Assembly: GCA_964537475.1 (NCBI GenBank)
Contig: CAZIBY010000007.1
Span: 2,837 to 66,836, forward strand
DNA length: 64,000 nt
Source of the DNA: an uncultured Chitinophagaceae bacterium
GTDB lineage: Bacteria; Bacteroidota; Bacteroidia; Chitinophagales; LD1
Reading direction: 5' to 3'
The notes under the pieces are model-generated. The model was not told the DNA's origin. It saw nothing but the letters and a program-made list of their open reading frames with translations, and searched no databases. Numbering within the stretch: position 1 is the first letter of the stretch; every line of letters begins with the position of its first letter. The translations under genes and the position numbers were made by a program. This document shows, in pieces, positions 1 through 64,000 of the stretch.

Positions 1-1
1 C

Positions 2-1855
2 AATGCCGGCTCTCCGGGCAATTCTCCTACGGCTAGCAACCTGGCCGCGGGCACCTATCAGGTCACCCTGACAGATGCTAATGGCTGCCAGCTTGATACA
101 TTTGCCTCAGTAGCGCAGCCTGCTTCTGCGGTTACTTTCGCCACACCTGTATATGTCAAGAATGTATCTTGCAACGGCGGCAGTGATGGCGAGATCAGGT
201 ATACGGTCAGTGGCGGTACGGGCACATATAATTATATCTGGTCCGGCAGTGCAGCAGGGTCGGGTAATGATGCTACCAATCTCGGCGCCGGCAGCTATGA
301 TGTGACCATTTCGGATGCCAATGGCTGCTCTGTGACCAATACACAAGTGGTGACAGAGCCTACTGCCGTGACGATCACCGCCCAATCTCAGACAAATGTG
401 ACCTGTAGTGGTAATAGCGATGGTACCGCTACGCTCACGGCTACCGGAGGTACACCAGGCGGTGTATATACCTACAGCTGGACTCCATCAGTCAGTTCTG
501 GCAATACGGCTACCGGCCTCGCAGCGGGCAGCTATACTGTGGTAGTCAGTGATAATAACTCCTGCACCGTGCAGGCCACATTCAATATCACGGCGCCACC
601 TGCTATCACAGCACAGCTATCATCAGTCAATGAACTCTGTAATGGTGGCAATAATGGATCCATAACTGTGACTGCCGGAGGCGGTACACCGGCATCTACA
701 GGATATGTCTATACCTGGACTCCAAACGTGAGTACGACCAATACCGCCACAGGTCTTAGCGCCGGCAGCTATACTGTGGTAGTGGCAGATTCGCTGGGTT
801 GTAGCGTATCCCGCTCGGCTACGATCACCGAGCCTGCGGCGCTCACGCTGACTGCTGCATCTGTGATCAGCGTATCGTGCAGCCGCGATAGTAATGGCCA
901 GATCACATTCGCAGCCTCAGGTGGTACGCCGGGATATCAGTATGCTATATCTCCTGATGGAGTGACTTTCTCTGCTCCAAATGGTACCGGTGTATTCACC
1001 GATCTCAAAATAGGTACCTACACAGGTCAGGTCACGGATGCTAACGGCTGCACAAGCACAGCCACGGCCACCATTACCGCACCGGATTCGGTGACGGTCA
1101 ATATCGCCATAGCTCCGGTGAAATGCTATGGAGAAAGCAACGGCGCGCTCACTGTCACCTCTACCGGAGGCACACCTTCGTATACGTATGACTTTAGCGG
1201 AGGTATATCCAATACTACCGGCGTGGATCAAAATCTCGTGGCCGGTACGTATGGAGTGACTGTGACAGACAGCAGGGGCTGTGCGCAGACCTACCAGGTC
1301 GTGGTGCCTCAGCCGGACTCACTACAGATCACTATCACGCCGGAGCATCCTACCATAGACCTGGGAGAGACCACAGTGATACAAGCCAGCTCCAACTCGC
1401 CATATGAGGTCATGTACAATTGGAGCCCGGCTGATGGCCTGAGCAATACCACGGGCAGCAATGTATCTGTGACTACCAATAATACCATGACATATACCGT
1501 GACAGCCTACATAGATCCGTATGGTGAGCATTGCACAGTAGTGACACAGGTACAGGTCACCGTAGTACCAGCCTACAATGTATTTATGCCAAATGCCTTC
1601 ACGCCTAATGATGATGGTATCAATGATGTTTTTGAGATATATGGCAATAAGAAAACATTCAAATTTGTAGAGGTCTCAATTTTCAATAGATGGGGTGAAA
1701 GAGTCTTCTTCTCAAATGATGTAAACTTCCAATGGGATGGTACCTACAAAGGCACTAAGCTGGAGCCTGGTACTTTTGTATATGATATCTCTGTAGTGTT
1801 TATAGACAATCATGCACAGCCAAACTACAAAGGTTCTCTGCTACTCCTGCGATGA
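2..1855 (+). CDS. SprB-repeat surface protein with T9SS type B (gliding-motility-associated) C-terminal domain; 5' end outside window
   Basis: Frame is open from base 2 (NAGSPGNSPTASNLAAGTYQVTLTDANGC) into the 302..1855 ORF. Repeated 'GL.AG.Y.V.V.D.NGC' units; C-terminal PNAFTPNDDGINDVF...IFNRWGE...WDGTYKG motif. Confidence 0.9.
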   Translation, partial: NAGSPGNSPTASNLAAGTYQVTLTDANGCQLDTFASVAQPASAVTFATPVYVKNVSCNGGSDGEIRYTVSGGTGTYNYIWSGSAAGSGNDATNLGAGSYDVTISDANGCSVTNTQVVTEPTAVTITAQSQTNVTCSGNSDGTATLTATGGTPGGVYTYSWTPSVSSGNTATGLAAGSYTVVVSDNNSCTVQATFNITAPPAITAQLSSVNELCNGGNNGSITVTAGGGTPASTGYVYTWTPNVSTTNTATGLSAGSYTVVVADSLGCSVSRSATITEPAALTLTAASVISVSCSRDSNGQITFAASGGTPGYQYAISPDGVTFSAPNGTGVFTDLKIGTYTGQVTDANGCTSTATATITAPDSVTVNIAIAPVKCYGESNGALTVTSTGGTPSYTYDFSGGISNTTGVDQNLVAGTYGVTVTDSRGCAQTYQVVVPQPDSLQITITPEHPTIDLGETTVIQASSNSPYEVMYNWSPADGLSNTTGSNVSVTTNNTMTYTVTAYIDPYGEHCTVVTQVQVTVVPAYNVFMPNAFTPNDDGINDVFEIYGNKKTFKFVEVSIFNRWGERVFFSNDVNFQWDGTYKGTKLEPGTFVYDISVVFIDNHAQPNYKGSLLLLR

Positions 1856-1878
1856 TGGATATCCTGATAATAATACTG

Positions 1879-1907
1879 AGACCCGCTCCCAAGGCGGGTC
1901 TTTTTTT
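1879..1907 (+). terminator. Intrinsic terminator
   Basis: AGACCCGC-7 nt-GCGGGTCT stem followed by a T run, 24 bp after the stop codon. Confidence 0.8.
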
Positions 1908-2196
1908 GTCCTAACGAAAGGGGCCACCCAAAGGGCAGCCCCACGTCAAAATCCAATAAGATGTACTCGGATACGAAACTAATCGGAGCGTAAAGGAGAA
2001 ATAATATCATCCCAGAGCAGATCAGTATGTGCTTGCATTGGTGCGTCATGTTTCCTCCCGCTACCGGATTCCAGGCTGTAGGATGACATACTGCCGGAGG
2101 TGATGAAAAGAATAAGGAACATTATTCTCATAAGACAAATGTACAAGGCTGTACATCCGTACTTTGCCCAAAAAGGGCAAAACCTTACTACTTGGA

Positions 2197-3588
2197 TCAG
2201 CGCATGCGTTGCATCCTGTCTAGTAGCATACCGTATATTGCGTAACTCCCCTTCTGATAGGTATCATAGATTTTCTGACACCTTGGGGATAGTGCTTTCT
2301 CGCCTCTACTATCAAAAAAGACTTTTATCAGCGTATAGTATCCGGGATATGTACTATTGGTGCTGGTGTATCCGTTATTCCTTAGAAACTTGACATGCTT
2401 ACGGCAATTCTCCAGTGCCACGTCCTGCTGTCCGGATAGATAAAAATAGGCCACCTGCAGGTTTCTCAGTTCAAGCTCATACTGAAAGTATGTTGCTTTA
2501 AAGTTCTTTTCAAAACCAAGCTGCAAAAATTCAAAAGCCCGATCATGGTCGCCATTCAGGATGCAAAATTTCACGTATGTGATCACATCGCGCACCAGCA
2601 TTAGCTCTTTGGTTCTGCTGCCATAGTCGGCAAATAGGCGATCAAACACCGCTGCCGCAGCATCCATATGCCCTGTGATCATGGCCAGCTGCAGATATTT
2701 AGTCTGATGGTAAAAGAAGTCAGGGATATCACGCGTGGAGGGAGCGGTCATCAGCCTGTGATAGCGCTCAAATGCACCGTCAAATCTGCTGGTGAAATAC
2801 ATAAATTCATTGATCTTTAGTTCTATGCGAAGGATGTTTCTCTCATTTTCAGGATCGGTTTCACCTGGTATAGATTTCAGCGCATTCTGAGCAAATGCGA
2901 GACCTTCCTCATGCTCATATGCAGCCTGATAAAAGTAAAGCCGAACCTTATAATACTCCAGCCTTGACGTAATGCTGTACGCAGGATCCGGCGTGGAGAG
3001 TGTATCTAAACGCTGCCTTATTTCTTCCTTACGCTCATTAAACTCCAGAGACGCAAAAAGGTGCTCCATATCATAAAGCAGCTGGCGGCAACTGATGAAA
3101 TATGCAGCATCACTTTTTGCCTTGCCGGTATGAAGAGCGATATATTTTTCTGAAAGGTCTTTGAGCGTTTTTTCCTCGCGGTATACCAGCGGCATATTGT
3201 CTTGTATCATATCGAGGATCTTTTTAATGAAGATCATGTTTTGAGTGATATCCCCTGAGGCAGCTTTCTGCTTCAGAAACCGGGGCAACGCCGCATAAAA
3301 CAATTTATTCATAGAGACTCTGCTACACAGATAGTCTAATAGAGCTATTTCATCATCACCAAAAATGGCATGGTAGCATTTTCCCAGCAGTTCCGAAGTT
3401 ATTTTATCGAGGTGGGCTACTGTGATACCGCTAGAGGACAGGATCTTTTGTTTATCTATTTCAGGCAACTCCGTCTGCTTATTGATAAGGTCCCATACTA
3501 CGCCCATAGTGCCTCGGGGCTGGATGGTCGCCAGTTTGGATCGCTCCGGGTCTCTCACATTTTTGAGGAAAACAAATAGCAGATTCAT
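2197..3588 (-). CDS. Hypothetical 463-aa all-helical/TPR-like protein
   Basis: Long ORF downstream of and co-oriented with the response regulator; no recognisable catalytic motif. Confidence 0.7.
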   Translation of the reverse strand: MNLLFVFLKNVRDPERSKLATIQPRGTMGVVWDLINKQTELPEIDKQKILSSSGITVAHLDKITSELLGKCYHAIFGDDEIALLDYLCSRVSMNKLFYAALPRFLKQKAASGDITQNMIFIKKILDMIQDNMPLVYREEKTLKDLSEKYIALHTGKAKSDAAYFISCRQLLYDMEHLFASLEFNERKEEIRQRLDTLSTPDPAYSITSRLEYYKVRLYFYQAAYEHEEGLAFAQNALKSIPGETDPENERNILRIELKINEFMYFTSRFDGAFERYHRLMTAPSTRDIPDFFYHQTKYLQLAMITGHMDAAAAVFDRLFADYGSRTKELMLVRDVITYVKFCILNGDHDRAFEFLQLGFEKNFKATYFQYELELRNLQVAYFYLSGQQDVALENCRKHVKFLRNNGYTSTNSTYPGYYTLIKVFFDSRGEKALSPRCQKIYDTYQKGSYAIYGMLLDRMQRMR

Positions 3589-3660
3589 ATCACATTGATA
3601 AACCGGATGTAACTCAGATAGTTTGCTCTGATCAGGACAATTGATTTTCTGAAGAAGGCA

Positions 3661-4296
3661 TCAGATCACCTTGTTTTCATAAGCCCATTTGATAAGCCCT
3701 ACGATAGTGGTCGTGTTCGTTTTCCGGTAGATGTTTTTGCGGTGGGTCTCTACAGTGCGCTCACTGATGCTCAGCTGCCTGCCTATATCCGCATTAGAGT
3801 ATTCCTTGGCTATCAGGTCTATGATCTCGCGCTCTCTATCGGTCAGGTTCACACGCTCCTCCTCTTGCTTCAGCCGCACTTGCTCATTCATAGACCTGAT
3901 GATCGTGCCTGCTATCTCATCAGAAAAATACTGACCACCACTGTTCACCTTATCCAAAGCATCTATTAATTCTTTATTGCTCGCATTTTTATAAATATAA
4001 CCGGCAGCACCGGCCTCTATCATGCCATTGATGTGGGTAGTATCTCCATGCATGGATAGGGCAATGACACGCGTACGAGGGTATGTACGTGTGATAGTAC
4101 GTGTCAGCTCGATGCCGTCCATATCAGGCATGCTGATATCCGTGAGCACGATATCAGCTGTTTCTTTTTTCAGTATTTCCAGCACCTGTACTCCGTTCTT
4201 CGCTATTCCTATGATGGATATATGGGCATGCCCCTGCAGGATAGACTTCAGGCCATCTATCATGATCTGGTGGTCGTCAGCTATGATCAGTTTCAT
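3661..4296 (-). CDS. NarL/LuxR-family response regulator
   Basis: Receiver domain (IIADDH, TDISMPDMDG) plus LuxR HTH (LTDREREII...ISERTVETHRKNI). Confidence 0.95.
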   Translation of the reverse strand: MKLIIADDHQIMIDGLKSILQGHAHISIIGIAKNGVQVLEILKKETADIVLTDISMPDMDGIELTRTITRTYPRTRVIALSMHGDTTHINGMIEAGAAGYIYKNASNKELIDALDKVNSGGQYFSDEIAGTIIRSMNEQVRLKQEEERVNLTDREREIIDLIAKEYSNADIGRQLSISERTVETHRKNIYRKTNTTTIVGLIKWAYENKVI

Positions 4297-6301
4297 TGTG
4301 TAGTGGTATTTCGACAGTCACGGTAGTACCTTTGCCGGGTGCAGAGTCAAAATTGACAGTGCCGTGGAGGTATTCTACACGTGAGCTGATGTTCTTTATT
4401 CCGATACCGTTTTCGTCATTCAGGACCTTGGCCACATCAAAACCGCGTCCATTGTCCTCTACCATCAGGACCAGTTCATACTCGTGCCGTAGCAGTTGTA
4501 TAGTGATGTGATTAGCTCCGGAGTGCCGGATAGTATTATTGATGATCTCCTGAAATACCCTGTACATCACAGCCTCGGCTGTAGTATCGAGCCGATGGTT
4601 CATGCCGACTATGTCCAGGTCTATTTTCAGGTTAGAGGTATTCATTTTATTGACAAAATCCCGCACTGCTGATACCAGGCCGGATTTGATCAGCACATTA
4701 GGCATCATGCTGTGAGAGATGCTCCGTACCTCACGTACAGATTCATCCAGCAGGGTCATAGCGCTGTGCAATACATCATGGCCCCGCATGTCTGAGGCTG
4801 TCATAGAAGCCTCCAGGCCGGAGAGGTTCAGCTTGGTAGCCGATAGCAGCTGACCCACACCATCATGCAGGTCACGGCCTATGCGCTGTCGCTCCGCCTC
4901 CTCCGCCTCCAGTACGGCACGCGCACGTATCTGCTGCTGCCGTAATATCTCATCCTGTAGGAGCGCCTTTTGCCGCAGCTTGTATCTATTGTAGCCCAGC
5001 CAAACGATGATCCCCGAGAGCAGAAATACAATGCTCATTACTATTAGTATGATATTGCGCCGGTTCAGTTCCAGCTGTTGTATCCGTAGCTGCTGTTCTT
5101 TTTTCTCCGTATCATATTTTGTCTGCATCTCAGCTATCTGCCTGGAGCTTTCGGCGTTGAATACGGAATCTTTCACAGTTATTGACTCCTCTATATAGCG
5201 CGTAGCTTTAGCCATATCACCATTATGCTTGTACACCTGATACAGCGACATACAGGCCAGGTACAGCACTGGTTTTTGATCAAGGCTTTTGGCGGTCTCA
5301 TATGCGGTGAGCAGATATGGCTCGGCCTTGTCATACTGGCCATGCACCTCATAGATGTTGCCTACATTTTGAGAGTACATGCCTATAGCAGCTTTATTAT
5401 GCACTTCGGTGGCGAGTGACAGGGCTTCTTCAAAATAGGAGAGTGCCCGCGCGGAATCTCCCGTACGCTCATAGATAGAGCCGATATTGCTCAGTGCAGA
5501 TGCACGGGAAAATTTATCACCTATCCTGCCTGATAGAGACACTACACTATCCAGCAGCAGACGTGCACTGTCATAATCTTTTAGCCCCATATAAGCTCCA
5601 GATAGCGTGTTGTAGTTTGTGATAAGTCCGTGGGGATTAGGCAAGCGATAGTTGATGGCCAATGCTTTTTGAGCATAGTCTATGGCCTTGTGATAGTTCT
5701 TTTGATTGCTATGAATGACCGCAATGTTATTATACGTCAGAGCAATGTTGAGCTGGTTGTTATTCTTCTCCTGTATGCGCAGGCATTCCAGCTGATACTG
5801 CAGTGCTTTGTCCAGGTCTCCTTTTTTCTGATACAGGGCGCCCAGATTTCCGAGATTGGCTCCTATGCCTTTTTCGTCATTCAGTTTTCTGCGCAGCTCC
5901 AATGCATGAAGATGATCTTTCTCACAGGTAGCAAAATCCCCTAGCCTGTATTTGACTACGCCGGCATCAGAATAAGCCGTGGCGATATACCGGTCATCTC
6001 CTGACCTTTCGGCATAGCTAATGCCCAGCGTGGCTATGGAATCCGCCAGCGCCGGCTCTCGCACCTGTATATCCCAGACTGCGTCAGATAGCAGGTGCGC
6101 GCGTGCTGTATCAGACCTCGCCTGATCCAAGCTCGCGTGCAGCCTTGCTAGCCGCTCCTCAGACTGGGAGCGCACTGAAGTGGTCAGCAGGCTAAACAGG
6201 AGCAGCACTATGCAGTGGTTATAACGCATACTCTTTTTAACATTAGACAAGATAATCGGCATCTTCATAAAAACCAATAAATATCTTTCACTTGCAGGCA
6301 T
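4277..6301 (-). CDS. TPR-repeat sensor histidine kinase (HisKA_3 type); start probably at 6229
   Basis: TPR repeats, one TM segment, H-box ERQRIGRDLHDGVGQ, N-box EIINNTIRH, DNGRGF and GIGIKNI boxes; overlaps the regulator gene. Confidence 0.93.
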   Translation of the reverse strand: MPASERYLLVFMKMPIILSNVKKSMRYNHCIVLLLFSLLTTSVRSQSEERLARLHASLDQARSDTARAHLLSDAVWDIQVREPALADSIATLGISYAERSGDDRYIATAYSDAGVVKYRLGDFATCEKDHLHALELRRKLNDEKGIGANLGNLGALYQKKGDLDKALQYQLECLRIQEKNNNQLNIALTYNNIAVIHSNQKNYHKAIDYAQKALAINYRLPNPHGLITNYNTLSGAYMGLKDYDSARLLLDSVVSLSGRIGDKFSRASALSNIGSIYERTGDSARALSYFEEALSLATEVHNKAAIGMYSQNVGNIYEVHGQYDKAEPYLLTAYETAKSLDQKPVLYLACMSLYQVYKHNGDMAKATRYIEESITVKDSVFNAESSRQIAEMQTKYDTEKKEQQLRIQQLELNRRNIILIVMSIVFLLSGIIVWLGYNRYKLRQKALLQDEILRQQQIRARAVLEAEEAERQRIGRDLHDGVGQLLSATKLNLSGLEASMTASDMRGHDVLHSAMTLLDESVREVRSISHSMMPNVLIKSGLVSAVRDFVNKMNTSNLKIDLDIVGMNHRLDTTAEAVMYRVFQEIINNTIRHSGANHITIQLLRHEYELVLMVEDNGRGFDVAKVLNDENGIGIKNISSRVEYLHGTVNFDSAPGKGTTVTVEIPLHNETDHS

Positions 6302-6314
6302 ATTCTATAGCACG

Positions 6315-6345
6315 AAAAAGCCTTCTCGTAGGGAGAGAAGGCTTT
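6315..6345 (-). terminator. Intrinsic terminator of the collagen-like gene
   Basis: AAAGCCTTCTC / GAGAAGGCTTT inverted repeat with a T run on the minus strand, 20 bp past the stop at 6366. Confidence 0.7.
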
Positions 6346-6365
6346 AAAAGATGAGTGCGCAATTG

Positions 6366-9300
6366 TTATTTAGGCATCACAAAGGAGACGCTCTCCGGAT
6401 TGTAGTTGTCATCCAGTACCTTGGCATTGTATGAAACCGGGAAGGCTGCTGCAGATGCGCCACCTGCGCCTTGTATACCTATAGTAGCGCCTTGACCACA
6501 AGCGTTAGGGTCGTTAACGTAATAACGCACATTAACCAGATTGGAAGTCTCATGTATTTGTACCTGGAAGGTAACAGGATAACCCAAACCTTGTATCTGT
6601 GTTTCAAAGTCAGCCAGGAATACACGATTAGGGAAGGTGCCCAGAGTAGTGTACCTGATGCCATTGCCGGTAGCCGTGAGGTCATCCCAATAAGCGCAGA
6701 TAGTAGGATTAGTAAAGGAAGATGAAGGCAATTGTGAGTTCACCCATTGATTGGCTCCTGCTGCGCCAAACTGGAGGAAGCCATTGCTGCAGATATCAAT
6801 GGTAGAATAGGATACGCCTTTGATAGTCACAGAAAATCCCAGTGGTACATTGACAGTGCCGTCATCAGTTCCTGCCGTGATAGCAGTGATCCATCCTGAT
6901 ATATCATCACGACTGAAAGCGATATTGGCAGATCCTATGAAGTCTACAGGGCCTGTCGCTCCTGTAGCTCCTGTAGCGCCGGTCGCTCCTGTGGCGCCGG
7001 TCACACCTGTGGCACCTGTGGGACCGGTAATGCCCTGAGCACCTGTAGGACCTACCACACCCTGGATACCTTGTGCACCCGTAGCGCCAGTACTGCCCGT
7101 AGCGCCGGTAGCACCTGTGATACCTGTAGGACCGGTAATACCTGTAGCGCCGGTAGCGCCAGTAGCTCCTACGTTACCATCCATGCCCGATGGCCCCTGT
7201 GGTCCAGTAGGACCTGCTATGCCATCAGCACCCGTAGCACCGGTAGCGCCTGTGTTGCCATCTGTGCCGTTATTACCTGTCGCACCTTGCGGACCAGTAG
7301 GACCTGCGATACCATCAGCGCCAGTTGGGCCTGTCGCACCTGTGTTGCCATCTGAGCCGTTATTGCCTGTGGCACCCTGTGGACCGGTAGGCCCTGCTAT
7401 GCCGTCAGCACCGGTGAAGCCTGTAGCACCTGTAGCTCCTGTATTGCCATCCGTTCCGTTATTGCCTGTGGCACCCTGAGGGCCTGTCGGACCTGCTACG
7501 CCGTCAGCACCTGTAGGGCCGATAAGTCCATCTGCACCGGTGGGACCTACATCACCGGTAGGTCCTGTAGGGCCACCGGCGGGACCAGTGGCTCCATCTG
7601 CACCGGTAGGACCCTGCGCACCTGTAGGCCCTGTAGCACCATCGGCACCGGTAGTACCCGTAGGTCCATCCGCACCCGTTGGACCCATGTCACCTGTAGG
7701 ACCAGTAGGCCCGCCTCCCGGACCTGTGGCTCCATCTGCACCAGTAGAACCCTGCGGGCCAGTAGGGCCTGCGATACCATCTGGACCTGTAGGACCGGTA
7801 GCACCGGTTACGCCGGTATTGCCATTTGTACCGTTATTACCTGTCACACCTTGAGGGCCTGTAGGGCCAGCTATGCCATCAGCACCTGTAGGGCCGGTAG
7901 CACCGGTAGCGCCTGTGTTACCATTTGTACCGTTATTGCCGGTCACACCTTGCGGGCCTGTAGGACCTGCGATACCATCAGCACCTGTAGGACCGGTAGC
8001 ACCGGTTACGCCGGTATTGCCATTTGTTCCGTTATTACCGGCCACACCTTGCGGGCCTGTAGGACCAGCTATGCCATCAGCACCTGTAGGGCCGGTAACA
8101 CCGGTAGCGCCCGTATTACCATTTGTTCCGTTATTGCCAGTCACACCTTGCGGGCCTGTAGGACCTGCAATACCATCAGCACCTGTAGGGCCGGTAGCAC
8201 CGATTGCGCCAGTATTACCATTTGTACCGTTATTGCCGGTTACACCTTGCGGGCCTGTAGGACCTGCGATACCGTCAGCACCTGTAGGGCCGGTAGCACC
8301 GGTAGCGCCTGTGTTACCATTTGTACCGTTATTACCTGTTGCACCTTGCGGGCCGGTAGGACCAGCTATGCCATCAGCACCGGTTGGGCCTGTGGCACCG
8401 GTTGCTCCTGTGTTACCATTTGTTCCGTTATTGCCCGTCACACCTTGCGGGCCTGTAGGACCTGCTATGCCATCGGCACCAGTAGGGCCGGTAGCACCGG
8501 TAGCGCCCGTATTGCCATTTGTACCGTTATTACCGGTCACACCTTGAGGGCCTGTAGGACCTGCGATACCATCTGAGCCAGTTGGGCCTGTGGCGCCCGT
8601 TACACCCGTAGTACCATTTGTACCGTTATTACCGGTCACACCTTGTGGACCTGTAGGGCCTGCGATACCATCTGGACCTGTAGGACCGGTAGCACCGGTT
8701 ACGCCGGTATTGCCATTTGTACCGTTATTACCTGTCACACCTTGAGGGCCTGTAGGGCCAGCTATGCCATCAGCACCTGTAGGGCCGGTAGCACCGGTAG
8801 CGCCTGTGTTACCATTTGTACCGTTATTGCCGGTCACACCTTGCGGGCCTGTAGGACCTGCGATACCATCAGCACCTGTAGGACCGGTAGCACCGGTTAC
8901 GCCGGTATTGCCATTTGTTCCGTTATTGCCGGTCACACCTTGCGGGCCTGTAGGACCTGCGATACCATCAGCACCGGTAGCGCCTGTGGCACCGGTAGCG
9001 CCAGTATTACCATTTGTACCGTTATTGCCCGTCACACCTTGCGGGCCTGTAGGCCCTGCTATACCATCAGCACCCGTTGGGCCGGTAGCACCGATTGCGC
9101 CAGTATTACCATTTGTACCGTTATTGCCGGCTACACCTTGCGGGCCTGTAGGACCTGCGATACCATCAGCACCTGTAGGGCCAGTAGCACCGGTAGCGCC
9201 CGTATTACCATTGGAACCGTTATTGCCAGCGACACCTTGTGGGCCTGTAGGGCCTGCGATACCATCTGGACCTGTAGGGCCAGTAGCGCCATTGGCACCT

Positions 9301-10355
9301 ACCGGACCCGTAGCGCCTGCTGCTCCGTCTACACCAGATGGACCAGTCGGACCAGTAGCTCCGCCACCAGATCCTGTCGGTCCTGTCGCACCTGTAGCGC
9401 CGTCAACGCCAGTAGCTCCGGCAGATCCCGTAGGACCCGTCAAACCATTAGCTCCGGTAGGTCCTGTCGCACCCGTAGAGCCATTACTACCATTTGTACC
9501 TGCAGCGCCTGTAGGCCCCACCGGACCTATGGCTCCGTTCACACCTGCTGCACCTGTGGCACCGGTAGCGCCGGTTGATCCTGTAGCACCATTTGCTCCA
9601 TTACTACCCGCAGCTCCTGTGGGTCCCGTAGCACCATTTGTCCCATTTGTACCGGCCGCACCTGTGGGTCCGGTAGCGCCGTTCGTGCCATTACTGCCCG
9701 CGGCACCCGTAGGTCCCGTGGCACCATTGTTACCGTTTGTTCCATTCGCTCCTGCTGCGCCCGTAGGTCCTGTTGCTCCTGTTGCACCATTTACGCCATT
9801 GGTGCCCGCAGCGCCGGTAGGGCCTGTCGCTCCTGTCGCACCATTCGTGCCATTGACTCCGGCTGTACCTGTAGCACCCGTGCTTCCCTGAGGCCCAGTA
9901 GGTCCTATACCTCCTGCCGGACCGGTAGCGCCTGTAGGTCCAGGGGCACCGTTAGCGGCATATAGGGCATATGGTACGCTCAACAGCTGGCTGGTACCAT
10001 TGATAGTATAAGATGAGCCTCCGGCAGGATCTACCTCTACCTGTAGGAATTTCTCTCCGCCACCCCAGGTGATACTCGTAAAGGAGCCACTGGTCACGGT
10101 ACCCGATCCTATAGCATAGGTGAAGAGACCAAACTGATTGGTCGTAAGGCCGCTTTTGACCTCCTGATACTCTATAGTGCCAGTAGGCGACGCATCATGG
10201 ATGGTAAAACGGGCGCTGATGCTCTGATTTGCCAGTATCGCGCCAGATGCATTGCGGGCTACAGCCTGATAGTTGATCAGCTGCGGTACCTGCGCTGCAG
10301 CTGCTACAGAGAGCAGGCACAGCAGAGCAATAGCCAGGAGTTGATTTTTTTTCAT
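6366..10355 (-). CDS. Secreted collagen-like (Gly-X-Y) protein, 1329 aa
   Basis: Signal peptide; N-terminal [14 protein letters not shown]...[11 protein letters not shown] domain; about 1000 aa of GPT/GAT/GxN triplets; non-collagen C-terminal globular domain. Confidence 0.93.
7780..9262 (-). repeat. Intragenic tandem repeat, 99-bp (33-aa) unit, about 15 copies
   Basis: Unit [33 protein letters not shown]; the DNA marker gcgggcc occurs at 7952 and 8051, 99 bp apart. Confidence 0.9.
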
Positions 10356-10379
10356 AATGAGATATTGGTTGGGGGATTA

Positions 10380-10922
10380 TTAGTGTATGATCAAAAATTG
10401 TTTGCTTAATACCCTGGGAGCTGCTGCGCCCACGCTAAAGCTAATGGATAAAACGTATTGGCCTGCTGCAAAAGAACTGCAGTCAAAGGAGTGGATCACT
10501 TTGCCTGAAGCATATGCCTCGGTGAGGCCATAGTCTATTCTTTGCCCGAGGACATCATGCAGCTCTACAGTTACCTTGCCCTGATCAGAAAATTCATATC
10601 CATACCATAGCTTGTCTGTAGCAGGTATGGGATAAACGCTGAACGAACCGTCAGCCTCTCTATCCATATCCAGCAATCCACTAATAATCTCTGAGGGCTG
10701 CTGGAAGCCTTGAGTGATGATCTGGCCACCACCGGAGAGAGTTGGCGTGATGGGTTCACCTACGGTATAGGAGATGCTGCCTGCCGAAGAGGATGCGTAA
10801 GCGCCGCCGCTGGCTACCACCTGAGGGGCCAGCGCCTGAGCCATGAGCCATGAGCTATATAGCCATATGGCCAGAAGCAAAGAGATTTTTTTCACCGGGT
10901 TAAGGTTTGAGTTTCTTTCCAA
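10380..10922 (-). CDS. Small T9SS type A sorting-domain protein (GTG start at 10895 likely)
   Basis: Signal peptide; QVVASGG...SISYTVGE...TQGFQQP motif; VYPIPA...G.Y.L C-terminal sorting domain. Confidence 0.85.
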   Translation of the reverse strand: MERNSNLNPVKKISLLLAIWLYSSWLMAQALAPQVVASGGAYASSSAGSISYTVGEPITPTLSGGGQIITQGFQQPSEIISGLLDMDREADGSFSVYPIPATDKLWYGYEFSDQGKVTVELHDVLGQRIDYGLTEAYASGKVIHSFDCSSFAAGQYVLSISFSVGAAAPRVLSKQFLIIH

Positions 10923-11149
10923 TTTTCTTCATGCTTTCAGAAGCACAGGAAACATTAGGTCAATTTACTATACGGCGAAAAATAAATAATGATACATAAT
11001 ATGTGTTGTAGCGACTGAAAGATAAAGTAACGGGGCGAGGATTGTCACACGTCTTTGGGTTTAAATCTTGCATTACGCCGGGTTTGGGGCCTTATAAAGT
11101 GAAGGGAATATTTTCGATCAAAAAAATTTAGCTGCTGTCCGGATTTTTC

Positions 11150-11157
11150 TATATTTG
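11150..11157 (+). promoter_or_regulatory. Bacteroidota -7 promoter element for the tRNA pair
   Basis: TATATTTG matches the TAnnTTTG consensus, about 40 bp upstream of tRNA-Ser. Confidence 0.6.
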
Positions 11158-11199
11158 CGTCCCCGTCTGAAAGGAAGGGACGGTCTAGGCTACCATAAT

Positions 11200-11288
11200 G
11201 GTGAGATGGGTGAGAGGCTGAAACCACCAGTTTGCTAAACTGACGTACGGGTTAAACTGTACCGAGGGTTCGAATCCCTCTCTCACCG
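11200..11288 (+). tRNA. tRNA-Ser(GCT)
   Basis: Acceptor stem GGTGAGA/TCTCACC, anticodon loop TTGCTAA, long variable arm, GGTTCGAATCC T-loop. Confidence 0.95.
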
Positions 11289-11306
11289 CGCAGAGACAAA
11301 TAAGTT

Positions 11307-11381
11307 CGGGGTGTAGCGCAGTCCGGTTAGCGCACCTGCTTTGGGAGCAGGGGGTCCCAAGTTCGAATCTTGGTACCCCGA
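11307..11381 (+). tRNA. tRNA-Pro(TGG)
   Basis: Acceptor stem CGGGGTG/TACCCCG, anticodon arm CCTGC-TTTGGGA-GCAGG, GTTCGAATC T-loop. Confidence 0.95.
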
Positions 11382-11394
11382 CACAATGATAGAG

Positions 11395-11429
11395 AGGGTT
11401 TCAGGTTTTCCTGAAACCCTTCTTTATTT
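11395..11429 (+). terminator. Intrinsic terminator after the tRNAs
   Basis: Perfect 11-bp stem AGGGTTTCAGG-TTTT-CCTGAAACCCT followed by a T-rich tail. Confidence 0.8.
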
Positions 11430-11431
11430 CT

Positions 11432-11451
11432 TTCACAAACAATTCACAAAC
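11432..11451 (+). repeat. Direct repeat TTCACAAAC x2, integrase arm-type-site-like
   Basis: TTCACAAAC-AA-TTCACAAAC (11-bp period) immediately after the tRNA terminator. Confidence 0.55.
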
Positions 11452-11945
11452 ATTCTTAGGGCGGTACATTGATAATGGACGTTTTTTAGCTGAATATTTC
11501 CCTTCTCGGCTATTGAAATCGCTATATTGAGAATAAATGAAATGACATGAAAAGAGGATCAACAGTAATTTGTTCTAACCATCTTCTGCAAGCGGGAGTT
11601 GAAGCGTTTGGGGTTTTTGTGCAAATAGCTACTTTGAAAGCAACGTTACAACAGCAACAAACTGAACAAGAACGATTGGATGTGTTTTTAGACAGAGCCA
11701 AGAAAATCGGCAATGGAGTAAGCAACTTCTTTCAGGAGATCAATAATTACGACTCTTGCCAACTTAGCCAGCCTAAAGTTAGAAAGAGAAGGTATCAACT
11801 TGCTTAACTAGCGATACGCCTTAAATCCAAGGGAAAATGATTTTTAATGCTCATTAAGATTTTCGCCTTTTCCTTAAGTTCAAAAGGGACATGTAAAGAA
11901 ATCGGCGTTTTCTTTACATGTTAAGATGAACATGTAAAGTTTATT

Positions 11946-13037
11946 CTAATTGCTTTTCACATCACTTTTCACATTCATAAATACCTGGTAAAGTGGGATA
12001 TTAAGAAAATAGTTACTCCGGCCTATTTTTTCCTTTTGCAGGAATCCCGCTTTTGAAAGACTTTCCAAATAACCGGTCGCAGTCGGACGGCTTACACTTA
12101 AGTCATTCATAACAAACTCAATCTTGGTGTAAGGGTGTTTGAAAAGGTTGTTTAGCAGATCCTGACTATATATTTTAGGTAAATCCTTTCGCATCCTTAC
12201 TTTATAATCTTGCATTAAGGTCCGAATACTTTTAACGAGATCGATAGTTTGTTTAGAGGTTTCCTCAATCCCCTTTAGCATGAACGCTAACCATTCTTCC
12301 CATTCACCAGTATCTCGAACATGTTGTAATAAGCGGTAGTAGTCCGGCTTATTTTCAACAATAAATCGGCTTAGATACAAAACTGGCAATTGTAACATAT
12401 CCTTACAAACGAGATACAAGATGTTTATGATACGCCCAGTACGACCATTGCCATCATAGAAAGGATGTATACTTTCAAATTGATGATGGATAACCGCCAT
12501 TTTTATAAGAGGGTCAACATCTGAAAGTTCATCATTGTTAATAAAGTCTACTAGGTTTTGCATTAATTGTAGAATCGTATCTGGATGTTGAGGTGGCGTA
12601 TAAACGACCTCTCCAGTTTTAGCATTTTTCAGTGAAGTACCAGGGAGCTTTCGTAACCCAGCATCATTTTGCTCTAATTCGCGTTGAATTTGCAAGATGT
12701 GGTTTAGAGTGAGAATTTTATCCTTTCGTACAATAGCAAATCCCTTTCTCAAAGCATTGGCATAGTTTTGTACTTCCTTAGTAGAAGAGCTAATAACAAA
12801 AGTCGCGTCTAGTTCCGCTTTAAAAAGCTCGTCTTGGGTCGTAATAATATTTTCAATTGCAGAGCTATCTTTAGCCTCTTGTAAGGTTAAGGTACTAATT
12901 AAAATCTGCTCATTAGGGATAGTAGCAGACACCCCTTTTAGCTCAGCTAAATGACGATGTGCCACAGCCAATAGCTTTAGTGTGGCCTTAGATTCCAAGT
13001 CCTCTTTTAAAGGAAGGGGCGACGGTTCCCAATTCAT
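11946..13037 (-). CDS. Fic-family protein (Fic_N + Fic + C-terminal wHTH)
   Basis: Canonical motif HPFYDGNGRTGR; N-terminal EAKDSSAIENI motif. Confidence 0.92.
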   Translation of the reverse strand: MNWEPSPLPLKEDLESKATLKLLAVAHRHLAELKGVSATIPNEQILISTLTLQEAKDSSAIENIITTQDELFKAELDATFVISSSTKEVQNYANALRKGFAIVRKDKILTLNHILQIQRELEQNDAGLRKLPGTSLKNAKTGEVVYTPPQHPDTILQLMQNLVDFINNDELSDVDPLIKMAVIHHQFESIHPFYDGNGRTGRIINILYLVCKDMLQLPVLYLSRFIVENKPDYYRLLQHVRDTGEWEEWLAFMLKGIEETSKQTIDLVKSIRTLMQDYKVRMRKDLPKIYSQDLLNNLFKHPYTKIEFVMNDLSVSRPTATGYLESLSKAGFLQKEKIGRSNYFLNIPLYQVFMNVKSDVKSN

Positions 13038-13245
13038 ATATATCCGATTAGAGGAGTGGCTTTGAAATATCTAAATCTAGACTGCTTTTAGGAAGCAACT
13101 AAGCTAATCTAACCTATTTTTTTAAAAATGCAATTGATTAAGATACTAGACCTGTGATTCAGTTTATCTAGAAAGGTGAGGGACCTTCTTGCAAAATTAG
13201 GAGCGATGCACATTTCGCCCAGGAAAGTATTTGGGATTGATGAAA

Positions 13246-14043
13246 CTAAAGATTTATACCAAGAATTCTACAGACAACCTCAATAGCTTTATCTTGATTA
13301 TCCCGAGCGAGATATTCTTTAATCCATTCAGCATTATTATTTAAGACCTGCACTTTATTAGATTGTGTAGAGGGTAGATTATAAGTCGGCAGTTCTTTTA
13401 TTGCATATAAAAATCCTGTCTCATAGTTATCATTGTTAAAATTCATGTCGGCAATGATTGTTTCCAATTCAAAAGATGGATAAGGATAACCGTTATAGGC
13501 ATTCCAGCATTTTAGTAAACGAATGATTGGTTTAACTATAGAGTAGTATTTATTATTTGCAGCCGTAAGGCTGTCATTGAAACCGCGAGGATCAGTATCC
13601 ATCCATTGTCCATCTTTACTTGGAATTTGATAAGAACTGCCCCAAAAGCTCTCATTCCATCTACTAGGTACAAGGTCAAACTTGATTTTACTCATTTCAA
13701 GCACAACTGATGGATGATCTTTTAGTATCCTTGTCGTAGGATATTTTGTGGTGGCAAATCTCTTTAGCTGACTACGGTATGTTTCTGGTATGTACTCTCT
13801 TTCTGCTTGGTCAAAAACGACAAGAATATCTATATCCGAATGCTCATCGAATTTTCTCGGTAGTATCGTATCTCTTTTATAAGAGCCAAAGACAAGGATT
13901 TCGTTTACTTCATTGCCAAAATACCCTTTAATGCTCTTTTCAAAGATCGCTACCTTGTTTTGTATATCTAACCTTTCAGGAGAGCCATGTTTGATAAAAA
14001 GATCTGCGGAAATCTTTTGTAACCTATAATTGATCGTTGCCAT
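13246..14043 (-). CDS. SMODS/CD-NTase-like nucleotidyltransferase (complete catalytic triad)
   Basis: FGSYKRDT, SDIDILVVF and KFDLVP motifs; IIRLLKCWN helix. Confidence 0.88.
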   Translation of the reverse strand: MATINYRLQKISADLFIKHGSPERLDIQNKVAIFEKSIKGYFGNEVNEILVFGSYKRDTILPRKFDEHSDIDILVVFDQAEREYIPETYRSQLKRFATTKYPTTRILKDHPSVVLEMSKIKFDLVPSRWNESFWGSSYQIPSKDGQWMDTDPRGFNDSLTAANNKYYSIVKPIIRLLKCWNAYNGYPYPSFELETIIADMNFNNDNYETGFLYAIKELPTYNLPSTQSNKVQVLNNNAEWIKEYLARDNQDKAIEVVCRILGINL

Positions 14044-14822
14044 TACCTGATGTTATATCTCGCTTTAATCCTGACCCATTCCGCTGTGAGAGGCGGATTA
14101 TACTTTTTGTAAACTTTCTCCGGAATTTCTGCATTGATACGGCTATGTAGTGATTCGTATTCAAGCCAATATCTGTAAATTGAGGCATAATACTTGGTAG
14201 TATCAGATTTTAGATCAGAGTGCTGAAATAAAGTAATCCAGGAGTTTTGAATATTTTCTAAATGCGCTTGTAGAATAAGATGCTTGATTAAACCACCGAG
14301 GATATTAGCGGAAAAAAGAGCTTGCAATACTGAAAGAGCGAAGGGAACTTGTTCAAAGCCATAATAGGAAAATACCACCATGAAAATGAGCATTACTACA
14401 GGTACAATAATTCTTCTAAGTGTTACTTCTTTGACCAATGAAAGTGTAAAGAAGCAGTTTTCAAAAAGATTTACAGCAGCCTTATATAAGCCCTGACTTA
14501 CTTCTTCGTTGTCAAAATAGTCAACGGAACTATTTGTCGAAAATGAGGAACCAAAAGAATTGTCGATAAAGTCATCCCTTCTTTTTTTATCAGTAAGAGG
14601 AATGAGGATATAATCACGGATCAATTCCAATGCAAAAAAGATACTAATGCCAATCATATTCAAAATATCAATGGCATGTAGGATATGCCAGCGATCGCAA
14701 TACTCTTTGAATGCCACCGGAATAATAGAAAAGCCAAAAATAGCCCAGAAGATGATCCCTGTTGCTAAGCTAATCGAGTTGACTATCTTAAAGGAGCTGT
14801 ATTGAGGTGAGTAGGTAGCCAT
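14043..14822 (-). CDS. Four-transmembrane protein, putative CBASS-type membrane effector
   Basis: Two pairs of hydrophobic helices around a soluble KRRDDFIDNSFG...NLFENCFFT loop; TAATG overlaps with both flanking NTase genes. Confidence 0.7.
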   Translation of the reverse strand: MATYSPQYSSFKIVNSISLATGIIFWAIFGFSIIPVAFKEYCDRWHILHAIDILNMIGISIFFALELIRDYILIPLTDKKRRDDFIDNSFGSSFSTNSSVDYFDNEEVSQGLYKAAVNLFENCFFTLSLVKEVTLRRIIVPVVMLIFMVVFSYYGFEQVPFALSVLQALFSANILGGLIKHLILQAHLENIQNSWITLFQHSDLKSDTTKYYASIYRYWLEYESLHSRINAEIPEKVYKKYNPPLTAEWVRIKARYNIR

Positions 14823-15538
14823 TATTTGTTATCAATGAATTTAAGCCATTCAGTTTTTAAAGTAGCAGGGTCAAAGTTGTTTTTCATTAAACCAAAAAAT
14901 TTGACAGCGTCGGCTTTAAAGTTATTGTTTTGAAAGAATGTCCATATCCAATCACTTATACCTTGACTTGCGACATGAGAATTCAAGAAAAGATTGCAAA
15001 CTCGAATTTCAATATCATAGTTTTTTAATCCTCTTTTGTAGTTGTAGTTCCACAACTTTAAAATTTTAATGAGATCAATAAATTCAATATTTTTTGATCT
15101 TAAAGCGTCTACCGCATTTTCAAGTTGCCCAAAGTTTATCGCCTTCCAATTGAGCAGAACATTATCTGGAATTCCCATCAAACCATTTTCAAGTTTATAC
15201 GGGGTAATATTGATAGGTATTTTATTAAAATCTACAAGTATTGAAGGTTTATCCTGCCTTATGTCTGATGTTGGATAACTGGCCATTAGACAACTCTTTA
15301 GTGTTGCAAGGGCAGCTTGTGAATTACCATTACCTATGTATTCGAAATACACATCTACATCACTAATTCCTTTAACCATCGTTCTTCTTTTGTATGAACC
15401 TCCGAGAAAAGGGGCTCTAAATTGAGGTTGATTGTTAATGATATTCTTGAGATTACTTAGGGTAGTTGAAATGTTCTCCATTTCTATACGATTGTAAGAT
15501 ATCAGTTGGGACTTATCTTTAATAAAGGTGTCAAGCAT
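14822..15538 (-). CDS. Second SMODS/CD-NTase-like nucleotidyltransferase, with Asn at the third Asp position
   Basis: GGSYKRRT and SDVDVYF motifs; INITP aligns with FDLVP of the 265-aa paralogue; LIKILKLWN helix. Confidence 0.8.
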   Translation of the reverse strand: MLDTFIKDKSQLISYNRIEMENISTTLSNLKNIINNQPQFRAPFLGGSYKRRTMVKGISDVDVYFEYIGNGNSQAALATLKSCLMASYPTSDIRQDKPSILVDFNKIPINITPYKLENGLMGIPDNVLLNWKAINFGQLENAVDALRSKNIEFIDLIKILKLWNYNYKRGLKNYDIEIRVCNLFLNSHVASQGISDWIWTFFQNNNFKADAVKFFGLMKNNFDPATLKTEWLKFIDNK

Positions 15539-15661
15539 AATACGGGTTCGGTGATTTTAAGTGCTAATATACATCTATTATTTTGTAAATTAAATCCACA
15601 GTGACAGGTGGGGACTAACTTGACTATAAAGGTTAAGCTTTGCAGTTCTCACCAAAGTTTT

Positions 15662-15684
15662 TTTGGGGTATATTTGGGGGTATG
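15662..15684 (+). repeat. Direct repeat TTTGGGG(G)TAT x2, arm-type-site-like element end
   Basis: TTTGGGGTATA-TTTGGGGGTATG, between the defence islet and a truncated gene. Confidence 0.45.
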
Positions 15685-15754
15685 TCCTAAATACACATTG
15701 AGAAATATCAAGGTAATTCAAGATGTTAATTGCCCCAATAGTAAGGACTTCCTC

Positions 15755-16002
15755 CCTATGAGGCGGCAAGTCAAAACTCAATGCGTATGGGCAGCTAAAG
15801 GATTATCTAACTCTTCGTTCGCCATATTCCGGCGTGATAACGCAACGAAACGTTGATGTCGGAACATTAGTAGGAGGGAGTAATCAAAAGCCTTTGCTTG
15901 TAATTGAAAACAACGGCACTATGCGTTTAGGATCGCCTACCGGAGGTGTGCACGACAGCCGTACCCGATACATCCGTTGTTAGCTTTACGGTAGATGCTC
16001 AG
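15755..16002 (+). pseudogene. Internal fragment of an RND efflux periplasmic adaptor (MFP) gene
   Basis: Translates as NAYGQLKDYLTLRSPYSGVITQRNVDVGTLVGGSNQKPLLVIE, then after frameshifts PEVCTTAVPDTSVVSFTVDAQ; no start codon and no intact end. Confidence 0.7.
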
Positions 16003-16143
16003 CTTCTAACAATATGGTGATGCATGAATTGGATATTTCAATAAATCGAATGAAAATAGTGAGCTATCAAATTGAATTTTTGTTTGAGACAAAAAGACAA
16101 GTATTTCTGTTTCCAATTATTTTTTTGTTCCTTTAACCTGATA

Positions 16144-16533
16144 ATGAAAAGGATAATCACAACCATTTTGTTCATTTGTTACTTAATCCCCTGTTTGGGG
16201 GTATCGGTCAGAACGCACTATTGCGGGGGTAAGTTTACATCCTTTTCAATTCTCCCCTCAAAGAGTGTTCAGTGCTGCTGTGGCAAAAAGGCAATGAAAA
16301 AGGGCTGCTGCGAGAACAAAGTCACTTTCGTAAAAGCGCCTCAAGATCACAATATTCAAAAGATTAACGCACACTCAAGTCTTAAGACTAGCCAATTCTG
16401 CAAGGCGATCCTATTTTCTACATATTCTTTCTTGTCGAACTATACAGTAGATCCTTCCTCTACGTGGACTGATCCACCGCCTGGCCCTCAAAGCCTAAGT
16501 CTTTATCTGCTCAATAAGGTCTTCAGAATTTAG
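16144..16533 (+). CDS. HYC_CC_PP-family Cys/His-rich small protein
   Basis: THYCGG, CCCGK, GCCENK and DPPPGP...L.VFRI motifs; ATG at 16144 within the track ORF 16072..16533. Confidence 0.8.
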   Translation: MKRIITTILFICYLIPCLGVSVRTHYCGGKFTSFSILPSKSVQCCCGKKAMKKGCCENKVTFVKAPQDHNIQKINAHSSLKTSQFCKAILFSTYSFLSNYTVDPSSTWTDPPPGPQSLSLYLLNKVFRI

Positions 16534-16614
16534 AATTCGAGTAAGGTTCTTTTTTAACGTCGCGGCATTCGGCGTTCTATTCGTTTCTATTTATATATCA
16601 TCAAAAACAATTTC

Positions 16615-17415
16615 ATGAAAATCATTTTCACAAAAATAGCTATTATAGCGGCTTTCATCTTTTCAGCGCTCTTTACACAGGCCCAGTTCACCGCCTTGGA
16701 CTTTAACAAGATGGACTGCAACGGCACCGATACGCACCATTTGTTTGCCGATCTCGATTCAGGCAAGGCCGTACTGCTTCACTTCTTCATGCCGAACTGC
16801 GGGTCGTGCCCTCCGCCTGCCAGAATTCTCCAAAACATGGCCAACGGCATCAATGCGATGCACCCCGGCATGGTAAAGGGGTATGCGTTTCCGTACATAA
16901 ACAGTACTACATGCGCATACTCGTCCTCATGGGTATCGAGCAACGGACTGTCCACGATTTATACGCCAATGGATAGTGGTGCAGCCGGAGTAGCTAATTA
17001 TGGAGGATTCGGGATGCCTACGGTGGTTGTTCTCGGTGGGATGGACCACAGGGTACTGTTCGTATCACAGGCATTTTCCAGTTCGGACACTACGACCATC
17101 AAGGACAGCATAATGGGGCTGATGAACACCACTGCGATCAATGAACTGCCTAAGAGTGTTTCTTTATTCAAGGTATTCCCAAATCCGGCTGTAGACAACA
17201 TCAGTGTTGACCTCGTTCTTACTGAAGCTGCCACCGCATCCCTGGACATAACCGACATGACAGGCAAACAGGTCGCTGTGGTAATTAAAGAGCAGAACAT
17301 CAGTGGCCATGCGTCAATCCCGTACAGCACCCGACAGCTCGCACCGGGCACCTACACACTGTGTCTTACGGTAAATAACAAAAGCGCATCACAAAAGTTG
17401 ACCATAACACATTAA
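16615..17415 (+). CDS. Thioredoxin-fold (CxxC) protein with T9SS type A sorting domain
   Basis: Signal peptide; FFMPNCGSCPPP; GMPTVVV; VFPNPA...GTYTL...KLTITH C-terminal domain. Confidence 0.75.
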   Translation: MKIIFTKIAIIAAFIFSALFTQAQFTALDFNKMDCNGTDTHHLFADLDSGKAVLLHFFMPNCGSCPPPARILQNMANGINAMHPGMVKGYAFPYINSTTCAYSSSWVSSNGLSTIYTPMDSGAAGVANYGGFGMPTVVVLGGMDHRVLFVSQAFSSSDTTTIKDSIMGLMNTTAINELPKSVSLFKVFPNPAVDNISVDLVLTEAATASLDITDMTGKQVAVVIKEQNISGHASIPYSTRQLAPGTYTLCLTVNNKSASQKLTITH

Positions 17416-17434
17416 GAAATCATAAAAAAACGAC

Positions 17435-17740
17435 ATGGAACAATCAAATAAGCTGAAGGCGTGCATAGCCTGTGTGATCGCCTGCGAGAATTGCATGTCC
17501 CAGTGCAGCAAAAACGGGTGCGCGAGTTGCTGCACCTACTGCCGGGACTGCGCCGACCTGTGCTCGCTTTATATCAGATTCGAGGCGCGAGGTTCTGCCT
17601 TTACGGACAAACTGGGCTCGCTGTGCGCGGAAATATGCAAGGCATGTGCTGAGGAATGCGGTAAAAATGCAGAAAAAATGGAATGCTGCAAGACATGTTC
17701 TGAGGCGTGCAAGAGCTGCGTAGAGGCCTTTACGAATTAA
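17435..17740 (+). CDS. Four-helix-bundle Cys-rich copper storage protein (Csp/DUF326-like)
   Basis: Repeated CxxxCxxC helices (ACIACVIACENC, CRDCADLC, CAEICKACAEEC). Confidence 0.85.
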   Translation: MEQSNKLKACIACVIACENCMSQCSKNGCASCCTYCRDCADLCSLYIRFEARGSAFTDKLGSLCAEICKACAEECGKNAEKMECCKTCSEACKSCVEAFTN

Positions 17741-17750
17741 AAAAACAAAC

Positions 17751-18788
17751 ATGAGAAAATTTCAAATCGCCGCACTCGCGCTATTGGCATTATTCGCCAA
17801 TTCGTGCAAGCACGAGCCATCGCAATCTGGCTCCGTCAGTTATCCCGCTGCCTATATTGTGAACACTTCGAGCAATTCCATTTCTGTGATTAATACCAAT
17901 ACGGGCACAGTGGCTGACAGCATTATGCTATCAAATGCCATCGCGCCTTATCATATCTACATCAGTCCCGACAAAAAGCTCTTGGCCGTTTCCGTGGTCA
18001 ATCACAATCTGAGTGCTGGTTTTCCGACCGCTAATTTTGACAGCTATAATAGCGGCAATAAGGTTTTGATAATTGACGCTCTATCGAAAAAGGTCGTTAA
18101 GGAAATCGCTCTAACCAGATTGGCAAGCAATGCAATATTCAGTTTTGACGGAACAGAACTGTGGATCGCGCAAGCTGAAGATGTCCAAAGCAAAATAGTC
18201 ATCTACAACGTTTCCGACTGGACGCTCAAGACTACCATTCCGCTAACCAAAGGGCTCTCCGAGATAACCTTTTGCAGTGACGGGGACATGTCGTTTACCT
18301 GTACTTCGGGCGACGATTCGGTGCAAATGTACTATGCGAACAGCAAGAACTTTCTGATGAATACCTACTTGCCGGTTCATCCCATCGGAGCTTTTCCTTC
18401 GGACCACCATACCGACTTTGTGATCTGTGACGGGAACAACACCGTGTTCGAAGTTGACGCTTCCACCTGTTTGGTTATGGATACAGTAATCCCCGGTTTT
18501 AAGCCCGGCTTCATAAAGTACAATTCGGCAAAGTCGGAGATGTGGATGAGCGATGTGTCCAACGGAAAGGTGCACTGGTTCAAAAGTGTTTCATCTCAGT
18601 GGGTAGAGCAAGGAGCCATTTCTGTCGGCACAAACCCGAGATGGATTGCCTTTAATACCGACGAATCTTTGGCCTACGTAGCAAACCAAAACAGCAACAC
18701 AGTTAGCATTGTCAACGCATCGAGCCATACAGTTACCAATACGATAGTCGTTGGGAATAGCCCAGCTTCCATAGCTATAAAACCCTAG
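17751..18788 (+). CDS. YncE/YVTN-type beta-propeller lipoprotein
   Basis: Lipobox FANSC; AYIVNTSSNSISVI and AYVANQNSNTVSIV repeats. Confidence 0.8.
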   Translation: MRKFQIAALALLALFANSCKHEPSQSGSVSYPAAYIVNTSSNSISVINTNTGTVADSIMLSNAIAPYHIYISPDKKLLAVSVVNHNLSAGFPTANFDSYNSGNKVLIIDALSKKVVKEIALTRLASNAIFSFDGTELWIAQAEDVQSKIVIYNVSDWTLKTTIPLTKGLSEITFCSDGDMSFTCTSGDDSVQMYYANSKNFLMNTYLPVHPIGAFPSDHHTDFVICDGNNTVFEVDASTCLVMDTVIPGFKPGFIKYNSAKSEMWMSDVSNGKVHWFKSVSSQWVEQGAISVGTNPRWIAFNTDESLAYVANQNSNTVSIVNASSHTVTNTIVVGNSPASIAIKP

Positions 18789-18798
18789 ATCAGAGAAA

Positions 18799-20517
18799 AT
18801 GACATTAAGACTGACAATCGTAGTGCTTACACTCCTATTGAGCAGGATGGGTAATGCTCAAAATCCTTTGAGCATCCCTCCCGCCATTACAGGTACAACC
18901 TTTCAGTTAAATGTACAAAGCGGGACGTCGGTATTTTATACCGGAACGACCACGCCGACCTATGGGGTAAATGGCGCTCTGTTGTCGCCCACGCTCGTCC
19001 TAAATAGAGGGGATAGCATTTCCCTCACTGTTCACAACGGACTTTCCGTGCCCACCACCATGCACTGGCACGGGCTGCATGTCACCCCTCATAATGACGG
19101 CGGACCGCATCAGGTAATTGCGCCGAATGCATCGTGGAGCCCTTCTTTCGTCGTGAGAAATCAGGCAGGGACTTATTGGTATCATCCGCACGGTGCTGGC
19201 CAAACAGACCCGCAGGTGTCAAAGGGGTTGGCTGGCATGATCATTATTCACGATAGCGTGGAGTCCTCATTAAATCTTCCGCGCACTTACGGCGTAGATG
19301 ACATTCCCCTTATCGTGCAGAGCAAGGCATTCGACGCCTTGCAGCAGATCGCCATTTCGACGGAAATGGATACCGCCATTTTTGTGAATGGGACATTAGA
19401 CCCGGAATTTTTAGCTCCTGCACAAATTGTTCGTTTTCGATTGCTTAACGGAAGCAGTATACGGTCATATAACTTCGGACTTTCAAACAGTCAAACCTTT
19501 TATCAGATAGCCACTGAGGGAGGGCTCAAAGATACTCCCGTAGCTCTGACGCGGCTGTTGCTCTCACCGGGCGAGCGCGCGGAGATATTGGTGGACTTTC
19601 AAGGAATGAGCGGACAGACCCTTAATCTCATGAGCTACGCCTCACAAATGCCACACGGCATTTTCGGCTCTGCCAGGGTCGGCATGCAAGAGGACACAAT
19701 AGAAGGCTACAACCAGAATTTTCTTAACGGTGCGGATTTTAAGATTTTGAAAATAAGCGTAACTAACGCAACTGTCACTCCTGTCACAACCATTCCGATT
19801 GCGCTTGCTCCTTTCAGTCCGTACGATAAGGATTCCGCTAGCGTTACGAGATATTTAGTATTTGACACTCTCCGTTCGTTGCCCCTTGATCGGCCTAACC
19901 TTGCCGACGGTCCTTTTGGTATCAATAGCGAGAGTTTTAGCATGGACAGTATAAATGAGGTTGTCCATCTGAATGCAACGGAAACATGGGTGCTTGTAAA
20001 TAAGACTCTCGTTGCCCATCCGTTCCACATACATGACGTTCAATTCAATGTCATCGAGAAAAGCGGCAGCTCACCCTCGCCATCTGAAACGGGATGGAAG
20101 GATGTAGTGCTGGTAATGCCTCAGGACAGCGTTAAGTTCATTACGAGGTTCGAGACATTCGCAAATTCCACGGTGCCGTACATGTATCACTGCCACTTGC
20201 TTCATCACGAAGATGATGGGATGATGGGCAGTTTTCTGGTAGTGCAACAGACCGTGGGCATACACGAAACGGAAGCTAACAGGCTTTTAGTTTTTCCTAA
20301 TCCCGTACAAGACGTCCTTGAGATAGCTTCCGAAAATCTGATAGAAGGGGTAACCATAACCGATACTGAGGGACGCACGCTAATCAACATCTCGCGAATA
20401 TATACAGCTGGTATTCAAATAAACACTTCCACACTTGCTCAAGGTTCATATTTCTTGTCGGTCATGAGCACAGATAACCAAACTAGCCATATTCACTTTT
20501 GTAAGGCAGAGAGATGA
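18799..20517 (+). CDS. Multicopper oxidase with T9SS type A sorting domain
   Basis: HWHG, WYHPH, HPFHIH and HCHLLHHEDDGMM copper motifs; C-terminal VFPNPV...GSYFL domain. Confidence 0.92.
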   Translation: MTLRLTIVVLTLLLSRMGNAQNPLSIPPAITGTTFQLNVQSGTSVFYTGTTTPTYGVNGALLSPTLVLNRGDSISLTVHNGLSVPTTMHWHGLHVTPHNDGGPHQVIAPNASWSPSFVVRNQAGTYWYHPHGAGQTDPQVSKGLAGMIIIHDSVESSLNLPRTYGVDDIPLIVQSKAFDALQQIAISTEMDTAIFVNGTLDPEFLAPAQIVRFRLLNGSSIRSYNFGLSNSQTFYQIATEGGLKDTPVALTRLLLSPGERAEILVDFQGMSGQTLNLMSYASQMPHGIFGSARVGMQEDTIEGYNQNFLNGADFKILKISVTNATVTPVTTIPIALAPFSPYDKDSASVTRYLVFDTLRSLPLDRPNLADGPFGINSESFSMDSINEVVHLNATETWVLVNKTLVAHPFHIHDVQFNVIEKSGSSPSPSETGWKDVVLVMPQDSVKFITRFETFANSTVPYMYHCHLLHHEDDGMMGSFLVVQQTVGIHETEANRLLVFPNPVQDVLEIASENLIEGVTITDTEGRTLINISRIYTAGIQINTSTLAQGSYFLSVMSTDNQTSHIHFCKAER

Positions 20518-20628
20518 TAAAGATCATCCGGTAATTGTGTAACTCTTTCCCATAATTTTGTAACATGCAAAGTATGTCCTAGTCGTATTTTTACATGTAA
20601 ATGTGCTCACAGTGCTATACTAAACATA

Positions 20629-22653
20629 TTGAGTATGAATAATCATCACGACCATATGCACGACCATTCAATGCCCGCTAAGGACATGCCCGCTCATACG
20701 GGCCATGACCACGGTTCCATGATTGACGATTTTCGTAGAAGGTTCATTGCAGTTCTAATTCTGACCATTCCCGTCATGCTGTTATCTCCCATGATACAGT
20801 TATGGTTAGGTGTCAAATGGAACTTTGTGGGTTCCAACTATATTTTGCTTGGATTGTCTTCTGTTGTTTTTGTATACGGTGGGTATCCATTTCTTACAGG
20901 CTTTATTGTGGAAATGAAACAGCGCAGGCCGGGCATGATGACGCTAATTGCCATCGCGGTTACGGTCGCCTATGTATACAGCCTTGCGACTGTCTTGGGG
21001 CTGCAGGGAATGGATTTTTTCTGGGAACTCTGTACGCTCATCCTTATTATGCTCTTGGGCCATTGGATAGAAATGAAATCAATTGCCGGTGCTTCTCGTG
21101 AACTTGAACTACTCGTACAATTAATGCCCTCAGATGCTCACATGATAATGGGTAACATGGTTCACGACGTAAAAACCGATTCCCTCAAAGAGGGAGATGT
21201 CATTCTGATCAAGCCCGGTGAAAAGATCGCAGCGGACGGAACTATCTTGGAAGGAGAAAGCTACCTGAATGAATCCATGCTTACAGGTGAATCGGTTCCA
21301 GTCCGAAAGCAACATGGAGATAAGGTAATAGCTGGATCGATTAATGGAAATGGCTCTTTAAAGGTAACGGTGAGCCATGCATCCAAAGATTCATATTTAT
21401 CCAAGGTCATAAAGTTGGTGGATGATGCGCAGAAAACAAAATCTAATACTCAGTTACTCGCAGACAAAGCAGCGCTAATTCTTACCATTGTGGCTTTGAT
21501 CGCGGGATTCTCCACGTTTTTCTTTTGGTGGCTGGTAGCAAAAGCCCCCATTGTATTTGCAATAGAAAGAATGGTAACAGTGATTGTGATTTGTTGCCCC
21601 CATGCCTTGGGGTTAGCAGTCCCATTAGTTGTCGCGATATCTACATCGCTTGCAGCTAAGCACGGCCTTCTGATCAAAAACCGAACTGCATTTGAGAACT
21701 CAAGGAAAATAACGACACTCCTCTTTGACAAAACGGGAACGCTTACGGTGGGTAAATTTGAAGTGGCGAGAATAAAGTCCTTAGTAGCATCAGCAGATGA
21801 AAAGGAGATCATCCGTTTGGCGTCTGCACTTGAGCAAAATTCCGAGCATCCAATAGCCACTGGTATCATGTCTAAGGCAAAGGAGTTTTCAGTTACCGTT
21901 CCGGCTGTAAGTAACTTTAGCGCAATCTCAGGTGTCGGCGTCGAGGCTGAGGTGGAAGGAAAAAATATCAAGGTGGTAAGCCCTGGCTATTTGAAGAGTA
22001 AGGCAATGCCATTGCCGGAGGGCTTTGTGGGTAGCAATGCAAAAACGACAGTGTTTGTTATCGTAAACAATGTAGTTACTGGCTACATTTCATTAGCCGA
22101 TCAAATCCGTCCCGAAGCTCACGAGGCTATCCGCATTCTCCATGAGAGTGGGATTAAATCCATATTGCTGACCGGGGACAACGCCACCGTTGCGAAAAGC
22201 GTGAGCGATGAACTAAAGATGGATGGCTATTTTGCGGAAGTCCTGCCCGATCAGAAACTGGCAAAAATCAAAGAACTGCAAGAGAAGGGAGAGTTTGTCG
22301 CTATGACGGGCGACGGCATAAACGATGCACCGGCATTGGCTCAGGCTGATGTTGGCATAGCTGTGGGAAGCGGAAGCGATATTGCTGCGGAAACAGCGGG
22401 TATCATTTTGGTAAACAGCAACCCCAAGGACGTGGCAAGCCTTATTCTCTTTGGCAAGACCACACATAGGAAGATGATCCAAAATCTCATGTGGGCAACA
22501 GGATATAATGTGATTGCCTTACCGCTAGCCGCAGGGGTGCTATATAAGTGGGATATCATGCTTAGTCCGGCAGCAGGCGCAGTATTAATGAGTTTAAGTA
22601 CCGTGATTGTAGCGATTAATGCAAAAATGTTGCGGGTAAAGGCGATAGCCTAG
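20629..22653 (+). CDS. Copper-translocating P1B-type ATPase (CopB-like; His-rich N-terminus, CPH)
   Basis: His/Met-rich N-terminus; TGES, CCPHALGL, DKTGT, SEHP and GDGINDAPAL motifs. Confidence 0.95.
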   Translation: MSMNNHHDHMHDHSMPAKDMPAHTGHDHGSMIDDFRRRFIAVLILTIPVMLLSPMIQLWLGVKWNFVGSNYILLGLSSVVFVYGGYPFLTGFIVEMKQRRPGMMTLIAIAVTVAYVYSLATVLGLQGMDFFWELCTLILIMLLGHWIEMKSIAGASRELELLVQLMPSDAHMIMGNMVHDVKTDSLKEGDVILIKPGEKIAADGTILEGESYLNESMLTGESVPVRKQHGDKVIAGSINGNGSLKVTVSHASKDSYLSKVIKLVDDAQKTKSNTQLLADKAALILTIVALIAGFSTFFFWWLVAKAPIVFAIERMVTVIVICCPHALGLAVPLVVAISTSLAAKHGLLIKNRTAFENSRKITTLLFDKTGTLTVGKFEVARIKSLVASADEKEIIRLASALEQNSEHPIATGIMSKAKEFSVTVPAVSNFSAISGVGVEAEVEGKNIKVVSPGYLKSKAMPLPEGFVGSNAKTTVFVIVNNVVTGYISLADQIRPEAHEAIRILHESGIKSILLTGDNATVAKSVSDELKMDGYFAEVLPDQKLAKIKELQEKGEFVAMTGDGINDAPALAQADVGIAVGSGSDIAAETAGIILVNSNPKDVASLILFGKTTHRKMIQNLMWATGYNVIALPLAAGVLYKWDIMLSPAAGAVLMSLSTVIVAINAKMLRVKAIA

Positions 22654-22748
22654 CCCTCTCTGCCTAGTAATGCTACAGACATACTATTTTTGTTAAAATA
22701 ATTGATTTAAATAAAACAGGCACGCATTTTTCCTCTTACCTTTGTACA

Positions 22749-23132
22749 GTGAAGAAACAGCTCTCCATATTATTGCTTTTTGCGTATGCATGCTCCTTTG
22801 TATGCGCAGGCTACAATTTGCATTTCTGTAGCGGACACCTGAAGTCCATCACGCTTGCCCAATTCCATAAGTCCGGATGTTGCAATAAAGGGGAAAAGCC
22901 TAACAGATGCTGCAAGGATGTGTTCCTTAAGTGCAAAAGTTCAGACCAGACCCAGGCCAAGGTTGTCATACCTAACTTGATCAAGGACGATACGGCCTTG
23001 GGCCAACCACAGATCGCGGTGCCCATTCATCTCTATGTACCATACGCTTCGACCAATGAACGCGCTTTTGGCGATCCTCCCGATTTCCCCTCGTATCGCC
23101 TCTACATCGTGAACAGGCGGTTACTTATCTGA
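22749..23132 (+). CDS. HYC_CC_PP-family small protein (second copy)
   Basis: LHFCSG, GCCNK, CCKD and DPPDFP...RRLLI motifs; TACCTTTG (-7 box) at 22737-22744, directly before the GTG start. Confidence 0.8.
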   Translation: MKKQLSILLLFAYACSFVCAGYNLHFCSGHLKSITLAQFHKSGCCNKGEKPNRCCKDVFLKCKSSDQTQAKVVIPNLIKDDTALGQPQIAVPIHLYVPYASTNERAFGDPPDFPSYRLYIVNRRLLI

Positions 23133-23230
23133 TTCTATTTCAATTATCCAGCCATGCAGAGATGGCAAGGCGTTTGTATTGCATACAAACCCGTCTTCAA
23201 TTGAATTAATCAAGTCAAAAAATAAGTAAC

Positions 23231-23761
23231 ATGAAAAGTCTAGTCGTCATAGTGGCAATACTCGCCACCTCATTCTCATCATTCGCTCAAGGCAACAAAG
23301 CGGCATCTGCTGAATTTTCCTCTACCGACACTACTGTAAGGCAACAGATCAGTAATGTCCTCACGGTCTATTATCAAATAAAAGACGCTTTAGTCAGCGG
23401 TAACGAGAAACTTGCTTCTGCCAAGGCCAAAGAATTTGAAACCGCACTGGATGCGGTTGACATGAAAAAGATGTCCGCGCAGGAACACACCTTTTATATG
23501 CCGCTGCAAGAGAAACTTGCCTACGATGCGCAGCACATCAAGACAGCCCCTAACATAGATCACATGCGGGAGCATTTCAGCGCATTCTCAAACAACGTAT
23601 GGAAGCTGGTTAAGGCATTCAAGGCCAACAATGGAACGGCGTACCAACAATACTGCCCCATGCAAAAGGCTACTTGGATAAGCAAGGACGAAGCCATAAA
23701 GAATCCTTATTACGGCAGCCAGATGCCCACCTGCGGCAAGGTGACGGAAACACTTAAATAA
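23231..23761 (+). CDS. DUF3347-domain metal-transport-associated periplasmic protein
   Basis: YYQIKDALV, QYCPMQKATWIS and NPYYGSQMPTCG motifs. Confidence 0.85.
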   Translation: MKSLVVIVAILATSFSSFAQGNKAASAEFSSTDTTVRQQISNVLTVYYQIKDALVSGNEKLASAKAKEFETALDAVDMKKMSAQEHTFYMPLQEKLAYDAQHIKTAPNIDHMREHFSAFSNNVWKLVKAFKANNGTAYQQYCPMQKATWISKDEAIKNPYYGSQMPTCGKVTETLK

Positions 23762-26314
23762 TTGCACGATGCTTTTCAAATAAAACTGAGTATGGGAAAA
23801 TTTTTAGCCCTCGCCTTGATGCTTGTCACTATATACGCGCATGCGCAAATGGACATGAAAAACATGGATATGACGGGGACGCATGGTGCTGGCAAGCCAC
23901 ATAAAAAGAAAGGGAGCAAGGGAATTTCGCATCATACTGCCCATGAGCCTCAGGGAGTAACTGTTGCAACGAGTGACAGTTCGAGGCTGAAGGATTCTAC
24001 GAACACGCTGCCGATTCGCGAGGAAACCAGGCGCGAGGAAAAGACCGTGACCTCTGACCCCTCGGGAAAAACGATAAAGGCACATCCGCCGCATACCGTA
24101 AGGTATGACCTTTATGTGGACGATACCATCGTAAACTATACAGGAAAGAGGAAACGTGCCATCGCCATCAACGGCTCCATACCCGCCCCAACCCTGTATT
24201 TTACCGAGGGAGATACGGCGGAGATATACGTTCACAATAAGATGCGTCACGAGACTTCGATCCACTGGCATGGCATCATCTTGCCTAACCAATACGACGG
24301 CGTATCCTATCTGACCACGGCACCGATCAAGGCGGGGCAAACGCATCTGTTCAGGTTTCCCGTTGTCCAAAACGGCACCTACTGGTACCACTCCCACACA
24401 AAAGTTCAGGAGCAGAGCGGGATGTATGGAGCGCTCATCTTTTATAAGAGAGAGGAACCGAATATTAAGCAACTGCCTTTAGTCCTCAGCGACTGGGCTG
24501 ACATGCGACCGTCTGAAATAGACCGAAGCCTGCACAACCAGACAGACTGGTTCAGTATTCGCAAGAATAGCGTCCAAAGCTACGGCGAGGCCATGGTAAA
24601 GGGACAGCTCAAGACTAAGTTGCTGAACGAATGGAAGCGCATGACGGCTATGGACGTAAGCGACGTGGCGTATGACCGCTTCCTCATAAACGGCGAGTCC
24701 GACAATGAACAGAAGCAGTACAAGGCAGGTGATAAAATCAAACTGCGGGTAGTCAACGGAGGCGCTTCCTCCTATTTCTGGCTGTCTTGGGCAGGTGGCA
24801 AGATCACCGTAGTTGCAAATGATGGTAACGACGTGGAACCAGTAGAGGTGGATCGGCTCATCATCGCGGTTGCAGAAACGTATGACGTAGTCGTGACCAT
24901 ACCTGACAGCGGCAGTTACGAATTTCTTGTGACCCCGGAAGACAGGACGAAGCATGCGTCGCTTTGGCTCGGTAGCGGGGCGAAGCGATCTGCCACTCCT
25001 ATCGGAAAGCTAAAATACTTTGAGGGGATGAAGATGATGAACGGCATGATGGCAATGAGCGGCAACTTGAAAAAGATGGACGGCATGGAAATGAAGAATC
25101 AGATCATGGACATGAACACCGTCATGTACCCTGAAATCACGGGGGAAGAAAAAAAGAGTCACAGGAAGCATAGACAGGAAACTCCCAAGGAACAGCCACC
25201 GATGCACGACATGTCTGGGATGGAGGGCATGGACATGAGCCATAACAGTGCCGATCTCGTAACCTTGAACTACAATATGCTTCGCGCGCCCAAGAAAACC
25301 TCTCTCCCGAACTGGCCGACGAGGACGCTGTATTTCGAGCTGACCGGGAATATGAATCGCTACGTGTGGACCATAGGCAACAAGACCGTATCAGAGGCTG
25401 ATAAAATATTGATTCACCGCGGTGAAAACATCCGCATAATCCTTTACAACAACACCATGATGCGTCACCCGATGCACCTGCACGGGCATGACTTCCGCGT
25501 CATAAACGGTCAGGGTGAATACGCGCCTCTCAAGAATGTCCTCGACATCATGCCAATGGAAAGCGACACGATAGAATTTGCGGGGACAGAGACGGGCGAT
25601 TGGTTCTTTCACTGTCACATCCTCTACCACATGATGAGCGGCATGGGTCGCATTTTCAGTTACGCAAACTCTCCGGACAATCCCGAATTGCCCAACAAAA
25701 GGGCAGCACAGCGCAAGCTCTTTAGAGACGACAGGGAGTTTCATCCGATGATCCGTGCTGGGTTCGAGAGCAACGGTTCCGACGGAGAAGCAATGCTCGC
25801 CAACACAAGATGGAAATTTGAGACTATGTGGCATTTGGGCATCCATCCCGCCCACGGGTACGAGAGTGAAACCACTGTAGGCAGATACCTTGGCAAAATG
25901 CAGTGGTGGTACGTCTTTGTAGGCTTCGATTACCATTACAAGGCGTTGGGCAGTGGAATGAGAAAGGAACCTTTGGACTATCTCATTGCCCCGAATATAT
26001 TTGGCAACGAGTACCGCAATATGTTTGGACAGATCAGTGATAAGACCAACCGTCATACGGCAACGCTCGGTGTGCAATACACTCTGCCCATGCTTGTTAT
26101 TGCAGAGCTCAGGGTTGACTTGAACGGCAAGGTGCGCGTGCAACTGAGCAGAGAGGACGTTCCTCTGACTAAGAGATTGAGGTTTAATATTATGCTCAAT
26201 ACGGATAAAGAATATGCTATAGGCCTGAGATACATTCTTCACAAGTACGTATCGGTATCCACTCACTACGATAGTGATATGGGGTTGGGAGCGGGACTAA
26301 CTCTGACTTATTAA
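23762..26314 (+). CDS. CopA-family multicopper oxidase with Met-rich inserts and a C-terminal extension (start probably 23792)
   Basis: HWHG, WYHSH, HPMHLHGH and HCHILYHMMSGM motifs; Met-rich segments; beta-strand-like C-terminal ~190 aa ending in LTY. Confidence 0.9.
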   Translation: MHDAFQIKLSMGKFLALALMLVTIYAHAQMDMKNMDMTGTHGAGKPHKKKGSKGISHHTAHEPQGVTVATSDSSRLKDSTNTLPIREETRREEKTVTSDPSGKTIKAHPPHTVRYDLYVDDTIVNYTGKRKRAIAINGSIPAPTLYFTEGDTAEIYVHNKMRHETSIHWHGIILPNQYDGVSYLTTAPIKAGQTHLFRFPVVQNGTYWYHSHTKVQEQSGMYGALIFYKREEPNIKQLPLVLSDWADMRPSEIDRSLHNQTDWFSIRKNSVQSYGEAMVKGQLKTKLLNEWKRMTAMDVSDVAYDRFLINGESDNEQKQYKAGDKIKLRVVNGGASSYFWLSWAGGKITVVANDGNDVEPVEVDRLIIAVAETYDVVVTIPDSGSYEFLVTPEDRTKHASLWLGSGAKRSATPIGKLKYFEGMKMMNGMMAMSGNLKKMDGMEMKNQIMDMNTVMYPEITGEEKKSHRKHRQETPKEQPPMHDMSGMEGMDMSHNSADLVTLNYNMLRAPKKTSLPNWPTRTLYFELTGNMNRYVWTIGNKTVSEADKILIHRGENIRIILYNNTMMRHPMHLHGHDFRVINGQGEYAPLKNVLDIMPMESDTIEFAGTETGDWFFHCHILYHMMSGMGRIFSYANSPDNPELPNKRAAQRKLFRDDREFHPMIRAGFESNGSDGEAMLANTRWKFETMWHLGIHPAHGYESETTVGRYLGKMQWWYVFVGFDYHYKALGSGMRKEPLDYLIAPNIFGNEYRNMFGQISDKTNRHTATLGVQYTLPMLVIAELRVDLNGKVRVQLSREDVPLTKRLRFNIMLNTDKEYAIGLRYILHKYVSVSTHYDSDMGLGAGLTLTY

Positions 26315-27784
26315 TTATTGTTTTGAGAACTTTGAAACATAAACCCTCTCATGCGTGGTAAGTTGTACAGAATATATGCCTTTTGAAAGCGAGGCGATAG
26401 AAAGCTGATTATTCATTAGGGATTCCGCACTGTACACCTTTTCACCAAGCGCATCGAATATGGCTATCGTAATCATTTCATTGAATGGCGCAGTGATGTT
26501 AAGCACATCAGTGGCTGGATTCGGGTAGACAGCAAATGCCACTTCTTTCACGTCCGCAACTGAATTCGGAAGTACTGCAACTGTATCAGGAGTAAACGTA
26601 CCTGAGCGAAATTTAACGGTGCCGGAATTGTCGTCTTGCCATGCTATGAACACTTTCCTGTTAGCCACCGCTACATCAGCGTTGGTTATGTCCCCGAGGT
26701 CAACCGTATCATACGTTGCAGGAAAACCCTTTGCTATATTGTTTGTGAAGAGCATGGGCAACTGCGCATTCCCGCCTATGTTCTGCTTCCATACAATGGC
26801 GCTTGCTTTGCCATCTGATGCTATGCGCGGATAGTTCTGCTGACCGAGATTAGGAATTGTAGTATCGGATAGGTTAATCTTATAATCCTGCGTTCCCGTA
26901 CTAATAGATGTTTTGCTCAAATAAGTCCTGTAAGCCCCGCTGCCGCCGCTCATGAACACGGTATAAAGACTGTCGCCGACTATGACGGCATCAGGACCGC
27001 TCGACGGGCAGAAGTTGATACTCCAGTTAGTGTTATCCGCGTCGAAACCCCTTCCGAACGTGGCTCCGTTATCGGAAGAAATACCCGCCCACATATCGCG
27101 CAGGTTACTCAGATTGTCCCTGTACACTATCGCTGTCGTGTTGCCGGAGGATACGATCACCCCAGGGCAGCAGTCGCACACCGTAGAGTTCGATCCACTC
27201 CAGCCGCTCGCCTTAACGTCGCTTGAGAATGTGGCTCCGCGATCCGAAGATCTCGCCACAGCCCACCTTGCGTTGTTAAACATGTTGTCAAACTTCATGA
27301 AGGCTACGATTGGATTGCCATTCGAGTCTATCGCTACCGTTGGAAATCGCGTAACGCTGTCTCCGATGTGATCTATTCTGACGGGTTGTGAAAAGGAAAT
27401 GCCTCCATTGAAAGAACTCAGGATATAGATGTGCTTGCTCGTGTCCATTGATTCAGGCGTCTGCCTGTAGACCACGTAGACTGTATCGCCTTTCGATGCG
27501 ATGTCAGGTCCCATCCAAGATGCCGTAGCTACTGTAGTACCTGTAGGATTTAGTTTTATCGGCGTTGTAAACGCGGAGCCGCTCCAACGGGCAAACCATA
27601 TGGATTCGTCATTCATGCGTCCCCAGATAACAAGAGGATTGCCTGAGCCGTCCAAGGCTATGCGGGGATGCATGTTGCTGTAGCTGTTTGCAGCTATATC
27701 CGCACCTGCATCCCATGTGATGCCGTTTTGGGCAGATGTAAGAATAACTGAAAAGGCGAAAGCAATGAGTAGGAGTTGCTTCAT
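26315..27784 (-). CDS. Asp-box (BNR)/sialidase-like beta-propeller protein with T9SS type A domain
   Basis: SFNGGISF, SSDRGATF and SSDNGATF Asp-boxes; CDCCPG motif; VYPNPA C-terminal domain. Confidence 0.75.
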   Translation of the reverse strand: MKQLLLIAFAFSVILTSAQNGITWDAGADIAANSYSNMHPRIALDGSGNPLVIWGRMNDESIWFARWSGSAFTTPIKLNPTGTTVATASWMGPDIASKGDTVYVVYRQTPESMDTSKHIYILSSFNGGISFSQPVRIDHIGDSVTRFPTVAIDSNGNPIVAFMKFDNMFNNARWAVARSSDRGATFSSDVKASGWSGSNSTVCDCCPGVIVSSGNTTAIVYRDNLSNLRDMWAGISSDNGATFGRGFDADNTNWSINFCPSSGPDAVIVGDSLYTVFMSGGSGAYRTYLSKTSISTGTQDYKINLSDTTIPNLGQQNYPRIASDGKASAIVWKQNIGGNAQLPMLFTNNIAKGFPATYDTVDLGDITNADVAVANRKVFIAWQDDNSGTVKFRSGTFTPDTVAVLPNSVADVKEVAFAVYPNPATDVLNITAPFNEMITIAIFDALGEKVYSAESLMNNQLSIASLSKGIYSVQLTTHERVYVSKFSKQ

Positions 27785-28467
27785 TCTTTGATGATTTTGT
27801 GTGTGCAGATTGTATTGTTATCCGAAAGCGTAACTAAGTAGCTGCCTTGAGGGAAGTTCGCCGTGGAAAGAGAAAACGATGAAGACAATGCGTTGCCCCT
27901 TTGAACTTCTCTGCCTGAAAGATCTGTGACGATATAGGCAAAGCCAGTTTGCAGGTTAGAGGTGATTTGCAACGTATTATTCACTGGATTGGGGTACAGC
28001 ATCACCGTAGAGATGTCGCTAGCATCGGCGATTCCGGCGGTAGCAGTTACGTTCACTATGAATGTCAGCGTATCCCTTTGCGCAGGGGTCGTCACATCCC
28101 AGACGGCATATCGCACTATCGCCGTGCCGTAATTGACATGGGCCGTCACATGCAAAAGCAAAAAGCTTGTGGCTCCCGGAGCTGTCTTTGTCATTTGTCC
28201 ACTATCCACCAAGGAGCCATAGCAGATTGCATTATCGCAAATGGTGGCGTCCCAGTTAGCGGGGACGACTTCGCTTACTTTCTTCCATTTCAACCGGATA
28301 GTGTCACTGGATGTATTGAGCTGCGAGATCATGAGAGATTGCAGGTCTTCCTTCATGCCCGTCATCTCAGACGTGTCATTAGGGGTGACGGAATAACTCT
28401 GGGACACGGCGATATTTGTTAAAGCCAAGAATAGTCCTAGGAAAATAGCCGGTTTGAGAAAACTCAT
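27781..28467 (-). CDS. T9SS type A sorting-domain protein
   Basis: Signal peptide from MSFLKPA (ATG at 28467); WDATICDNAICY motif; LYPNPV...GSYLV...KIIKE C-terminal domain. Confidence 0.8.
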   Translation of the reverse strand: MSFLKPAIFLGLFLALTNIAVSQSYSVTPNDTSEMTGMKEDLQSLMISQLNTSSDTIRLKWKKVSEVVPANWDATICDNAICYGSLVDSGQMTKTAPGATSFLLLHVTAHVNYGTAIVRYAVWDVTTPAQRDTLTFIVNVTATAGIADASDISTVMLYPNPVNNTLQITSNLQTGFAYIVTDLSGREVQRGNALSSSFSLSTANFPQGSYLVTLSDNNTICTHKIIKE

Positions 28468-28602
28468 TAGCGTGGTGCTTTGATGTTTGCTAAAGGTAGT
28501 GCAAATATTCCAAACCTGATAACACAGCATGGTAGGCTACATTTATTTCCAGAGAACGTTCGGAGTGATTTAGCCAAGTTTTAAAGCCGACATGTGCGGT
28601 TC

Positions 28603-28908
28603 TCAAATATTATGTTTGCGGTAAAGCTCTTTTAGCTCATTAAGCTTCTTATTTTTTTTCGCTGGATCATTTGATGCAAAAGCATCTGTAACGCATGCAT
28701 CAAGATGCCCATCAAGTATATTTGCTTCAACTCCTGTAACTGCTGCTCTTATTGCACGCAATTGAATCAGTATATCAGGACAATAGCGACGCTCACTCAC
28801 CATCTTTTTCACGCCTTCGATTTGGCCAGCTATCCGGCTCAGCCTATTTAACTCTTTCGAATAATCAGGATAAAGTTCTTTTTTCGTACAACAATTTTTA
28901 TCATTCAT
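28603..28908 (-). CDS. csoR: CsoR/RcnR-family metal-sensing repressor
   Basis: RLSRIAGQIEGVKKMV...YCPDILIQL...HLDACV carries the C-H-C ligand fingerprint. Confidence 0.9.
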   Translation of the reverse strand: MNDKNCCTKKELYPDYSKELNRLSRIAGQIEGVKKMVSERRYCPDILIQLRAIRAAVTGVEANILDGHLDACVTDAFASNDPAKKNKKLNELKELYRKHNI

Positions 28909-28911
28909 AGT

Positions 28912-29301
28912 TCATCCTATAAAGCGTGGTGCTATAAAAGCAAAGAAAAAGCCCGTAACGTAAATTATTACAGAGCCAATATATATCCACAAGCTGATTT
29001 TACGGGTTTTCATGCAGACGCTAGCCAAATCTTTGTTTATCGGACATGGTGTATTGCGACTTATATAGCGCATAATGGCTGAAAAGAGCAGCATAAGACC
29101 TGAAAACCCAAATAGAAATATCTTATGTTTAGATAACCAGATCAATTGAGGAACGGTTGATACAATGCCTGCCAAAGTCGCGCCCGCGCCAATTGCGACA
29201 AACAAAGCGGGCAATGCACAACAGAATAGCGTACTGAAAGACGTGATCAGAGTTAACGCGTGAACAGTTTTTGAGAATTTCATTATTTTAATGCTCATCA
29301 T
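28912..29301 (-). CDS. MerT-like three-TM metal transport membrane protein
   Basis: TLFCCALP in TM1; C-terminal CPINKDLASVC Cys pair. Confidence 0.7.
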   Translation of the reverse strand: MMSIKIMKFSKTVHALTLITSFSTLFCCALPALFVAIGAGATLAGIVSTVPQLIWLSKHKIFLFGFSGLMLLFSAIMRYISRNTPCPINKDLASVCMKTRKISLWIYIGSVIIYVTGFFFAFIAPRFIG

Positions 29302-29591
29302 TTCATATTCATATGATGGATTTTAGTCACCTCGAAACCTGCGTCTGTAATAATCTTTTTGATGGTTTCGTCTTTTATGGTCGTGTCACTTTTAGTTGTA
29401 ATTGTTACCAAACCTTCATCTAAATTAACATCCACTTTTTCAGTTTCTGGTTGTGACTTGAAGCTTTTCTCAATACCTTTTGCGCAGAAGGCGCATACAA
29501 GGCCCCCAACACCGATATGGATTGTTTCAGCAAAGGCTGGGCTAGCGAGCAGCATAAGGGCAACCGCTAATGTTGTGATTTGCTTTTTCAT
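29298..29591 (-). CDS. Periplasmic heavy-metal-associated (HMA) domain protein
   Basis: Signal peptide, GLVCAFCA motif; AGGAGA Shine-Dalgarno before the ATG at 29591. Confidence 0.85.
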   Translation of the reverse strand: MKKQITTLAVALMLLASPAFAETIHIGVGGLVCAFCAKGIEKSFKSQPETEKVDVNLDEGLVTITTKSDTTIKDETIKKIITDAGFEVTKIHHMNMK

Positions 29592-29604
29592 GTTTAGTCT
29601 CCTG

Positions 29605-30237
29605 TTAAAATTGTAATGTCGCATTCAGCAGTAAGGTTTTATTGCTGCTATACCCAACTTCTGTTAGAATCTTCGTATTGAAAAATCTTACTAAGGGCGT
29701 AAAGGTGAATTTTTCATTTGCGCTAGGGTTGTTTTCGAGTTCCAGCATCAGCCATGTATGGGTGGCATTATAATCAGCAAGATATGGCGCTACGCCGATA
29801 CGAAGCTTCTGATCAAAGGGCTGGCCATTAACTGAAGAAGCGATAAGGCGGTTTTGATAGGAAACATAATAACGGCGACTTTCCCAGTCAGCTTCAATAC
29901 CAGCGAAACCTGCCGGCGCAACTTTGCCATGATCATCGCCAAAACCCGCGCCAGTTATAAGGAACATGTTAGCTTGAGAACCTGAGTTGTTCCAACGCTG
30001 CAGTAAGCGATTATAAGTTAGAGTATGAAGCCAAGTTTGATCATTCCGCAAGTAGTCAACTTGAATCCCCACAGCCTCTTTGGCTGTAGGGGAATAGCTT
30101 AATATGGTTGAATTTGCGGTGCTATCATTCATCGTCATCACCATCCAGCCATCCGGATAAGATACAGGGCGAGCCTGTCCTGTAGATGGAAGCAACAATA
30201 ATGCCGCTACGAAGCTGTTTAAAACTCTTACATTCAT
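29605..30237 (-). CDS. Secreted/outer-membrane beta-strand-rich hypothetical protein, first gene of the CsoR operon
   Basis: Signal peptide, ARPVSYP N-terminus, C-terminal aromatic residue (LQF). Confidence 0.7.
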   Translation of the reverse strand: MNVRVLNSFVAALLLLPSTGQARPVSYPDGWMVMTMNDSTANSTILSYSPTAKEAVGIQVDYLRNDQTWLHTLTYNRLLQRWNNSGSQANMFLITGAGFGDDHGKVAPAGFAGIEADWESRRYYVSYQNRLIASSVNGQPFDQKLRIGVAPYLADYNATHTWLMLELENNPSANEKFTFTPLVRFFNTKILTEVGYSSNKTLLLNATLQF

Positions 30238-30243
30238 CAGAGC

Positions 30244-30272
30244 AGTATATACCCCCTACTGGTATGAGTCAA
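30244..30272 (-). promoter_or_regulatory. Canonical sigma70 promoter (TTGACT-N17-TATACT) containing a CsoR-type operator
   Basis: The minus strand reads TTGACT cataccagtagggggta TATACT. Operator ATACC-N7-GGTAT at 30249-30265. The ATG at 30237 starts 7 nt after the -10 box. Confidence 0.8.
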
Positions 30273-30345
30273 GAGAAATATTTCCTTTATATGTTCATAA
30301 AGTCCATCATAGTAATGGCTCAACCTCTGTTGTTTTAGGGAAAAG

Positions 30346-31578
30346 TCAATCGCGTATTATTTGTTGAGTTAAAGCAGCTTGTCCCAAATTTGCCACCTTT
30401 TTCTTAGAGCCGTACATTGTATGTGTCGCAGCATTTATTGCGTCTAACACAGAACTTTGTGCCAGACGTGCGTATATAACAGTTGCCGCTGAACTTTTAT
30501 GATTGAGAGCTTTGCCGATCATTGGAAGACTTGCGCCGCTAATTGCCATGTAACTACCAAAAGTTCGGCGTAAATCATGAATGCGAATATCCTGAACTCT
30601 CATTCGTTTTTTGATTCTGCCGAATGCCTTTTTAGGGTCTTGAAGATGGCCCGTTGAACCTTCTCCTGGAAACACAAATACATTTGGAGACTCAGATTGC
30701 TTATTAGCTTCATATCGGTTCTTTAGTATTTTCGTGGAGGCTTCAGATAACAGTACAATATTCACTTCGCCATTTTTGGATTCTTTTGCATCAATCCTCC
30801 AGCGGCTTAAATCAAAATCTATATCCGAATACTTCATAGCTAGAACATTAGATTTTCGCGCACCGGTGTAAAGAAGGATCATGAAATAATCTCGAAATAA
30901 GTCACTCTCCCTATTAGTGGCAGCGATAAATTTGAAGAGTTCCCGTTTGCTTAGAAAGCGGTCTCGGCTGAAAGTTTTAAATTTTCTAACTCCGAGGCAT
31001 GGATTTAAACCTGTATAATGATTATCCTTAATCGCAAAGTTATAGGCAGCACTCATGATCTCAACGACCCTATTTGCCATGACTTTGTGATCTTTACCTA
31101 TGGACTGATGGAGTTGTCTGACCTTATCACTTTTTATAGTGGATAATTTATGATTTCCAAAAACAGGATAGACATGTTTAGTAATCATTTTGAGATTATC
31201 ATTGGGTCTTTTGGTAAAGACCAGACCATGATTTGTATAATATCGAGTATAGAGTTCTTTGAAAGTTAGCTCAGCTTTCAATTCCATTTTTCCCGCGAGA
31301 GGATGCTCTCCTAAGGCGATTTGTCCATTCATTGCATCAGCGATCTCCCTAGCCTTTTGCAATTTTAGATCTGGGAATCTACCGAGTTTAACTCGCATAA
31401 ACTTACCATTGATCTTTCGAACAAGATTATATGTTTTAGACCCAGATGGGTTAACCCTAACTCTAAGTCCTCTAATGATTGTGTCTGCTACATCATATTG
31501 AATTCCTTTAACAGGAAGTTTATCAATTAGTGCAATTGTTAAGTTCACTGATTGCTTCACTCCAAGCCTCCGATGCAA
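30346..31578 (-). CDS. P4-like tyrosine integrase with N-terminal arm-binding domain
   Basis: GLRVRVNPSGSKTY...KLGRFPDLKLQKAR arm domain; TGARKSN, HDLRRT and LNH...YAR catalytic residues. Confidence 0.93.
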   Translation of the reverse strand: MHRRLGVKQSVNLTIALIDKLPVKGIQYDVADTIIRGLRVRVNPSGSKTYNLVRKINGKFMRVKLGRFPDLKLQKAREIADAMNGQIALGEHPLAGKMELKAELTFKELYTRYYTNHGLVFTKRPNDNLKMITKHVYPVFGNHKLSTIKSDKVRQLHQSIGKDHKVMANRVVEIMSAAYNFAIKDNHYTGLNPCLGVRKFKTFSRDRFLSKRELFKFIAATNRESDLFRDYFMILLYTGARKSNVLAMKYSDIDFDLSRWRIDAKESKNGEVNIVLLSEASTKILKNRYEANKQSESPNVFVFPGEGSTGHLQDPKKAFGRIKKRMRVQDIRIHDLRRTFGSYMAISGASLPMIGKALNHKSSAATVIYARLAQSSVLDAINAATHTMYGSKKKVANLGQAALTQQIIRD

Positions 31579-31580
31579 AA

Positions 31581-31600
31581 TAGGATACCAATAGGATACC
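31581..31600 (+). repeat. Left arm-type repeat TAGGATACC x2
   Basis: TAGGATACC-AA-TAGGATACC. Confidence 0.7.
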
Positions 31601-31718
31601 CAAGAAATGAAAAGTCGTCAAACTTCATAGAGGAATAGTAGCTCGACATGCCAGTAAATACAAGCAATTGATCCAGAAATCGAAAACAACGAAAGGTTAT
31701 AAAATGCTCTGAAAATGT

Positions 31719-31763
31719 TTTACACCGAGGTGGTCGGGGGTTCGAATCCCTCACCGCCCACCA
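31719..31763 (+). other. 3' half of tRNA-Val(TAC): att core (not a full tRNA)
   Basis: TTTACAC anticodon loop, CGAGG, GGTTCGAATCC T-loop and ACCGCCC-A-CCA end; no 5' half or D-arm upstream. Confidence 0.88.
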
Positions 31764-31809
31764 ATGTTTTCAAAGACTTAATAGAACTGAAAAATATGGT
31801 AAAGAACTA

Positions 31810-31829
31810 TAGGATACCTATAGGCAACC
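31810..31829 (+). repeat. Right arm-type repeat TAGGATACC / TAGGCAACC
   Basis: TAGGATACC-TA-TAGGCAACC; same motif and orientation as at 31581. Confidence 0.7.
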
Positions 31830-32069
31830 GCACAAATCGATTTCCCTCAAAATCCCCATTCCAGCCAAAATCTACCCTTTTATGATTTTAATTAGACTTT
31901 TCGTCTATAAATACTATTCATAATTATTCATAGCTGTTGATAGTGATTGATATGACAATTTTAAGTTGTTTTTTATTCGATTAATATATTATTCAATTGC
32001 TGCCTTTTGGAGGTCAAAGGGTGGCTGTTTGAAGAAACAGCATTTGAGATTAGAACGTTGGAGTGAGGA

Positions 32070-32285
32070 ATGACGACGATTAAGGAAGAAGATATTCTAC
32101 TTACACGAAAAGAGGCCGCAAGGTACATTGGATTAAAGACAAATACCCTGGCTACTTGGGAATGTCACGGAAACTATGAATTAGAACCAATTCGTATAGG
32201 TAATCACAGAGTTCGATACAGACGCTCAGCCTTAGATAACTATATCAATCGCAGAATGGTCAAGAGCCATAAATCGAAGCAATAG
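32070..32285 (+). CDS. Excisionase-like helix-turn-helix protein
   Basis: LLTRKEAARYIGLKTNTLATW...RVRYRRSALDNYI. Confidence 0.85.
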   Translation: MTTIKEEDILLTRKEAARYIGLKTNTLATWECHGNYELEPIRIGNHRVRYRRSALDNYINRRMVKSHKSKQ

Positions 32286-32335
32286 CTTGCAATAAGCCAA
32301 TTTCAATCTAATCATCTAAAGAGAAAGAGAACGCG

Positions 32336-33238
32336 ATGAATATTCATCAGGCGCAGCGTATTCCTATTGTCCATGTTTTGGAGAAAATGAATGCAAGAAT
32401 TATCGAACGAGTTGGGAGTATTACTTGGTACTTATCTCCCCTACGCAATGAAAGCAATCCTAGTTTTTACGTGAACAGCGATAAAAACTTCTGGTTTGAT
32501 ACAGGTTTAAGGCGAGAGGGTGATACTATAGCCCTTGTTTGCGCTTATCTGGAATACTCAAATGAAAATTATCGAATTCAGGATGCTTTACGTTGGATAA
32601 AAAATATGCTTGGACCAGTTCGGGAAATTGCGTCTGTGCACGTCCCGGATTACTCAAAGCAGGATCGTAGATTTGTACTTCGAAATGCTAAACCTCTTGA
32701 AAATATTGGTCTTATAAAATATCTTAAAAGCAGAGGCATACCATGTAGCTTAGCTTTCAAACATTTGAAAGAAGTGAGGATTTACGATTCCGAAAGCAAA
32801 ACCACGTTTCTAACCTTGGGTTTGAGGAATGAGTCAGGCGGTTATGAATTACGTCATCCTACATTCAAAGGAAATATCCGTCGAAGAGACATTACATTTA
32901 TTCGAGGCAAAATACCTAAACACGAGAGCCTGAATATCTTTGATGATTTCATGGATTACTTATCAGCTATCATTTATCGGAATGGAATTGAATTTGATGG
33001 AGACAGTATAATCCTAAACTCGCTTTTGTGCATGAAGCAAGCAGTAGCTTATATTAAAAATTATGGCTACACCACGGGATATACTTGGCTAGATAATGAC
33101 ATTGAAGGACACCAAGCTACTAAAGCCTTCGCGAAATATTTTAAGTTAGAAGATAATCTCACTCATAAGCCGATGAACAACTTGTACAAAGGTTACAAGG
33201 ATGTAAATGACTGGCTGTGCAAGAATAAAGAACATTAG
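32336..33238 (+). CDS. Mobile-element DNA primase-like protein (N-terminal Zn-finger-like + Toprim)
   Basis: WYLSPLRNESNPSF...WFDTG; FMDYLS, LNS, LDND and YKDVNDWL motifs. Confidence 0.85.
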   Translation: MNIHQAQRIPIVHVLEKMNARIIERVGSITWYLSPLRNESNPSFYVNSDKNFWFDTGLRREGDTIALVCAYLEYSNENYRIQDALRWIKNMLGPVREIASVHVPDYSKQDRRFVLRNAKPLENIGLIKYLKSRGIPCSLAFKHLKEVRIYDSESKTTFLTLGLRNESGGYELRHPTFKGNIRRRDITFIRGKIPKHESLNIFDDFMDYLSAIIYRNGIEFDGDSIILNSLLCMKQAVAYIKNYGYTTGYTWLDNDIEGHQATKAFAKYFKLEDNLTHKPMNNLYKGYKDVNDWLCKNKEH

Positions 33239-33250
33239 TTTCAACTCATA

Positions 33251-33285
33251 GCTGTAGTAAGGCTGCAACTCAGCTTTACTACAGC
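33251..33285. terminator. Hairpin between convergent genes, probably a bidirectional terminator
   Basis: GCTGTAGTAAGGCTG-caact-CAGCTTTACTACAGC: 15-bp stem with one G-T pair. Confidence 0.6.
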
Positions 33286-33303
33286 AATATTTGTGATTAT
33301 TGT

Positions 33304-33663
33304 CTATTCCAATTTAATCGAAGTAATTACACCAATAGCTATATCCGTTTCTGTTATGTATCTAGCATCCTTTGCAACAATAACCTTGAGAGCGTGGTTC
33401 ATAAGTTGCTCAAAGCGTCTTTGAAGATTATAACCTTTTAATACAATAACTTGGGAGGTAAAGTAAACTTTCACAATATCCATTTTATCGCTAGACAAGA
33501 GTTCTACGGAAACAAGGTATGCATAATTAAAAAATGCTCTTCGCCCCATTTCTGAAATGAAACATACATTGCGCACCGCACATCCGATGTCGTACAATTC
33601 ATTGTCAATTTGCTCTTCAGCAAAATTATCACTAAAGCTGTGGTTTAATGTCATTGTCATCAC
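33304..33663 (-). CDS. Hypothetical protein coupled to the MobF relaxase gene
   Basis: Overlaps the 3' end of the relaxase gene; RNVCF...FNYAYL...LKGYNL motif. Confidence 0.65.
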   Translation of the reverse strand: MMTMTLNHSFSDNFAEEQIDNELYDIGCAVRNVCFISEMGRRAFFNYAYLVSVELLSSDKMDIVKVYFTSQVIVLKGYNLQRRFEQLMNHALKVIVAKDARYITETDIAIGVITSIKLE

Positions 33664-36388
33664 CTATGTGAAAAGACTGGAAGTTTAGAATTTCATGATT
33701 TCGAAGAATTATTTTTGGTTGGTTTAGTCGGGCCAAATGTTCTGCTGCTTTAACCGAAACACTTTTAGCACCCAAAGCTTCTATCGCAGATCGCCTATCA
33801 GCATCATCAGAAGCATGATTAAAGAGACCTTGAAGATCGTCTGTATAAATTGTTGCTTTATCACGTCCGCGAGAAACGGATACATAGAATTGCTTCAAAC
33901 TCGTCGCCGGAAAGGTTGAGCTTGGCTGAGCAATAAAAACTTCATCGACGGTTTTGCCCTGAGAAGAATGTGATGTAATGCAATAGCCATGAGTTAAGTG
34001 ACCAAAGTCCTTTGGCAACAAATATTCTATTTTGCTAACAGAATTACAAAATCTTAGATTGCCATTTTTATCAATTGAAAGGAATTTAAGAACAGTACCA
34101 TTATCTAATCGCCTTTTCTGTAGATCATACAAATTACGAGTGATTTGAATCGTGTCATTCTCTGATAAAGGGAGGCAACTTTGATAAAAAACATCAAAGG
34201 CATTGGAACGATCTAACTGTAAAATTGCTTTAGCACCAGTTTGCGTTTCAATTTCAATATTGGTAATATTGTTTGAAACAACCGTCCACACCGATCCGCG
34301 CGCAATACCTTGGAGATTTTGGTTGAATTGAATTTTCAAACCCTTCCTATAGTTTCGGGCATCAGATTTTTCAGCTAACGTCATATTGGTATTGGTTAGC
34401 ATAGGAACAAGAATGTCCGTCACTCCAATACGACCGCACTGTCGCAACATCTGTCGAATTTCTGATGTTACTTTATCCCCTTCTTTATGTGTGGGTGCAA
34501 TCACCAAGGCACTGCGTCCTTTACCAACCACTTCCATATAGTCCATTACAAGGGTTTTATAGTTGCTTTTCGCGTTGATTTGTTTCAATGCACCCATTTC
34601 CAGAAGCTTATGGAAGCCTTCTACTATATTACCCTCAGAAAACGCTTGAACTGCCTCCCTGTAATCTTCAGCTCTCTGACGGTATATCCGGCTTACATTT
34701 GCCGACTTAATGCCCGCTACTGTGTTTAAAATGCGCAGGGCATCACCGCGCACCACACTCGAATGTTGTCTTGTATCACCACTGAGTATAAGTCTCGCAT
34801 TTTGGTTTTGGGCCAATGCAAGTAGCGAACACATATCTTTTGTACCCAGTAAACCTGCCTCATCGACCCAAAGCACACCATTTCTCAATACGGCATGCAA
34901 ATCCGGGGTGGTCAACAATTTTGTGACTGTCTCAGCACTGTTGAAACCCTCATTCCGCAACACCCCCCTTGAAGCTTGCGCAGTAGGAGCAACAACAGTC
35001 ACTTCCTTGCCCATTTGTTCAATGAGCTTAATCGTTTCCTTCATAAGGGTTGTTTTACCCGTTCCAGCACGGCCTTGGATGATAGATACTCGGTTTGTCG
35101 TGGTCAGAACATGATTTATAGCCTCTAATTGCTCACCGGAGAGCTTTATTGACGGCAAAATATTATATAGAGGTTTTAATTTCCCTCTACCAGCATTAGC
35201 CAAGCTAACCATGAGCCTTTCTTCGGCCAAGACATCTTTAGTTGTACAAAGAGTTTTGGAGCCATCTTTAACTTTTAAGATTCGTCTATCTTTGGAATAC
35301 GTCTCTATGATTTCCTGAAAACTGACCTGCGAAAAGCTGATTGCGTGACGTAAAGCACTTTCGAGAATGCGCCGCTCATGTACAACGGATGCTCGTTCCA
35401 ACCGCAAATCCAATGCGTAATCAATACAATTTTTAGCGCTAATGCCATTAGATTCCAGATGATTGGCAAAACGGACAGGAGTATTCTCATCTATAACTTT
35501 ATCCAATTTCCGAATTTGCTTGCGCCATTGTGACTTTAACTCAGTCATTGGTTTGCCTTTAGACTTTTGGGATCGCGTCAATGAACCCAATGCGTCTAAC
35601 TCCTTTTGATCTGTTATATTTTGTTCTCGCGCGATTAATCCGATTTCACTGGTACGTTTTGAGAATAAGTCAATGACTGCCCGGGGAATGTTCTCAACTT
35701 CGAAAGACTTATCTGTTCGCTTTATATGGTAACCAAGGGCAATAAGCTTATCCGAAAGTATCTTGTGAAATTGAGCCTGATAAAAAGGCATGTCACGCTT
35801 GATATCGTGAAATTGACCTGCTTTAAATTTCTTTTCTACGTTATCCCAGGTCACATTGAAAGTGAAGCAATGACAATGTAAATGTGGATCGGGATCAGCT
35901 AAACCTACGGGTCGCGCAGTTTGATGTACGAAGTCCGCCCACACTAGTTCCCCCGTGCATCTATTTTCATTTGCCTTACCTATAACCCCGCTTTTTCGAA
36001 TTCTCGTTTGAACATCCCTTTCAATGTTGAACATAGTTTCACTTACACTCTGAGTAAACGCGTCAAGGATATGTGCATCTTGAGCCAATGCGTGAAGGAT
36101 TGAAACTGATTTGGGACAGTGAAAGTTGATATCATAACCTATTCGTCGAATGCTTTTAGTCCTTGGCGTAAGCCTCTCACCTGTGAGTGGATGAATATTC
36201 TCACACAAAGCATGAAAGACATCCTTTGATGTCTTACCAGTAATGCATAGACGCGCAGCAACCTTTCCTTGAATGTGACCACTTAATTCTTGGTCATTCA
36301 AGTAGTAGTCGGTTTTGCGGAGCGCTTCATTAAAGTATTCTTTAGCCCGGCGTACTGATTGAGAAAGAATCATACGTATCATTCCCAA
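33632..36388 (-). CDS. MobF (TrwC-like) relaxase-helicase
   Basis: DYYL tyrosines; GYDINFHCPKSVS; HQTARP...DPHLHCH HUH motif; helicase Walker A QGRAGTGKT and VDEAG. Confidence 0.93.
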   Translation of the reverse strand: MGMIRMILSQSVRRAKEYFNEALRKTDYYLNDQELSGHIQGKVAARLCITGKTSKDVFHALCENIHPLTGERLTPRTKSIRRIGYDINFHCPKSVSILHALAQDAHILDAFTQSVSETMFNIERDVQTRIRKSGVIGKANENRCTGELVWADFVHQTARPVGLADPDPHLHCHCFTFNVTWDNVEKKFKAGQFHDIKRDMPFYQAQFHKILSDKLIALGYHIKRTDKSFEVENIPRAVIDLFSKRTSEIGLIAREQNITDQKELDALGSLTRSQKSKGKPMTELKSQWRKQIRKLDKVIDENTPVRFANHLESNGISAKNCIDYALDLRLERASVVHERRILESALRHAISFSQVSFQEIIETYSKDRRILKVKDGSKTLCTTKDVLAEERLMVSLANAGRGKLKPLYNILPSIKLSGEQLEAINHVLTTTNRVSIIQGRAGTGKTTLMKETIKLIEQMGKEVTVVAPTAQASRGVLRNEGFNSAETVTKLLTTPDLHAVLRNGVLWVDEAGLLGTKDMCSLLALAQNQNARLILSGDTRQHSSVVRGDALRILNTVAGIKSANVSRIYRQRAEDYREAVQAFSEGNIVEGFHKLLEMGALKQINAKSNYKTLVMDYMEVVGKGRSALVIAPTHKEGDKVTSEIRQMLRQCGRIGVTDILVPMLTNTNMTLAEKSDARNYRKGLKIQFNQNLQGIARGSVWTVVSNNITNIEIETQTGAKAILQLDRSNAFDVFYQSCLPLSENDTIQITRNLYDLQKRRLDNGTVLKFLSIDKNGNLRFCNSVSKIEYLLPKDFGHLTHGYCITSHSSQGKTVDEVFIAQPSSTFPATSLKQFYVSVSRGRDKATIYTDDLQGLFNHASDDADRRSAIEALGAKSVSVKAAEHLARLNQPKIILRNHEILNFQSFHIGDDNDIKPQL

Positions 36389-36779
36389 TGTATATGATTT
36401 TCGAGGAATGATTTACAAGCACATTATGCTTCTCCCGAGAGGTGTCAATAATAAACAAACATCATTTCCAATCCAAGGTTTTTCACAATAACCGCCTGCT
36501 GTGTGCCCATTGCTTGGTGAGTTTGTTGATCGCTATTGATGCCGTTGGTTCCTTGTTCTTTGTTTTGCTTGTTTCGCTTTTTATTTTCCTTTCTGGTTTA
36601 AATGCGTTGATAATGGCTACCTCTCTGGGATAACCGAAGCCGCTCCCGTCTCCAACAAAAATTTTCCCCGACCTTTCAGGTCTTCCTCGCGCAGCCAAAA
36701 TTTATTGCTGGTTTGGTCGCTAGTCCTTCGGTTTTTCATCCCTCGAGGCCATTACAACTCAAACAGAAAAGGAAATAAA

Positions 36780-37712
36780 ATGGAAATCGAAACTGCAAAA
36801 CAAACTGAACAACTCGAAGACAACCAAACTTACCCCCAACGTGATTTACATCAAAAAGTAACTGACACAATTATTCGTCAATTAGAGTTGGGCACGGTTC
36901 CTTGGCAAAAACCTTGGATTGGAAATGATAGTATGTTTATGCGGATGCCCAAAAATCACTTTAGCGGAAAGAAATATCGTGGCATCAATATTCTCCTTCT
37001 TTGGGCAGCTACCCAGGAAAAGAATTTGACAACGAATGAATGGGCTTCTTTCAAGCAGTGGAAAGAAAAGGGAGAAAGCATTCGCAAAAACGAAAAAGGT
37101 AGTATGGTTGTTTACTACGATACATTTGAGAAAGAAGAAGATGGTGAAATCAAGAAAATTCCATTCTTAAAGTACTCGATAGTATTCAACCGTTCTCAGC
37201 TTACTGGATATAAGCCTGATCAGGAAGCTAAACCGTCACATAACAGTTCTCTTGTAGAACGCATTGAACATGTAGAAAGTTTTATCTTCAATACGAGAGC
37301 TAAGATTGAAGAATTTGGTCATGCTGCATACTCGGAAAGTAAAGATACTATCTATATGCCACCGCGTGACAAATTCATCGATACCCCGACTTGCAACGCT
37401 ACCGAAGGTTACTATTCGTCATTACTTCATGAACTGACACATTGGACAGGAAGCGAAAAGCGGCTGAATAGAAAACATGGTAAACGCTTCGGTGATAGTG
37501 CATATGCACAGGAAGAACTTGTTGCTGAATTGGGTGCTGCATTTCTTACTGCCGAGTTTGGCATTAATAATCTAGAGAAGGGAGACCATGCAAGCTATAT
37601 CGCCCATTGGCTGGAAGTTCTTAAAAACAATAAGTATTCAATTATCTCAGCTGCAAGCGATGCAAGCAAGGCTTGCGACTATTTAAATGCATTACAACCT
37701 ATGCCTGAGTAA
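36780..37712 (+). CDS. ardC: ArdC-family ssDNA-binding antirestriction protein
   Basis: PWQKPW, YRGINILLLW, WASFKQW, LLHELTHWTG, YAQEELVAELGAAFL and HASYIAHWL motifs; AAGGA SD before the ATG at 36780. Confidence 0.9.
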   Translation: MEIETAKQTEQLEDNQTYPQRDLHQKVTDTIIRQLELGTVPWQKPWIGNDSMFMRMPKNHFSGKKYRGINILLLWAATQEKNLTTNEWASFKQWKEKGESIRKNEKGSMVVYYDTFEKEEDGEIKKIPFLKYSIVFNRSQLTGYKPDQEAKPSHNSSLVERIEHVESFIFNTRAKIEEFGHAAYSESKDTIYMPPRDKFIDTPTCNATEGYYSSLLHELTHWTGSEKRLNRKHGKRFGDSAYAQEELVAELGAAFLTAEFGINNLEKGDHASYIAHWLEVLKNNKYSIISAASDASKACDYLNALQPMPE

Positions 37713-37718
37713 TCGTGT

Positions 37719-37746
37719 TAAAGCCCCGATTAAAGTCGGGGCTTTA
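37719..37746 (+). terminator. Hairpin after ardC
   Basis: TAAAGCCCCGA-6 nt-TCGGGGCTTTA. Confidence 0.6.
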
Positions 37747-37771
37747 CATTTTCTTTCAAAAAGGAGCACCA

Positions 37772-38146
37772 ATGAACTTGTTTACAGATGAACAACTTGA
37801 AAAAATGCGATCAAACGGTTCCTCCGAGAACCGGGATAAAAACCATACACCAGTCGTTAAGTTATTCATGACAAATACGGCTTGTACCTGGTTGTTGTCA
37901 GAAATTGATCCAGAGGCTCCAGACATTGCGTTTGGCCTATGTGATCTAGGAATGGGCTTTCCTGAATTGGGTTATGTGAGCATTCAGGAATTGCAAAGTG
38001 CCACCATCCCTAAAAAGCTAGTCTTTCTTGAACGCGATGAGGATTTTGTTGGCAAATATCCTATGTCAGCTTATGCAGCGGCTGCGCGGCATAAGTTAGA
38101 AATAACAACAGTTGATGAAATCTTAAAAAGATTTGCCCTTTCCTAA
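37772..38146 (+). CDS. DUF2958-family protein
   Basis: PVVKLF...TWLLSE...AFGLCDLGMGFPELGYVS...ERD motif; AAGGAG SD before the ATG at 37772. Confidence 0.85.
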   Translation: MNLFTDEQLEKMRSNGSSENRDKNHTPVVKLFMTNTACTWLLSEIDPEAPDIAFGLCDLGMGFPELGYVSIQELQSATIPKKLVFLERDEDFVGKYPMSAYAAAARHKLEITTVDEILKRFALS

Positions 38147-38150
38147 AACT

Positions 38151-38177
38151 AAGCCCCGGTGAAGATCGGGGCTTTTT
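38151..38177 (+). terminator. Intrinsic terminator; same AAGCCCCG stem as at 37719
   Basis: AAGCCCCG-8 nt-CGGGGCTT followed by TTT. Confidence 0.7.
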
Positions 38178-38511
38178 CGTTTGACCTCCTATGAATTTTC
38201 TAAGAGAAGGGTAATGATGCCCGATTGCAAGAGCTGCTACATTCCGCTTTGCTATATTCTGCAGCACATGCAATCGGGGCCGAAAGTATGCGTATGCGAC
38301 ACTGCGCGAGCCAGTGTTATCTTCGCAAGGTCCTTACGCAAAGGTTAGAGGTCAGGACACATCTGTCCTTTAACCTCTTGGAGCCTTTGCGCCGCCCCAT
38401 CAAAGCTATAACACTAGCCCACTCCGTTTTCGCACACCCATACAACAGCCATGAATGAATTACTGTCAGACATCTCCCCTAAGCGGTGCTTAGCGAAAAG
38501 CATATCCCAAA

Positions 38512-39336
38512 TTAAGTATTGAATTGACCCTTTGTTACATCAAATCTTTTGGTAAGATCTTCAGAATTTTTGTAGAAGAAATCAAAGTTTCTAATCTCTA
38601 GTATTGCCAAAATTAAGAGAAGAGAGTTTTCTTCACTATGGTAATTAACATTGATACCATGGAGTATAGGATTTCTGTTGAAATCGCTTGGATTACCCGA
38701 CCCTGCAAAAAGCTTTTGAATAAATCCATTGTAATGCTTCGCATCGTCAGTGGACCAAAATAGCATTCTGTTATCCCAAACATCATCGGGAATAACAGGT
38801 TTCACATTATCTTTGTTTGCGAGACCGCCATACTCTCTGAGTATTCCTTCTAATGCAATAAATAAAACTGGAATTGATAATATATACCGCCTTTCAAAGT
38901 GGGCACAAAAACCTTCCCTTAAAATATGATGGAATTTCTTGAAACAGTCCATTTCGTTACAAGCAAAATCCAAAATCTTAAAGATGTATTCATGGGAGCT
39001 ATTATCCTTGAATGCGTCAAAGACATCTTGTGTAGTTAGAGTGCCAGCCTTTAACTTGGTATTTAGATTTGTTTCATCCAACCCAGTAGTGGCCGAGCCA
39101 AAAAGATAGAAGCCATTATCTTTACAAAAGGTCTTTAGCGGCAGGTCGGATGTTGCCACGACATTTAGTATATCCTCAGTAAAGTTGAGAGATAACTTCT
39201 TCCCAGTCTCCTGATCTTCCCAAACCGGTATGACCTTTTCACGAAGTTTAATTCCCGAACAACAGTATTTATATTGCAACCCCGAACCACAAGGACAGGG
39301 ATCATTTCGTTTTATTTTTTGATCAGGCTCCTTCAT
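38512..39336 (-). CDS. SEC-C Zn-motif protein with HEPN-like C-terminal domain
   Basis: RNDPCPCGSGLQYKYCC; ALEGILRE; RNPILH (R-x4-H). Confidence 0.7.
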   Translation of the reverse strand: MKEPDQKIKRNDPCPCGSGLQYKYCCSGIKLREKVIPVWEDQETGKKLSLNFTEDILNVVATSDLPLKTFCKDNGFYLFGSATTGLDETNLNTKLKAGTLTTQDVFDAFKDNSSHEYIFKILDFACNEMDCFKKFHHILREGFCAHFERRYILSIPVLFIALEGILREYGGLANKDNVKPVIPDDVWDNRMLFWSTDDAKHYNGFIQKLFAGSGNPSDFNRNPILHGINVNYHSEENSLLLILAILEIRNFDFFYKNSEDLTKRFDVTKGQFNT

Positions 39337-39621
39337 TTATATAAGATTAGGATGTGGCTTAAATTGTTAAATTTTGATTTTTAAAGGTAGGGCATATCCT
39401 CTAAACTTCATGCCATTAGGCTTCATTTACTACTGAATATTTCAGGTTTTCTATTTCATTTTTAAGTTGTAATTTCCGTTATATGTGAGTTGGTATAGGC
39501 CTAATGGATTCCATCGCAAGACGTGTGTTGTCATTACAAAAACCATTAGGTTTTCGCATTAAGGACTGCGTTGTGAAACCTTATATCAAGCTTATCATTC
39601 CATTTTGAACAATCAGAGCCT

Positions 39622-39990
39622 ATGGCCAGACCAGTAAAACAAGACGATGTTAAGAAGCGCATACCGCGTCAATTTCGTCTCACTGAGGCGGAAGATATTA
39701 AGCTGAGGAAGTTGGCAGCGGATGAGGGATTGTCCGTCACAGATTACTTTAAACTTAAAACAATGGGAGTTGATCCCAAGCGCAGGAAAGCGACTCCAGA
39801 ACGGGAAATTCTCATTCGTGGGCTGGGTGATTTGGGACGCATTCGTGACAACATCAATGCAATTGCTAGGGGTGTAAATTCCTTAGAAGATGTTCCAACG
39901 GATAATTTGAGAGATAGGTTCAGTGATGCTCTTTTTGAGATAAGTGAGCTGTCAAAGCGTATAATTAATACCCTCGAAAATGGTTATTAA
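39622..39990 (+). CDS. mobC: MobC-like relaxosome accessory (ribbon-helix-helix) protein
   Basis: FRLTEAE...GLSVTDY...LGRIRDNINAIAR; overlaps the relaxase start. Confidence 0.8.
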   Translation: MARPVKQDDVKKRIPRQFRLTEAEDIKLRKLAADEGLSVTDYFKLKTMGVDPKRRKATPEREILIRGLGDLGRIRDNINAIARGVNSLEDVPTDNLRDRFSDALFEISELSKRIINTLENGY

Positions 39991-41161
39991 AGGGAAGACA
40001 AGAGGTAACGGCAAGCAACTCGCCAACTATCTTTTGACAAAGGGCGAGAATGAAAATATTCGGGTTCTGGATATTAGGGGCACTTCGCAGCCCGACGATC
40101 TGAGGGCCTCACTTTTGGAAATGTCGCTTACCTCCGAGCTTACCAAAAGTGGAAAGGGGCTATTGCACGCACAAATCAATCCCGCAGTCGGTGAAGATCA
40201 AGTAATGACTCGAGAGGATTGGTTACGATCTGCGGATATCCTTGAAACCGAATTAAAGCTCACAGGACAAAAAAGAGCTATTGTTATGCATGAAAAGAAT
40301 GGTCGCTTTCATGCTCATGTTGTCTGGGAAAGATATGATCATGAGAAGGGCATCATGATATCCGATAGTTATAATCGATATGCCCAGGATCGCGCACGTC
40401 AAACCATTGAAAAGGAATTTGGACAAAAACGAACACCTGAAAGGAATGCCAATAAAGCTAATATGAAAGTTGAGCTAACTGCTCTGTGGAATAAACACAG
40501 GTCCGCAGATGCCTTTATCAAAGAAGCAGAAAAAAGGGGCTACCTAATCGCCACGGGTAGAGACCGGCCATATATCGTGGTAGATAAATCTGGAAGGAGT
40601 TTTGATCTTATCAAAAGTTTAGACAAGATCAAAATGAAGGATGTCGGAGAGCGATTTAAGACGCAACAGTTACCGACAGAGAAAAAAGCCCTGCTTTTAG
40701 CAAAGTCTAAAAAGACTGAAAGAGGATTGAATGATAATCAGGAAAAGTTTGTTGACCGTATAAACAGTTTTAAAGAAAAAAGAGCTGCGGAGAAAGAAAA
40801 GCAACAGATGTTGAAGGATAAAGCTGTGCAGATGAAACAAGAGGGGAAGCATGTTACCAATGAGTCCATAGATACAAAACAAGATTATTTTATAAAAGGA
40901 ATAAAAAAGTTTAGGGAAAGTCGTCAAGAAGAATCCGACCATCTACCTGATCAAACATATGATCAAAAGCAACCCCAAGTTAAATACCCACAAATCAAGA
41001 CGGCTGGCAAACTAAATGCAATGCAAGAGGATAGTAAGGTAATAACTCAACCTGAAAATGAATCGGAGATAAGAAAGCGAAAGTTTAGGGAAAATCTTGA
41101 GGTAGCCAAGAAAGGGAAAGAAGATCAGGAGAAAGATCGTGACCCCGAATTTAATCCTTAA
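39980..41161 (+). CDS. MobP-type (VirD2/MobA-like) relaxase
   Basis: LANYLL, HAQINP and HEKNGRFHAHVVW HUH motif. Confidence 0.88.
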   Translation: MVIKGKTRGNGKQLANYLLTKGENENIRVLDIRGTSQPDDLRASLLEMSLTSELTKSGKGLLHAQINPAVGEDQVMTREDWLRSADILETELKLTGQKRAIVMHEKNGRFHAHVVWERYDHEKGIMISDSYNRYAQDRARQTIEKEFGQKRTPERNANKANMKVELTALWNKHRSADAFIKEAEKRGYLIATGRDRPYIVVDKSGRSFDLIKSLDKIKMKDVGERFKTQQLPTEKKALLLAKSKKTERGLNDNQEKFVDRINSFKEKRAAEKEKQQMLKDKAVQMKQEGKHVTNESIDTKQDYFIKGIKKFRESRQEESDHLPDQTYDQKQPQVKYPQIKTAGKLNAMQEDSKVITQPENESEIRKRKFRENLEVAKKGKEDQEKDRDPEFNP

Positions 41162-41226
41162 TGATAGCAACGTAACACTGAATCCATATTCCGATGACTT
41201 TGTTTCATTTTCTTTATATTCACATT

Positions 41227-41535
41227 GTGAAACTTATCTGCTTCATTCTTGCCCTTTACACGCTCAGCCTCTCGGCTCTGCCGTGTAATGATGTGCATAA
41301 TGACCAACAAAACCTTGTTGTAACTGTATCACAAGCTCAAGATCACCATGAGCAGGATAATGACATTTGCTCCCCATTTTGCCTGTGTGCATGTTGTCAA
41401 GGATTTACTAATCTCGTATCTGCAATAACTGTTACGTTTGTAACTACTCCAAAGCTAATAGATCACCCATGCTACACTGAGAGGACTATCTCTACCTCTC
41501 TTGTTTCTATCTGGCAGCCTCCGCGGTTGGTTTAA
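41227..41535 (+). CDS. DUF6660-like Cys-rich small protein upstream of the efflux operon
   Basis: LPCND, CSPFCLCACC and IWQPPR motifs; GTG at 41227 within the track ORF 41194..41535. Confidence 0.75.
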   Translation: MKLICFILALYTLSLSALPCNDVHNDQQNLVVTVSQAQDHHEQDNDICSPFCLCACCQGFTNLVSAITVTFVTTPKLIDHPCYTERTISTSLVSIWQPPRLV

Positions 41536-41607
41536 TGACAATTTTTATTCTACGATATTACCATTGTAGACAAACTATTTCATTGACCTACCATTTCAAG
41601 AAACATA

Positions 41608-44600
41608 ATGATAAATCGTATTATCCGGTTTTCCGTGAACAATAAAATGTTGACGGGTTTATTCCTAGCTGTTTTTATAGCCTATGGGATATACTCCGCC
41701 ATCAATCTTTCAATAGATGCGTTGCCTGACGTAACGAATAATCAGGTCTTGGTAAATACCAGTGCCCCGAACCTTGCAACACAAGAAGTCGAGCAGTTTA
41801 TTACTACTCCGCTAGAGCTACAATTCAAAAACATTCCCGATATGGTGGAGCTTCGTTCTATCTCCCGCAGTGGATTGTCTGTCATCACAGTTGTATTCAA
41901 GGATAATGTGCCTGTGAACATAGCCAGGCAATTAGTTACAGAACGCATCAAAAATGCAGAGGAGCAGATACCCGCTTCGTACGGCAGACCCGAATTAACA
42001 CCCTCCACCACAGGACTTGGTGAGATATATCAATATACTCTTGCTTTGAAGTCCGGCTATGAGAAGAAGTATTCTGCAATGGATTTACGCAGTACGCAGG
42101 ATTGGATTGTAAGAAAACAATTGCTCGGCGTTCCCGGAGTTGTCGATGTTAGCAGCTTTGGCGGTTATCTCAAACAATATGAAGTCGCAATCAACCCAGA
42201 GAAACTGCTAAGTATGAATATAAGCCTCTTAGAGGTGTATGATGCTCTTAGTAAGAACAATGAAAACACGGGAGGCAGCTATATTGATAAGGGGCCTAAC
42301 ATATACTTTATAAGAGGTGAGGGTTTAATTACCTCATTGAAGGATATTGAGAACATAGTCGTAAAAACCCAAGGCGGAATGCCCGTATATATAAAGGATT
42401 TAGGCGTGGCAAAATTTGGCTACGCGCCGCGATATGGAGCTATGACTAGAAATGGTAAGGGCGAGACTGTCGGGGCGGTCGTATTGATGATGAAAGGCGC
42501 TAACTCTGTGCAGGTCATTAAAGCTGTAAAGGAGCGCATGGCAAAGATCGAAAAGTCTTTGCCTGAAGGCATCTATTTAGATGCTTTTGTAGACAGGACA
42601 AAGCTCATCAATCGCACGATCAGTACGGTTGGCGAAAACCTCTTAATTGGAGCTTTAATTGTAATCTTCGTTTTGGTTATGCTTTTGGGAAATATAAGAG
42701 CTGGTTTAATTGTAGCCTCTATTATTCCGTTGTCGCTATTATTTGCAATCATCCTAATGAATCTCTTTGGAGTGAGTGCTAACCTGATGAGCATGGGTGC
42801 ACTTGATTTTGGACTTATCGTTGATGGAGCGGTCATTATTGTTGAAAGTATGATGTTTCTTCTAATGACCAGGTTTAAGGGAGCTATACTTACGCAAGAG
42901 CAAATGAATGAGGAGGTTATTAAAAGTTCCTCGCAGATAATGAAAAGTGCTGTGTTTGGACAGTTTGTGATCCTGATTGTTTATGTCCCGATCTTTGCCC
43001 TGATCGGTGTCGAGGGCAAGATGTTTCACCCAATGGCACAAACTGTCAGCTTTGCGATCATAGGTGCGCTGCTCCTTTCTTTGACCTACGTACCGCTAAT
43101 GAGTTCTTTGTTTCTATCTAAAAAGGTAGCAACAAAAGAAACGTATAGTGAGCGATTTTCGCATTGGCTGCAAAGGCATTATACCCCATTTCTCGAAAAG
43201 GTTCTCAAACACAGATTGATAGTCATTGTTTCGGCTGTCGCTTTGTTCATAGGAGTAGTGATAGTATTCTCCCGATTGGGCGGTGAATTTATACCGGAAC
43301 TTGACGAAGGAGATTTTGCAGTAAACTATACGATCCGTCAGGGAAGCAATCTGCCCCAGACCATTGCCGTAGGAACACAACTTGAAAATATCCTACTCAA
43401 AGAGTTCCCAGAGGTGAAGGAAGTAGTTTCTAAAATTGGTTCATCTGAAATCCCGACAGACCCAATGCCAGTAGAGAGTGCCGATTTGATTATTGTAATG
43501 AAAGAGCGGAAATACTGGACAACTGCCCATAGTCGTGAAGAAATGGCAGAGCTGATGAACCAAAAGCTGAGTGTGATACCCGGTATAAATCTATCATTTG
43601 AGCAGCCCATACAAATGAGGTTCAATGAACTTATAGCAGGTGTTAAATCTGACATTGCCATCAAAATATACGGTGATGATTTAGATATACTCTTTCAGAA
43701 AGGTAATGAAGTCAAGAAACTCGTTAGTGATATAAAGGGAGCGGTGGATATTAAGGTAGAGCAGATCGTAGGGATGCCACAGCTTGTCGTAAAGTATAAT
43801 CGTGATCGGATAGCGCAATACGGACTGAATATAGCGGATGTAAATAAGGTGCTAAATACAGCCCTTGCCGGAGGTCATGCAGGCATTGTTTATGAGGGGG
43901 AGCGAAGATTTGACTTAGTAGTGAGGTTAGCAGATTATAGGGATGCTGACATAGATAAGGTCAAAAACATTTTTGTCCCTCTTGCAAATGGCTCACAAAT
44001 TCCGATCAGCCAATTAGCAGATGTGACATTCAGAACTGCTCCCGCTCAGATTAGCCGAAATAACGGTGAAAGAAGAATTGTTGTAGAAGTCAATACGCGC
44101 AATAGAGATATACAAAGTGTAGCCACTGACATCGAAGCATCTCTGAATAAAAATCTCAAATTGCCTTCTGGGTATTTTATAGAATATGGAGGGACATTTG
44201 AAAATCTAAAAGAAGCAAAATCTCGTCTAACGGTTGCTGTTCCGGTTGCACTGTTACTGATTTTCGTTTTGTTGTATTTATCTTTTCGCAATTTTAAAGA
44301 AGCCTTAATCATTTTCTCGGCAATACCATTGGCTGCTATTGGCGGCATATTGGCTCTCTGGGTCAGAGGCATGAACTTTAGTATCAGTGCAGGGATAGGT
44401 TTTATTGCCTTATTCGGTGTGGCAGTATTAAACGGCATTGTATTGATCTCTTACTTTAATCGTTTGGAAGAAGAGGGCGAAGAAGATACCATGCAGCGCG
44501 TTTTAAAGGGTACAGCAGCCCGTTTGCGTCCCGTATTAGCTACGGCAGCTGTAGCATCCCTTGGATTCCTCCCTATGGCTGTAAGCACCTCCGCAGGCAG

Positions 44601-45909
44601 TGAGGTTCAAAAGCCTTTAGCTACAGTAGTGATAGGAGGTTTAATTTCGTCTACACTGCTAACTCTGGTCGTACTGCCCGTATTGTATAGCTTCCTTACT
44701 ACCAAGAAAAAGAAAGGATTGGCTGTTGGTGTAGTGCTAATCTTTGCACTGCTATTATCTGGTAATGTAAACGCACAAACTACGCTGTCTTTAGATAGTT
44801 GTATAGGTGTAGCATTGAGAAACCATCCATCTATTGCAGCAGCAGGGTTTGGAGTAGAGCAGCAGCAACAATTGAAAAAGACCTCTTTCGCTTTTGACCG
44901 TATCAATGTGAACTATCAGGGAGGGCAAATAAACGGACAGCCTATTGATTACAATATCTCTGCTACTACAGGTATTCCATTCCCTACGACCATTGTCGCA
45001 CAAACCAAGCTGCAAAATCAAAAAGTAGAACTGGCAAAGCAGCAGTTAAATGTGACAAGAGTAGAGTTGATACGAAATGTCACTATAGCATACTATCAAT
45101 TCCTATTTGGCAAACAGCGATTTCAGATGTTGTCCAATCTCGAAAACTCCTATAAAGATTTTTCTACCTATGCCAATAAGAAATACACTTTAGGCGAAAG
45201 CAATCAACTCGAAAAACTATCTGCCGAAGCACAGTTGAAACAAATCCAACTGGAGCAGCAGCAAGCGCAGAATGATATTTACTCTTATCAGGCTGAACTA
45301 CAGCAATGGATCGGTTATCAAGGTAACTTTGATATTGTCGATGATACACTAAGCGCATTACCTCCGCCTCTAATAGCAGACACATCAGCTATATCAAAAT
45401 ACCCCGCTTTAAATCTGCGTGAACAGCAAGTTACAGTAAGTCAGGCTGAGTATAAATTAGAAAGGTCAAAGTGGGCACCTTCTATTCAATTTGGTGGCTT
45501 TGTGCAAAGCCTCGAACGGGTTGCTCCCTTTGGTGGATGGAATACCGGATTGTCGCTTCCATTCATAAAAACGGGACAACAGGGACGTACGCAGGCTGCT
45601 CTATTGCAATCAAAGATTGCCACGAAAGATTATGAATCATTTCGCCTACAGCTAACTACTGCTTATTTACAGGCTTTGCAGCAGTACAATAAGTATTTCC
45701 AAGCTGTGAACTATTATAGAGCCGAAGGTTTACCGCTTGCCAATGCTATAACAAATGCAGCTTCTAAAAGCTATAAGGCAGGAGACATAGGCTATCTTGA
45801 ATATATCCTCAGTATCAAACAAGCCTATACAATAAAGAGCGACTATTTACAAGCGCTTCTTAACTATAATCAGTCAGTGGTCACACTCAATTATTACCTA
45901 AACAAATAA
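41608..45909 (+). CDS. CusA/CzcA heavy-metal RND pump fused to a TolC-like outer-membrane factor
   Basis: DALPDVTNNQV, GALDFGLIVDGAV and RLRPVLATA motifs; about 390-aa TolC-like C-terminal region. Confidence 0.93.
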   Translation: MINRIIRFSVNNKMLTGLFLAVFIAYGIYSAINLSIDALPDVTNNQVLVNTSAPNLATQEVEQFITTPLELQFKNIPDMVELRSISRSGLSVITVVFKDNVPVNIARQLVTERIKNAEEQIPASYGRPELTPSTTGLGEIYQYTLALKSGYEKKYSAMDLRSTQDWIVRKQLLGVPGVVDVSSFGGYLKQYEVAINPEKLLSMNISLLEVYDALSKNNENTGGSYIDKGPNIYFIRGEGLITSLKDIENIVVKTQGGMPVYIKDLGVAKFGYAPRYGAMTRNGKGETVGAVVLMMKGANSVQVIKAVKERMAKIEKSLPEGIYLDAFVDRTKLINRTISTVGENLLIGALIVIFVLVMLLGNIRAGLIVASIIPLSLLFAIILMNLFGVSANLMSMGALDFGLIVDGAVIIVESMMFLLMTRFKGAILTQEQMNEEVIKSSSQIMKSAVFGQFVILIVYVPIFALIGVEGKMFHPMAQTVSFAIIGALLLSLTYVPLMSSLFLSKKVATKETYSERFSHWLQRHYTPFLEKVLKHRLIVIVSAVALFIGVVIVFSRLGGEFIPELDEGDFAVNYTIRQGSNLPQTIAVGTQLENILLKEFPEVKEVVSKIGSSEIPTDPMPVESADLIIVMKERKYWTTAHSREEMAELMNQKLSVIPGINLSFEQPIQMRFNELIAGVKSDIAIKIYGDDLDILFQKGNEVKKLVSDIKGAVDIKVEQIVGMPQLVVKYNRDRIAQYGLNIADVNKVLNTALAGGHAGIVYEGERRFDLVVRLADYRDADIDKVKNIFVPLANGSQIPISQLADVTFRTAPAQISRNNGERRIVVEVNTRNRDIQSVATDIEASLNKNLKLPSGYFIEYGGTFENLKEAKSRLTVAVPVALLLIFVLLYLSFRNFKEALIIFSAIPLAAIGGILALWVRGMNFSISAGIGFIALFGVAVLNGIVLISYFNRLEEEGEEDTMQRVLKGTAARLRPVLATAAVASLGFLPMAVSTSAGSEVQKPLATVVIGGLISSTLLTLVVLPVLYSFLTTKKKKGLAVGVVLIFALLLSGNVNAQTTLSLDSCIGVALRNHPSIAAAGFGVEQQQQLKKTSFAFDRINVNYQGGQINGQPIDYNISATTGIPFPTTIVAQTKLQNQKVELAKQQLNVTRVELIRNVTIAYYQFLFGKQRFQMLSNLENSYKDFSTYANKKYTLGESNQLEKLSAEAQLKQIQLEQQQAQNDIYSYQAELQQWIGYQGNFDIVDDTLSALPPPLIADTSAISKYPALNLREQQVTVSQAEYKLERSKWAPSIQFGGFVQSLERVAPFGGWNTGLSLPFIKTGQQGRTQAALLQSKIATKDYESFRLQLTTAYLQALQQYNKYFQAVNYYRAEGLPLANAITNAASKSYKAGDIGYLEYILSIKQAYTIKSDYLQALLNYNQSVVTLNYYLNK

Positions 45910-45919
45910 TAAAACAATC

Positions 45920-47095
45920 ATGTTCAGCGATATAAAATCAAATGCCATAAATGTAACGATAGCTTCCTTGTTGCTCCTTTCATTAACCTCCTGCAAACAA
46001 AAAGGGACAGAGGTAAAGGATGCTAAGAAAGAGGATAAGGCAAGTACATCAGAGGTGAAACTTTCCGCCGATCAGATAAAAGCTATTAGCCTTAAAACAG
46101 ATACAGTTAGCTTCCGCAACCTAAAATCTTCCCTTAAGGTGAATGGCAAACTCATGTTGCCACCACAAAATCAAGCACAAGTTTCAGTATTGATAGGCGG
46201 TATTGTTAAAGACATTCCAGTGACAGAGGGCGTTTTTGTCAATAAAGGTGATGTGCTGGCAACACTCGAAAATACAGAATTCCTGCAGGTGCAACAGGAA
46301 TTTTTGGAGAATAAAGCCTCAATGAAATATCTCGAAGCCGAATACAACCGTCAAAGGGAGTTACAGAAGGAGAATATCAACTCTACAAAAACCTTTCAGC
46401 AGATAGAAGCAGATTATACTAACTCTGTAACTAAAAGCAGGGTGTTATCTGCTAAATTAAAGTTGTTCGGAGTTAATCCAGAAACCCTAACATCTGACAA
46501 AGTAAAATCGACTTTTGCTATTACCGCTCCTATAAGCGGGTCTATCAAACATATAGATGTCTTTATAGGCAAATACGCTGAGCCTAATAAGCAAATCTTT
46601 GAGATCGTCGATAATCGCTACTTGCACATTGACCTTACTATATATGAGCAAGATGTAGCTAAAATAAAGACCGGGCAGCAGGTCCTGTTTACTATTATCA
46701 ATGACTCCCACCATCCACATACCGCGACAATTTTCAGCATCAACAAGGCTTTTGAAGATAATCAGCAGGCAGTCATAGCTCACGCCAAAATCAATGCTAT
46801 AGATGACAATCTTTTACCTGGTATGTTCATTGAGGCCCGTGTACAGATAGACAACTATGAAGCAATGAGCTTGCCTAATGAAGCTATTGTTAGCAATGGC
46901 AGCGACCACTATATTTTTATAGATAAAGGTGACGGCAAATACCAAGAGGTACAAGTTACAGTAGGCACTACTGATATGAACTTCACAGAAATAACTCCCC
47001 TTCAAAATATATTCTCGGGTAGTCGTATTGTGACTACAGGAGCCTATTATCTACTAAGTCAGCTTACAAAGGGAGAGGGCGAGAATCATGAATGA
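45920..47095 (+). CDS. RND periplasmic adaptor (CzcB-like) lipoprotein
   Basis: Lipobox LTSC; VTEGVFVNKGDVL and APISG lipoyl-like motifs. Confidence 0.9.
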   Translation: MFSDIKSNAINVTIASLLLLSLTSCKQKGTEVKDAKKEDKASTSEVKLSADQIKAISLKTDTVSFRNLKSSLKVNGKLMLPPQNQAQVSVLIGGIVKDIPVTEGVFVNKGDVLATLENTEFLQVQQEFLENKASMKYLEAEYNRQRELQKENINSTKTFQQIEADYTNSVTKSRVLSAKLKLFGVNPETLTSDKVKSTFAITAPISGSIKHIDVFIGKYAEPNKQIFEIVDNRYLHIDLTIYEQDVAKIKTGQQVLFTIINDSHHPHTATIFSINKAFEDNQQAVIAHAKINAIDDNLLPGMFIEARVQIDNYEAMSLPNEAIVSNGSDHYIFIDKGDGKYQEVQVTVGTTDMNFTEITPLQNIFSGSRIVTTGAYYLLSQLTKGEGENHE

Positions 47096-47147
47096 TGTGG
47101 AATAGTCAAGAGCTTTACTTTATAGAATTACTCAATAAAATAATGAT

Positions 47148-49142
47148 ATGTCGAAAGAATGTTGCAGTTCAGATAAAAAGATAAACCGCAAAATAGATTT
47201 GCGAGCTACAGCCATAAATGGTAGCGATGATCTCGTGACCTTTAAGGATGGCGAGGATAATGATGAAAGCCACGAAAGTGATAACTCTGCAAGTTGGTTA
47301 AGTCATTGGCCTTTATTAACTGCATTGGCTATTCTTTTAGTGATGCTAATTTTGGAATATGGCTTTAAGTATCGGCCCCCATTTCCGATCAACCTAATAA
47401 TATACACGGCTGCATACTTACTCGCCGGGTACAATGTGCTGAACCTTGCCTTTCGTAAGGCAATACGATTAGATTTCTTTAATGAGTTCTTCCTCATGAG
47501 TGTTGCGACCATTGGTGCATTTGCCTTAGGTTCTTACAGTGAAGGCGTTGCTGTGATGGTTTTCTACTCGATAGGTGAATGGTTTCAGGATTCTGCTGTG
47601 GACAGAGCAAAGCGAAGTATCAAGGCCCTTTTAGATATACGCCCGGATGAGGTAACGGTTTTAAGAAATGGAGTAACCTTAACTGTTAATCCTAGTGAGG
47701 TTCAGATAGACGAAATCATACAGGTGAAAGCCGGAGAAAAGGTAGCACTGGACGGAGAGTTAAATTCAGAAGCCTCTACATTCAATACAGCAGCTTTGAC
47801 AGGTGAAAGTAAACCAGATACTAAACGCAAAGGGGAACAGGTTTTTGCAGGTATGATAAATCTCGATAAGGTTTCCGAGATCAAAGTAAAGGCACTATTC
47901 AAGGACAGCAAGCTGAGTAAGATACTTGAAATGGTACAGGATGCCACAGCAAGAAAATCCCAGACCCAACTATTCATCAGCCGATTTGCTAAAATCTATA
48001 CTCCTATTGTTTTTGCATTAGCACTGGCAGTATGCCTATTGCCCTATTTCTTTGTTCATCCGTATATTTTCAATGTTTGGTTTTATAGAGCATTGGTATT
48101 TCTCGTGATCAGTTGCCCTTGTGCTTTAGTCGTATCAATTCCTTTAGGATATTTTGGAGGTATCGGTTTAGCATCACGGAGTGGTATCTTATTCAAGGGA
48201 TCAAATTTTCTCGATGTGATCACTAAGGTGAATGTGGTGGTCATGGATAAGACAGGGACGCTGACCAAAGGCGTATTTAAGGTACAGGAAGTTATCACTA
48301 ATGGCATAGAGAAGGACGAACTGGTGAGGCTTGCAGCAGCCATAGAAAGCAATTCCACACATCCGATTGCAAAGGCTGTAGTGGCTTATGCAGGTGATAA
48401 TAGTAAGAATGTCAAAGTTGATAATGTCGAAGAAATAGCCGGACACGGATTAAAAGGCACTATCGAGGGTAAAACTGTTTTAGCCGGAAATTTAAAACTT
48501 TTAAAGAAGTTCAACATCTCTTTCCCGGTAGAAATTGAATCATTGGTAGATACCATTGTAGTTGTAGCCATTGACGGTAAGTATGCAGGCCACATAACCA
48601 TTGCAGATGAGATCAAAGAAGATGCAAAACAGGCCATTGATGAGTTACGGGCATTAGGAATAAAAACAGTTATGCTATCCGGTGATAAGCAGGCTGTTGT
48701 TTCTAAGGTAGCAACTTCATTAGGAGTTGATACTTCACATGGGGACTTATTGCCGGAGGGCAAAGTAGAAAAGGTACAGGCTTTGAAAAACGAGGGGAAG
48801 CATATTGCCTTTGTGGGTGACGGAGTGAATGATGCCCCAGTGGTAGCTTTGGCTGACGCAGGTATAGCAATGGGAGGACTTGGCAGTGATGCTACTATTG
48901 AAACAGCCGACATTGTGATCCAGAATGATCAGCCCTCAAAGATTGTCACAGCTATAAAGATCGGGAAGATAACGAGGCGTGTAGTCTGGCAAAACATAAC
49001 ATTAGCTATGACAGTAAAAGTTATTGTACTGATACTCGGCGCGGGTGGAGTGGCTACACTATGGGAGGCGGTGATAGCAGATGTAGGTGTGGCGCTGTTA
49101 GCTATACTCAATGCAGTGCGAATACAAAGGATGAAATTATAA
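47148..49142 (+). CDS. Zn/Cd/Co-translocating P1B-type ATPase (CadA/ZntA-like)
   Basis: TGES, SCPCAL, DKTGT, STHP and GDGVNDAP motifs. Confidence 0.93.
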   Translation: MSKECCSSDKKINRKIDLRATAINGSDDLVTFKDGEDNDESHESDNSASWLSHWPLLTALAILLVMLILEYGFKYRPPFPINLIIYTAAYLLAGYNVLNLAFRKAIRLDFFNEFFLMSVATIGAFALGSYSEGVAVMVFYSIGEWFQDSAVDRAKRSIKALLDIRPDEVTVLRNGVTLTVNPSEVQIDEIIQVKAGEKVALDGELNSEASTFNTAALTGESKPDTKRKGEQVFAGMINLDKVSEIKVKALFKDSKLSKILEMVQDATARKSQTQLFISRFAKIYTPIVFALALAVCLLPYFFVHPYIFNVWFYRALVFLVISCPCALVVSIPLGYFGGIGLASRSGILFKGSNFLDVITKVNVVVMDKTGTLTKGVFKVQEVITNGIEKDELVRLAAAIESNSTHPIAKAVVAYAGDNSKNVKVDNVEEIAGHGLKGTIEGKTVLAGNLKLLKKFNISFPVEIESLVDTIVVVAIDGKYAGHITIADEIKEDAKQAIDELRALGIKTVMLSGDKQAVVSKVATSLGVDTSHGDLLPEGKVEKVQALKNEGKHIAFVGDGVNDAPVVALADAGIAMGGLGSDATIETADIVIQNDQPSKIVTAIKIGKITRRVVWQNITLAMTVKVIVLILGAGGVATLWEAVIADVGVALLAILNAVRIQRMKL

Positions 49143-49160
49143 CCTATCAACTAAGAGCAA

Positions 49161-50348
49161 ATGTTTAAAGCAATTACAAGAAGTATTCTGATATTATCAA
49201 TAGTATCATTCTTTACAGACATCTCTACTGAGATGCTTTATCCTATAACACCGCTCTTTTTAAAGAGCATAGGATATTCAGCTTTATTAATAGGTATAAT
49301 CGAGGGAGTAGCAGAGGCTATTTCGGGTTTGAGTAAAGCCTATTTCGGCGAGCTGTCGGATCGCAAGGGTGTACGACTGCCATTTGTGAAAGGTGGGTAT
49401 TGGATTAGTGCTGTAGCTCGTCCTATGATGGCAGCTTTTACATTTCCTTTGTGGATTGCCACAGCAAGATCACTTGACCTTTTCGGCAAAGGTATTCGTA
49501 CTTCTGCCCGTGATGCGTTATTATCTGATGAAGCAGATAATAGCACCAAATCAACCGTATTTGGATTTCATCGTACAATGGACACTTTGGGAGCAGTAAT
49601 AGGGCCATGTATCGGCCTGCTATACTTATACTTTTATCCGAATAACTACCGTCCTATGTTCCTTATTGCTTTTATCCCGGCTGTAGCAGCAGGATTAGCA
49701 ATATTGATATTGAAGGAAAAGAAAAAGGCTGTCACTGAAAGTAAACGTAAGTGGAGTTTCTTGTCAAGTTTCAGTTACATCGGGCGAAGCCCAATCGAGT
49801 ATAAAAAGCTGCTCATAGGCCTACTGGTGTTTACTTTGTTTAATAGCAGCAATGCCTTTCTAATACTTAAAGTTAAAGCAAGTGGTCAAAGCGATATAGC
49901 AACGATAGGAGTTTATGTTTTCTATAATTTCATTTATGCTTTATTCTCATACCCTATGGGCAAACTCGCTGATAGATTTGGATCAAAAGTCATATTCTGT
50001 TTTGGTCTTGTCATATTCGCTTTAGTATATGCAGGAATGGGATTGAATACAAATCTCTATGGCTTCTATGTACTATTCTTTTTTTATGGTTTGTATATGG
50101 CGAGTACAGAGGGAGTAAGCAGAGCATGGCTTAGTAACATTGCTTCTAAAAAAGATACAGGCTCGGCATTGGGAGTATATGCTGCCCTTAATAGCATCCT
50201 GACGTTGTTTGCCAGTATCATTGCAGGTTTTATCTGGTCACACTACTCACCATCATTGACGTTTTACATTACCGCCGGAGTTACTGCTGCTGTCATTGTT
50301 TATTTTATCATAGCTATAAAGACTAATCCAGCGATCAAAGAAGATTAA
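49161..50348 (+). CDS. MFS transporter
   Basis: About 12 hydrophobic helices; GELSDRKGVR and GKLADRFG MFS loops. Confidence 0.9.
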   Translation: MFKAITRSILILSIVSFFTDISTEMLYPITPLFLKSIGYSALLIGIIEGVAEAISGLSKAYFGELSDRKGVRLPFVKGGYWISAVARPMMAAFTFPLWIATARSLDLFGKGIRTSARDALLSDEADNSTKSTVFGFHRTMDTLGAVIGPCIGLLYLYFYPNNYRPMFLIAFIPAVAAGLAILILKEKKKAVTESKRKWSFLSSFSYIGRSPIEYKKLLIGLLVFTLFNSSNAFLILKVKASGQSDIATIGVYVFYNFIYALFSYPMGKLADRFGSKVIFCFGLVIFALVYAGMGLNTNLYGFYVLFFFYGLYMASTEGVSRAWLSNIASKKDTGSALGVYAALNSILTLFASIIAGFIWSHYSPSLTFYITAGVTAAVIVYFIIAIKTNPAIKED

Positions 50349-50366
50349 TCATATAAAATCTATAAA

Positions 50367-50669
50367 ATGGATATTCAAATCGAATTGGGAGTATTGATGC
50401 TCATACAGCTTTTAGGCAGTTCAATGTTCGCTGTCTTTGAGGTGGAAACACCTGCTTGGAGGAAGATTCTTAAGTGGCTGTTATTGGATGCCATTACAAT
50501 TACGCTATCTATTTGGCTTGGTCACTGGTCGCTATTATTCCCTGCATTGATACTTGTTATCGGCTCAACCTATCATTTCTGGTTTTGCCGGAAAAATGAG
50601 ATTGATCCTCTAAACGCAACACCCCGGAAGAAATATTACGCACTACGAAAATGGACGTGGAAAGAATAA
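50367..50669 (+). CDS. Small membrane hypothetical protein
   Basis: Three hydrophobic segments; co-oriented with the metal operon. Confidence 0.65.
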   Translation: MDIQIELGVLMLIQLLGSSMFAVFEVETPAWRKILKWLLLDAITITLSIWLGHWSLLFPALILVIGSTYHFWFCRKNEIDPLNATPRKKYYALRKWTWKE

Positions 50670-50678
50670 AATCCGTTT

Positions 50679-50966
50679 TTAGAAGGGTAATGGCGGGCCG
50701 TTCAAAAGCTCCTCAGGAGTGATTTCAAGATATTCAGCGATCTCATAAATTCGTTCCTCTTCCATATGTTCGGATGTACTATTTGTAAAACGATATAGGA
50801 GCCATGCAATAATACGCACCCAATAGTCGTAAGAGAAAGAATTCGGATCTTTCTTCCACGATGGACTGAAATTCTCTACTAGATATTTTGCATCATTTAC
50901 AAAAGGTGCTCTAACTATCTCGAGATGCTTACTGTATTCTTCAAGCGTCATATTTTTTACGTTCAT
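50679..50966 (-). CDS. Hypothetical protein
   Basis: 95-aa ORF in an otherwise unassigned gap; no motif recognised. Confidence 0.5.
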   Translation of the reverse strand: MNVKNMTLEEYSKHLEIVRAPFVNDAKYLVENFSPSWKKDPNSFSYDYWVRIIAWLLYRFTNSTSEHMEEERIYEIAEYLEITPEELLNGPPLPF

Positions 50967-51021
50967 AGCGCCTCCACAATGGATATTTTCGCATATTTTT
51001 GGTATTAAATCAAGAGAATTT

Positions 51022-51876
51022 ATGAGTTTCTATCACTTTAAAAAATGGCAGGATTTATCAACAGCTGCAATAGCACAGTTTGATGAAAGTTCAATAGAAC
51101 TGCAGCGAACTTCAGAGCGAGTCAAAGAAGAAATGTCAAAGGCCCGTGACGAGCATGACGATAGCGGAGCCAAAAGTTATTACGCTAAGGCGCAATTGCT
51201 TCCTCCTGGAACAAAACCAAAAGGTACTAGGGAAAACTGGACTAATCTTGATAAAGAACTGGATAAAATCATTTTTAAAGGATGTAAAGATTTCAAACGT
51301 CACATTGAAGAAAAGCGAGACGAAAATTCAGCTCCATATAGCGATGATCAACAAAAGGTTGTGGATTGGCTAGACCACGAAATAGATCTTGGAGAGAAGC
51401 AAGCAGAGAGGGAAAAAAAGTCGAAACGTTCACTCGATGAATCGCAAGATAAGATTATGAGTGAGCATGAAATGTCTAAGAGCAAACGTAACTCTGTAAA
51501 GTCCGAGAAGTCGATGGATGACAGCCAGGACAAAATGAAAAACATGTTAGGCGGAGGAAGTGATCCATCAGATAGTCCTTCTGATTCAAAAACTGATGGA
51601 CCCTCTGATGATGGTCCCCCAAATGGTAGTGATCCATCACCAAAGGGTAAAAATGAGATCAGCAACAATCAGTCGCCGAACGAAAAAAGTGATCACCCCG
51701 AAAGCAATACTTTGAACAAGCCTGAACAAAATAAAACGGAAGAGCAAAAACCTTCCTCCAACTCACAGCAAGAAATTAGCCAACAAGAAAGTGAAGAAAG
51801 GATGAAACAGTATCGGGAACGTTTAAATGCACAAAAGGAAAAAGGTAAGAATAAAGATCGAGACTATGATCGTTAA
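51022..51876 (+). CDS. Hypothetical hydrophilic, low-complexity protein with a relaxase-like charged tail
   Basis: S/D/P-rich centre; ends KEKGKNKDRDYDR; converges on virD4 with a 4-bp overlap. Confidence 0.65.
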   Translation: MSFYHFKKWQDLSTAAIAQFDESSIELQRTSERVKEEMSKARDEHDDSGAKSYYAKAQLLPPGTKPKGTRENWTNLDKELDKIIFKGCKDFKRHIEEKRDENSAPYSDDQQKVVDWLDHEIDLGEKQAEREKKSKRSLDESQDKIMSEHEMSKSKRNSVKSEKSMDDSQDKMKNMLGGGSDPSDSPSDSKTDGPSDDGPPNGSDPSPKGKNEISNNQSPNEKSDHPESNTLNKPEQNKTEEQKPSSNSQQEISQQESEERMKQYRERLNAQKEKGKNKDRDYDR

Positions 51877-54311
51877 CCTCGCTTCTTGTGATAGGGATTA
51901 GCATCGTAATCTTCGCCCTCTATAAGTTCAGGCATATCCAAATATGAGCGTTTGGCAAATCGCGCTGGATAGTTTTGGTCTATTACAGTAAAGATTTCCT
52001 TTCCCGATGCAATGCGAAGTTCATCAGGGTTAATCAATAATCGCCCTTCAGCACCATCTAAAAATCCGAGCCTGCTATGAAGCGCATGTGTGGTTTGCCC
52101 AAACATTTGTGAAATATATCCCGTACTAAAATTATCTGATATGTTGAAGAAGTGGCGTATTGAACAGGAGCTCATGAATCCTTCCCAATGCTTTCCATGC
52201 ATATCTGCTAGTTGATTCAAATTCTGTAAGATTGCCCAAATATGTACTCCATATCCGGCATAAGTACCTAATGCGGTATCTACTTCTGAGATATAATCGA
52301 GCGCATAATATTCGTCCAGCAGGAAACAAACATCCTTATTGGGGTTACGTATTACAGTTCTTAATGCTGTAGTCACAATCAATCGCAGCCATTGTTTATG
52401 CGTTGTGAGTTTATCGGCTGGGATTATAACATAGACGGCAGTATTACCATCCATCAAATCAGACATTTTGAATTCAGTTGAAAGAAGCGCTCTCTGCAAT
52501 GGCGGTGACTTGATAAAGTCAGTATTACTAAAGACGCTTGCCATGATCGCACTATACATTTTTTCATTATTTCTCATGACAATTATTTCACTGGCCACAG
52601 CTCTAACAGCTAAAATAGTACTACCTGCCATTTGTATGAGAAATTCGTCCAATTCATCTTCGGCCAACCTGGTTACTTCATAGAGATAAGTGAGATTTTT
52701 TTTATCCTTTGGAGCCTTGTCTGCAATGTGCATGATAAAGCCCGCAACAAGTGACCTTGCGCGGTCGTCCCAGAATGTATCTTTGTTAGTTTCCGCTTTG
52801 CTAATCGGAATAATCATTTCGGCAATGATGCTGGCATCGTCAACAAAATTATCATCATCTTTGTTTGTCAAAAGATCTAAGGGATTATATGATGAGCCTT
52901 TAAGATGAGGACATTCATTGACGAGTAAATCCCATGGATTCAAAATAATGACTTTACGGCCAAGCTTTTCTGCCTGTATTCTTGCGGTAACCGCCGCATT
53001 CTCTCCTTTAGGATCAACAATTAAAAATGAACCTTCAAACCGTCCAACCTTAGTAAGGTTCGGAATGATAAGGTTTACTCCTTTTCCTCCTCTTGTACCT
53101 GCAACCGTAAGAATATGGCCTCTTTTGTCGTAGTACTGTCCATTACCAATATATATCCCTTTAGCCTCTTCATCCGACTGTAAACTATCTTTCAAATCTT
53201 CCTCTGTTGCAAAGCGAGCCGTACCGTGTTTTGCAACGTCGAAGTGATACTTATAAATCCTGTGCCGCCATCCCTCAAAGAAAAACCATGAAGCCTTAAA
53301 TAATGCGAAGGCCGTTGAGACCCATGTGATTAAAAATGCGATCAATAATATGGGGACGACAATGAATAGAACGATAGGAACGAGAATTGCAAAAATCACA
53401 CTCATGAACTTAGGCATATGTATATGCATGTTATGAATGAGATTAGGAATCAGATGGAGAAAAAATATAAAATATTGATACGCTGTATGAAAGATTCCAA
53501 AGCCATATTCTGACGCGATGTTTGCTATACCCCATATTAATATAACAGGCAAAAGAAAAAAGGCGATAGCTCCCGTGGCCAAACCAATGTAGAGCGGTAC
53601 CATAGCTCCAAAGATCATGGCTACATACAGTAGCCTAGGCTGTCCATTTAATACAGGGTCTACTTTAGCATCTCGCAGTTTCAAATTATCAAACGCCCAG
53701 CGATAGCAAGCCATCGCTAACCATGCAGATGCTGGGCTAATCATGCATAAAAGAAACAGCCACAGCATATAGGGGAATTCTTCTGTCTCAACACGGGGAA
53801 AGAGTGCTTGCATCACTTCCTTCCAATATGTGCGATTCAAAAAGAGTTGTTCGAAATCGTAGTAGAAAAGACTTTGCAGCTTGTAAGGAAACACCTTTCT
53901 AAATGGCCATAGAAGGAACCTGACAATTTTCAATGATATTTTCAGATAAAGCTTTACGTACCAGATGATGAATGGTCTGAGAATACGCCACGCTTCTTTT
54001 AAATTATGTATGCAATAGAGTTTCCAAGTTCTCCATAACCGATCAGAGACAGGTGTGTTATTGATTATCTCATCCTCAGTAATAATATTTGGCTCAAACA
54101 CCTCATTAACAGTTGAGCTGGGTTGTGTGTCGGCATTAGCCTTATTATCAAAATTACTATCGTTGGAGGAAGTTTCCTCATTGTCGACCTGAGTAGGTCG
54201 AGTCATTGATTTGCGAAGTTTATGAAACGCTTCTTTTGCTATTCGTAGAGAATCATTGATCTCAAACTTTACCTCCTTAATGAAATTGGCAAGTTCCTTC
54301 CTTAGGCCCAT
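51873..54311 (-). CDS. virD4: Type IV coupling protein (VirD4/TraG family)
   Basis: HGTARFA; Walker A AGTRGGKG; VDPKGE; WDDRA; Walker B LLDEY; ILQNLNQL. Confidence 0.9.
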   Translation of the reverse strand: MGLRKELANFIKEVKFEINDSLRIAKEAFHKLRKSMTRPTQVDNEETSSNDSNFDNKANADTQPSSTVNEVFEPNIITEDEIINNTPVSDRLWRTWKLYCIHNLKEAWRILRPFIIWYVKLYLKISLKIVRFLLWPFRKVFPYKLQSLFYYDFEQLFLNRTYWKEVMQALFPRVETEEFPYMLWLFLLCMISPASAWLAMACYRWAFDNLKLRDAKVDPVLNGQPRLLYVAMIFGAMVPLYIGLATGAIAFFLLPVILIWGIANIASEYGFGIFHTAYQYFIFFLHLIPNLIHNMHIHMPKFMSVIFAILVPIVLFIVVPILLIAFLITWVSTAFALFKASWFFFEGWRHRIYKYHFDVAKHGTARFATEEDLKDSLQSDEEAKGIYIGNGQYYDKRGHILTVAGTRGGKGVNLIIPNLTKVGRFEGSFLIVDPKGENAAVTARIQAEKLGRKVIILNPWDLLVNECPHLKGSSYNPLDLLTNKDDDNFVDDASIIAEMIIPISKAETNKDTFWDDRARSLVAGFIMHIADKAPKDKKNLTYLYEVTRLAEDELDEFLIQMAGSTILAVRAVASEIIVMRNNEKMYSAIMASVFSNTDFIKSPPLQRALLSTEFKMSDLMDGNTAVYVIIPADKLTTHKQWLRLIVTTALRTVIRNPNKDVCFLLDEYYALDYISEVDTALGTYAGYGVHIWAILQNLNQLADMHGKHWEGFMSSCSIRHFFNISDNFSTGYISQMFGQTTHALHSRLGFLDGAEGRLLINPDELRIASGKEIFTVIDQNYPARFAKRSYLDMPELIEGEDYDANPYHKKRG

Positions 54312-54493
54312 AAATTTTATTGAGCTACAAAATCAATAAAATTATCTTATATGTGCAATACCCAAAAAAGGGTATAGTTATAGGTTACCCTTGAAAAGGG
54401 GATTGAATGTAAAACCGCCGCCCCTTTCGAGACGACGGCTGAACCTATGAAAACTTAAAGCTGATTTCGTGAACGTATTAAACAAAGTATACT

Positions 54494-55195
54494 CTAGTAA
54501 TTGTATGAAGTTGTAATTGTCCCGGATGGCATAGTTTGCAATTCCGTTGTAACACGACCTTGCGCATCCGTTTGATAGGTATAGTTATTATTTATGTTTC
54601 CTTGAGTTGATGAGCTGATAAGATTTGTATTGTGCTTACCTAGAAATTTCAAACCAAAATCGCGGTTGTCTTTTTGTTGGCTAAAACTGTATGTGATGAG
54701 AGTATTGCTAATATTTAGAACGTTTGAGGAAATTATATTGCTATTGGACATCACGTAGACTGTAGTATCCATTTGACCAAGTGCCGGATCATAGTTAATC
54801 GCTCTAAGTAAGTAACCATTACCATCATAGGTGTAGATACCGCCCTTGCTATCACTGACTGCTAGACCCTGGGTATTAAGATTGAAGGTAGTCGTATCGT
54901 AAGAATAGCCGAGTATGTGCGGTAGTTTTATCCTGACTACTGAGTTACCGCTATAAGAATAGTTCTCTTCATAGATTTCTCCGTTAGCGTAAGTCACCCG
55001 ACCTTGTGCATCATACTGATAGGTTTTATACTCAGTGATGGAGCTGCCATTTGAGTTATCAGTAATGATTGACGATACAACTTTGGTTGTCGTGGAATTG
55101 CCGTTTCCATTGCCATTGCTAACGGAATTGTCTTTTTTGCACGAAGAAAAAATCAGCAGGGTGAGTAGTGAAAAATACAATATTGATTGTTTCAT
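54494..55195 (-). CDS. Lipoprotein with YD-like beta repeats
   Basis: Lipobox FSSC; YQYDAQGRV, YTYDGNGYL and YQTDAQGRV repeats. Confidence 0.75.
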   Translation of the reverse strand: MKQSILYFSLLTLLIFSSCKKDNSVSNGNGNGNSTTTKVVSSIITDNSNGSSITEYKTYQYDAQGRVTYANGEIYEENYSYSGNSVVRIKLPHILGYSYDTTTFNLNTQGLAVSDSKGGIYTYDGNGYLLRAINYDPALGQMDTTVYVMSNSNIISSNVLNISNTLITYSFSQQKDNRDFGLKFLGKHNTNLISSSTQGNINNNYTYQTDAQGRVTTELQTMPSGTITTSYNY

Positions 55196-55210
55196 AAAAA
55201 ATAGATTGTT

Positions 55211-56950
55211 TTATTGATGAATAATTACTTTTTGAGAAAATGATTTGTTGGCAGATTGAAATTGTAAGAGATAAAGACCCGTTGGCAGTTCAAGGCTGAT
55301 TGGAGTTTTATTTTCCGTTACTTGTCGCTGATACACGTTTTCGCCAATACTGTTATATAGGATTACATCACCCGAGTTTGGCGTTTGAAAGATGAATGAA
55401 CCATTATTAGGATTAGGATAGATGCCTATTGCATTTGGTCCAACGTTCTTTATCCCTGTTGAAGTATAGGCTATTGAATTAGATGTTGCCGAGCCGCAAT
55501 TATTGGTAACGATAACAGTATAGTTGCCGTTTTGTGTTGGATTATAGTATTGGCCTGTTGCACCTGGGATTAAAACGCCGTTCAGATACCATTGATTGCC
55601 AAATGAGGCATCACTTTCTAAACCTGTACCATTATCATAGATTGTAGCGGAAGAAGGTGCACCAGTGGCTAGATATGGCTGTGAGGATGTAACAACGCTC
55701 CAATTGGCTAAGTTATCCTGTAACTGGTAATAAAAGTTAGTTGTGCCTGAATACGCGCTATTACAGAAGTCAATAAAGCTATTATAGCCAATTACACGCG
55801 CAGGCGTGAAATTGATATAAGCCATATCACTTGGCGGGTTTGTGTGATCTGTCCAATAACGGACAGCCTTAATCTTGGAGATATTAGGATCTTGCGCTGA
55901 TGCCCCTAGGCTGAACCCTAACATTCCATTATTGGTATTGGTCGCTACATTAAGCCTTATCCAATGGGGGTTGAAAGGCACCATTCCATCCTTCCACTTA
56001 TATTGTGCTCCATAGATACCCACTTGGGTGTGTCCAATACCCAAAGTATCAGCAACCGGATTGATAATATGGAAGTCATTGACAAAGCTATAGGTTGTGT
56101 AATCGTTAGGGTTGTACCAGTAGGTGAAGATTGAATTGGGCGAAGTCCAATAAGGATTTTGGGTTTGGCTAACAATATGCGTCCCAAATGTCAGAGACCC
56201 CCCCGGTTTGAGTATCCATGCATTATTTGTAAAACTTGAATGCTCGTCTACATTCAGGGCAGCAGTAGTACTGAAAAGGATAACATTGTTTTTGTAGATC
56301 ACGCCCTGATTTTGACTAGTAGCACTAAAGGTACTTGCACTTGCTATGATGCTATTACTTATAATTGTACCACTCACCGCGCCAGCTATCCAATGAACGT
56401 ATGAACCGTCAATATTCACCGTACTTGCGCCACCGAGATCAATATAATCTATGACACAGCCCTTGAAGCTGAGATTTGAAATATGATTGAAAGCTGTATT
56501 ACCTGTAGCAAGCAAGTAGTCAACTTTACAGCGATAGAACTTAATACCGGATGTTATATCATTGGCATTAATGGATAGGTAGACGTGATTGGTAAAGTCA
56601 ATTCCATGCATCTCGGCATTGCTACTACCATTTTGAAACACAATTTGTGCGCCACTAGCATAATCAAAGTGGGTAAGTATAGTACTATCAGGATCAGCGC
56701 CAGCGCCAACAATGACAACGCCCGATTTAATGTAAAGAGTACCGCCTAATTGAAAGTTTGCGGCGGGTAAGTAAAGCGTATCTCCGGTTAATGCGGAATC
56801 TATGATGGGCTGTAAGACGTAGCGGGTGTAAGGAGCAGTAATGTAATAAAACCTTGTTTGCCCATGTGATTGCTTAGCGATGACATCTTGGGCTGAAAGA
56901 CTCATCGCCGTTGAGAGAGATAGAATGATTGTAAGAAAAATGCATTTCAT
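55211..56950 (-). CDS. Secreted beta-helix-like protein with T9SS type A domain
   Basis: Signal peptide from ATG 56950; Asn/Ile-rich beta-helix-like core; QWYLNG Ig-like module; IYPNPN...GLYLL...KVIIH C-terminal domain. Confidence 0.8.
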   Translation of the reverse strand: MKCIFLTIILSLSTAMSLSAQDVIAKQSHGQTRFYYITAPYTRYVLQPIIDSALTGDTLYLPAANFQLGGTLYIKSGVVIVGAGADPDSTILTHFDYASGAQIVFQNGSSNAEMHGIDFTNHVYLSINANDITSGIKFYRCKVDYLLATGNTAFNHISNLSFKGCVIDYIDLGGASTVNIDGSYVHWIAGAVSGTIISNSIIASASTFSATSQNQGVIYKNNVILFSTTAALNVDEHSSFTNNAWILKPGGSLTFGTHIVSQTQNPYWTSPNSIFTYWYNPNDYTTYSFVNDFHIINPVADTLGIGHTQVGIYGAQYKWKDGMVPFNPHWIRLNVATNTNNGMLGFSLGASAQDPNISKIKAVRYWTDHTNPPSDMAYINFTPARVIGYNSFIDFCNSAYSGTTNFYYQLQDNLANWSVVTSSQPYLATGAPSSATIYDNGTGLESDASFGNQWYLNGVLIPGATGQYYNPTQNGNYTVIVTNNCGSATSNSIAYTSTGIKNVGPNAIGIYPNPNNGSFIFQTPNSGDVILYNSIGENVYQRQVTENKTPISLELPTGLYLLQFQSANKSFSQKVIIHQ

Positions 56951-57046
56951 GGCGGGTGCGGATTTGTGAAATGCAAAGCAAAACAAAAAAATCAAATACC
57001 CCAAATTTGGGGTGGTAGGGGTTTCTACTTAGCCGAACTTTGATAT

Positions 57047-57262
57047 GTGCCAAAGAGTGAAGAAACATTATTAAAGGAGTTTGGAAAAAGACTTGCAGCT
57101 ATCCGAAAAGAAAAGGGATTTAGCCAGGAGAAGCTTGCATGGGAAGCAGGAATTGGCGACAATCAGATAGGACGCTTTGAAAGAGGCGAAAACAGTGCCT
57201 CTATAACTCAGATATTCAAAATCTGTAAGGCCCTTAAGATTGAGGCTAAAGAATTATTTTAG
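57047..57262 (+). CDS. XRE-family HTH regulator
   Basis: GKRLAAIRKEKGFSQEKLA...IGRFERGE. Confidence 0.9.
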   Translation: MPKSEETLLKEFGKRLAAIRKEKGFSQEKLAWEAGIGDNQIGRFERGENSASITQIFKICKALKIEAKELF

Positions 57263-57577
57263 GTCTCAGTCCAATTAACAAGACTTCTTACTTCAAGGGA
57301 TGATAAATCTCTTGCTAGGGCGGTAGAGCATTTATACCGCATTACGGGTAAGCAGATCAATTTACTAAATCTTTTTTACACCTAATAATCAATTAGTTAT
57401 GCCTACTCCTCCTACAATGAAATCTATATTATTGATTTTTCTGATCAAAAAGGTACTTTTGCACTCCCTGTTAATAACAGAGAAATTGTAGTATAAATTC
57501 AACAGTAGTGATCTCAAAAATGATGAAGAAGTTTACTGCATAAAAAAGGGCAAAGTTTACCTAGCAAGGATAGTAAG

Positions 57578-58924
57578 ATGCAGACAATTGAATTTGGATT
57601 ATATGAAGGGCTCGTCGACGAATTAGAGGCGCGCATCATTGATAAATTTCGTGCTGGTAACCCAGAGCCGCCATTGCTATTAGACTTCAGTTCGATTCAA
57701 TTTATTCGCGTCGAATCTCTCGTGTATCTTGTTTCATTTATTGCAAGACGTCACAAGCAAAATATTGAGACTAAAATCAAGTATTATTCTAACACTACTA
57801 TCCGGCAGTTTCTTAATACTTCCCGTTTCTTTGAGACGATTGAAGATGTCTGCGGCCTAGCAATTACAGATTTAGTAGTTGACTTACCTGCGAATTTTGA
57901 GAAAACAGCGCTGTCAATTGATTATTTCAAACGGTCAAAATTTGAACTTTCACCGGACGGGACACAGCGTGAATTAACAGAGAAAGAAAAAATAGAATAT
58001 TTAAAAGAAAAGGGCTTCTATCCTCTATCATCATTGGCATTTGAAGATGATATTCAGAAATCTAATACATTAAAAGAAGAACCTAAGAATTGGACAGAGG
58101 GGAAACCTATTGTTTCAATTATTCAGAAAAATCTCCCCGAAAAAGTGGTCGTAGGTGATAAAATATCAAAACATATCATCTATGAAAGTATTACCAATGC
58201 TATTAGACACCCCAAAAGTGGTAAGCTTGTTATCTCATGTATCAGACAAGACAACTATTATACACTTGTGATTTGGGACAATGGAGAAAGCATTGTTGAA
58301 ACGCTAATGGGAGAATTGGAAAAAGGAAATTCAATAAAAGCGGAATCATCTGACGATGATTTTCACTCTTGTTATTGTGTCGTAAAAAATAAGATACCTG
58401 GTCGACCAAAGGCTGAGAACTTCGACTATTTCTTCTCCTATGATATCCCCAATTTAAATGAGGTGGATGAAACCAAATTATATAGAAAAGAGAAATGGTT
58501 TGTTTTGCTTTCTTCCCTTTTTCCGGGTATTACACGAGATCCCCAAGGTGCTGACTATGATAAGAGAAAAATCCTTAACGAAGTCGAAAAGCCACCCTTA
58601 ACGGGAAGAGGGCTAACTTATCTTATCAATGCGGCAGTTAGAAATTTTGGTGGAGAAGTTCGGATAAGAACTAGTAACTATTTTGTAAACATCAAACAGG
58701 CTGAAAAAGATTATAAAACTTTACCAACGCTTTTCTTTAATAATTTCAAAAACGATTATTACGTCATAGACTATAAAGAAAAATATGACGCTGAGAATAT
58801 TGAACCCCAAAATAAGAAGATTATAAACAGTTTATTCAGAGCCAAGGTTGAGGAATTTTCTAATAATTACCCTCCTTTTGAAGGCAACATGATTACTGTT
58901 CATATTCCGCAAATGAGCCTATGA
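57578..58924 (+). CDS. STAS-like + GHKL/HATPase_c protein
   Basis: LLLDFSSIQFI STAS-like strand; ESITNAIRH N-box; WDNGES G1 and GRGLTYL G2 boxes. Confidence 0.7.
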   Translation: MQTIEFGLYEGLVDELEARIIDKFRAGNPEPPLLLDFSSIQFIRVESLVYLVSFIARRHKQNIETKIKYYSNTTIRQFLNTSRFFETIEDVCGLAITDLVVDLPANFEKTALSIDYFKRSKFELSPDGTQRELTEKEKIEYLKEKGFYPLSSLAFEDDIQKSNTLKEEPKNWTEGKPIVSIIQKNLPEKVVVGDKISKHIIYESITNAIRHPKSGKLVISCIRQDNYYTLVIWDNGESIVETLMGELEKGNSIKAESSDDDFHSCYCVVKNKIPGRPKAENFDYFFSYDIPNLNEVDETKLYRKEKWFVLLSSLFPGITRDPQGADYDKRKILNEVEKPPLTGRGLTYLINAAVRNFGGEVRIRTSNYFVNIKQAEKDYKTLPTLFFNNFKNDYYVIDYKEKYDAENIEPQNKKIINSLFRAKVEEFSNNYPPFEGNMITVHIPQMSL

Positions 58925-60804
58925 TAACCCTATATCCTTTTCTTTTTCGATTTGGAATTTCATTCAATTATAGTATTCCTAAAGAGATTATTGAATCTGT
59001 CAGAGTTTTTTTCCAAGCGAAATACAGTATAAACATTAACCTAAATCAATCCGCTGATAGCTACGATTGCATTGCAATTTCGGATAAAGATGCTGAGTAT
59101 ACACCAATACTTGGAAATAGATTTACAGAGAGATTAAACGAGTATGGCATCGCAGATTTTCAACAATCAATATTGTTTATTGATATAAAGAGCGTCTACA
59201 GTCATAAATTCGTTGACAGCTTTTTGATACCAGAGATTATAAAAATTAAAAATGAGCATAAATTAAAAACGGGTACGTTCCCTAATTTCATTCTTTATTT
59301 TGATGAATTAGAAAGTAAATCGTTGACCTATGATAAATTATTTACCAGTCATGCTTCAAATAAGATCTTAGATTTTTGTTATGTTTTTGACAAAAATGGC
59401 AATTTTCTTAATCCCAAATTGGAAATTGCTGCGGATAGTAATCTTCACACGCTAGTAAACGACACTTCTACTTCAGCACTCGAAAGATTCCAATTCAAAC
59501 TCGTAAGAAAAATTAATCATTTTGAAAGGCTGGATGATAACAGCCATTCATGGGCCGCTTGCCAACAATTTTTTTACGAAGGTCAAAATTGTGATGAAGA
59601 AGTTTTTCAGCTTTTAAAAGAAGAACTCCTTAAAATGCACAAGGAGGGTATTAACCCTCATTACATCGTATATCATACGTTATATTCTGAATGGCTAACT
59701 AGAGCAATCGAGTCCGTGTCGAATACTATTGGATCAAGATCATTCGAGGATGTGTTTACGCATTATTCGAAAAAGCACTCCACTGAAGGCGAGAATCATC
59801 TTAATCTTGCTGGTGTTAACGACATACGAAACAGTGATGATTGGATTTCAGATGAAGAAGGATTGGAGATCGTATTTATTACAGACTTAATTCATACTGG
59901 AAATACCTTTAAAGAGAAAATAAAGAAAGTTTCTAAGAAATTCCCTAATGCGAAAATCACTTGCTTGAGTGCGTTGGTGACAGATCATGCTTATGAAGAG
60001 AATAAAAGTACAAATCAAGAAACAGATAGGAAATTTCAAATTAACAGCCACGTTGTTAGATATTTTAAAAAAGTTGAACAAATCTACATTCCGAGATCAT
60101 CCAACGGCACTAAATGCCATATGTGCAAACATAATCTGCTCCCGCCAGCTAATATAAAAGCCGATATTCTTCCGGGTTTATCAAGCTATGAAATGTGGTT
60201 AATGAGCGAAGAATCAGGGTATAAAATTGAGGATTACCGTCCTAGAAGAAGAGAAGATGTGAATAGGTTAGTACCCCACTCTCTCAAACTTTTCAAAAAA
60301 AACGGCACTCTATTGGCGATTAAATTTGAGGAGCAATTAAAACTAGCAGAAATATACCCCAATATTGAAATCGTCATCTTATTCCCCGATGAAACACAAA
60401 ATGACTATGAAGATGGGCTTCCTGAATCTATTGAAAAAACCCCTTCTGGATATTTTGCGAAATGCCTAAATTTTTACAACAATAAGTACACTTACTTAGG
60501 CATACCTCGGAAAATGATTAAGTTGTTGGAAGAGAAAAACGCGGATTGGGATAAGGTTCAAAAACAATTTCCTAAGATCCTAAAACAGATCGAAGATATT
60601 GACAAACCAATAGTCATTCTCGATGAAGCCAATTTTACAGGTAAAACATTCAGAACAATTGCTGACATTCTCCGTAACAAAGGCAAATATCCTGTATGCT
60701 ATTTCCCTATTTTTAATTATGATGCTCAAAGAACAAATGACGAGTTCAAAAAGGAATATGATTCAGTAAAGTTTCTAAATCTCTATGAATTAAATTTCGC
60801 ATGA
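58921..60804 (+). CDS. Protein with two type I phosphoribosyltransferase-like domains
   Basis: Two PRPP-loop-like motifs, IVFITDLIHTGNT and IVILDEANFTGKT; ATGA overlaps on both sides. Confidence 0.7.
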   Translation: MITLYPFLFRFGISFNYSIPKEIIESVRVFFQAKYSININLNQSADSYDCIAISDKDAEYTPILGNRFTERLNEYGIADFQQSILFIDIKSVYSHKFVDSFLIPEIIKIKNEHKLKTGTFPNFILYFDELESKSLTYDKLFTSHASNKILDFCYVFDKNGNFLNPKLEIAADSNLHTLVNDTSTSALERFQFKLVRKINHFERLDDNSHSWAACQQFFYEGQNCDEEVFQLLKEELLKMHKEGINPHYIVYHTLYSEWLTRAIESVSNTIGSRSFEDVFTHYSKKHSTEGENHLNLAGVNDIRNSDDWISDEEGLEIVFITDLIHTGNTFKEKIKKVSKKFPNAKITCLSALVTDHAYEENKSTNQETDRKFQINSHVVRYFKKVEQIYIPRSSNGTKCHMCKHNLLPPANIKADILPGLSSYEMWLMSEESGYKIEDYRPRRREDVNRLVPHSLKLFKKNGTLLAIKFEEQLKLAEIYPNIEIVILFPDETQNDYEDGLPESIEKTPSGYFAKCLNFYNNKYTYLGIPRKMIKLLEEKNADWDKVQKQFPKILKQIEDIDKPIVILDEANFTGKTFRTIADILRNKGKYPVCYFPIFNYDAQRTNDEFKKEYDSVKFLNLYELNFA

Positions 60805-61532
60805 TTACAGTTGAGAAAATCTTATCTAACATTAAATCCATCGGCTATTTTCTAGCGAGTAAAAAAGACATTTTAGCTAATGCTGACTTCCATACTAAAA
60901 TAGAACAGGATGGCGGCGAATTAGTGGCTGATATCGTCGATCTTAAGCTAAGTGATTTACAATATAACCTAGATACATTAAACGAAATATTCAAACAAAT
61001 GAAACCTTCTGCCATTCAAAAAATTAAGATATGCATTGCTTCATCTCATTCTCTTAAAGAAGAACGTGAGGAAATAGAAACTTTCCTATTCAGGGAGAAT
61101 GACACTCTCGTGGATGATGGTATTTACCTCTACTACAATGTTTGGGAAAAACAATCTCTTCGATTTAATAACACTTATAAGCAAGAAGACTTCAACGAAG
61201 CTCTAGTAAACGAGAGTGATATATTTATATGCCTGATAGGTGATGCCGTCGGAAAATTTACCAAGGAGGAATTTGATAAAGCTAAAGAGCGCTTTACTAA
61301 AGGAGAAAAACCATTTGTATTTTACGTGTATTTTAAAGATTTTGAAGGTAAGCCAACTCATTTTTATGAATCTCAGGATTGGAAAAATAGAATTGAACTC
61401 AAAGATTATATTTTTTCCAAGTTAAATCAATGCGCTGGTACTTTTAAAAATAGCTCCGATTTGATTAGAAGGATAGACGCATCCCTAAAAGAAGATATCG
61501 AAATAGTAAAAAAGAAAACATCTACGCCGTAA
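60801..61532 (+). CDS. TIR-like/DUF4062-like domain protein
   Basis: ICIASSHSLKEERE...WEK...SDIFICLIG...FTKEEFDKA...VYFK. Confidence 0.7.
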   Translation: MITVEKILSNIKSIGYFLASKKDILANADFHTKIEQDGGELVADIVDLKLSDLQYNLDTLNEIFKQMKPSAIQKIKICIASSHSLKEEREEIETFLFRENDTLVDDGIYLYYNVWEKQSLRFNNTYKQEDFNEALVNESDIFICLIGDAVGKFTKEEFDKAKERFTKGEKPFVFYVYFKDFEGKPTHFYESQDWKNRIELKDYIFSKLNQCAGTFKNSSDLIRRIDASLKEDIEIVKKKTSTP

Positions 61533-61630
61533 GATCGTAATTAAAGTTTCTCACAATCTGCACTCGGAAATAATTTATGGCAATCACGGGCTATCCGCAG
61601 TACATGATACTTGCTCCTATCCCTATTGCA

Positions 61631-61891
61631 TTAACGGTCAAAATCCTTTCCCTTTTCTTTGTTGCGCTGACGCTTCTCTTTTGATTTTTGAAGCTCCTCC
61701 CTAAACTTTTCCCGCTTTAATTCTTGGGAGCCTTCATCCAGACCTTGGAAGTACAGGCTTTTTTTATCCTGAATTCCGTTACGCAAGGCATTCATCGTTT
61801 CAGGGTTTTCCCTCTCCAATTCATATCCATGATTAAAGCCCCGTGCATACGTAGCCTTTTCTTCCTTTGTAAAGTCCTTTTCCTCACTCAT
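61631..61891 (-). CDS. Small hypothetical protein of the mobile element
   Basis: Coupled to the HTH gene; YARGFNHGY motif; charged tail KEKGKDFDR. Confidence 0.65.
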   Translation of the reverse strand: MSEEKDFTKEEKATYARGFNHGYELERENPETMNALRNGIQDKKSLYFQGLDEGSQELKREKFREELQKSKEKRQRNKEKGKDFDR

Positions 61892-62160
61892 ATTATCGTA
61901 TCTTTTGCATGTTTGTCCAAATACTCATAAATGGATTTCAAATCGTAAAGTATGATTTTTCTATCTGGCTGAGTATACCTTATACGCCCCTCATTTCGAT
62001 AATTTTGCATCGTGGTTTTGCTTTTGACATTAAGCTTCTGCATAGCAATTTCTTCAGTCACCCAGCGGTCTTCCTTGACAGCTTGTTTCTGTGCGTAGCG
62101 AGCTAAAACTTCATCAACAAGCTTATACAAAGCTTCATCTTGTAGGCAAATCACTTGCAT
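61888..62160 (-). CDS. Bacteroidota excisionase-like HTH protein
   Basis: MQVICLQDEALYKLV...WVTEEIAMQKLNVKSKTTMQNYRNEGRIRY. Confidence 0.85.
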   Translation of the reverse strand: MQVICLQDEALYKLVDEVLARYAQKQAVKEDRWVTEEIAMQKLNVKSKTTMQNYRNEGRIRYTQPDRKIILYDLKSIYEYLDKHAKDTII

Positions 62161-62411
62161 AGTTATAAAAGTAAATTTCCATCTTTAATCTTCCAAAACA
62201 AGTAGAAGTAAGAAATCCAAAATCAATTTTTACATTCTCATAGGTTCGCAAGGCGGAATCAAAATTAGCAGACCTTAGGTAAAACAGCTATAAGTATGCT
62301 TTTCAGAAAACCAATATCCTCCTCAATATAAATCAAAAAATGACTATCGATTTATACAAAATACTATATATTTGTTAATATAGATCATCTCAAATATTGG
62401 AGAACTTGTGA

Positions 62412-64000
62412 ATGGAAAGTACTACTAAATCTATTGCCTTTATAACCGACCATGAAACAAAGGTCGATTTGCTTAACAATGAAGCCATTGCTAAGACAAT
62501 TATTAGCCTAATAGAACAGAATAAAAAAAATCCCATTACAATAGGTGTCCATGGGGATTGGGGAGCAGGAAAGTCCAGCATTCTCGAAATGATTGAATCT
62601 GGTATGCCTTCAAACGATGATGTTCTATGTTTAAAATTTAATGGCTGGCAGTTTCAGGGGTTTGAGGATGCGAAGATAGCTGTTATTGAAGCTATTGTTA
62701 CAGAACTCATTGAGAAGAGATCGCTCTATACTAAAGCTGCCGAGGAGGTAAAAGAGATTTTAAAGCGCATAGACTGGTTGAAAGTGGCAAAGAAAGCCGG
62801 AGGTCTAGCATTTACGGCGTTCACGGGGATTCCATCTTTTGATACAATAGAAAGCGTCATTAATGTAGCCAAAAGTACTTTAGGCGGTATTACCGGTGCA
62901 GATGCCATTGAGAAAGCTGGCGAGGTAAGCTCAGCCCTTTCAGGATTACTTAAGGAAAAGGGAGAAAGTCAAAATGTCCCTAAGGAAATACAGGAGTTTA
63001 GAAAAGCCTTCAAAAAGCTATTGGAAAAATCAAAAATATCCCGGCTTATTGTCCTTATCGATGATTTGGATAGATGTCTACCAGAAACTGCTATCGAGAC
63101 TCTTGAAGCAATTCGGCTTTTCATTTTCCTTCCTAGTACCGTTTTTATTATAGGTGCGGACGAAGCAATGATTGAGTATTCTGTACGCAAACATTTTCCT
63201 GATCTACCTGAATCAAGTACTTCTCAAAGCTATGCACGAAATTATCTTGAAAAGTTAATACAAGTCCCATTGAGAATTCCTTCTTTGGGTGATACTGAAA
63301 CAAAAATATACGTGACATTGCTTTTGTTAGGCGGTGCCATTGATAATGAATCACAGGAATATACACAGCTGCTTGATTTGGGGCGTAAGGCTCTTCAAAC
63401 ACCTTGGGAGGGAAAAGGGATAGAACATGATGATATAAAGAAAATTCTCAAGGAAAGATTTGAATCCGTTCAAGGATTACTTTTATTATCTGATCAGATA
63501 TCCCCTATCCTGTCAGCTGGAACCAAAGGCAACCCTAGGCAAATCAAACGATTTTTAAATGCGCTTAGCCTAAGACTCAGCTTGTCTAAAGAAAGGGGAT
63601 TTCATGATTCTATAAATGAAAGCACTCTTGCTAAGCTTATGCTTGCAGAACTGTACCTGCCGTCATCTGTTTTTGAGCACATAGTAAATTCTGTAGCAAG
63701 TTCGTCTGATGGTACCTGTGCTGAATTGAATAAAATAGAGCAACTAGAAAGTGAAGCTGGGAAAGTTGTTACTACCTCAAAAGCTACAGTAAAAGAAGTT
63801 CAAGAGGTCGAAGAAATTAATCCGATTTTGGAAGACTGGAAAATACGTAGCGATGTAATGAGATGGGCAAGAATTGAACCTCAAATTGGAGGAAAATCAC
63901 TTAAACCGTATTTATTTGTTATCAAAGATCGTAAGAATTATCTCTCGACTTCTACTCCGCTGTCACCCAAGCTGATTGGACTTTTGCAGAAGCTTCTTGG
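62412..64000 (+). CDS. qatA: KAP-family P-loop NTPase, QatA-like; 3' end outside window
   Basis: Absent from the ORF track; my translation from ATG 62412 gives ETKVDLLNNEAIA, Walker A GDWGAGKS, FNGWQFQGFEDAK, Walker B IDDLDRCLP and GNPRQIKRFLN. Confidence 0.85.
   Translation, partial: MESTTKSIAFITDHETKVDLLNNEAIAKTIISLIEQNKKNPITIGVHGDWGAGKSSILEMIESGMPSNDDVLCLKFNGWQFQGFEDAKIAVIEAIVTELIEKRSLYTKAAEEVKEILKRIDWLKVAKKAGGLAFTAFTGIPSFDTIESVINVAKSTLGGITGADAIEKAGEVSSALSGLLKEKGESQNVPKEIQEFRKAFKKLLEKSKISRLIVLIDDLDRCLPETAIETLEAIRLFIFLPSTVFIIGADEAMIEYSVRKHFPDLPESSTSQSYARNYLEKLIQVPLRIPSLGDTETKIYVTLLLLGGAIDNESQEYTQLLDLGRKALQTPWEGKGIEHDDIKKILKERFESVQGLLLLSDQISPILSAGTKGNPRQIKRFLNALSLRLSLSKERGFHDSINESTLAKLMLAELYLPSSVFEHIVNSVASSSDGTCAELNKIEQLESEAGKVVTTSKATVKEVQEVEEINPILEDWKIRSDVMRWARIEPQIGGKSLKPYLFVIKDRKNYLSTSTPLSPKLIGLLQKLL

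Follow-up and report, generated by a model that had tools for sequence, protein, structure and literature searches.

The window analysed here, a 64,000-nucleotide stretch of DNA from an uncultured Chitinophagaceae bacterium, contains a three-gene operon on the minus strand that comprises, from 5' to 3', NTase-A (238 aa; 15538..14822; an ORF matching Pfam SMODS), a 4TM effector (259 aa; 14822..14043; an ORF matching PADLOC Effector/4TM, PDLC00726), and NTase-B (265 aa; 14043..13246; an ORF matching PADLOC PDLC00769). TAATG is read at both gene junctions, with stop and start codons sharing 1 nt, and the enzyme sizes and the overlaps at 14822 and 14043 are those of the original prediction. A terminator-like hairpin with a T-run (13201..13220, minus strand), detected by consensus scan only and located 26 nt 3' of the NTase-B stop codon, probably marks the end of the operon; it is weak evidence, because such sites are no commoner in the region than expected from shuffling. 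The operon promoter is presumed to lie in the intergenic region 5' of NTase-A (15539..16071, minus strand), for which a sigma-70 scan was uninformative, the consensus not covering Bacteroidota promoters, and in which the only two listed ORFs of 50 aa or more (63 aa, 15590-15781, minus strand; 82 aa, 15608-15856, plus strand) overlap each other and are mechanical calls that we do not count as genes. Neighbouring ORFs encode a SoFic-like Fic protein, T9SS-tailed proteins, and a multicopper oxidase. The SoFic protein was considered as a component of the system and rejected: with Fic as BLAST query, no Fic homolog was found in homologous loci L001-L038, and a terminator-like site lies between SoFic and NTase-B.

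NTase-B has the full triad of a canonical cyclase (G53-S54, D70-x-D72, and D123). It matches PADLOC cyclase model PDLC00769 over its full length with 253 bits and Pfam SMODS with 93 bits (cut-off 26.5), and its AF2 model (pLDDT 91) has PaCdnD as best Foldseek match. D123 is invariant in 120/120 NTase-B homologs, and a third-site carboxylate is present also in B' and in outgroups. NTase-B is presumed to be the signal synthase of the operon. The middle gene product matches PDLC00726 with 150 bits across residues 2-259 of 259, has hydrophobic segments by hydropathy at residues ~19-37, 47-68, 138-156, and 161-179, and contains a conserved loop, RRDDFIDNSFG...LYKAAVNLFEN, placed in the cytoplasm. 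Cap2-, Cap3-, HORMA-, or TRIP13-like genes are absent around the operon in the ORF list and in HMM searches, as the original prediction had stated, and the type IV marker genes QueC, TGT, and OGG are likewise absent beside it. The locus has the sequence features of type I CBASS: a full-triad cyclase and an adjacent effector of a known family, with no type II-IV genes. Elsewhere, NTase-B-family genes at 61-67% identity occur in plain 4TM-B or B-SLATT pairs without NTase-A, which indicates that the effector and NTase-B form a complete type I CBASS and that NTase-A is an add-on. We conclude that the locus, predicted to be CBASS-like, is a genuine three-gene CBASS operon of type I with an added third component.

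NTase-A has the CD-NTase fold. It matches Pfam SMODS with 55.3 bits (cut-off 26.5), and its AF2 model (pLDDT 91) has CdnD, CdnC, and CdnB as best Foldseek matches (TM 0.7-0.8), with MiD51 and NF45/NF90 also among the matches. It carries G47-S48, D60-x-D62, K158, K161, and E177, so that both enzymes retain the G-S and DxD motifs, as predicted. The third metal-binding Asp/Glu position of CD-NTases is occupied in NTase-A by Asn110, read as codon AAT at 15209-15211 on the minus strand. N110 aligns with D123 of NTase-B by BLASTP, by multiple alignment, and by hhalign (probability 98.9%), and D123 of NTase-B aligns in turn with the Asp of the MDVVP motif of BcCdnD (9sa4), also D123, through which the second Mg2+ and the acceptor 3'-OH are coordinated (PMC13424991). 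The mapping of the third site rests on BcCdnD, hhalign, and the multiple alignment, and not on PaCdnD, because an insertion in CdnD blurs the NTase-A/PaCdnD profile alignment at this site. The predicted Asp-to-Asn substitution is thus borne out by three alignment methods and by BcCdnD. A conserved Asp, D103, is on the neighbouring strand of NTase-A, ~8 Å away on the same face according to hairpin geometry and the DSSP string, and may serve as a compensating carboxylate. Scores on the NCBIfam "CBASS oligonucleotide cyclase" equivalog are 80 bits for NTase-A and 91 bits for NTase-B, below the cut-off of 200; this excludes little, because both proteins are divergent from the curated models.

The third-site Asn is a property of a clade. 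Homologs of NTase-A fall into 124 clusters (44-72% identity), most of them full length, with invariant motifs. The third site is Asn in 118/120 clusters and Glu in 2/120; GS and D60/D62 are kept in 118-119/120 homologs, and K158, K161, and E177 are essentially invariant in the same census of 120. The dN/dS of NTase-A is 0.05-0.06, the same as for the effector and NTase-B, and the third-site codon across loci is AAC in 17, AAT in 12, and GAA in one. These sequence comparisons show that the Asn is maintained through synonymous AAC/AAT turnover, under purifying selection, and place NTase-A in a discrete, mobile, Bacteroidota-wide clade of Asn-type CD-NTase-fold proteins. Basal members of the clade and outgroups have Glu or Asp at the third site, and in one small lineage (P0250/P0390; 71% mutual identity) DxD is lost as well, with the proteins still full length, which argues that members of the clade can do without catalysis. 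Within the Asn clade there are also two independent N-to-E reversions, each requiring at least 2 nt changes, which suggest that the pocket may still be catalytically useful. One Glu revertant (P0037/L046) is in an NTase-A-4TM locus without NTase-B; the possibility that revertants occur only without NTase-B was rejected, because the other (P0042/L047, the same protein as L026) is in an A-4TM-B locus. The possibility that NTase-A is a phage- or plasmid-borne decoy was likewise rejected: 50,697 phage records yielded no NTase-A-family match, and plasmids yielded SMODS matches at about 30% identity or less only.

Comparison of homologous loci shows that NTase-A travels with the effector gene. NTase-A is directly 5' of a TM effector in 24/24 measured loci, with a median gap of 1 nt (range -4 to 22), and the effectors are of four types (4TM, SLATT_4, SLATT_6, or another 2TM type). 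Among ~30 informative loci, 22 contain NTase-A together with a full-triad cyclase and five look like intact pairs of NTase-A and effector only (L007, L028, L008, L025, and L046); these A-only loci have no second SMODS, and tblastn detects no NTase-B remnant in them. Locus L023, with a truncated SLATT gene, looks decayed. The partner cyclases belong to at least two distinct families, B/B' (PDLC00769) and a PDLC00776 type (the partner in L038), with full-length matches. Loci L021 and L022 have NTase-A proteins at 79% identity and NTase-B proteins at 27%. Mean NTase-A identity is 63% within effector types and 61% between them, and mean NTase-B identity is 44% within and 30% between; the NTase-A and NTase-B trees are weakly correlated (Mantel r 0.28); and NTase-A proteins at 75-79% identity are paired with different effector families. 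In loci with the order B-A-4TM (L020 and L038), NTase-A stays beside the effector and not beside NTase-B. From gene order and sequence divergence, we conclude that it is the effector gene, and not NTase-B, to which NTase-A is tied as a portable cassette.

We propose that NTase-A binds nucleotide but is crippled in catalysis, and that it acts as an accessory sensor or regulator, a reading to which we assign a probability of about 0.5. According to this proposal, NTase-B would make the signal, and the 4TM protein would respond by disrupting the membrane. In the history of the NTase-A clade, the third catalytic carboxylate, which serves the second Mg2+ and activation of the acceptor 3'-OH, would have been replaced by Asn. 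Substitutions of this kind have been engineered: DncV D193N is a laboratory substrate trap that holds unreacted ATP and GTP (PDB 4u0m), and the D73N/D75N variants of BcCdnD have no activity but still bind ATP at 140 nM (PMC13424991). Because NTase-A keeps all the Mg-NTP-binding residues and lacks the third carboxylate, it is most likely a natural form of such a substrate trap, which would bind nucleotide with turnover absent or very slow and would not make the primary signal. Presumably co-translated with the membrane effector, NTase-A would gate or set the threshold of the effector, or of the cyclase that feeds it, with candidate roles as a sensor, as a signal buffer or sponge, or as an antitoxin-like restraint on the effector. 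As would be expected of a pseudo-enzyme, NTase-A is under purifying selection although a residue essential for catalysis has been lost. By analogy with the engineered variants we infer that catalysis is lost and nucleotide binding kept; the proposed role is regulatory. Of the roles offered in the original prediction, a pseudo-enzyme sensor or regulator fits best, an enzyme with altered chemistry is a live rival, and an obligate heterodimer partner is disfavoured.

The live rival is that NTase-A is an active second cyclase, with Asn110 tolerated or with activity that is low or differently regulated, so that NTase-A and NTase-B are triggered by different cues from phages and each provide ligand for a shared effector (two sensors, one effector). 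The invariant GS, DxD, and Lys/Glu pocket fits a working enzyme, and the N-to-E reversions point the same way. By the normal logic of CBASS, moreover, the NTase-A of the intact two-gene loci, with no other SMODS, would make the signal. The 4TM effectors do not sort by type of locus (A-only, B-only, or dual) and have the conserved loop in common, and the combination of one effector with several cyclases recurs more widely, as exemplified by locus L043 (order SMODS-E2-4TM-B) and by loci L021 and L006 (A, B, and B' with a single effector). However, the carboxylate that NTase-A lacks is universal in NTase-B homologs and is kept in B' and outgroups; D-to-N at this very site leaves DncV with unreacted substrates; the DxD-less lineage persists; closely similar NTase-A proteins are paired with different effector families; and the type III-B CRISPR operons that contain NTase-A already encode Cas10, with its GGDD motif intact, as signal synthase. 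We regard an active second cyclase as possible, but on balance doubtful.

A second alternative is that NTase-A and NTase-B form an obligate heterodimer, in which NTase-A completes or controls the active site of NTase-B and neither works alone. The two genes share one operon, with common transcription and coupled translation, the majority of informative loci (22/~30) pair NTase-A with a full-triad SMODS, and pseudo-enzyme heterodimers with the NTase fold exist (NF45-NF90, a Foldseek match of NTase-A). Against this, A-only and B-only systems both occur, NTase-A switches between B, B', and PDLC00776-type partners with little correlation of trees, and the conserved neighbour of NTase-A is the effector. 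An obligate heterodimer is therefore very unlikely; the L021/L022 comparison in particular has NTase-A shuffled among unrelated cyclases. That NTase-A is a functionless, decaying cyclase duplicate, as loss of one catalytic residue and cyclase-model scores below those of NTase-B might suggest, is refuted by the sequence record: the original prediction tied decay to an Asn unique to this strain and to homologous loci lacking NTase-A, but the Asn is family-wide, homologous loci keep NTase-A in a conserved position coupled to the effector, dN/dS is low, and full-length proteins with invariant motifs span 124 clusters through AAC/AAT turnover. The results suggest that the NTase-A clade is not a decaying duplicate but an undescribed add-on with a regulatory role.

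The operon can be compared with systems already described. Type I CBASS with a 4TM or SLATT effector is known (EcCdnD12-4TM and EcCdnF04-SLATT6; bioRxiv 10.1101/2023.05.21.541620) and, like this operon, has a full-triad cyclase beside the effector and no Cap2, Cap3, HORMA, or TRIP13; the operon differs in its extra, conserved Asn-type CD-NTase gene, 5' of the effector and translationally coupled to it. The Cap2/Cap3 modules of type II and the HORMA/TRIP13 modules of type III are, like NTase-A, portable accessories that join varied cyclase-effector pairs, and locus L043 has an E2 and a cyclase where NTase-A stands in this operon; their fold and chemistry are unrelated, however, NTase-A being a cyclase paralog with no conjugation or remodelling domains. 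DncV D193N and BcCdnD D73N/D75N share with NTase-A the replacement of a metal-triad carboxylate by an amide, in D193N at the identical third-site position; those mutants are engineered and retain nucleotide binding, whereas the NTase-A family is naturally selected, and both its nucleotide binding and its lack of turnover are putative, by analogy. MiD51 and NF45/NF90 share a cGAS/OAS-like fold in which the set of catalytic residues is incomplete, and nucleotides are bound by some of these proteins; OASL is a further NTase-fold pseudo-enzyme. These proteins are eukaryotic, act in other biology, and have active sites that are in general further eroded than that of NTase-A, which keeps GS and DxD. 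The original prediction suggested that the layout might be uncharacterised, and the full-text literature searched contains no prior description; Burroughs 2015 or Millman 2020 may mention it.

The minimal systems of type I CBASS lack a recognised regulator that would explain how they are restrained and then activated. NTase-A, which is conserved, derived from a cyclase, portable, and recurrent in Cas10/CorA CRISPR loci, could fill that place, and would then be a bacterial parallel to the eukaryotic NTase-fold pseudo-enzymes. If instead NTase-A is active, CD-NTase function would be compatible with an amide in the third metal position, and several sensors would converge on one effector. Because the best score of NTase-A on any PADLOC model is 71 bits, and the family is unrepresented in defence HMM sets, NTase-A has probably been missed or mis-scored in surveys.

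Copies of NTase-A are present inside two type III-B CRISPR operons, one with the order cmr2-cmr6, NTase-A, cas6 (L012) and one with the order NTase-A, DHH-CorA fusion, 445-aa ORF, Cas10 (L031). In CorA type III-B systems, which use SAM-AMP signalling, an accessory enzyme beside the membrane effector modulates toxicity and signalling (Chi et al. 2023, PMC10600005). NTase-A resembles the accessories of this CorA/NrN module in being present in such loci, in L031 directly 5' of DHH-CorA, but differs from the known ones, which are phosphodiesterases or lyases; neither "SMODS" nor "nucleotidyltransferase" occurs in the text of PMC10600005, and recent CRISPR papers likewise describe no such accessory. 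We suggest, tentatively and with less than even confidence, that the Asn-type SMODS clade may be a new class of defence accessory, that is, a substrate-trapped nucleotide receptor or buffer that would gate 4TM, SLATT, and CorA effectors, by physical contact or functionally, across CBASS and type III-B CRISPR, which are otherwise distinct immune signalling systems, whatever the signal-making enzyme. The CRISPR copies, the stand-alone CBASS loci of NTase-B and effector, and the portable, effector-linked character of NTase-A are observations beyond the original prediction.

The three genes of the operon lie on the minus strand in the order NTase-A (A; 238 aa; 15538..14822), CBASS 4TM effector (4TM; 259 aa; 14822..14043), and NTase-B (B; 265 aa; 14043..13246), and TAATG sequences at the A/4TM and 4TM/B junctions give stop/start overlaps of 1 base. 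Both NTases score above the Pfam SMODS cut-off of 26.5 bits (A, 55 bits; B, 93 bits), the membrane protein aligns over its whole length with the PADLOC model of the CBASS 4TM effector (150 bits), and the PADLOC cyclase model PDLC00769 matches B with 253 bits vs. 71 bits for A. AlphaFold predicts both NTases with high confidence (pLDDT 91 for each), and the solved CD-NTases closest to both are PaCdnD, EcCdnC, and BfCdnB. By sequence, the operon as a whole classes as type I CBASS, and the original prediction of a CBASS-like operon with this gene order, with TAATG overlaps, and with G-S and DxD motifs in both enzymes (G47-S48 and D60-x-D62 in A; G53-S54 and D70-x-D72 in B) is borne out at that level. 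Judged by gene content, B and 4TM by themselves make up a full type I CBASS. Residues ~75-125 of 4TM (14043-14822, minus strand) form a TM2-TM3 cytoplasmic loop, RRDDFIDNSFG...YxDN...GLYKAAVNLFEN, that far exceeds the rest of the effector in conservation across 20 loci and is a candidate site of ligand binding or gating.

The third site of A carries Asn110 (AAT codon; 15209-15211, minus strand), which falls on Asp123 of B in BLASTP, in a 27-sequence alignment, and in a profile-profile alignment (probability 98.9%), confirming the predicted Asn at the third metal-binding Asp. In alignment, the 'FDLVP' of B matches the 'MDVVP' of BcCdnD (9sa4), the triad of which is D73/D75/D123, with D123 holding the second Mg2+ and the acceptor 3'-OH (PMC13424991). 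Apart from this single carboxylate-to-amide change, the pocket of A is intact. A has the fold and the GS and DxD motifs of a CD-NTase and lacks the third carboxylate, and for that reason we do not class it as a true cyclase.

Homologs of A form 124 clusters, largely from Bacteroidota; the 120 listed are 44-72% identical and mostly 236-247 aa long. Among these 120, the third site is Asn in 118 and Glu in 2, and G47, S48, D60, D62, K158, K161, and E177 are essentially invariant; the third site of B homologs is Asp in 120/120. In closely related locus pairs, dN/dS of A is 0.05-0.06, equal to that of the effector and of B. Both AAC (17) and AAT (12) encode the Asn across loci, indicating that Asn has been held through synonymous change. 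An exhaustive profile search, with 17 representatives at E<1e-30 and then a gap down to generic SMODS, shows that the A clade is discrete in profile score. Within the wider clade, a basal branch (P0253-P0256) and outgroups have Glu/Asp at the third site, P0244 has Asp, and the crown has Asn; in two crown members, which lie in separate Asn subclades, the site has changed back to Glu. Two full-length homologs with 71% mutual identity, P0250 and P0390, make up a small lineage of the clade that has lost DxD as well, with GIINI and GIVNL where its aspartates stood and Thr at the third site; a locus of this lineage (L044, 299-1102) lies on a short contig beside a gene on the opposite strand. A search of phage records found no A-family genes, and a plasmid search returned distant SMODS genes only.

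We recovered 13 genome and 25 metagenome A loci and classed every ORF by BLAST and the SMODS HMM, which left ~30 non-redundant loci with enough flank for a gene-order tally. A occurs with at least one full-triad SMODS protein at 22 of the ~30 informative loci. The orders are A-4TM-B at nine loci (the window, L001, L002, L003, L005, L011, L024, L026, L021), A-SLATT_4-B' at nine, where B' is a second partner cyclase family with Glu at the third site, A-SLATT_6-B at L010, B-A-4TM at L020 and L038, and 4TM-B-A at L009; middle genes other than 4TM are Pfam SLATT_4/SLATT_6 and PADLOC 2TM effectors. Eight loci have A and no second SMODS, and tblastn found no B remnants there: five are apparently intact A-plus-effector pairs (L007, L028, L008, L025, L046), L023 is decayed, and two sit in CRISPR loci. 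Conversely, the B family (61-67% identity) occurs in plain 4TM-B pairs (L040-L042) and in a B-SLATT_4 pair (L039) without A. Two loci (L021, 5001-8116; L006, 5953-8872, on the L029 contig) encode A, B, and B' with a single membrane effector and no second effector within the flanks. At L008 (5602-8662), the A homolog (P0083) has an annotated length of 372 aa and an N-terminal extension that weakly resembles GIY-YIG; 4TM and then a gene with a Ser/Thr protein-kinase domain come next, and a second SMODS is absent. At L043 (1834-4804; order SMODS-E2-4TM-B, no A), a 324-aa SMODS protein with a C-terminal Gly (PADLOC PDLC00820, 571 bits) precedes a minimal E2, 4TM, and a B-family cyclase, and a type II-like and a type I cyclase appear to share one 4TM effector.

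Mean identity of A is 63% within effector type vs. 61% between types; for B the values are 44% vs. 30%, and the Mantel correlation of A and B distances is 0.28. Between L021 (4TM) and L022 (SLATT_4), A is 79% identical and the adjacent cyclase 27%. A-linked and A-less genes do not separate in the B tree, partner cyclases give full-length matches to PDLC00769 (B, B') or PDLC00776 (L038 partner), and at L043 the PDLC00820-type cyclase occupies A's usual position. A membrane effector lies immediately downstream of A in 24/24 measured loci (median gap, 1 nt), and the 4TM effectors of A-only, B-only, and dual loci are mixed together in a single family that has one conserved cytoplasmic loop in common. 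Across these loci A is the part that stays constant, and its place beside the effector gene is retained. We conclude that A is a portable cassette under selection and is coupled to the effector gene. In logic, A is like the Cap2/3 and HORMA/TRIP13 modules, being a portable add-on, but its fold is different; in principle it resembles the NTase-fold pseudo-enzymes MiD51 and NF45/NF90, which are Foldseek matches. The full-text literature searched, the founding comparative surveys aside, contained no prior description of the three-gene layout with an Asn-type A.

A also occurs inside type III-B CRISPR loci. At L012 (1027-7541; same contig as L032), A sits in a complete operon, flanked by cmr6 and cas6 (Cas10/Cmr2, Cmr3, Cmr4, Cmr5, Cmr6, A, Cas6), with gaps of 3-12 nt. 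At L031 (4998-10714), A is followed directly by an 844-aa DHH(NrN-like)-CorA fusion (DHH motif, C-terminal CorA domain), after which come a 445-aa ORF and a Cas10-like gene that carries a GGDD motif. In CorA-type III-B signalling, Cas10 makes SAM-AMP and CorA is the membrane effector, usually with an NrN/DEDD phosphodiesterase beside it or fused to it (PMC10600005). The words 'SMODS' and 'nucleotidyltransferase' are absent from the text of that paper, and the recent CRISPR papers examined describe no SMODS-domain accessory.

DncV D193N, which has the same third-site change, crystallised with unreacted ATP and GTP (PDB 4u0m), and D-to-N triad variants of BcCdnD lack activity but still bind ATP at 140 nM (PMC13424991); by analogy, A would be catalytically crippled and nucleotide-binding. 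These analogues, the DxD-less lineage, the shuffling of A among cyclases, and the Cas10-driven contexts together point to A as an accessory sensor/regulator that has the membrane effector as its target or partner, the best-supported reading, to which we assign a probability of roughly one half. The main rival, an A with cyclase activity in a two-sensor, one-effector CBASS, is possible though less probable: it is favoured by the intact A-plus-effector loci, by GS and DxD being invariant, by the two N-to-E reversions, and by the broader pattern of multiple cyclases per effector, and the trapping of unreacted substrates by the same change in DncV weighs against it. The obligate heterodimer of A and B raised in the original prediction is improbable, since A and B occur independently and are shuffled. 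The decaying duplicate that it named as its own refutation, with a strain-unique Asn and homologous loci lacking A, is refuted by Asn in 118/120, dN/dS of 0.05-0.06, and homologous loci that keep A.

The operon sits in a low-GC island (0.36-0.41 vs. 0.45-0.60 in the flanks), at the edge of which lie tRNA-Ser(GCT) and tRNA-Pro(TGG) (11200-11382, plus strand); this tRNA-flanked edge may be an integration hot spot. The same island carries, 208 bp downstream of NTase-B, a SoFic-like Fic/DOC gene (11946-13037, minus strand; PADLOC SoFic, 398 bits; Fic_N, Fic, and SoFic-like_C domains). Considered as part of the A system, this gene was rejected and is taken as a separate defence-type gene: A-family loci L001-L038 yielded no Fic homolog, and a terminator-like hairpin lies between it and B. 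A 1329-aa ORF (6366-10355, minus strand) in a high-GC stretch (about 0.6) is almost all collagen-like Gly-X-Y (Pfam Collagen) with a non-repetitive C-terminal domain, and the long mirror ORFs on the opposite strand are repeat artefacts. Two more low-GC stretches (0.34-0.39), at 31000-34000 and 58000-62000, could be further islands.

Follow-up and report, generated by a model that had tools for sequence, protein, structure and literature searches.

An operon of three genes carried by a Bacteroidota conjugative element combines a predicted STAS-GHKL and tandem phosphoribosyltransferase core with an exchangeable third component and is a candidate anti-phage system

The SpoIIAB-SpoIIAA and RsbW-RsbV partner-switching modules are ATP-dependent switches. 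Detocs (DtcABC), as reportedly described by Rousset et al. in 2023, is a His-Asp phosphorelay made up of an H-box kinase, a REC buffer protein, and a REC-PNP effector. ShosT consists of a HAD-like pyrophosphatase and a single phosphoribosyltransferase (PRTase) domain and binds PRPP; it is paired with a DprA-like antitoxin that binds DNA (PMC11961720; PMC12961424). DUF4062 proteins are TIR-like NADases that act in anti-phage defence via a catalytic Glu; the single-gene systems Swarozyc and Evangelion sense their trigger through a C-terminal AUX domain, and the trigger of KpSwz is a phage portal protein (bioRxiv 10.64898/2026.05.01.722283; 10.64898/2026.06.25.731849).

The window, a stretch of 64,000 nucleotides from an uncultured Chitinophagaceae bacterium, contains an operon of three genes on the plus strand, g1 (57578-58924, 448 aa), g2 (58921-60804, 627 aa), and g3 (60801-61532, 243 aa). 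An earlier note on this DNA had described the genes as AT-rich and joined by ATGA overlaps. This was borne out, with start and stop codons overlapping at the g1/g2 junction (CCTATGATA, 58918-58926) and the g2/g3 junction (CGCATGATT, 60798-60806), and with a GC content of 0.338-0.339 over 58-61 kb compared with 0.37-0.42 in the flanks. This layout suggests a single translationally coupled module. The g1-g2-g3 order, strand, and near-zero spacing were seen again in eight more distinct metagenomic or genomic contexts. Because the arrangement recurs with different flanks, and because a g1-like gene directly precedes a g2-like gene at each of the 16 distinct loci where the sequence upstream could be read, it lies above chance. 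The earlier note knew of no tested system with this trio; likewise, our literature search found none with a STAS-GHKL, double-PRTase, and effector architecture, and PADLOC v2 had no model matching g1 or g3.

g1 begins with a STAS-like N-domain (residues ~1-110), followed after a helical linker by a GHKL (HATPase_c) ATPase/kinase domain (~191-448) whose Pfam HATPase_c match scored 27.4 bits (cut-off, 26.4). Foldseek searches with its AF2 model (pLDDT 90, pTM 0.90) gave weak but coherent matches (E ≥ 0.017) to SLC26 STAS, SpoIIAA, RsbV, TM1442, SpoIIAB, and the DesK catalytic domain, in line with the STAS-like start and GHKL boxes proposed earlier. The STAS matches of the N-terminus (SLC26A3, prestin, SpoIIAA 1th8_B, RsbV 6m36_B, TM1442, and 4hyl) had probabilities of 0.66-1.0 and E values of 0.017-0.22; sequence-profile searches returned no STAS match for this region. 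Across the 25 g1 homologues (alignment A2, 25 sequences), the GHKL signature was present, with E203, N207, D234, G236, G343, and G345 invariant. Also invariant were R210 and H211 in the N-box YESITNAIRH (58181-58210), W233 in the G1 box WDNGES (58274-58291), where another residue stands in for the second Gly of DxGxG (DNGES), and L346 in the G2 box GRGL (58604-58615). The ATP-binding residues are conserved, marking a predicted ATP site. An insert of ~105 residues separates the G1 and G2 boxes, and this lid insert carries the motif FPGITRDP (58520-58543), whose G317, R320, D321, and P322 are invariant in A2. This family-specific motif is recognisable in a distant homologue (L024) and degenerate in three others (L026, L019, and L022).

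The g1 model thus resembles both partners of the SpoIIAB-SpoIIAA and RsbW-RsbV modules, namely the STAS domain and the GHKL Ser-kinase/anti-sigma fold. However, g1 fuses both parts in one polypeptide, has the large insert with FPGxTRDP, and is accompanied by no sigma factor. We rejected g1 as a SpoIIAA-type antagonist, as manual alignment places V/I/L at the phospho-Ser (DSSG) column in A2, a position that would therefore be hydrophobic. The operon is also similar to Detocs in that a GHKL-type kinase-like sensor lies upstream of a predicted nucleotide-cleaving effector, and its relatives encode PNP domains, as does DtcC. Nevertheless, a two-component sensor histidine kinase was rejected for g1. 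In agreement with the earlier note, which saw no H-box, g1 had no HisKA match, H211 of the N-box is the one His that is invariant, and the g1 model has the STAS-like domain and linker in place of a DHp hairpin. No REC-domain gene was found at any locus examined. Lacking H-box, REC domain, and buffer protein, having a tandem PRTase in the middle, and with g1 and g3 unmatched in PADLOC, the operon was not assigned to Detocs.

g2 is composed of an N-domain (residues 1-190), PRTase-like domain 1 (191-410), and PRTase-like domain 2 (411-627). Its wide family contains 329 clusters among 1.84 billion representatives, and 121 divergent members were aligned. The two PRPP loops called previously are present, loop 1 as TDLIHTGNT (59881-59907) and loop 2 as LDEANFTGKT (60619-60648). 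When the wide-family profile was compared with PDB, domain 1 matched HPRT (2.9e-4, over ~110 residues) and domain 2 matched APRT/PurR (6e-4), fitting the regulatory PRTase domain of PurR as well as it fits APRT; hhalign of the two halves against each other aligned the loops only (E 0.018). Both domains have a PRPP-binding loop within a predicted PRTase core, as in type I phosphoribosyltransferases. Loop 2 has the canonical acidic pair D568-E569 followed by G574 and T576 (conserved in 85%, 80%, 88%, and 91% of the wide family, respectively), and this loop and PPi-loop-like motifs are conserved across the 121 divergent members. In loop 1, TG.T is conserved and the single acidic residue is D322. 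The basic motif KLVRKINHF (59497-59523) has K193, H200, and F201 conserved in at least 90% of the 121 members. A CxxC motif (C399 and C402, 60115-60126) and C214 and C224 make up four conserved Cys that probably form a structural Zn site.

The best family matches of domain 1 were all weak (9e-6 to 2e-5). These were Pfam PRTase-CE (PF24390; 1.9e-5, 25.1 bits against a gathering cut-off of 27 bits, covering only HMM positions 89-162 of 253), PRTase_2 (2.2e-5, below cut-off), and PADLOC PRTase_III-A (9.2e-6). Among 18 g2 family members, PRTase-CE matched 11 (best 1.2e-8) and PRTase_2 matched 14, and seven g2 homologues were pre-annotated as PF24390 in the database. By these weak matches, type III-A PRTase effectors such as that of Retron-Eco11 (PMC12746101) and PRTase-CE are among the closest known relatives, but g2 differs in being a ~600-aa tandem PRTase with its own N-domain and four-Cys motif. 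A type III-A retron was rejected, as no RT was found in the operon or its flanks and the PRTase_III-A match was weak. ShosTA likewise defends against phages with a PRTase-containing protein and a partner that is Rossmann-like, but neither g2 nor g3 had a PADLOC ShosT/ShosA match at E ≤ 1, and a GHKL protein is foreign to ShosTA, which was also rejected.

Such affinities raise the possibility, which we hold to be real but somewhat unlikely, that the operon has two effectors. g1 would be the sensor and switch, g2 a catalytic PRTase of the 'conflict effector' kind, consuming PRPP or else cleaving or misrouting nucleotides, and g3 would act alongside, as an NADase or, in relatives, an ATP nucleosidase. 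Since the cell requires PRPP both to regenerate NAD+ from nicotinamide and to regenerate AMP from adenine, the two together would make depletion irreversible. g2 borders PRTase-CE, in which 'CE' denotes conflict effector, and Nicastro et al. in 2023 reportedly predicted that PRTase-CE domains degrade nucleotides. In addition, g2 keeps the canonical loop 2 and PPi-loop-like motifs in the manner of active enzymes, domain 2 (P2) is more conserved than any other part of g2, and PRTases are toxins or effectors in tested systems, including ShosT (PRPP-binding and toxic), Retron-Eco11, and Ophion OpnC. PRPP loop 1, however, is degenerate, and its lone acidic residue is lost in one family member (P0011).

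g3 has an N-domain of three helices (residues 1-66 in the AF2 model; 60801-61004) and a five-stranded, flavodoxin-like C-domain of DUF4062/TIR/NDT-like type (AF2 pLDDT 83; 61005-61532). DUF4062 (PF13271) matched all 25 g3 members, in every case below cut-off (best 9.3e-4), and NPHP3 matched 20 of the 25. Foldseek against PDB returned weak matches (E ≥ 2e-3) to flavodoxin-like folds including plant TIRs, and the best BFVD match was a nucleoside 2-deoxyribosyltransferase-like protein (6.2e-4). The earlier note had singled out the Glu of the motif EEF (61266-61274). Indeed, E157 and F158 are invariant and lie where the helix behind the third strand begins, matching the place of the catalytic Glu in TIR/DUF4062 domains. 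Residues 117-132 form a BB-loop-like segment that is conserved yet disordered. We therefore regard the C-domain as a divergent DUF4062/TIR-like domain and a predicted NADase, with all Pfam scores below cut-off. The N-domain, which had no similarity to g1 or g2, is probably a docking adaptor; P0073 is 54% identical to it, and its HMM matched PNP-type third genes of related loci, strongly in L013 (4.9e-32) and weakly in L019 (1.3e-5).

Compared with Swarozyc, Evangelion, and 'NIR' proteins, g3 has weak DUF4062 matches in every member, a predicted TIR/NDT-like five-stranded fold, an invariant Glu and, next to it, an aromatic residue at the place of the DUF4062 catalytic E-Y, and a location on mobile elements and in defence islands. 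The N-terminal aromatic residue of Evangelion (F11 in Eva01) is mostly Cys in the g3 family. Unlike Swarozyc and Evangelion, g3 has the short N-terminal helical adaptor and relies, by synteny, on the STAS-GHKL and double-PRTase core. As it ends at the last helix of the TIR-like domain, with no AUX domain, and always comes third in an operon of three genes, we did not assign it to either system.

Across relatives, the g1-g2 pairing holds down to a g2 identity of 26-30% (e.g. L012, L019, and L022). g3 is linked in all close homologues, and more distant loci have other third genes or fusions. In L013 and L019, the third gene has a PNP_UDP_1 domain behind the same helical N-domain and matches the PADLOC CBASS effector PDLC00759 'PN-superfamily' (7e-31 and 1.4e-34, respectively). 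This likeness to CBASS concerns the catalytic domain only, of which the window has a DUF4062-like version instead; CBASS was rejected for the operon, L013, and L019, none of which had a CD-NTase match or a cyclic-nucleotide sensor domain. The third gene of L022 is DUF4062-like, has no helical N-domain, and keeps EEF as YTKEEF. L012 and L021 have a third gene that we term type C, a Rossmann-like protein with no recognisable nucleotide-cleaving domain. Further members are fusions of two PRTase domains with PNP_UDP_1 (P0146 and P0207; 6e-14) or TIR_2 (P0177; 1.7e-16), and the fusion forms L024 and L026 keep an upstream g1-like gene (7e-48 and 2.5e-34). Comparison thus shows the predicted STAS-GHKL and tandem PRTase proteins to be an inseparable conserved core, with a third component that is exchangeable and at times fused to g2. 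By the same comparison, the identifiable third-gene forms all belong to predicted N-glycosidic-bond-cleaving immune-effector domains, whether DUF4062/TIR-like, canonical TIR, or PNP/MTAN-like. The invariant g1-g2 core, the modular third position, and the distant TIR and PNP fusions to a double PRTase, as read from sequence, are newly found here.

A constant g1 and g2 with a swapped or fused third gene favours g2 as a sensing/control core or a constant co-effector, not as a gated end product. The earlier note had proposed a fixed trio with the PRTase as the gated output. Its domain calls and its defence reading, the latter from context, still stand, whereas the fixed-trio, gated-PRTase picture gives way to a conserved unit of g1 and g2. 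The same pattern tells against g2 as a second effector, since modular defence families usually keep sensors or transducers and vary the effector, TIR or PNP fused to g2 resembles an effector with a regulatory domain, and the type-C third gene is at odds with base-salvage logic. Closer to the earlier version is a scheme in which g1 senses infection and g2 makes a non-canonical nucleotide from PRPP, a second messenger that activates g3. PRTases do make N-glycosidic bonds from PRPP, the effector types are common to CBASS, and CBASS, Thoeris, Pycsar, and type III CRISPR as a rule signal to TIR, PNP, or SIR2 effectors in two steps. However, no ligand-sensor domain is recognisable in g3, whose N-domain has only three helices and 66 residues and is missing in L022; covalent g2-effector fusions make a diffusible signal unnecessary; and we know of no PRTase that makes an immune second messenger. 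We consider this scheme improbable.

Our favoured explanation is that the operon belongs to a rare modular family of mobile-element cargo with a probable anti-phage role of the abortive-infection type; taken as a whole, we give this model a little less than an even chance. In this model, g1, g2, and g3 would form a complex, as suggested only by the overlaps and fusions, in which the helical N-domain of 66 residues would dock g3 and the effector would be restrained in the resting state. g2 would be a ligand-sensing regulatory subunit that uses its PRPP/nucleotide-binding loops like the PurR PRTase domain, and g1 an ATP-dependent switch acting by phosphorylation or a SpoIIAB/SpoIIAA-like partner-switch release, not by His-Asp phosphotransfer. 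When infection shifts a nucleotide metabolite or the energy state, g3 would be released and may then hydrolyse NAD+ via E157, halting phage replication and sacrificing the cell. The PRPP-loop conservation of g2 is an active-enzyme pattern, so a catalytic role for g2 is equally compatible with it. Phage-protein sensors are often hypervariable, but hypervariability was seen in no domain of g1, g2, or g3, which counts against the favoured model. Also on that side are the type-C third gene, the weak g3 matches, the Cys at the F11 equivalent, and a g3 N-domain unlike g1 and g2.

The earlier note had placed the operon in a mobile element beside a QatA-like gene, and both points were corroborated. 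The gene after g3, which runs from 62412 to the end of the window, is QatA (PADLOC 3.2e-231; KAP_NTPase 8e-52), and the region encodes two relaxases as well as an integrase, ArdC, and a type IV coupling protein, ICE genes by which the operon is predicted to ride on a Bacteroidota conjugative element. This setting could also suit a role outside immunity, either in nucleotide salvage or stress metabolism or as a toxin-antitoxin-like addiction module stabilising the element, which we judge to be hardly likely. The operon lies on an ICE beside efflux cargo, housekeeping folds include those of PRTases and nucleosidases, and the RES and HicB genes near one homologous locus and the ThsB_TIR, PIN, and Fic genes near another include types (RES/HicB, PIN, and Fic) equally typical of TA-rich regions. 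Yet the flanks contain no metabolic pathway, conflict systems characteristically swap and fuse their effectors, and members of the family are very rare and patchily distributed, with only 21-27 close homologues per protein among 5.8 billion clusters and one locus in 185,579 species genomes. Moreover, unrelated defence systems adjoin the family in at least six independent contexts. The defence role in our favoured explanation is thus supported by genomic context, with homologous loci lying near SPARTA, pAgo (Piwi) with type I R-M, ABC-3C, and SIR2_2, as well as the ThsB_TIR, PIN, Fic, RES, and HicB genes already named. The neighbours of a further homologous locus (L014) include conjugation genes.

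The three open reading frames of the operon were found exactly where an earlier note on this DNA had placed them, all on the forward strand: g1 (57578–58924, 448 aa), g2 (58921–60804, 627 aa), and g3 (60801–61532, 243 aa). ATGA start/stop overlaps join g1 to g2 and g2 to g3, and every motif quoted in that note was recovered at its expected coordinates on translation. The GC content of the operon is 0.34, compared with 0.37–0.42 in the flanks. Counts of sigma-70 promoters and terminators were at the level of shuffled sequence, as scored with a scan tool that does not cover Bacteroidota promoters. A 71-aa HTH_3 protein, encoded 315 bp upstream of g1 (57047–57262, +), resembles the "control proteins" of R-M and defence loci (PADLOC, 3.8e-14). 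This ORF was rejected as a component of the system because no HTH gene preceded g1 in the other loci examined; it may regulate the window copy alone or be part of the mobile element.

The g1 product had been described as having a STAS-like start and GHKL boxes but no H-box, and our analysis agreed. Pfam HATPase_c was matched marginally above its cut-off (27.4 versus 26.4 bits), and the nearest kinase models were the catalytic domains of NarQ, NarX, UhpB, DesK, and VraS, while a narrow g1 profile retrieved only kinase catalytic domains from PDB sequences. Across 25 homologues, invariant residues were located in the N-box (E203, N207, R210, and H211), the G1 box (D234 and G236), and the G2 box (G343, G345, and L346). 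H211 was the sole invariant histidine, leaving none outside the N-box, and the confident AlphaFold model (pLDDT 90, pTM 0.90) contained no DHp fold. Foldseek E-values for this model were weak (at least 0.017), but the matches formed a coherent set comprising the STAS domains of SLC26 transporters, SpoIIAA, RsbV, and TM1442, as well as SpoIIAB and the DesK catalytic domain. Together, the conserved GHKL boxes, the model, and the Foldseek matches indicate that g1 is a predicted fusion of a STAS-like domain to a GHKL ATPase/kinase without DHp/H-box. An insert of ~105 residues between G1 and G2 carries the family-specific motif FPGxTRDP.

In g2, the region around TDLIHTGNT matched PRTase-CE (1.9e-5) and PRTase_2 (2.2e-5), each slightly under its cut-off. 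PADLOC v2 has no model for g1 or g3; the same region of g2 weakly matched its retron model PRTase_III-A (9.2e-6). Among 18 family members, 11 matched PRTase-CE (best 1.2e-8) and 14 matched PRTase_2, and 329 g2 clusters, mostly of 550–620 aa, were retrieved when 1.84 billion representatives were searched with a profile. Significant similarity to solved structures was reached only with a wide profile of 121 sequences, in which domain 1 matched HPRT (2.9e-4 over ~110 residues) and domain 2 matched both APRT and the PurR regulatory domain (~6e-4); the narrow profile found nothing in the PDB beyond HGPRT at 0.07. The second PRPP loop (D568-E569...G574-x-T576) is canonical and kept family-wide, and loop 1 has a single acidic residue. 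Four conserved cysteines (214, 224, 399, and 402) suggest a structural zinc site. Internal duplication of g2 was not supported, as the PRTase halves aligned at the PRPP loops only (hhalign, E 0.018), and the N-domain matched neither half. The affinity to PRTase-CE would suit a g2 that acts as a catalytic co-effector, whose consumption of PRPP would block the resynthesis of NAD+ and AMP. ShosT, which acts as a toxin (PMC11961720), provides a further argument for such a role, which we regard as a tentative alternative nearly as good as a sensing role.

The g3 model (pLDDT 83) consists of three N-terminal helices (residues 1–66) and then a five-stranded alpha/beta domain, in which a loop at residues 117–132 is disordered in the model yet highly conserved. 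DUF4062 was matched by all 25 g3 homologues, every one below the cut-off (best 9.3e-4), and the related NPHP3 model by 20 of them. A narrow profile retrieved nothing from PDB sequences at E ≤ 10. In structural searches, Foldseek returned flavodoxin-like folds from the PDB, including plant TIR domains (E of at least 2e-3), and the best BFVD match was a nucleoside 2-deoxyribosyltransferase-like protein (6.2e-4). E157-F158 is invariant and opens the helix that follows strand 3, so that in the model E157 appears to occupy the site of the catalytic glutamate of TIR and DUF4062 enzymes. In the Swarozyc and Evangelion systems, DUF4062 is a TIR-like NADase that functions in phage defence (bioRxiv 10.64898/2026.05.01.722283; 10.64898/2026.06.25.731849). 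Homotypic pairing of the "effector-associated domain" type through the g3 N-domain was not supported, since this domain resembles neither g1 nor g2. Nor was a fast-evolving sensor found in the trio: no part was hypervariable, and the STAS domain, the g2 N-domain, PRTase domain 1 of g2, and the g3 N-domain were modestly more divergent than the rest. A 2026 preprint on "NIR" reportedly likewise presents DUF4062 as a TIR-like NADase in phage defence.

Relatives of the operon were rare. Among 5.8 billion clusters, only 21–27 close relatives per protein were found, and a scan of species genomes returned a single locus, truncated, from a Cloacimonadota MAG. No relatives were detected among IMG/VR viral contigs, INPHARED phages, or PLSDB plasmids. 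We searched the ORFs of 27 locus records with HMMs of g1, g2, and the N- and C-domains of g3. A g1-like gene was followed directly by a g2-like gene in all 16 distinct loci in which the upstream side was present. Linkage of the complete trio, which the earlier note had put forward for a synteny check, was upheld in every close relative (g2 36–67% identical), all of which carried a third gene of the g3 type, but elsewhere this gene was replaced by a PNP or by a different protein that we call type-C. In L013 (g2 49% identical) and L019 (28%), the third gene encodes a PNP_UDP_1/MTAN-like nucleosidase that matches the CBASS "PN-superfamily" effector of PADLOC (7e-31 and 1.4e-34, respectively); the L013 nucleosidase is preceded by a helical N-domain 54% identical to that of g3. 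The third gene of L022 (g2 26% identical) is DUF4062-like and lacks the helical N-domain. The type-C genes (L012 3863–4993 and L021 1538–2713; 376–391 aa, 48% identical to each other) had no match in Pfam, PADLOC, or the PDB. Judged by eye, their motifs LGGGDGTE (also LGGGDG), LLLEYD (EYD), VIECDL (ECDL), and IHAVLHEL (HAVLHEL) look like those of a class I SAM-methyltransferase Rossmann fold, and if type-C is an effector, its chemistry would be unlike that of the N-glycosidases.

Fusion of the effector to g2 was seen in relatives more distant than these. Among such g2-family proteins, P0146 and P0207 have PNP_UDP_1 at the C-terminus (6e-14), and P0177 has a canonical TIR_2 domain (1.7e-16) at its N-terminus. 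A g1 homologue was present upstream of both fusions looked up, P0146 (L024, 7e-48) and P0177 (L026, 2.5e-34). These comparisons show a constant g1+g2 core with an exchangeable, at times fused, third module, the recognisable forms of which are predicted immune N-glycosidases. The natural swaps and fusions (DUF4062, TIR, PNP, and the Rossmann-like protein) offer a ready comparison set for separating sensing from killing.

We favour, at slightly below even confidence, the reading that g2 is a ligand-sensing regulator, because it is the constant partner, because effectors are joined to it in the way they are to sensor domains, and because its domain 2 is as PurR-like as it is APRT-like. The PRTase domain of PurR is non-catalytic. 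Synthesis of a second messenger by g2 seems improbable, as it fits poorly with the g2–effector fusions and with the absence of a sensor domain from g3. In the proposed mechanism, g1, g2, and g3 would associate as a complex, in which the STAS-GHKL protein would switch in an ATP-dependent manner, with no His-Asp phosphotransfer involved, and g3, once released, would deplete NAD+. More broadly, though with less confidence, we propose a candidate family of modular immune systems. In it, the tandem PRTase fold, rather than being a metabolic enzyme or a toxin, would regulate interchangeable NAD+/ATP-cleaving effectors (DUF4062/TIR and PNP) by sensing a ligand or converting a signal. Control would come from a fused STAS-GHKL protein, a "partner-switch in one chain" responsive to the nucleotide or energy state of the cell. 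If this is true, surveillance of PRPP or nucleotide pools by a PRTase fold would represent a new sensing principle, and anti-sigma-type kinases would have gained a new role in immunity.

The module was repeatedly found near defence genes. In L022, a SPARTA-type short pAgo system (1233–4083; TIR-APAZ 4.7e-84, short pAgo 1e-191) lies immediately upstream of the distant g1-g2-DUF4062-like module, and in L013, ABC-3C genes (3432–6372; CTD12, MC6/MC8, and a DUF2326 ABC ATPase) directly follow the PNP-type module with overlapping gene ends. Other neighbours were a Piwi protein with type I R-M; ThsB_TIR with PIN and Fic; SIR2_2; and RES with HicB. An integrase was present in one context and conjugation genes in another. 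A non-immune role for the module is unlikely, as it fits poorly with the rarity, contexts, and modularity described here. In L024, a weakly matched reverse-transcriptase-like gene (RVT_1) and an HTH gene (5345–6575, −) are convergent to g1 and the g2-PNP fusion; the former may belong to a neighbouring retron or DRT.

Known systems did not accommodate the operon. Swarozyc and Evangelion are each encoded by a single gene and carry an AUX sensor, and Detocs differs in having an H-box and REC domains; membership in ShosTA, type III retrons, Ophion, or CBASS was also rejected. The earlier note knew of no tested system with this trio, and the literature searched likewise yielded none with this architecture. 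The PRTase-CE family reportedly originates from a 2023 comparative-genomics paper (Nicastro et al.), which is also said to cover the coupling of GHKL (HSP90-like) modules to effectors that target nucleotides; a computational prediction of this theme, or of a related one, may therefore already exist. The system is predicted to be of a modular, nucleotide-depleting abortive-infection type with a previously uncharacterised core. If the trio is anti-phage, it would add a new immune core, an anti-sigma-like STAS-GHKL switch with a tandem PRTase, and give the newly recognised DUF4062 NADases their first multi-gene context. It would also provide a handle on the role of PRTase domains in immunity, for ShosT, type III retrons, PsyrT/RqlI, and Ophion.

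The proposed mobile setting and QatA-like neighbour were both borne out. A QatA homologue (62412–64000, +, running past the window end; PADLOC PDLC02209 3.2e-231, KAP_NTPase 8e-52) lies 880 bp past the end of g3, probably as the lead gene of a QatABCD system. Two small reverse-strand ORFs lie in between, encoding an 86-aa product (61631–61891) and an HTH_17 excisionase-like protein (61891–62160). Positions 30349–54311 are the backbone of an integrative conjugative or mobilisable element, with a Tyr integrase (30349–31578, −), a DnaG-like primase (32336–33235), a TrwC relaxase-helicase (33635–36388, −), an ArdC anti-restriction protein (36705–37709), NikA and a MobA relaxase (39622–41158), a TraG/VirD4 type IV coupling protein (51876–54311, −), and DUF2958. 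The element also carries efflux cargo (41608–50345), beginning with a 1433-aa ORF that is an apparent fusion of a full AcrB-type RND pump and an outer-membrane-factor (OEP) domain, an unusual one-ORF arrangement, followed by an HlyD-type adaptor, a P-type ATPase, and an MFS transporter. The system lies beside Qat and metal/drug efflux genes on a conjugative element, as defence travelling with resistance cargo. Two ORFs at 54497–57004 (−) are situated between the coupling protein gene and the operon, one RHS-repeat lipoprotein-like and the other encoding a 597-aa protein with a C-terminal T9SS sorting domain; the T9SS tail points to Bacteroidota, and the two ORFs support a Bacteroidota host. 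A GC-rich stretch at 7001–10000 (0.58–0.61) contains a 1329-aa reverse-strand ORF, while most of the remaining window is at ~0.36–0.42. The tRNA-Ser and tRNA-Pro genes at 11200–11382 may mark an integration boundary.
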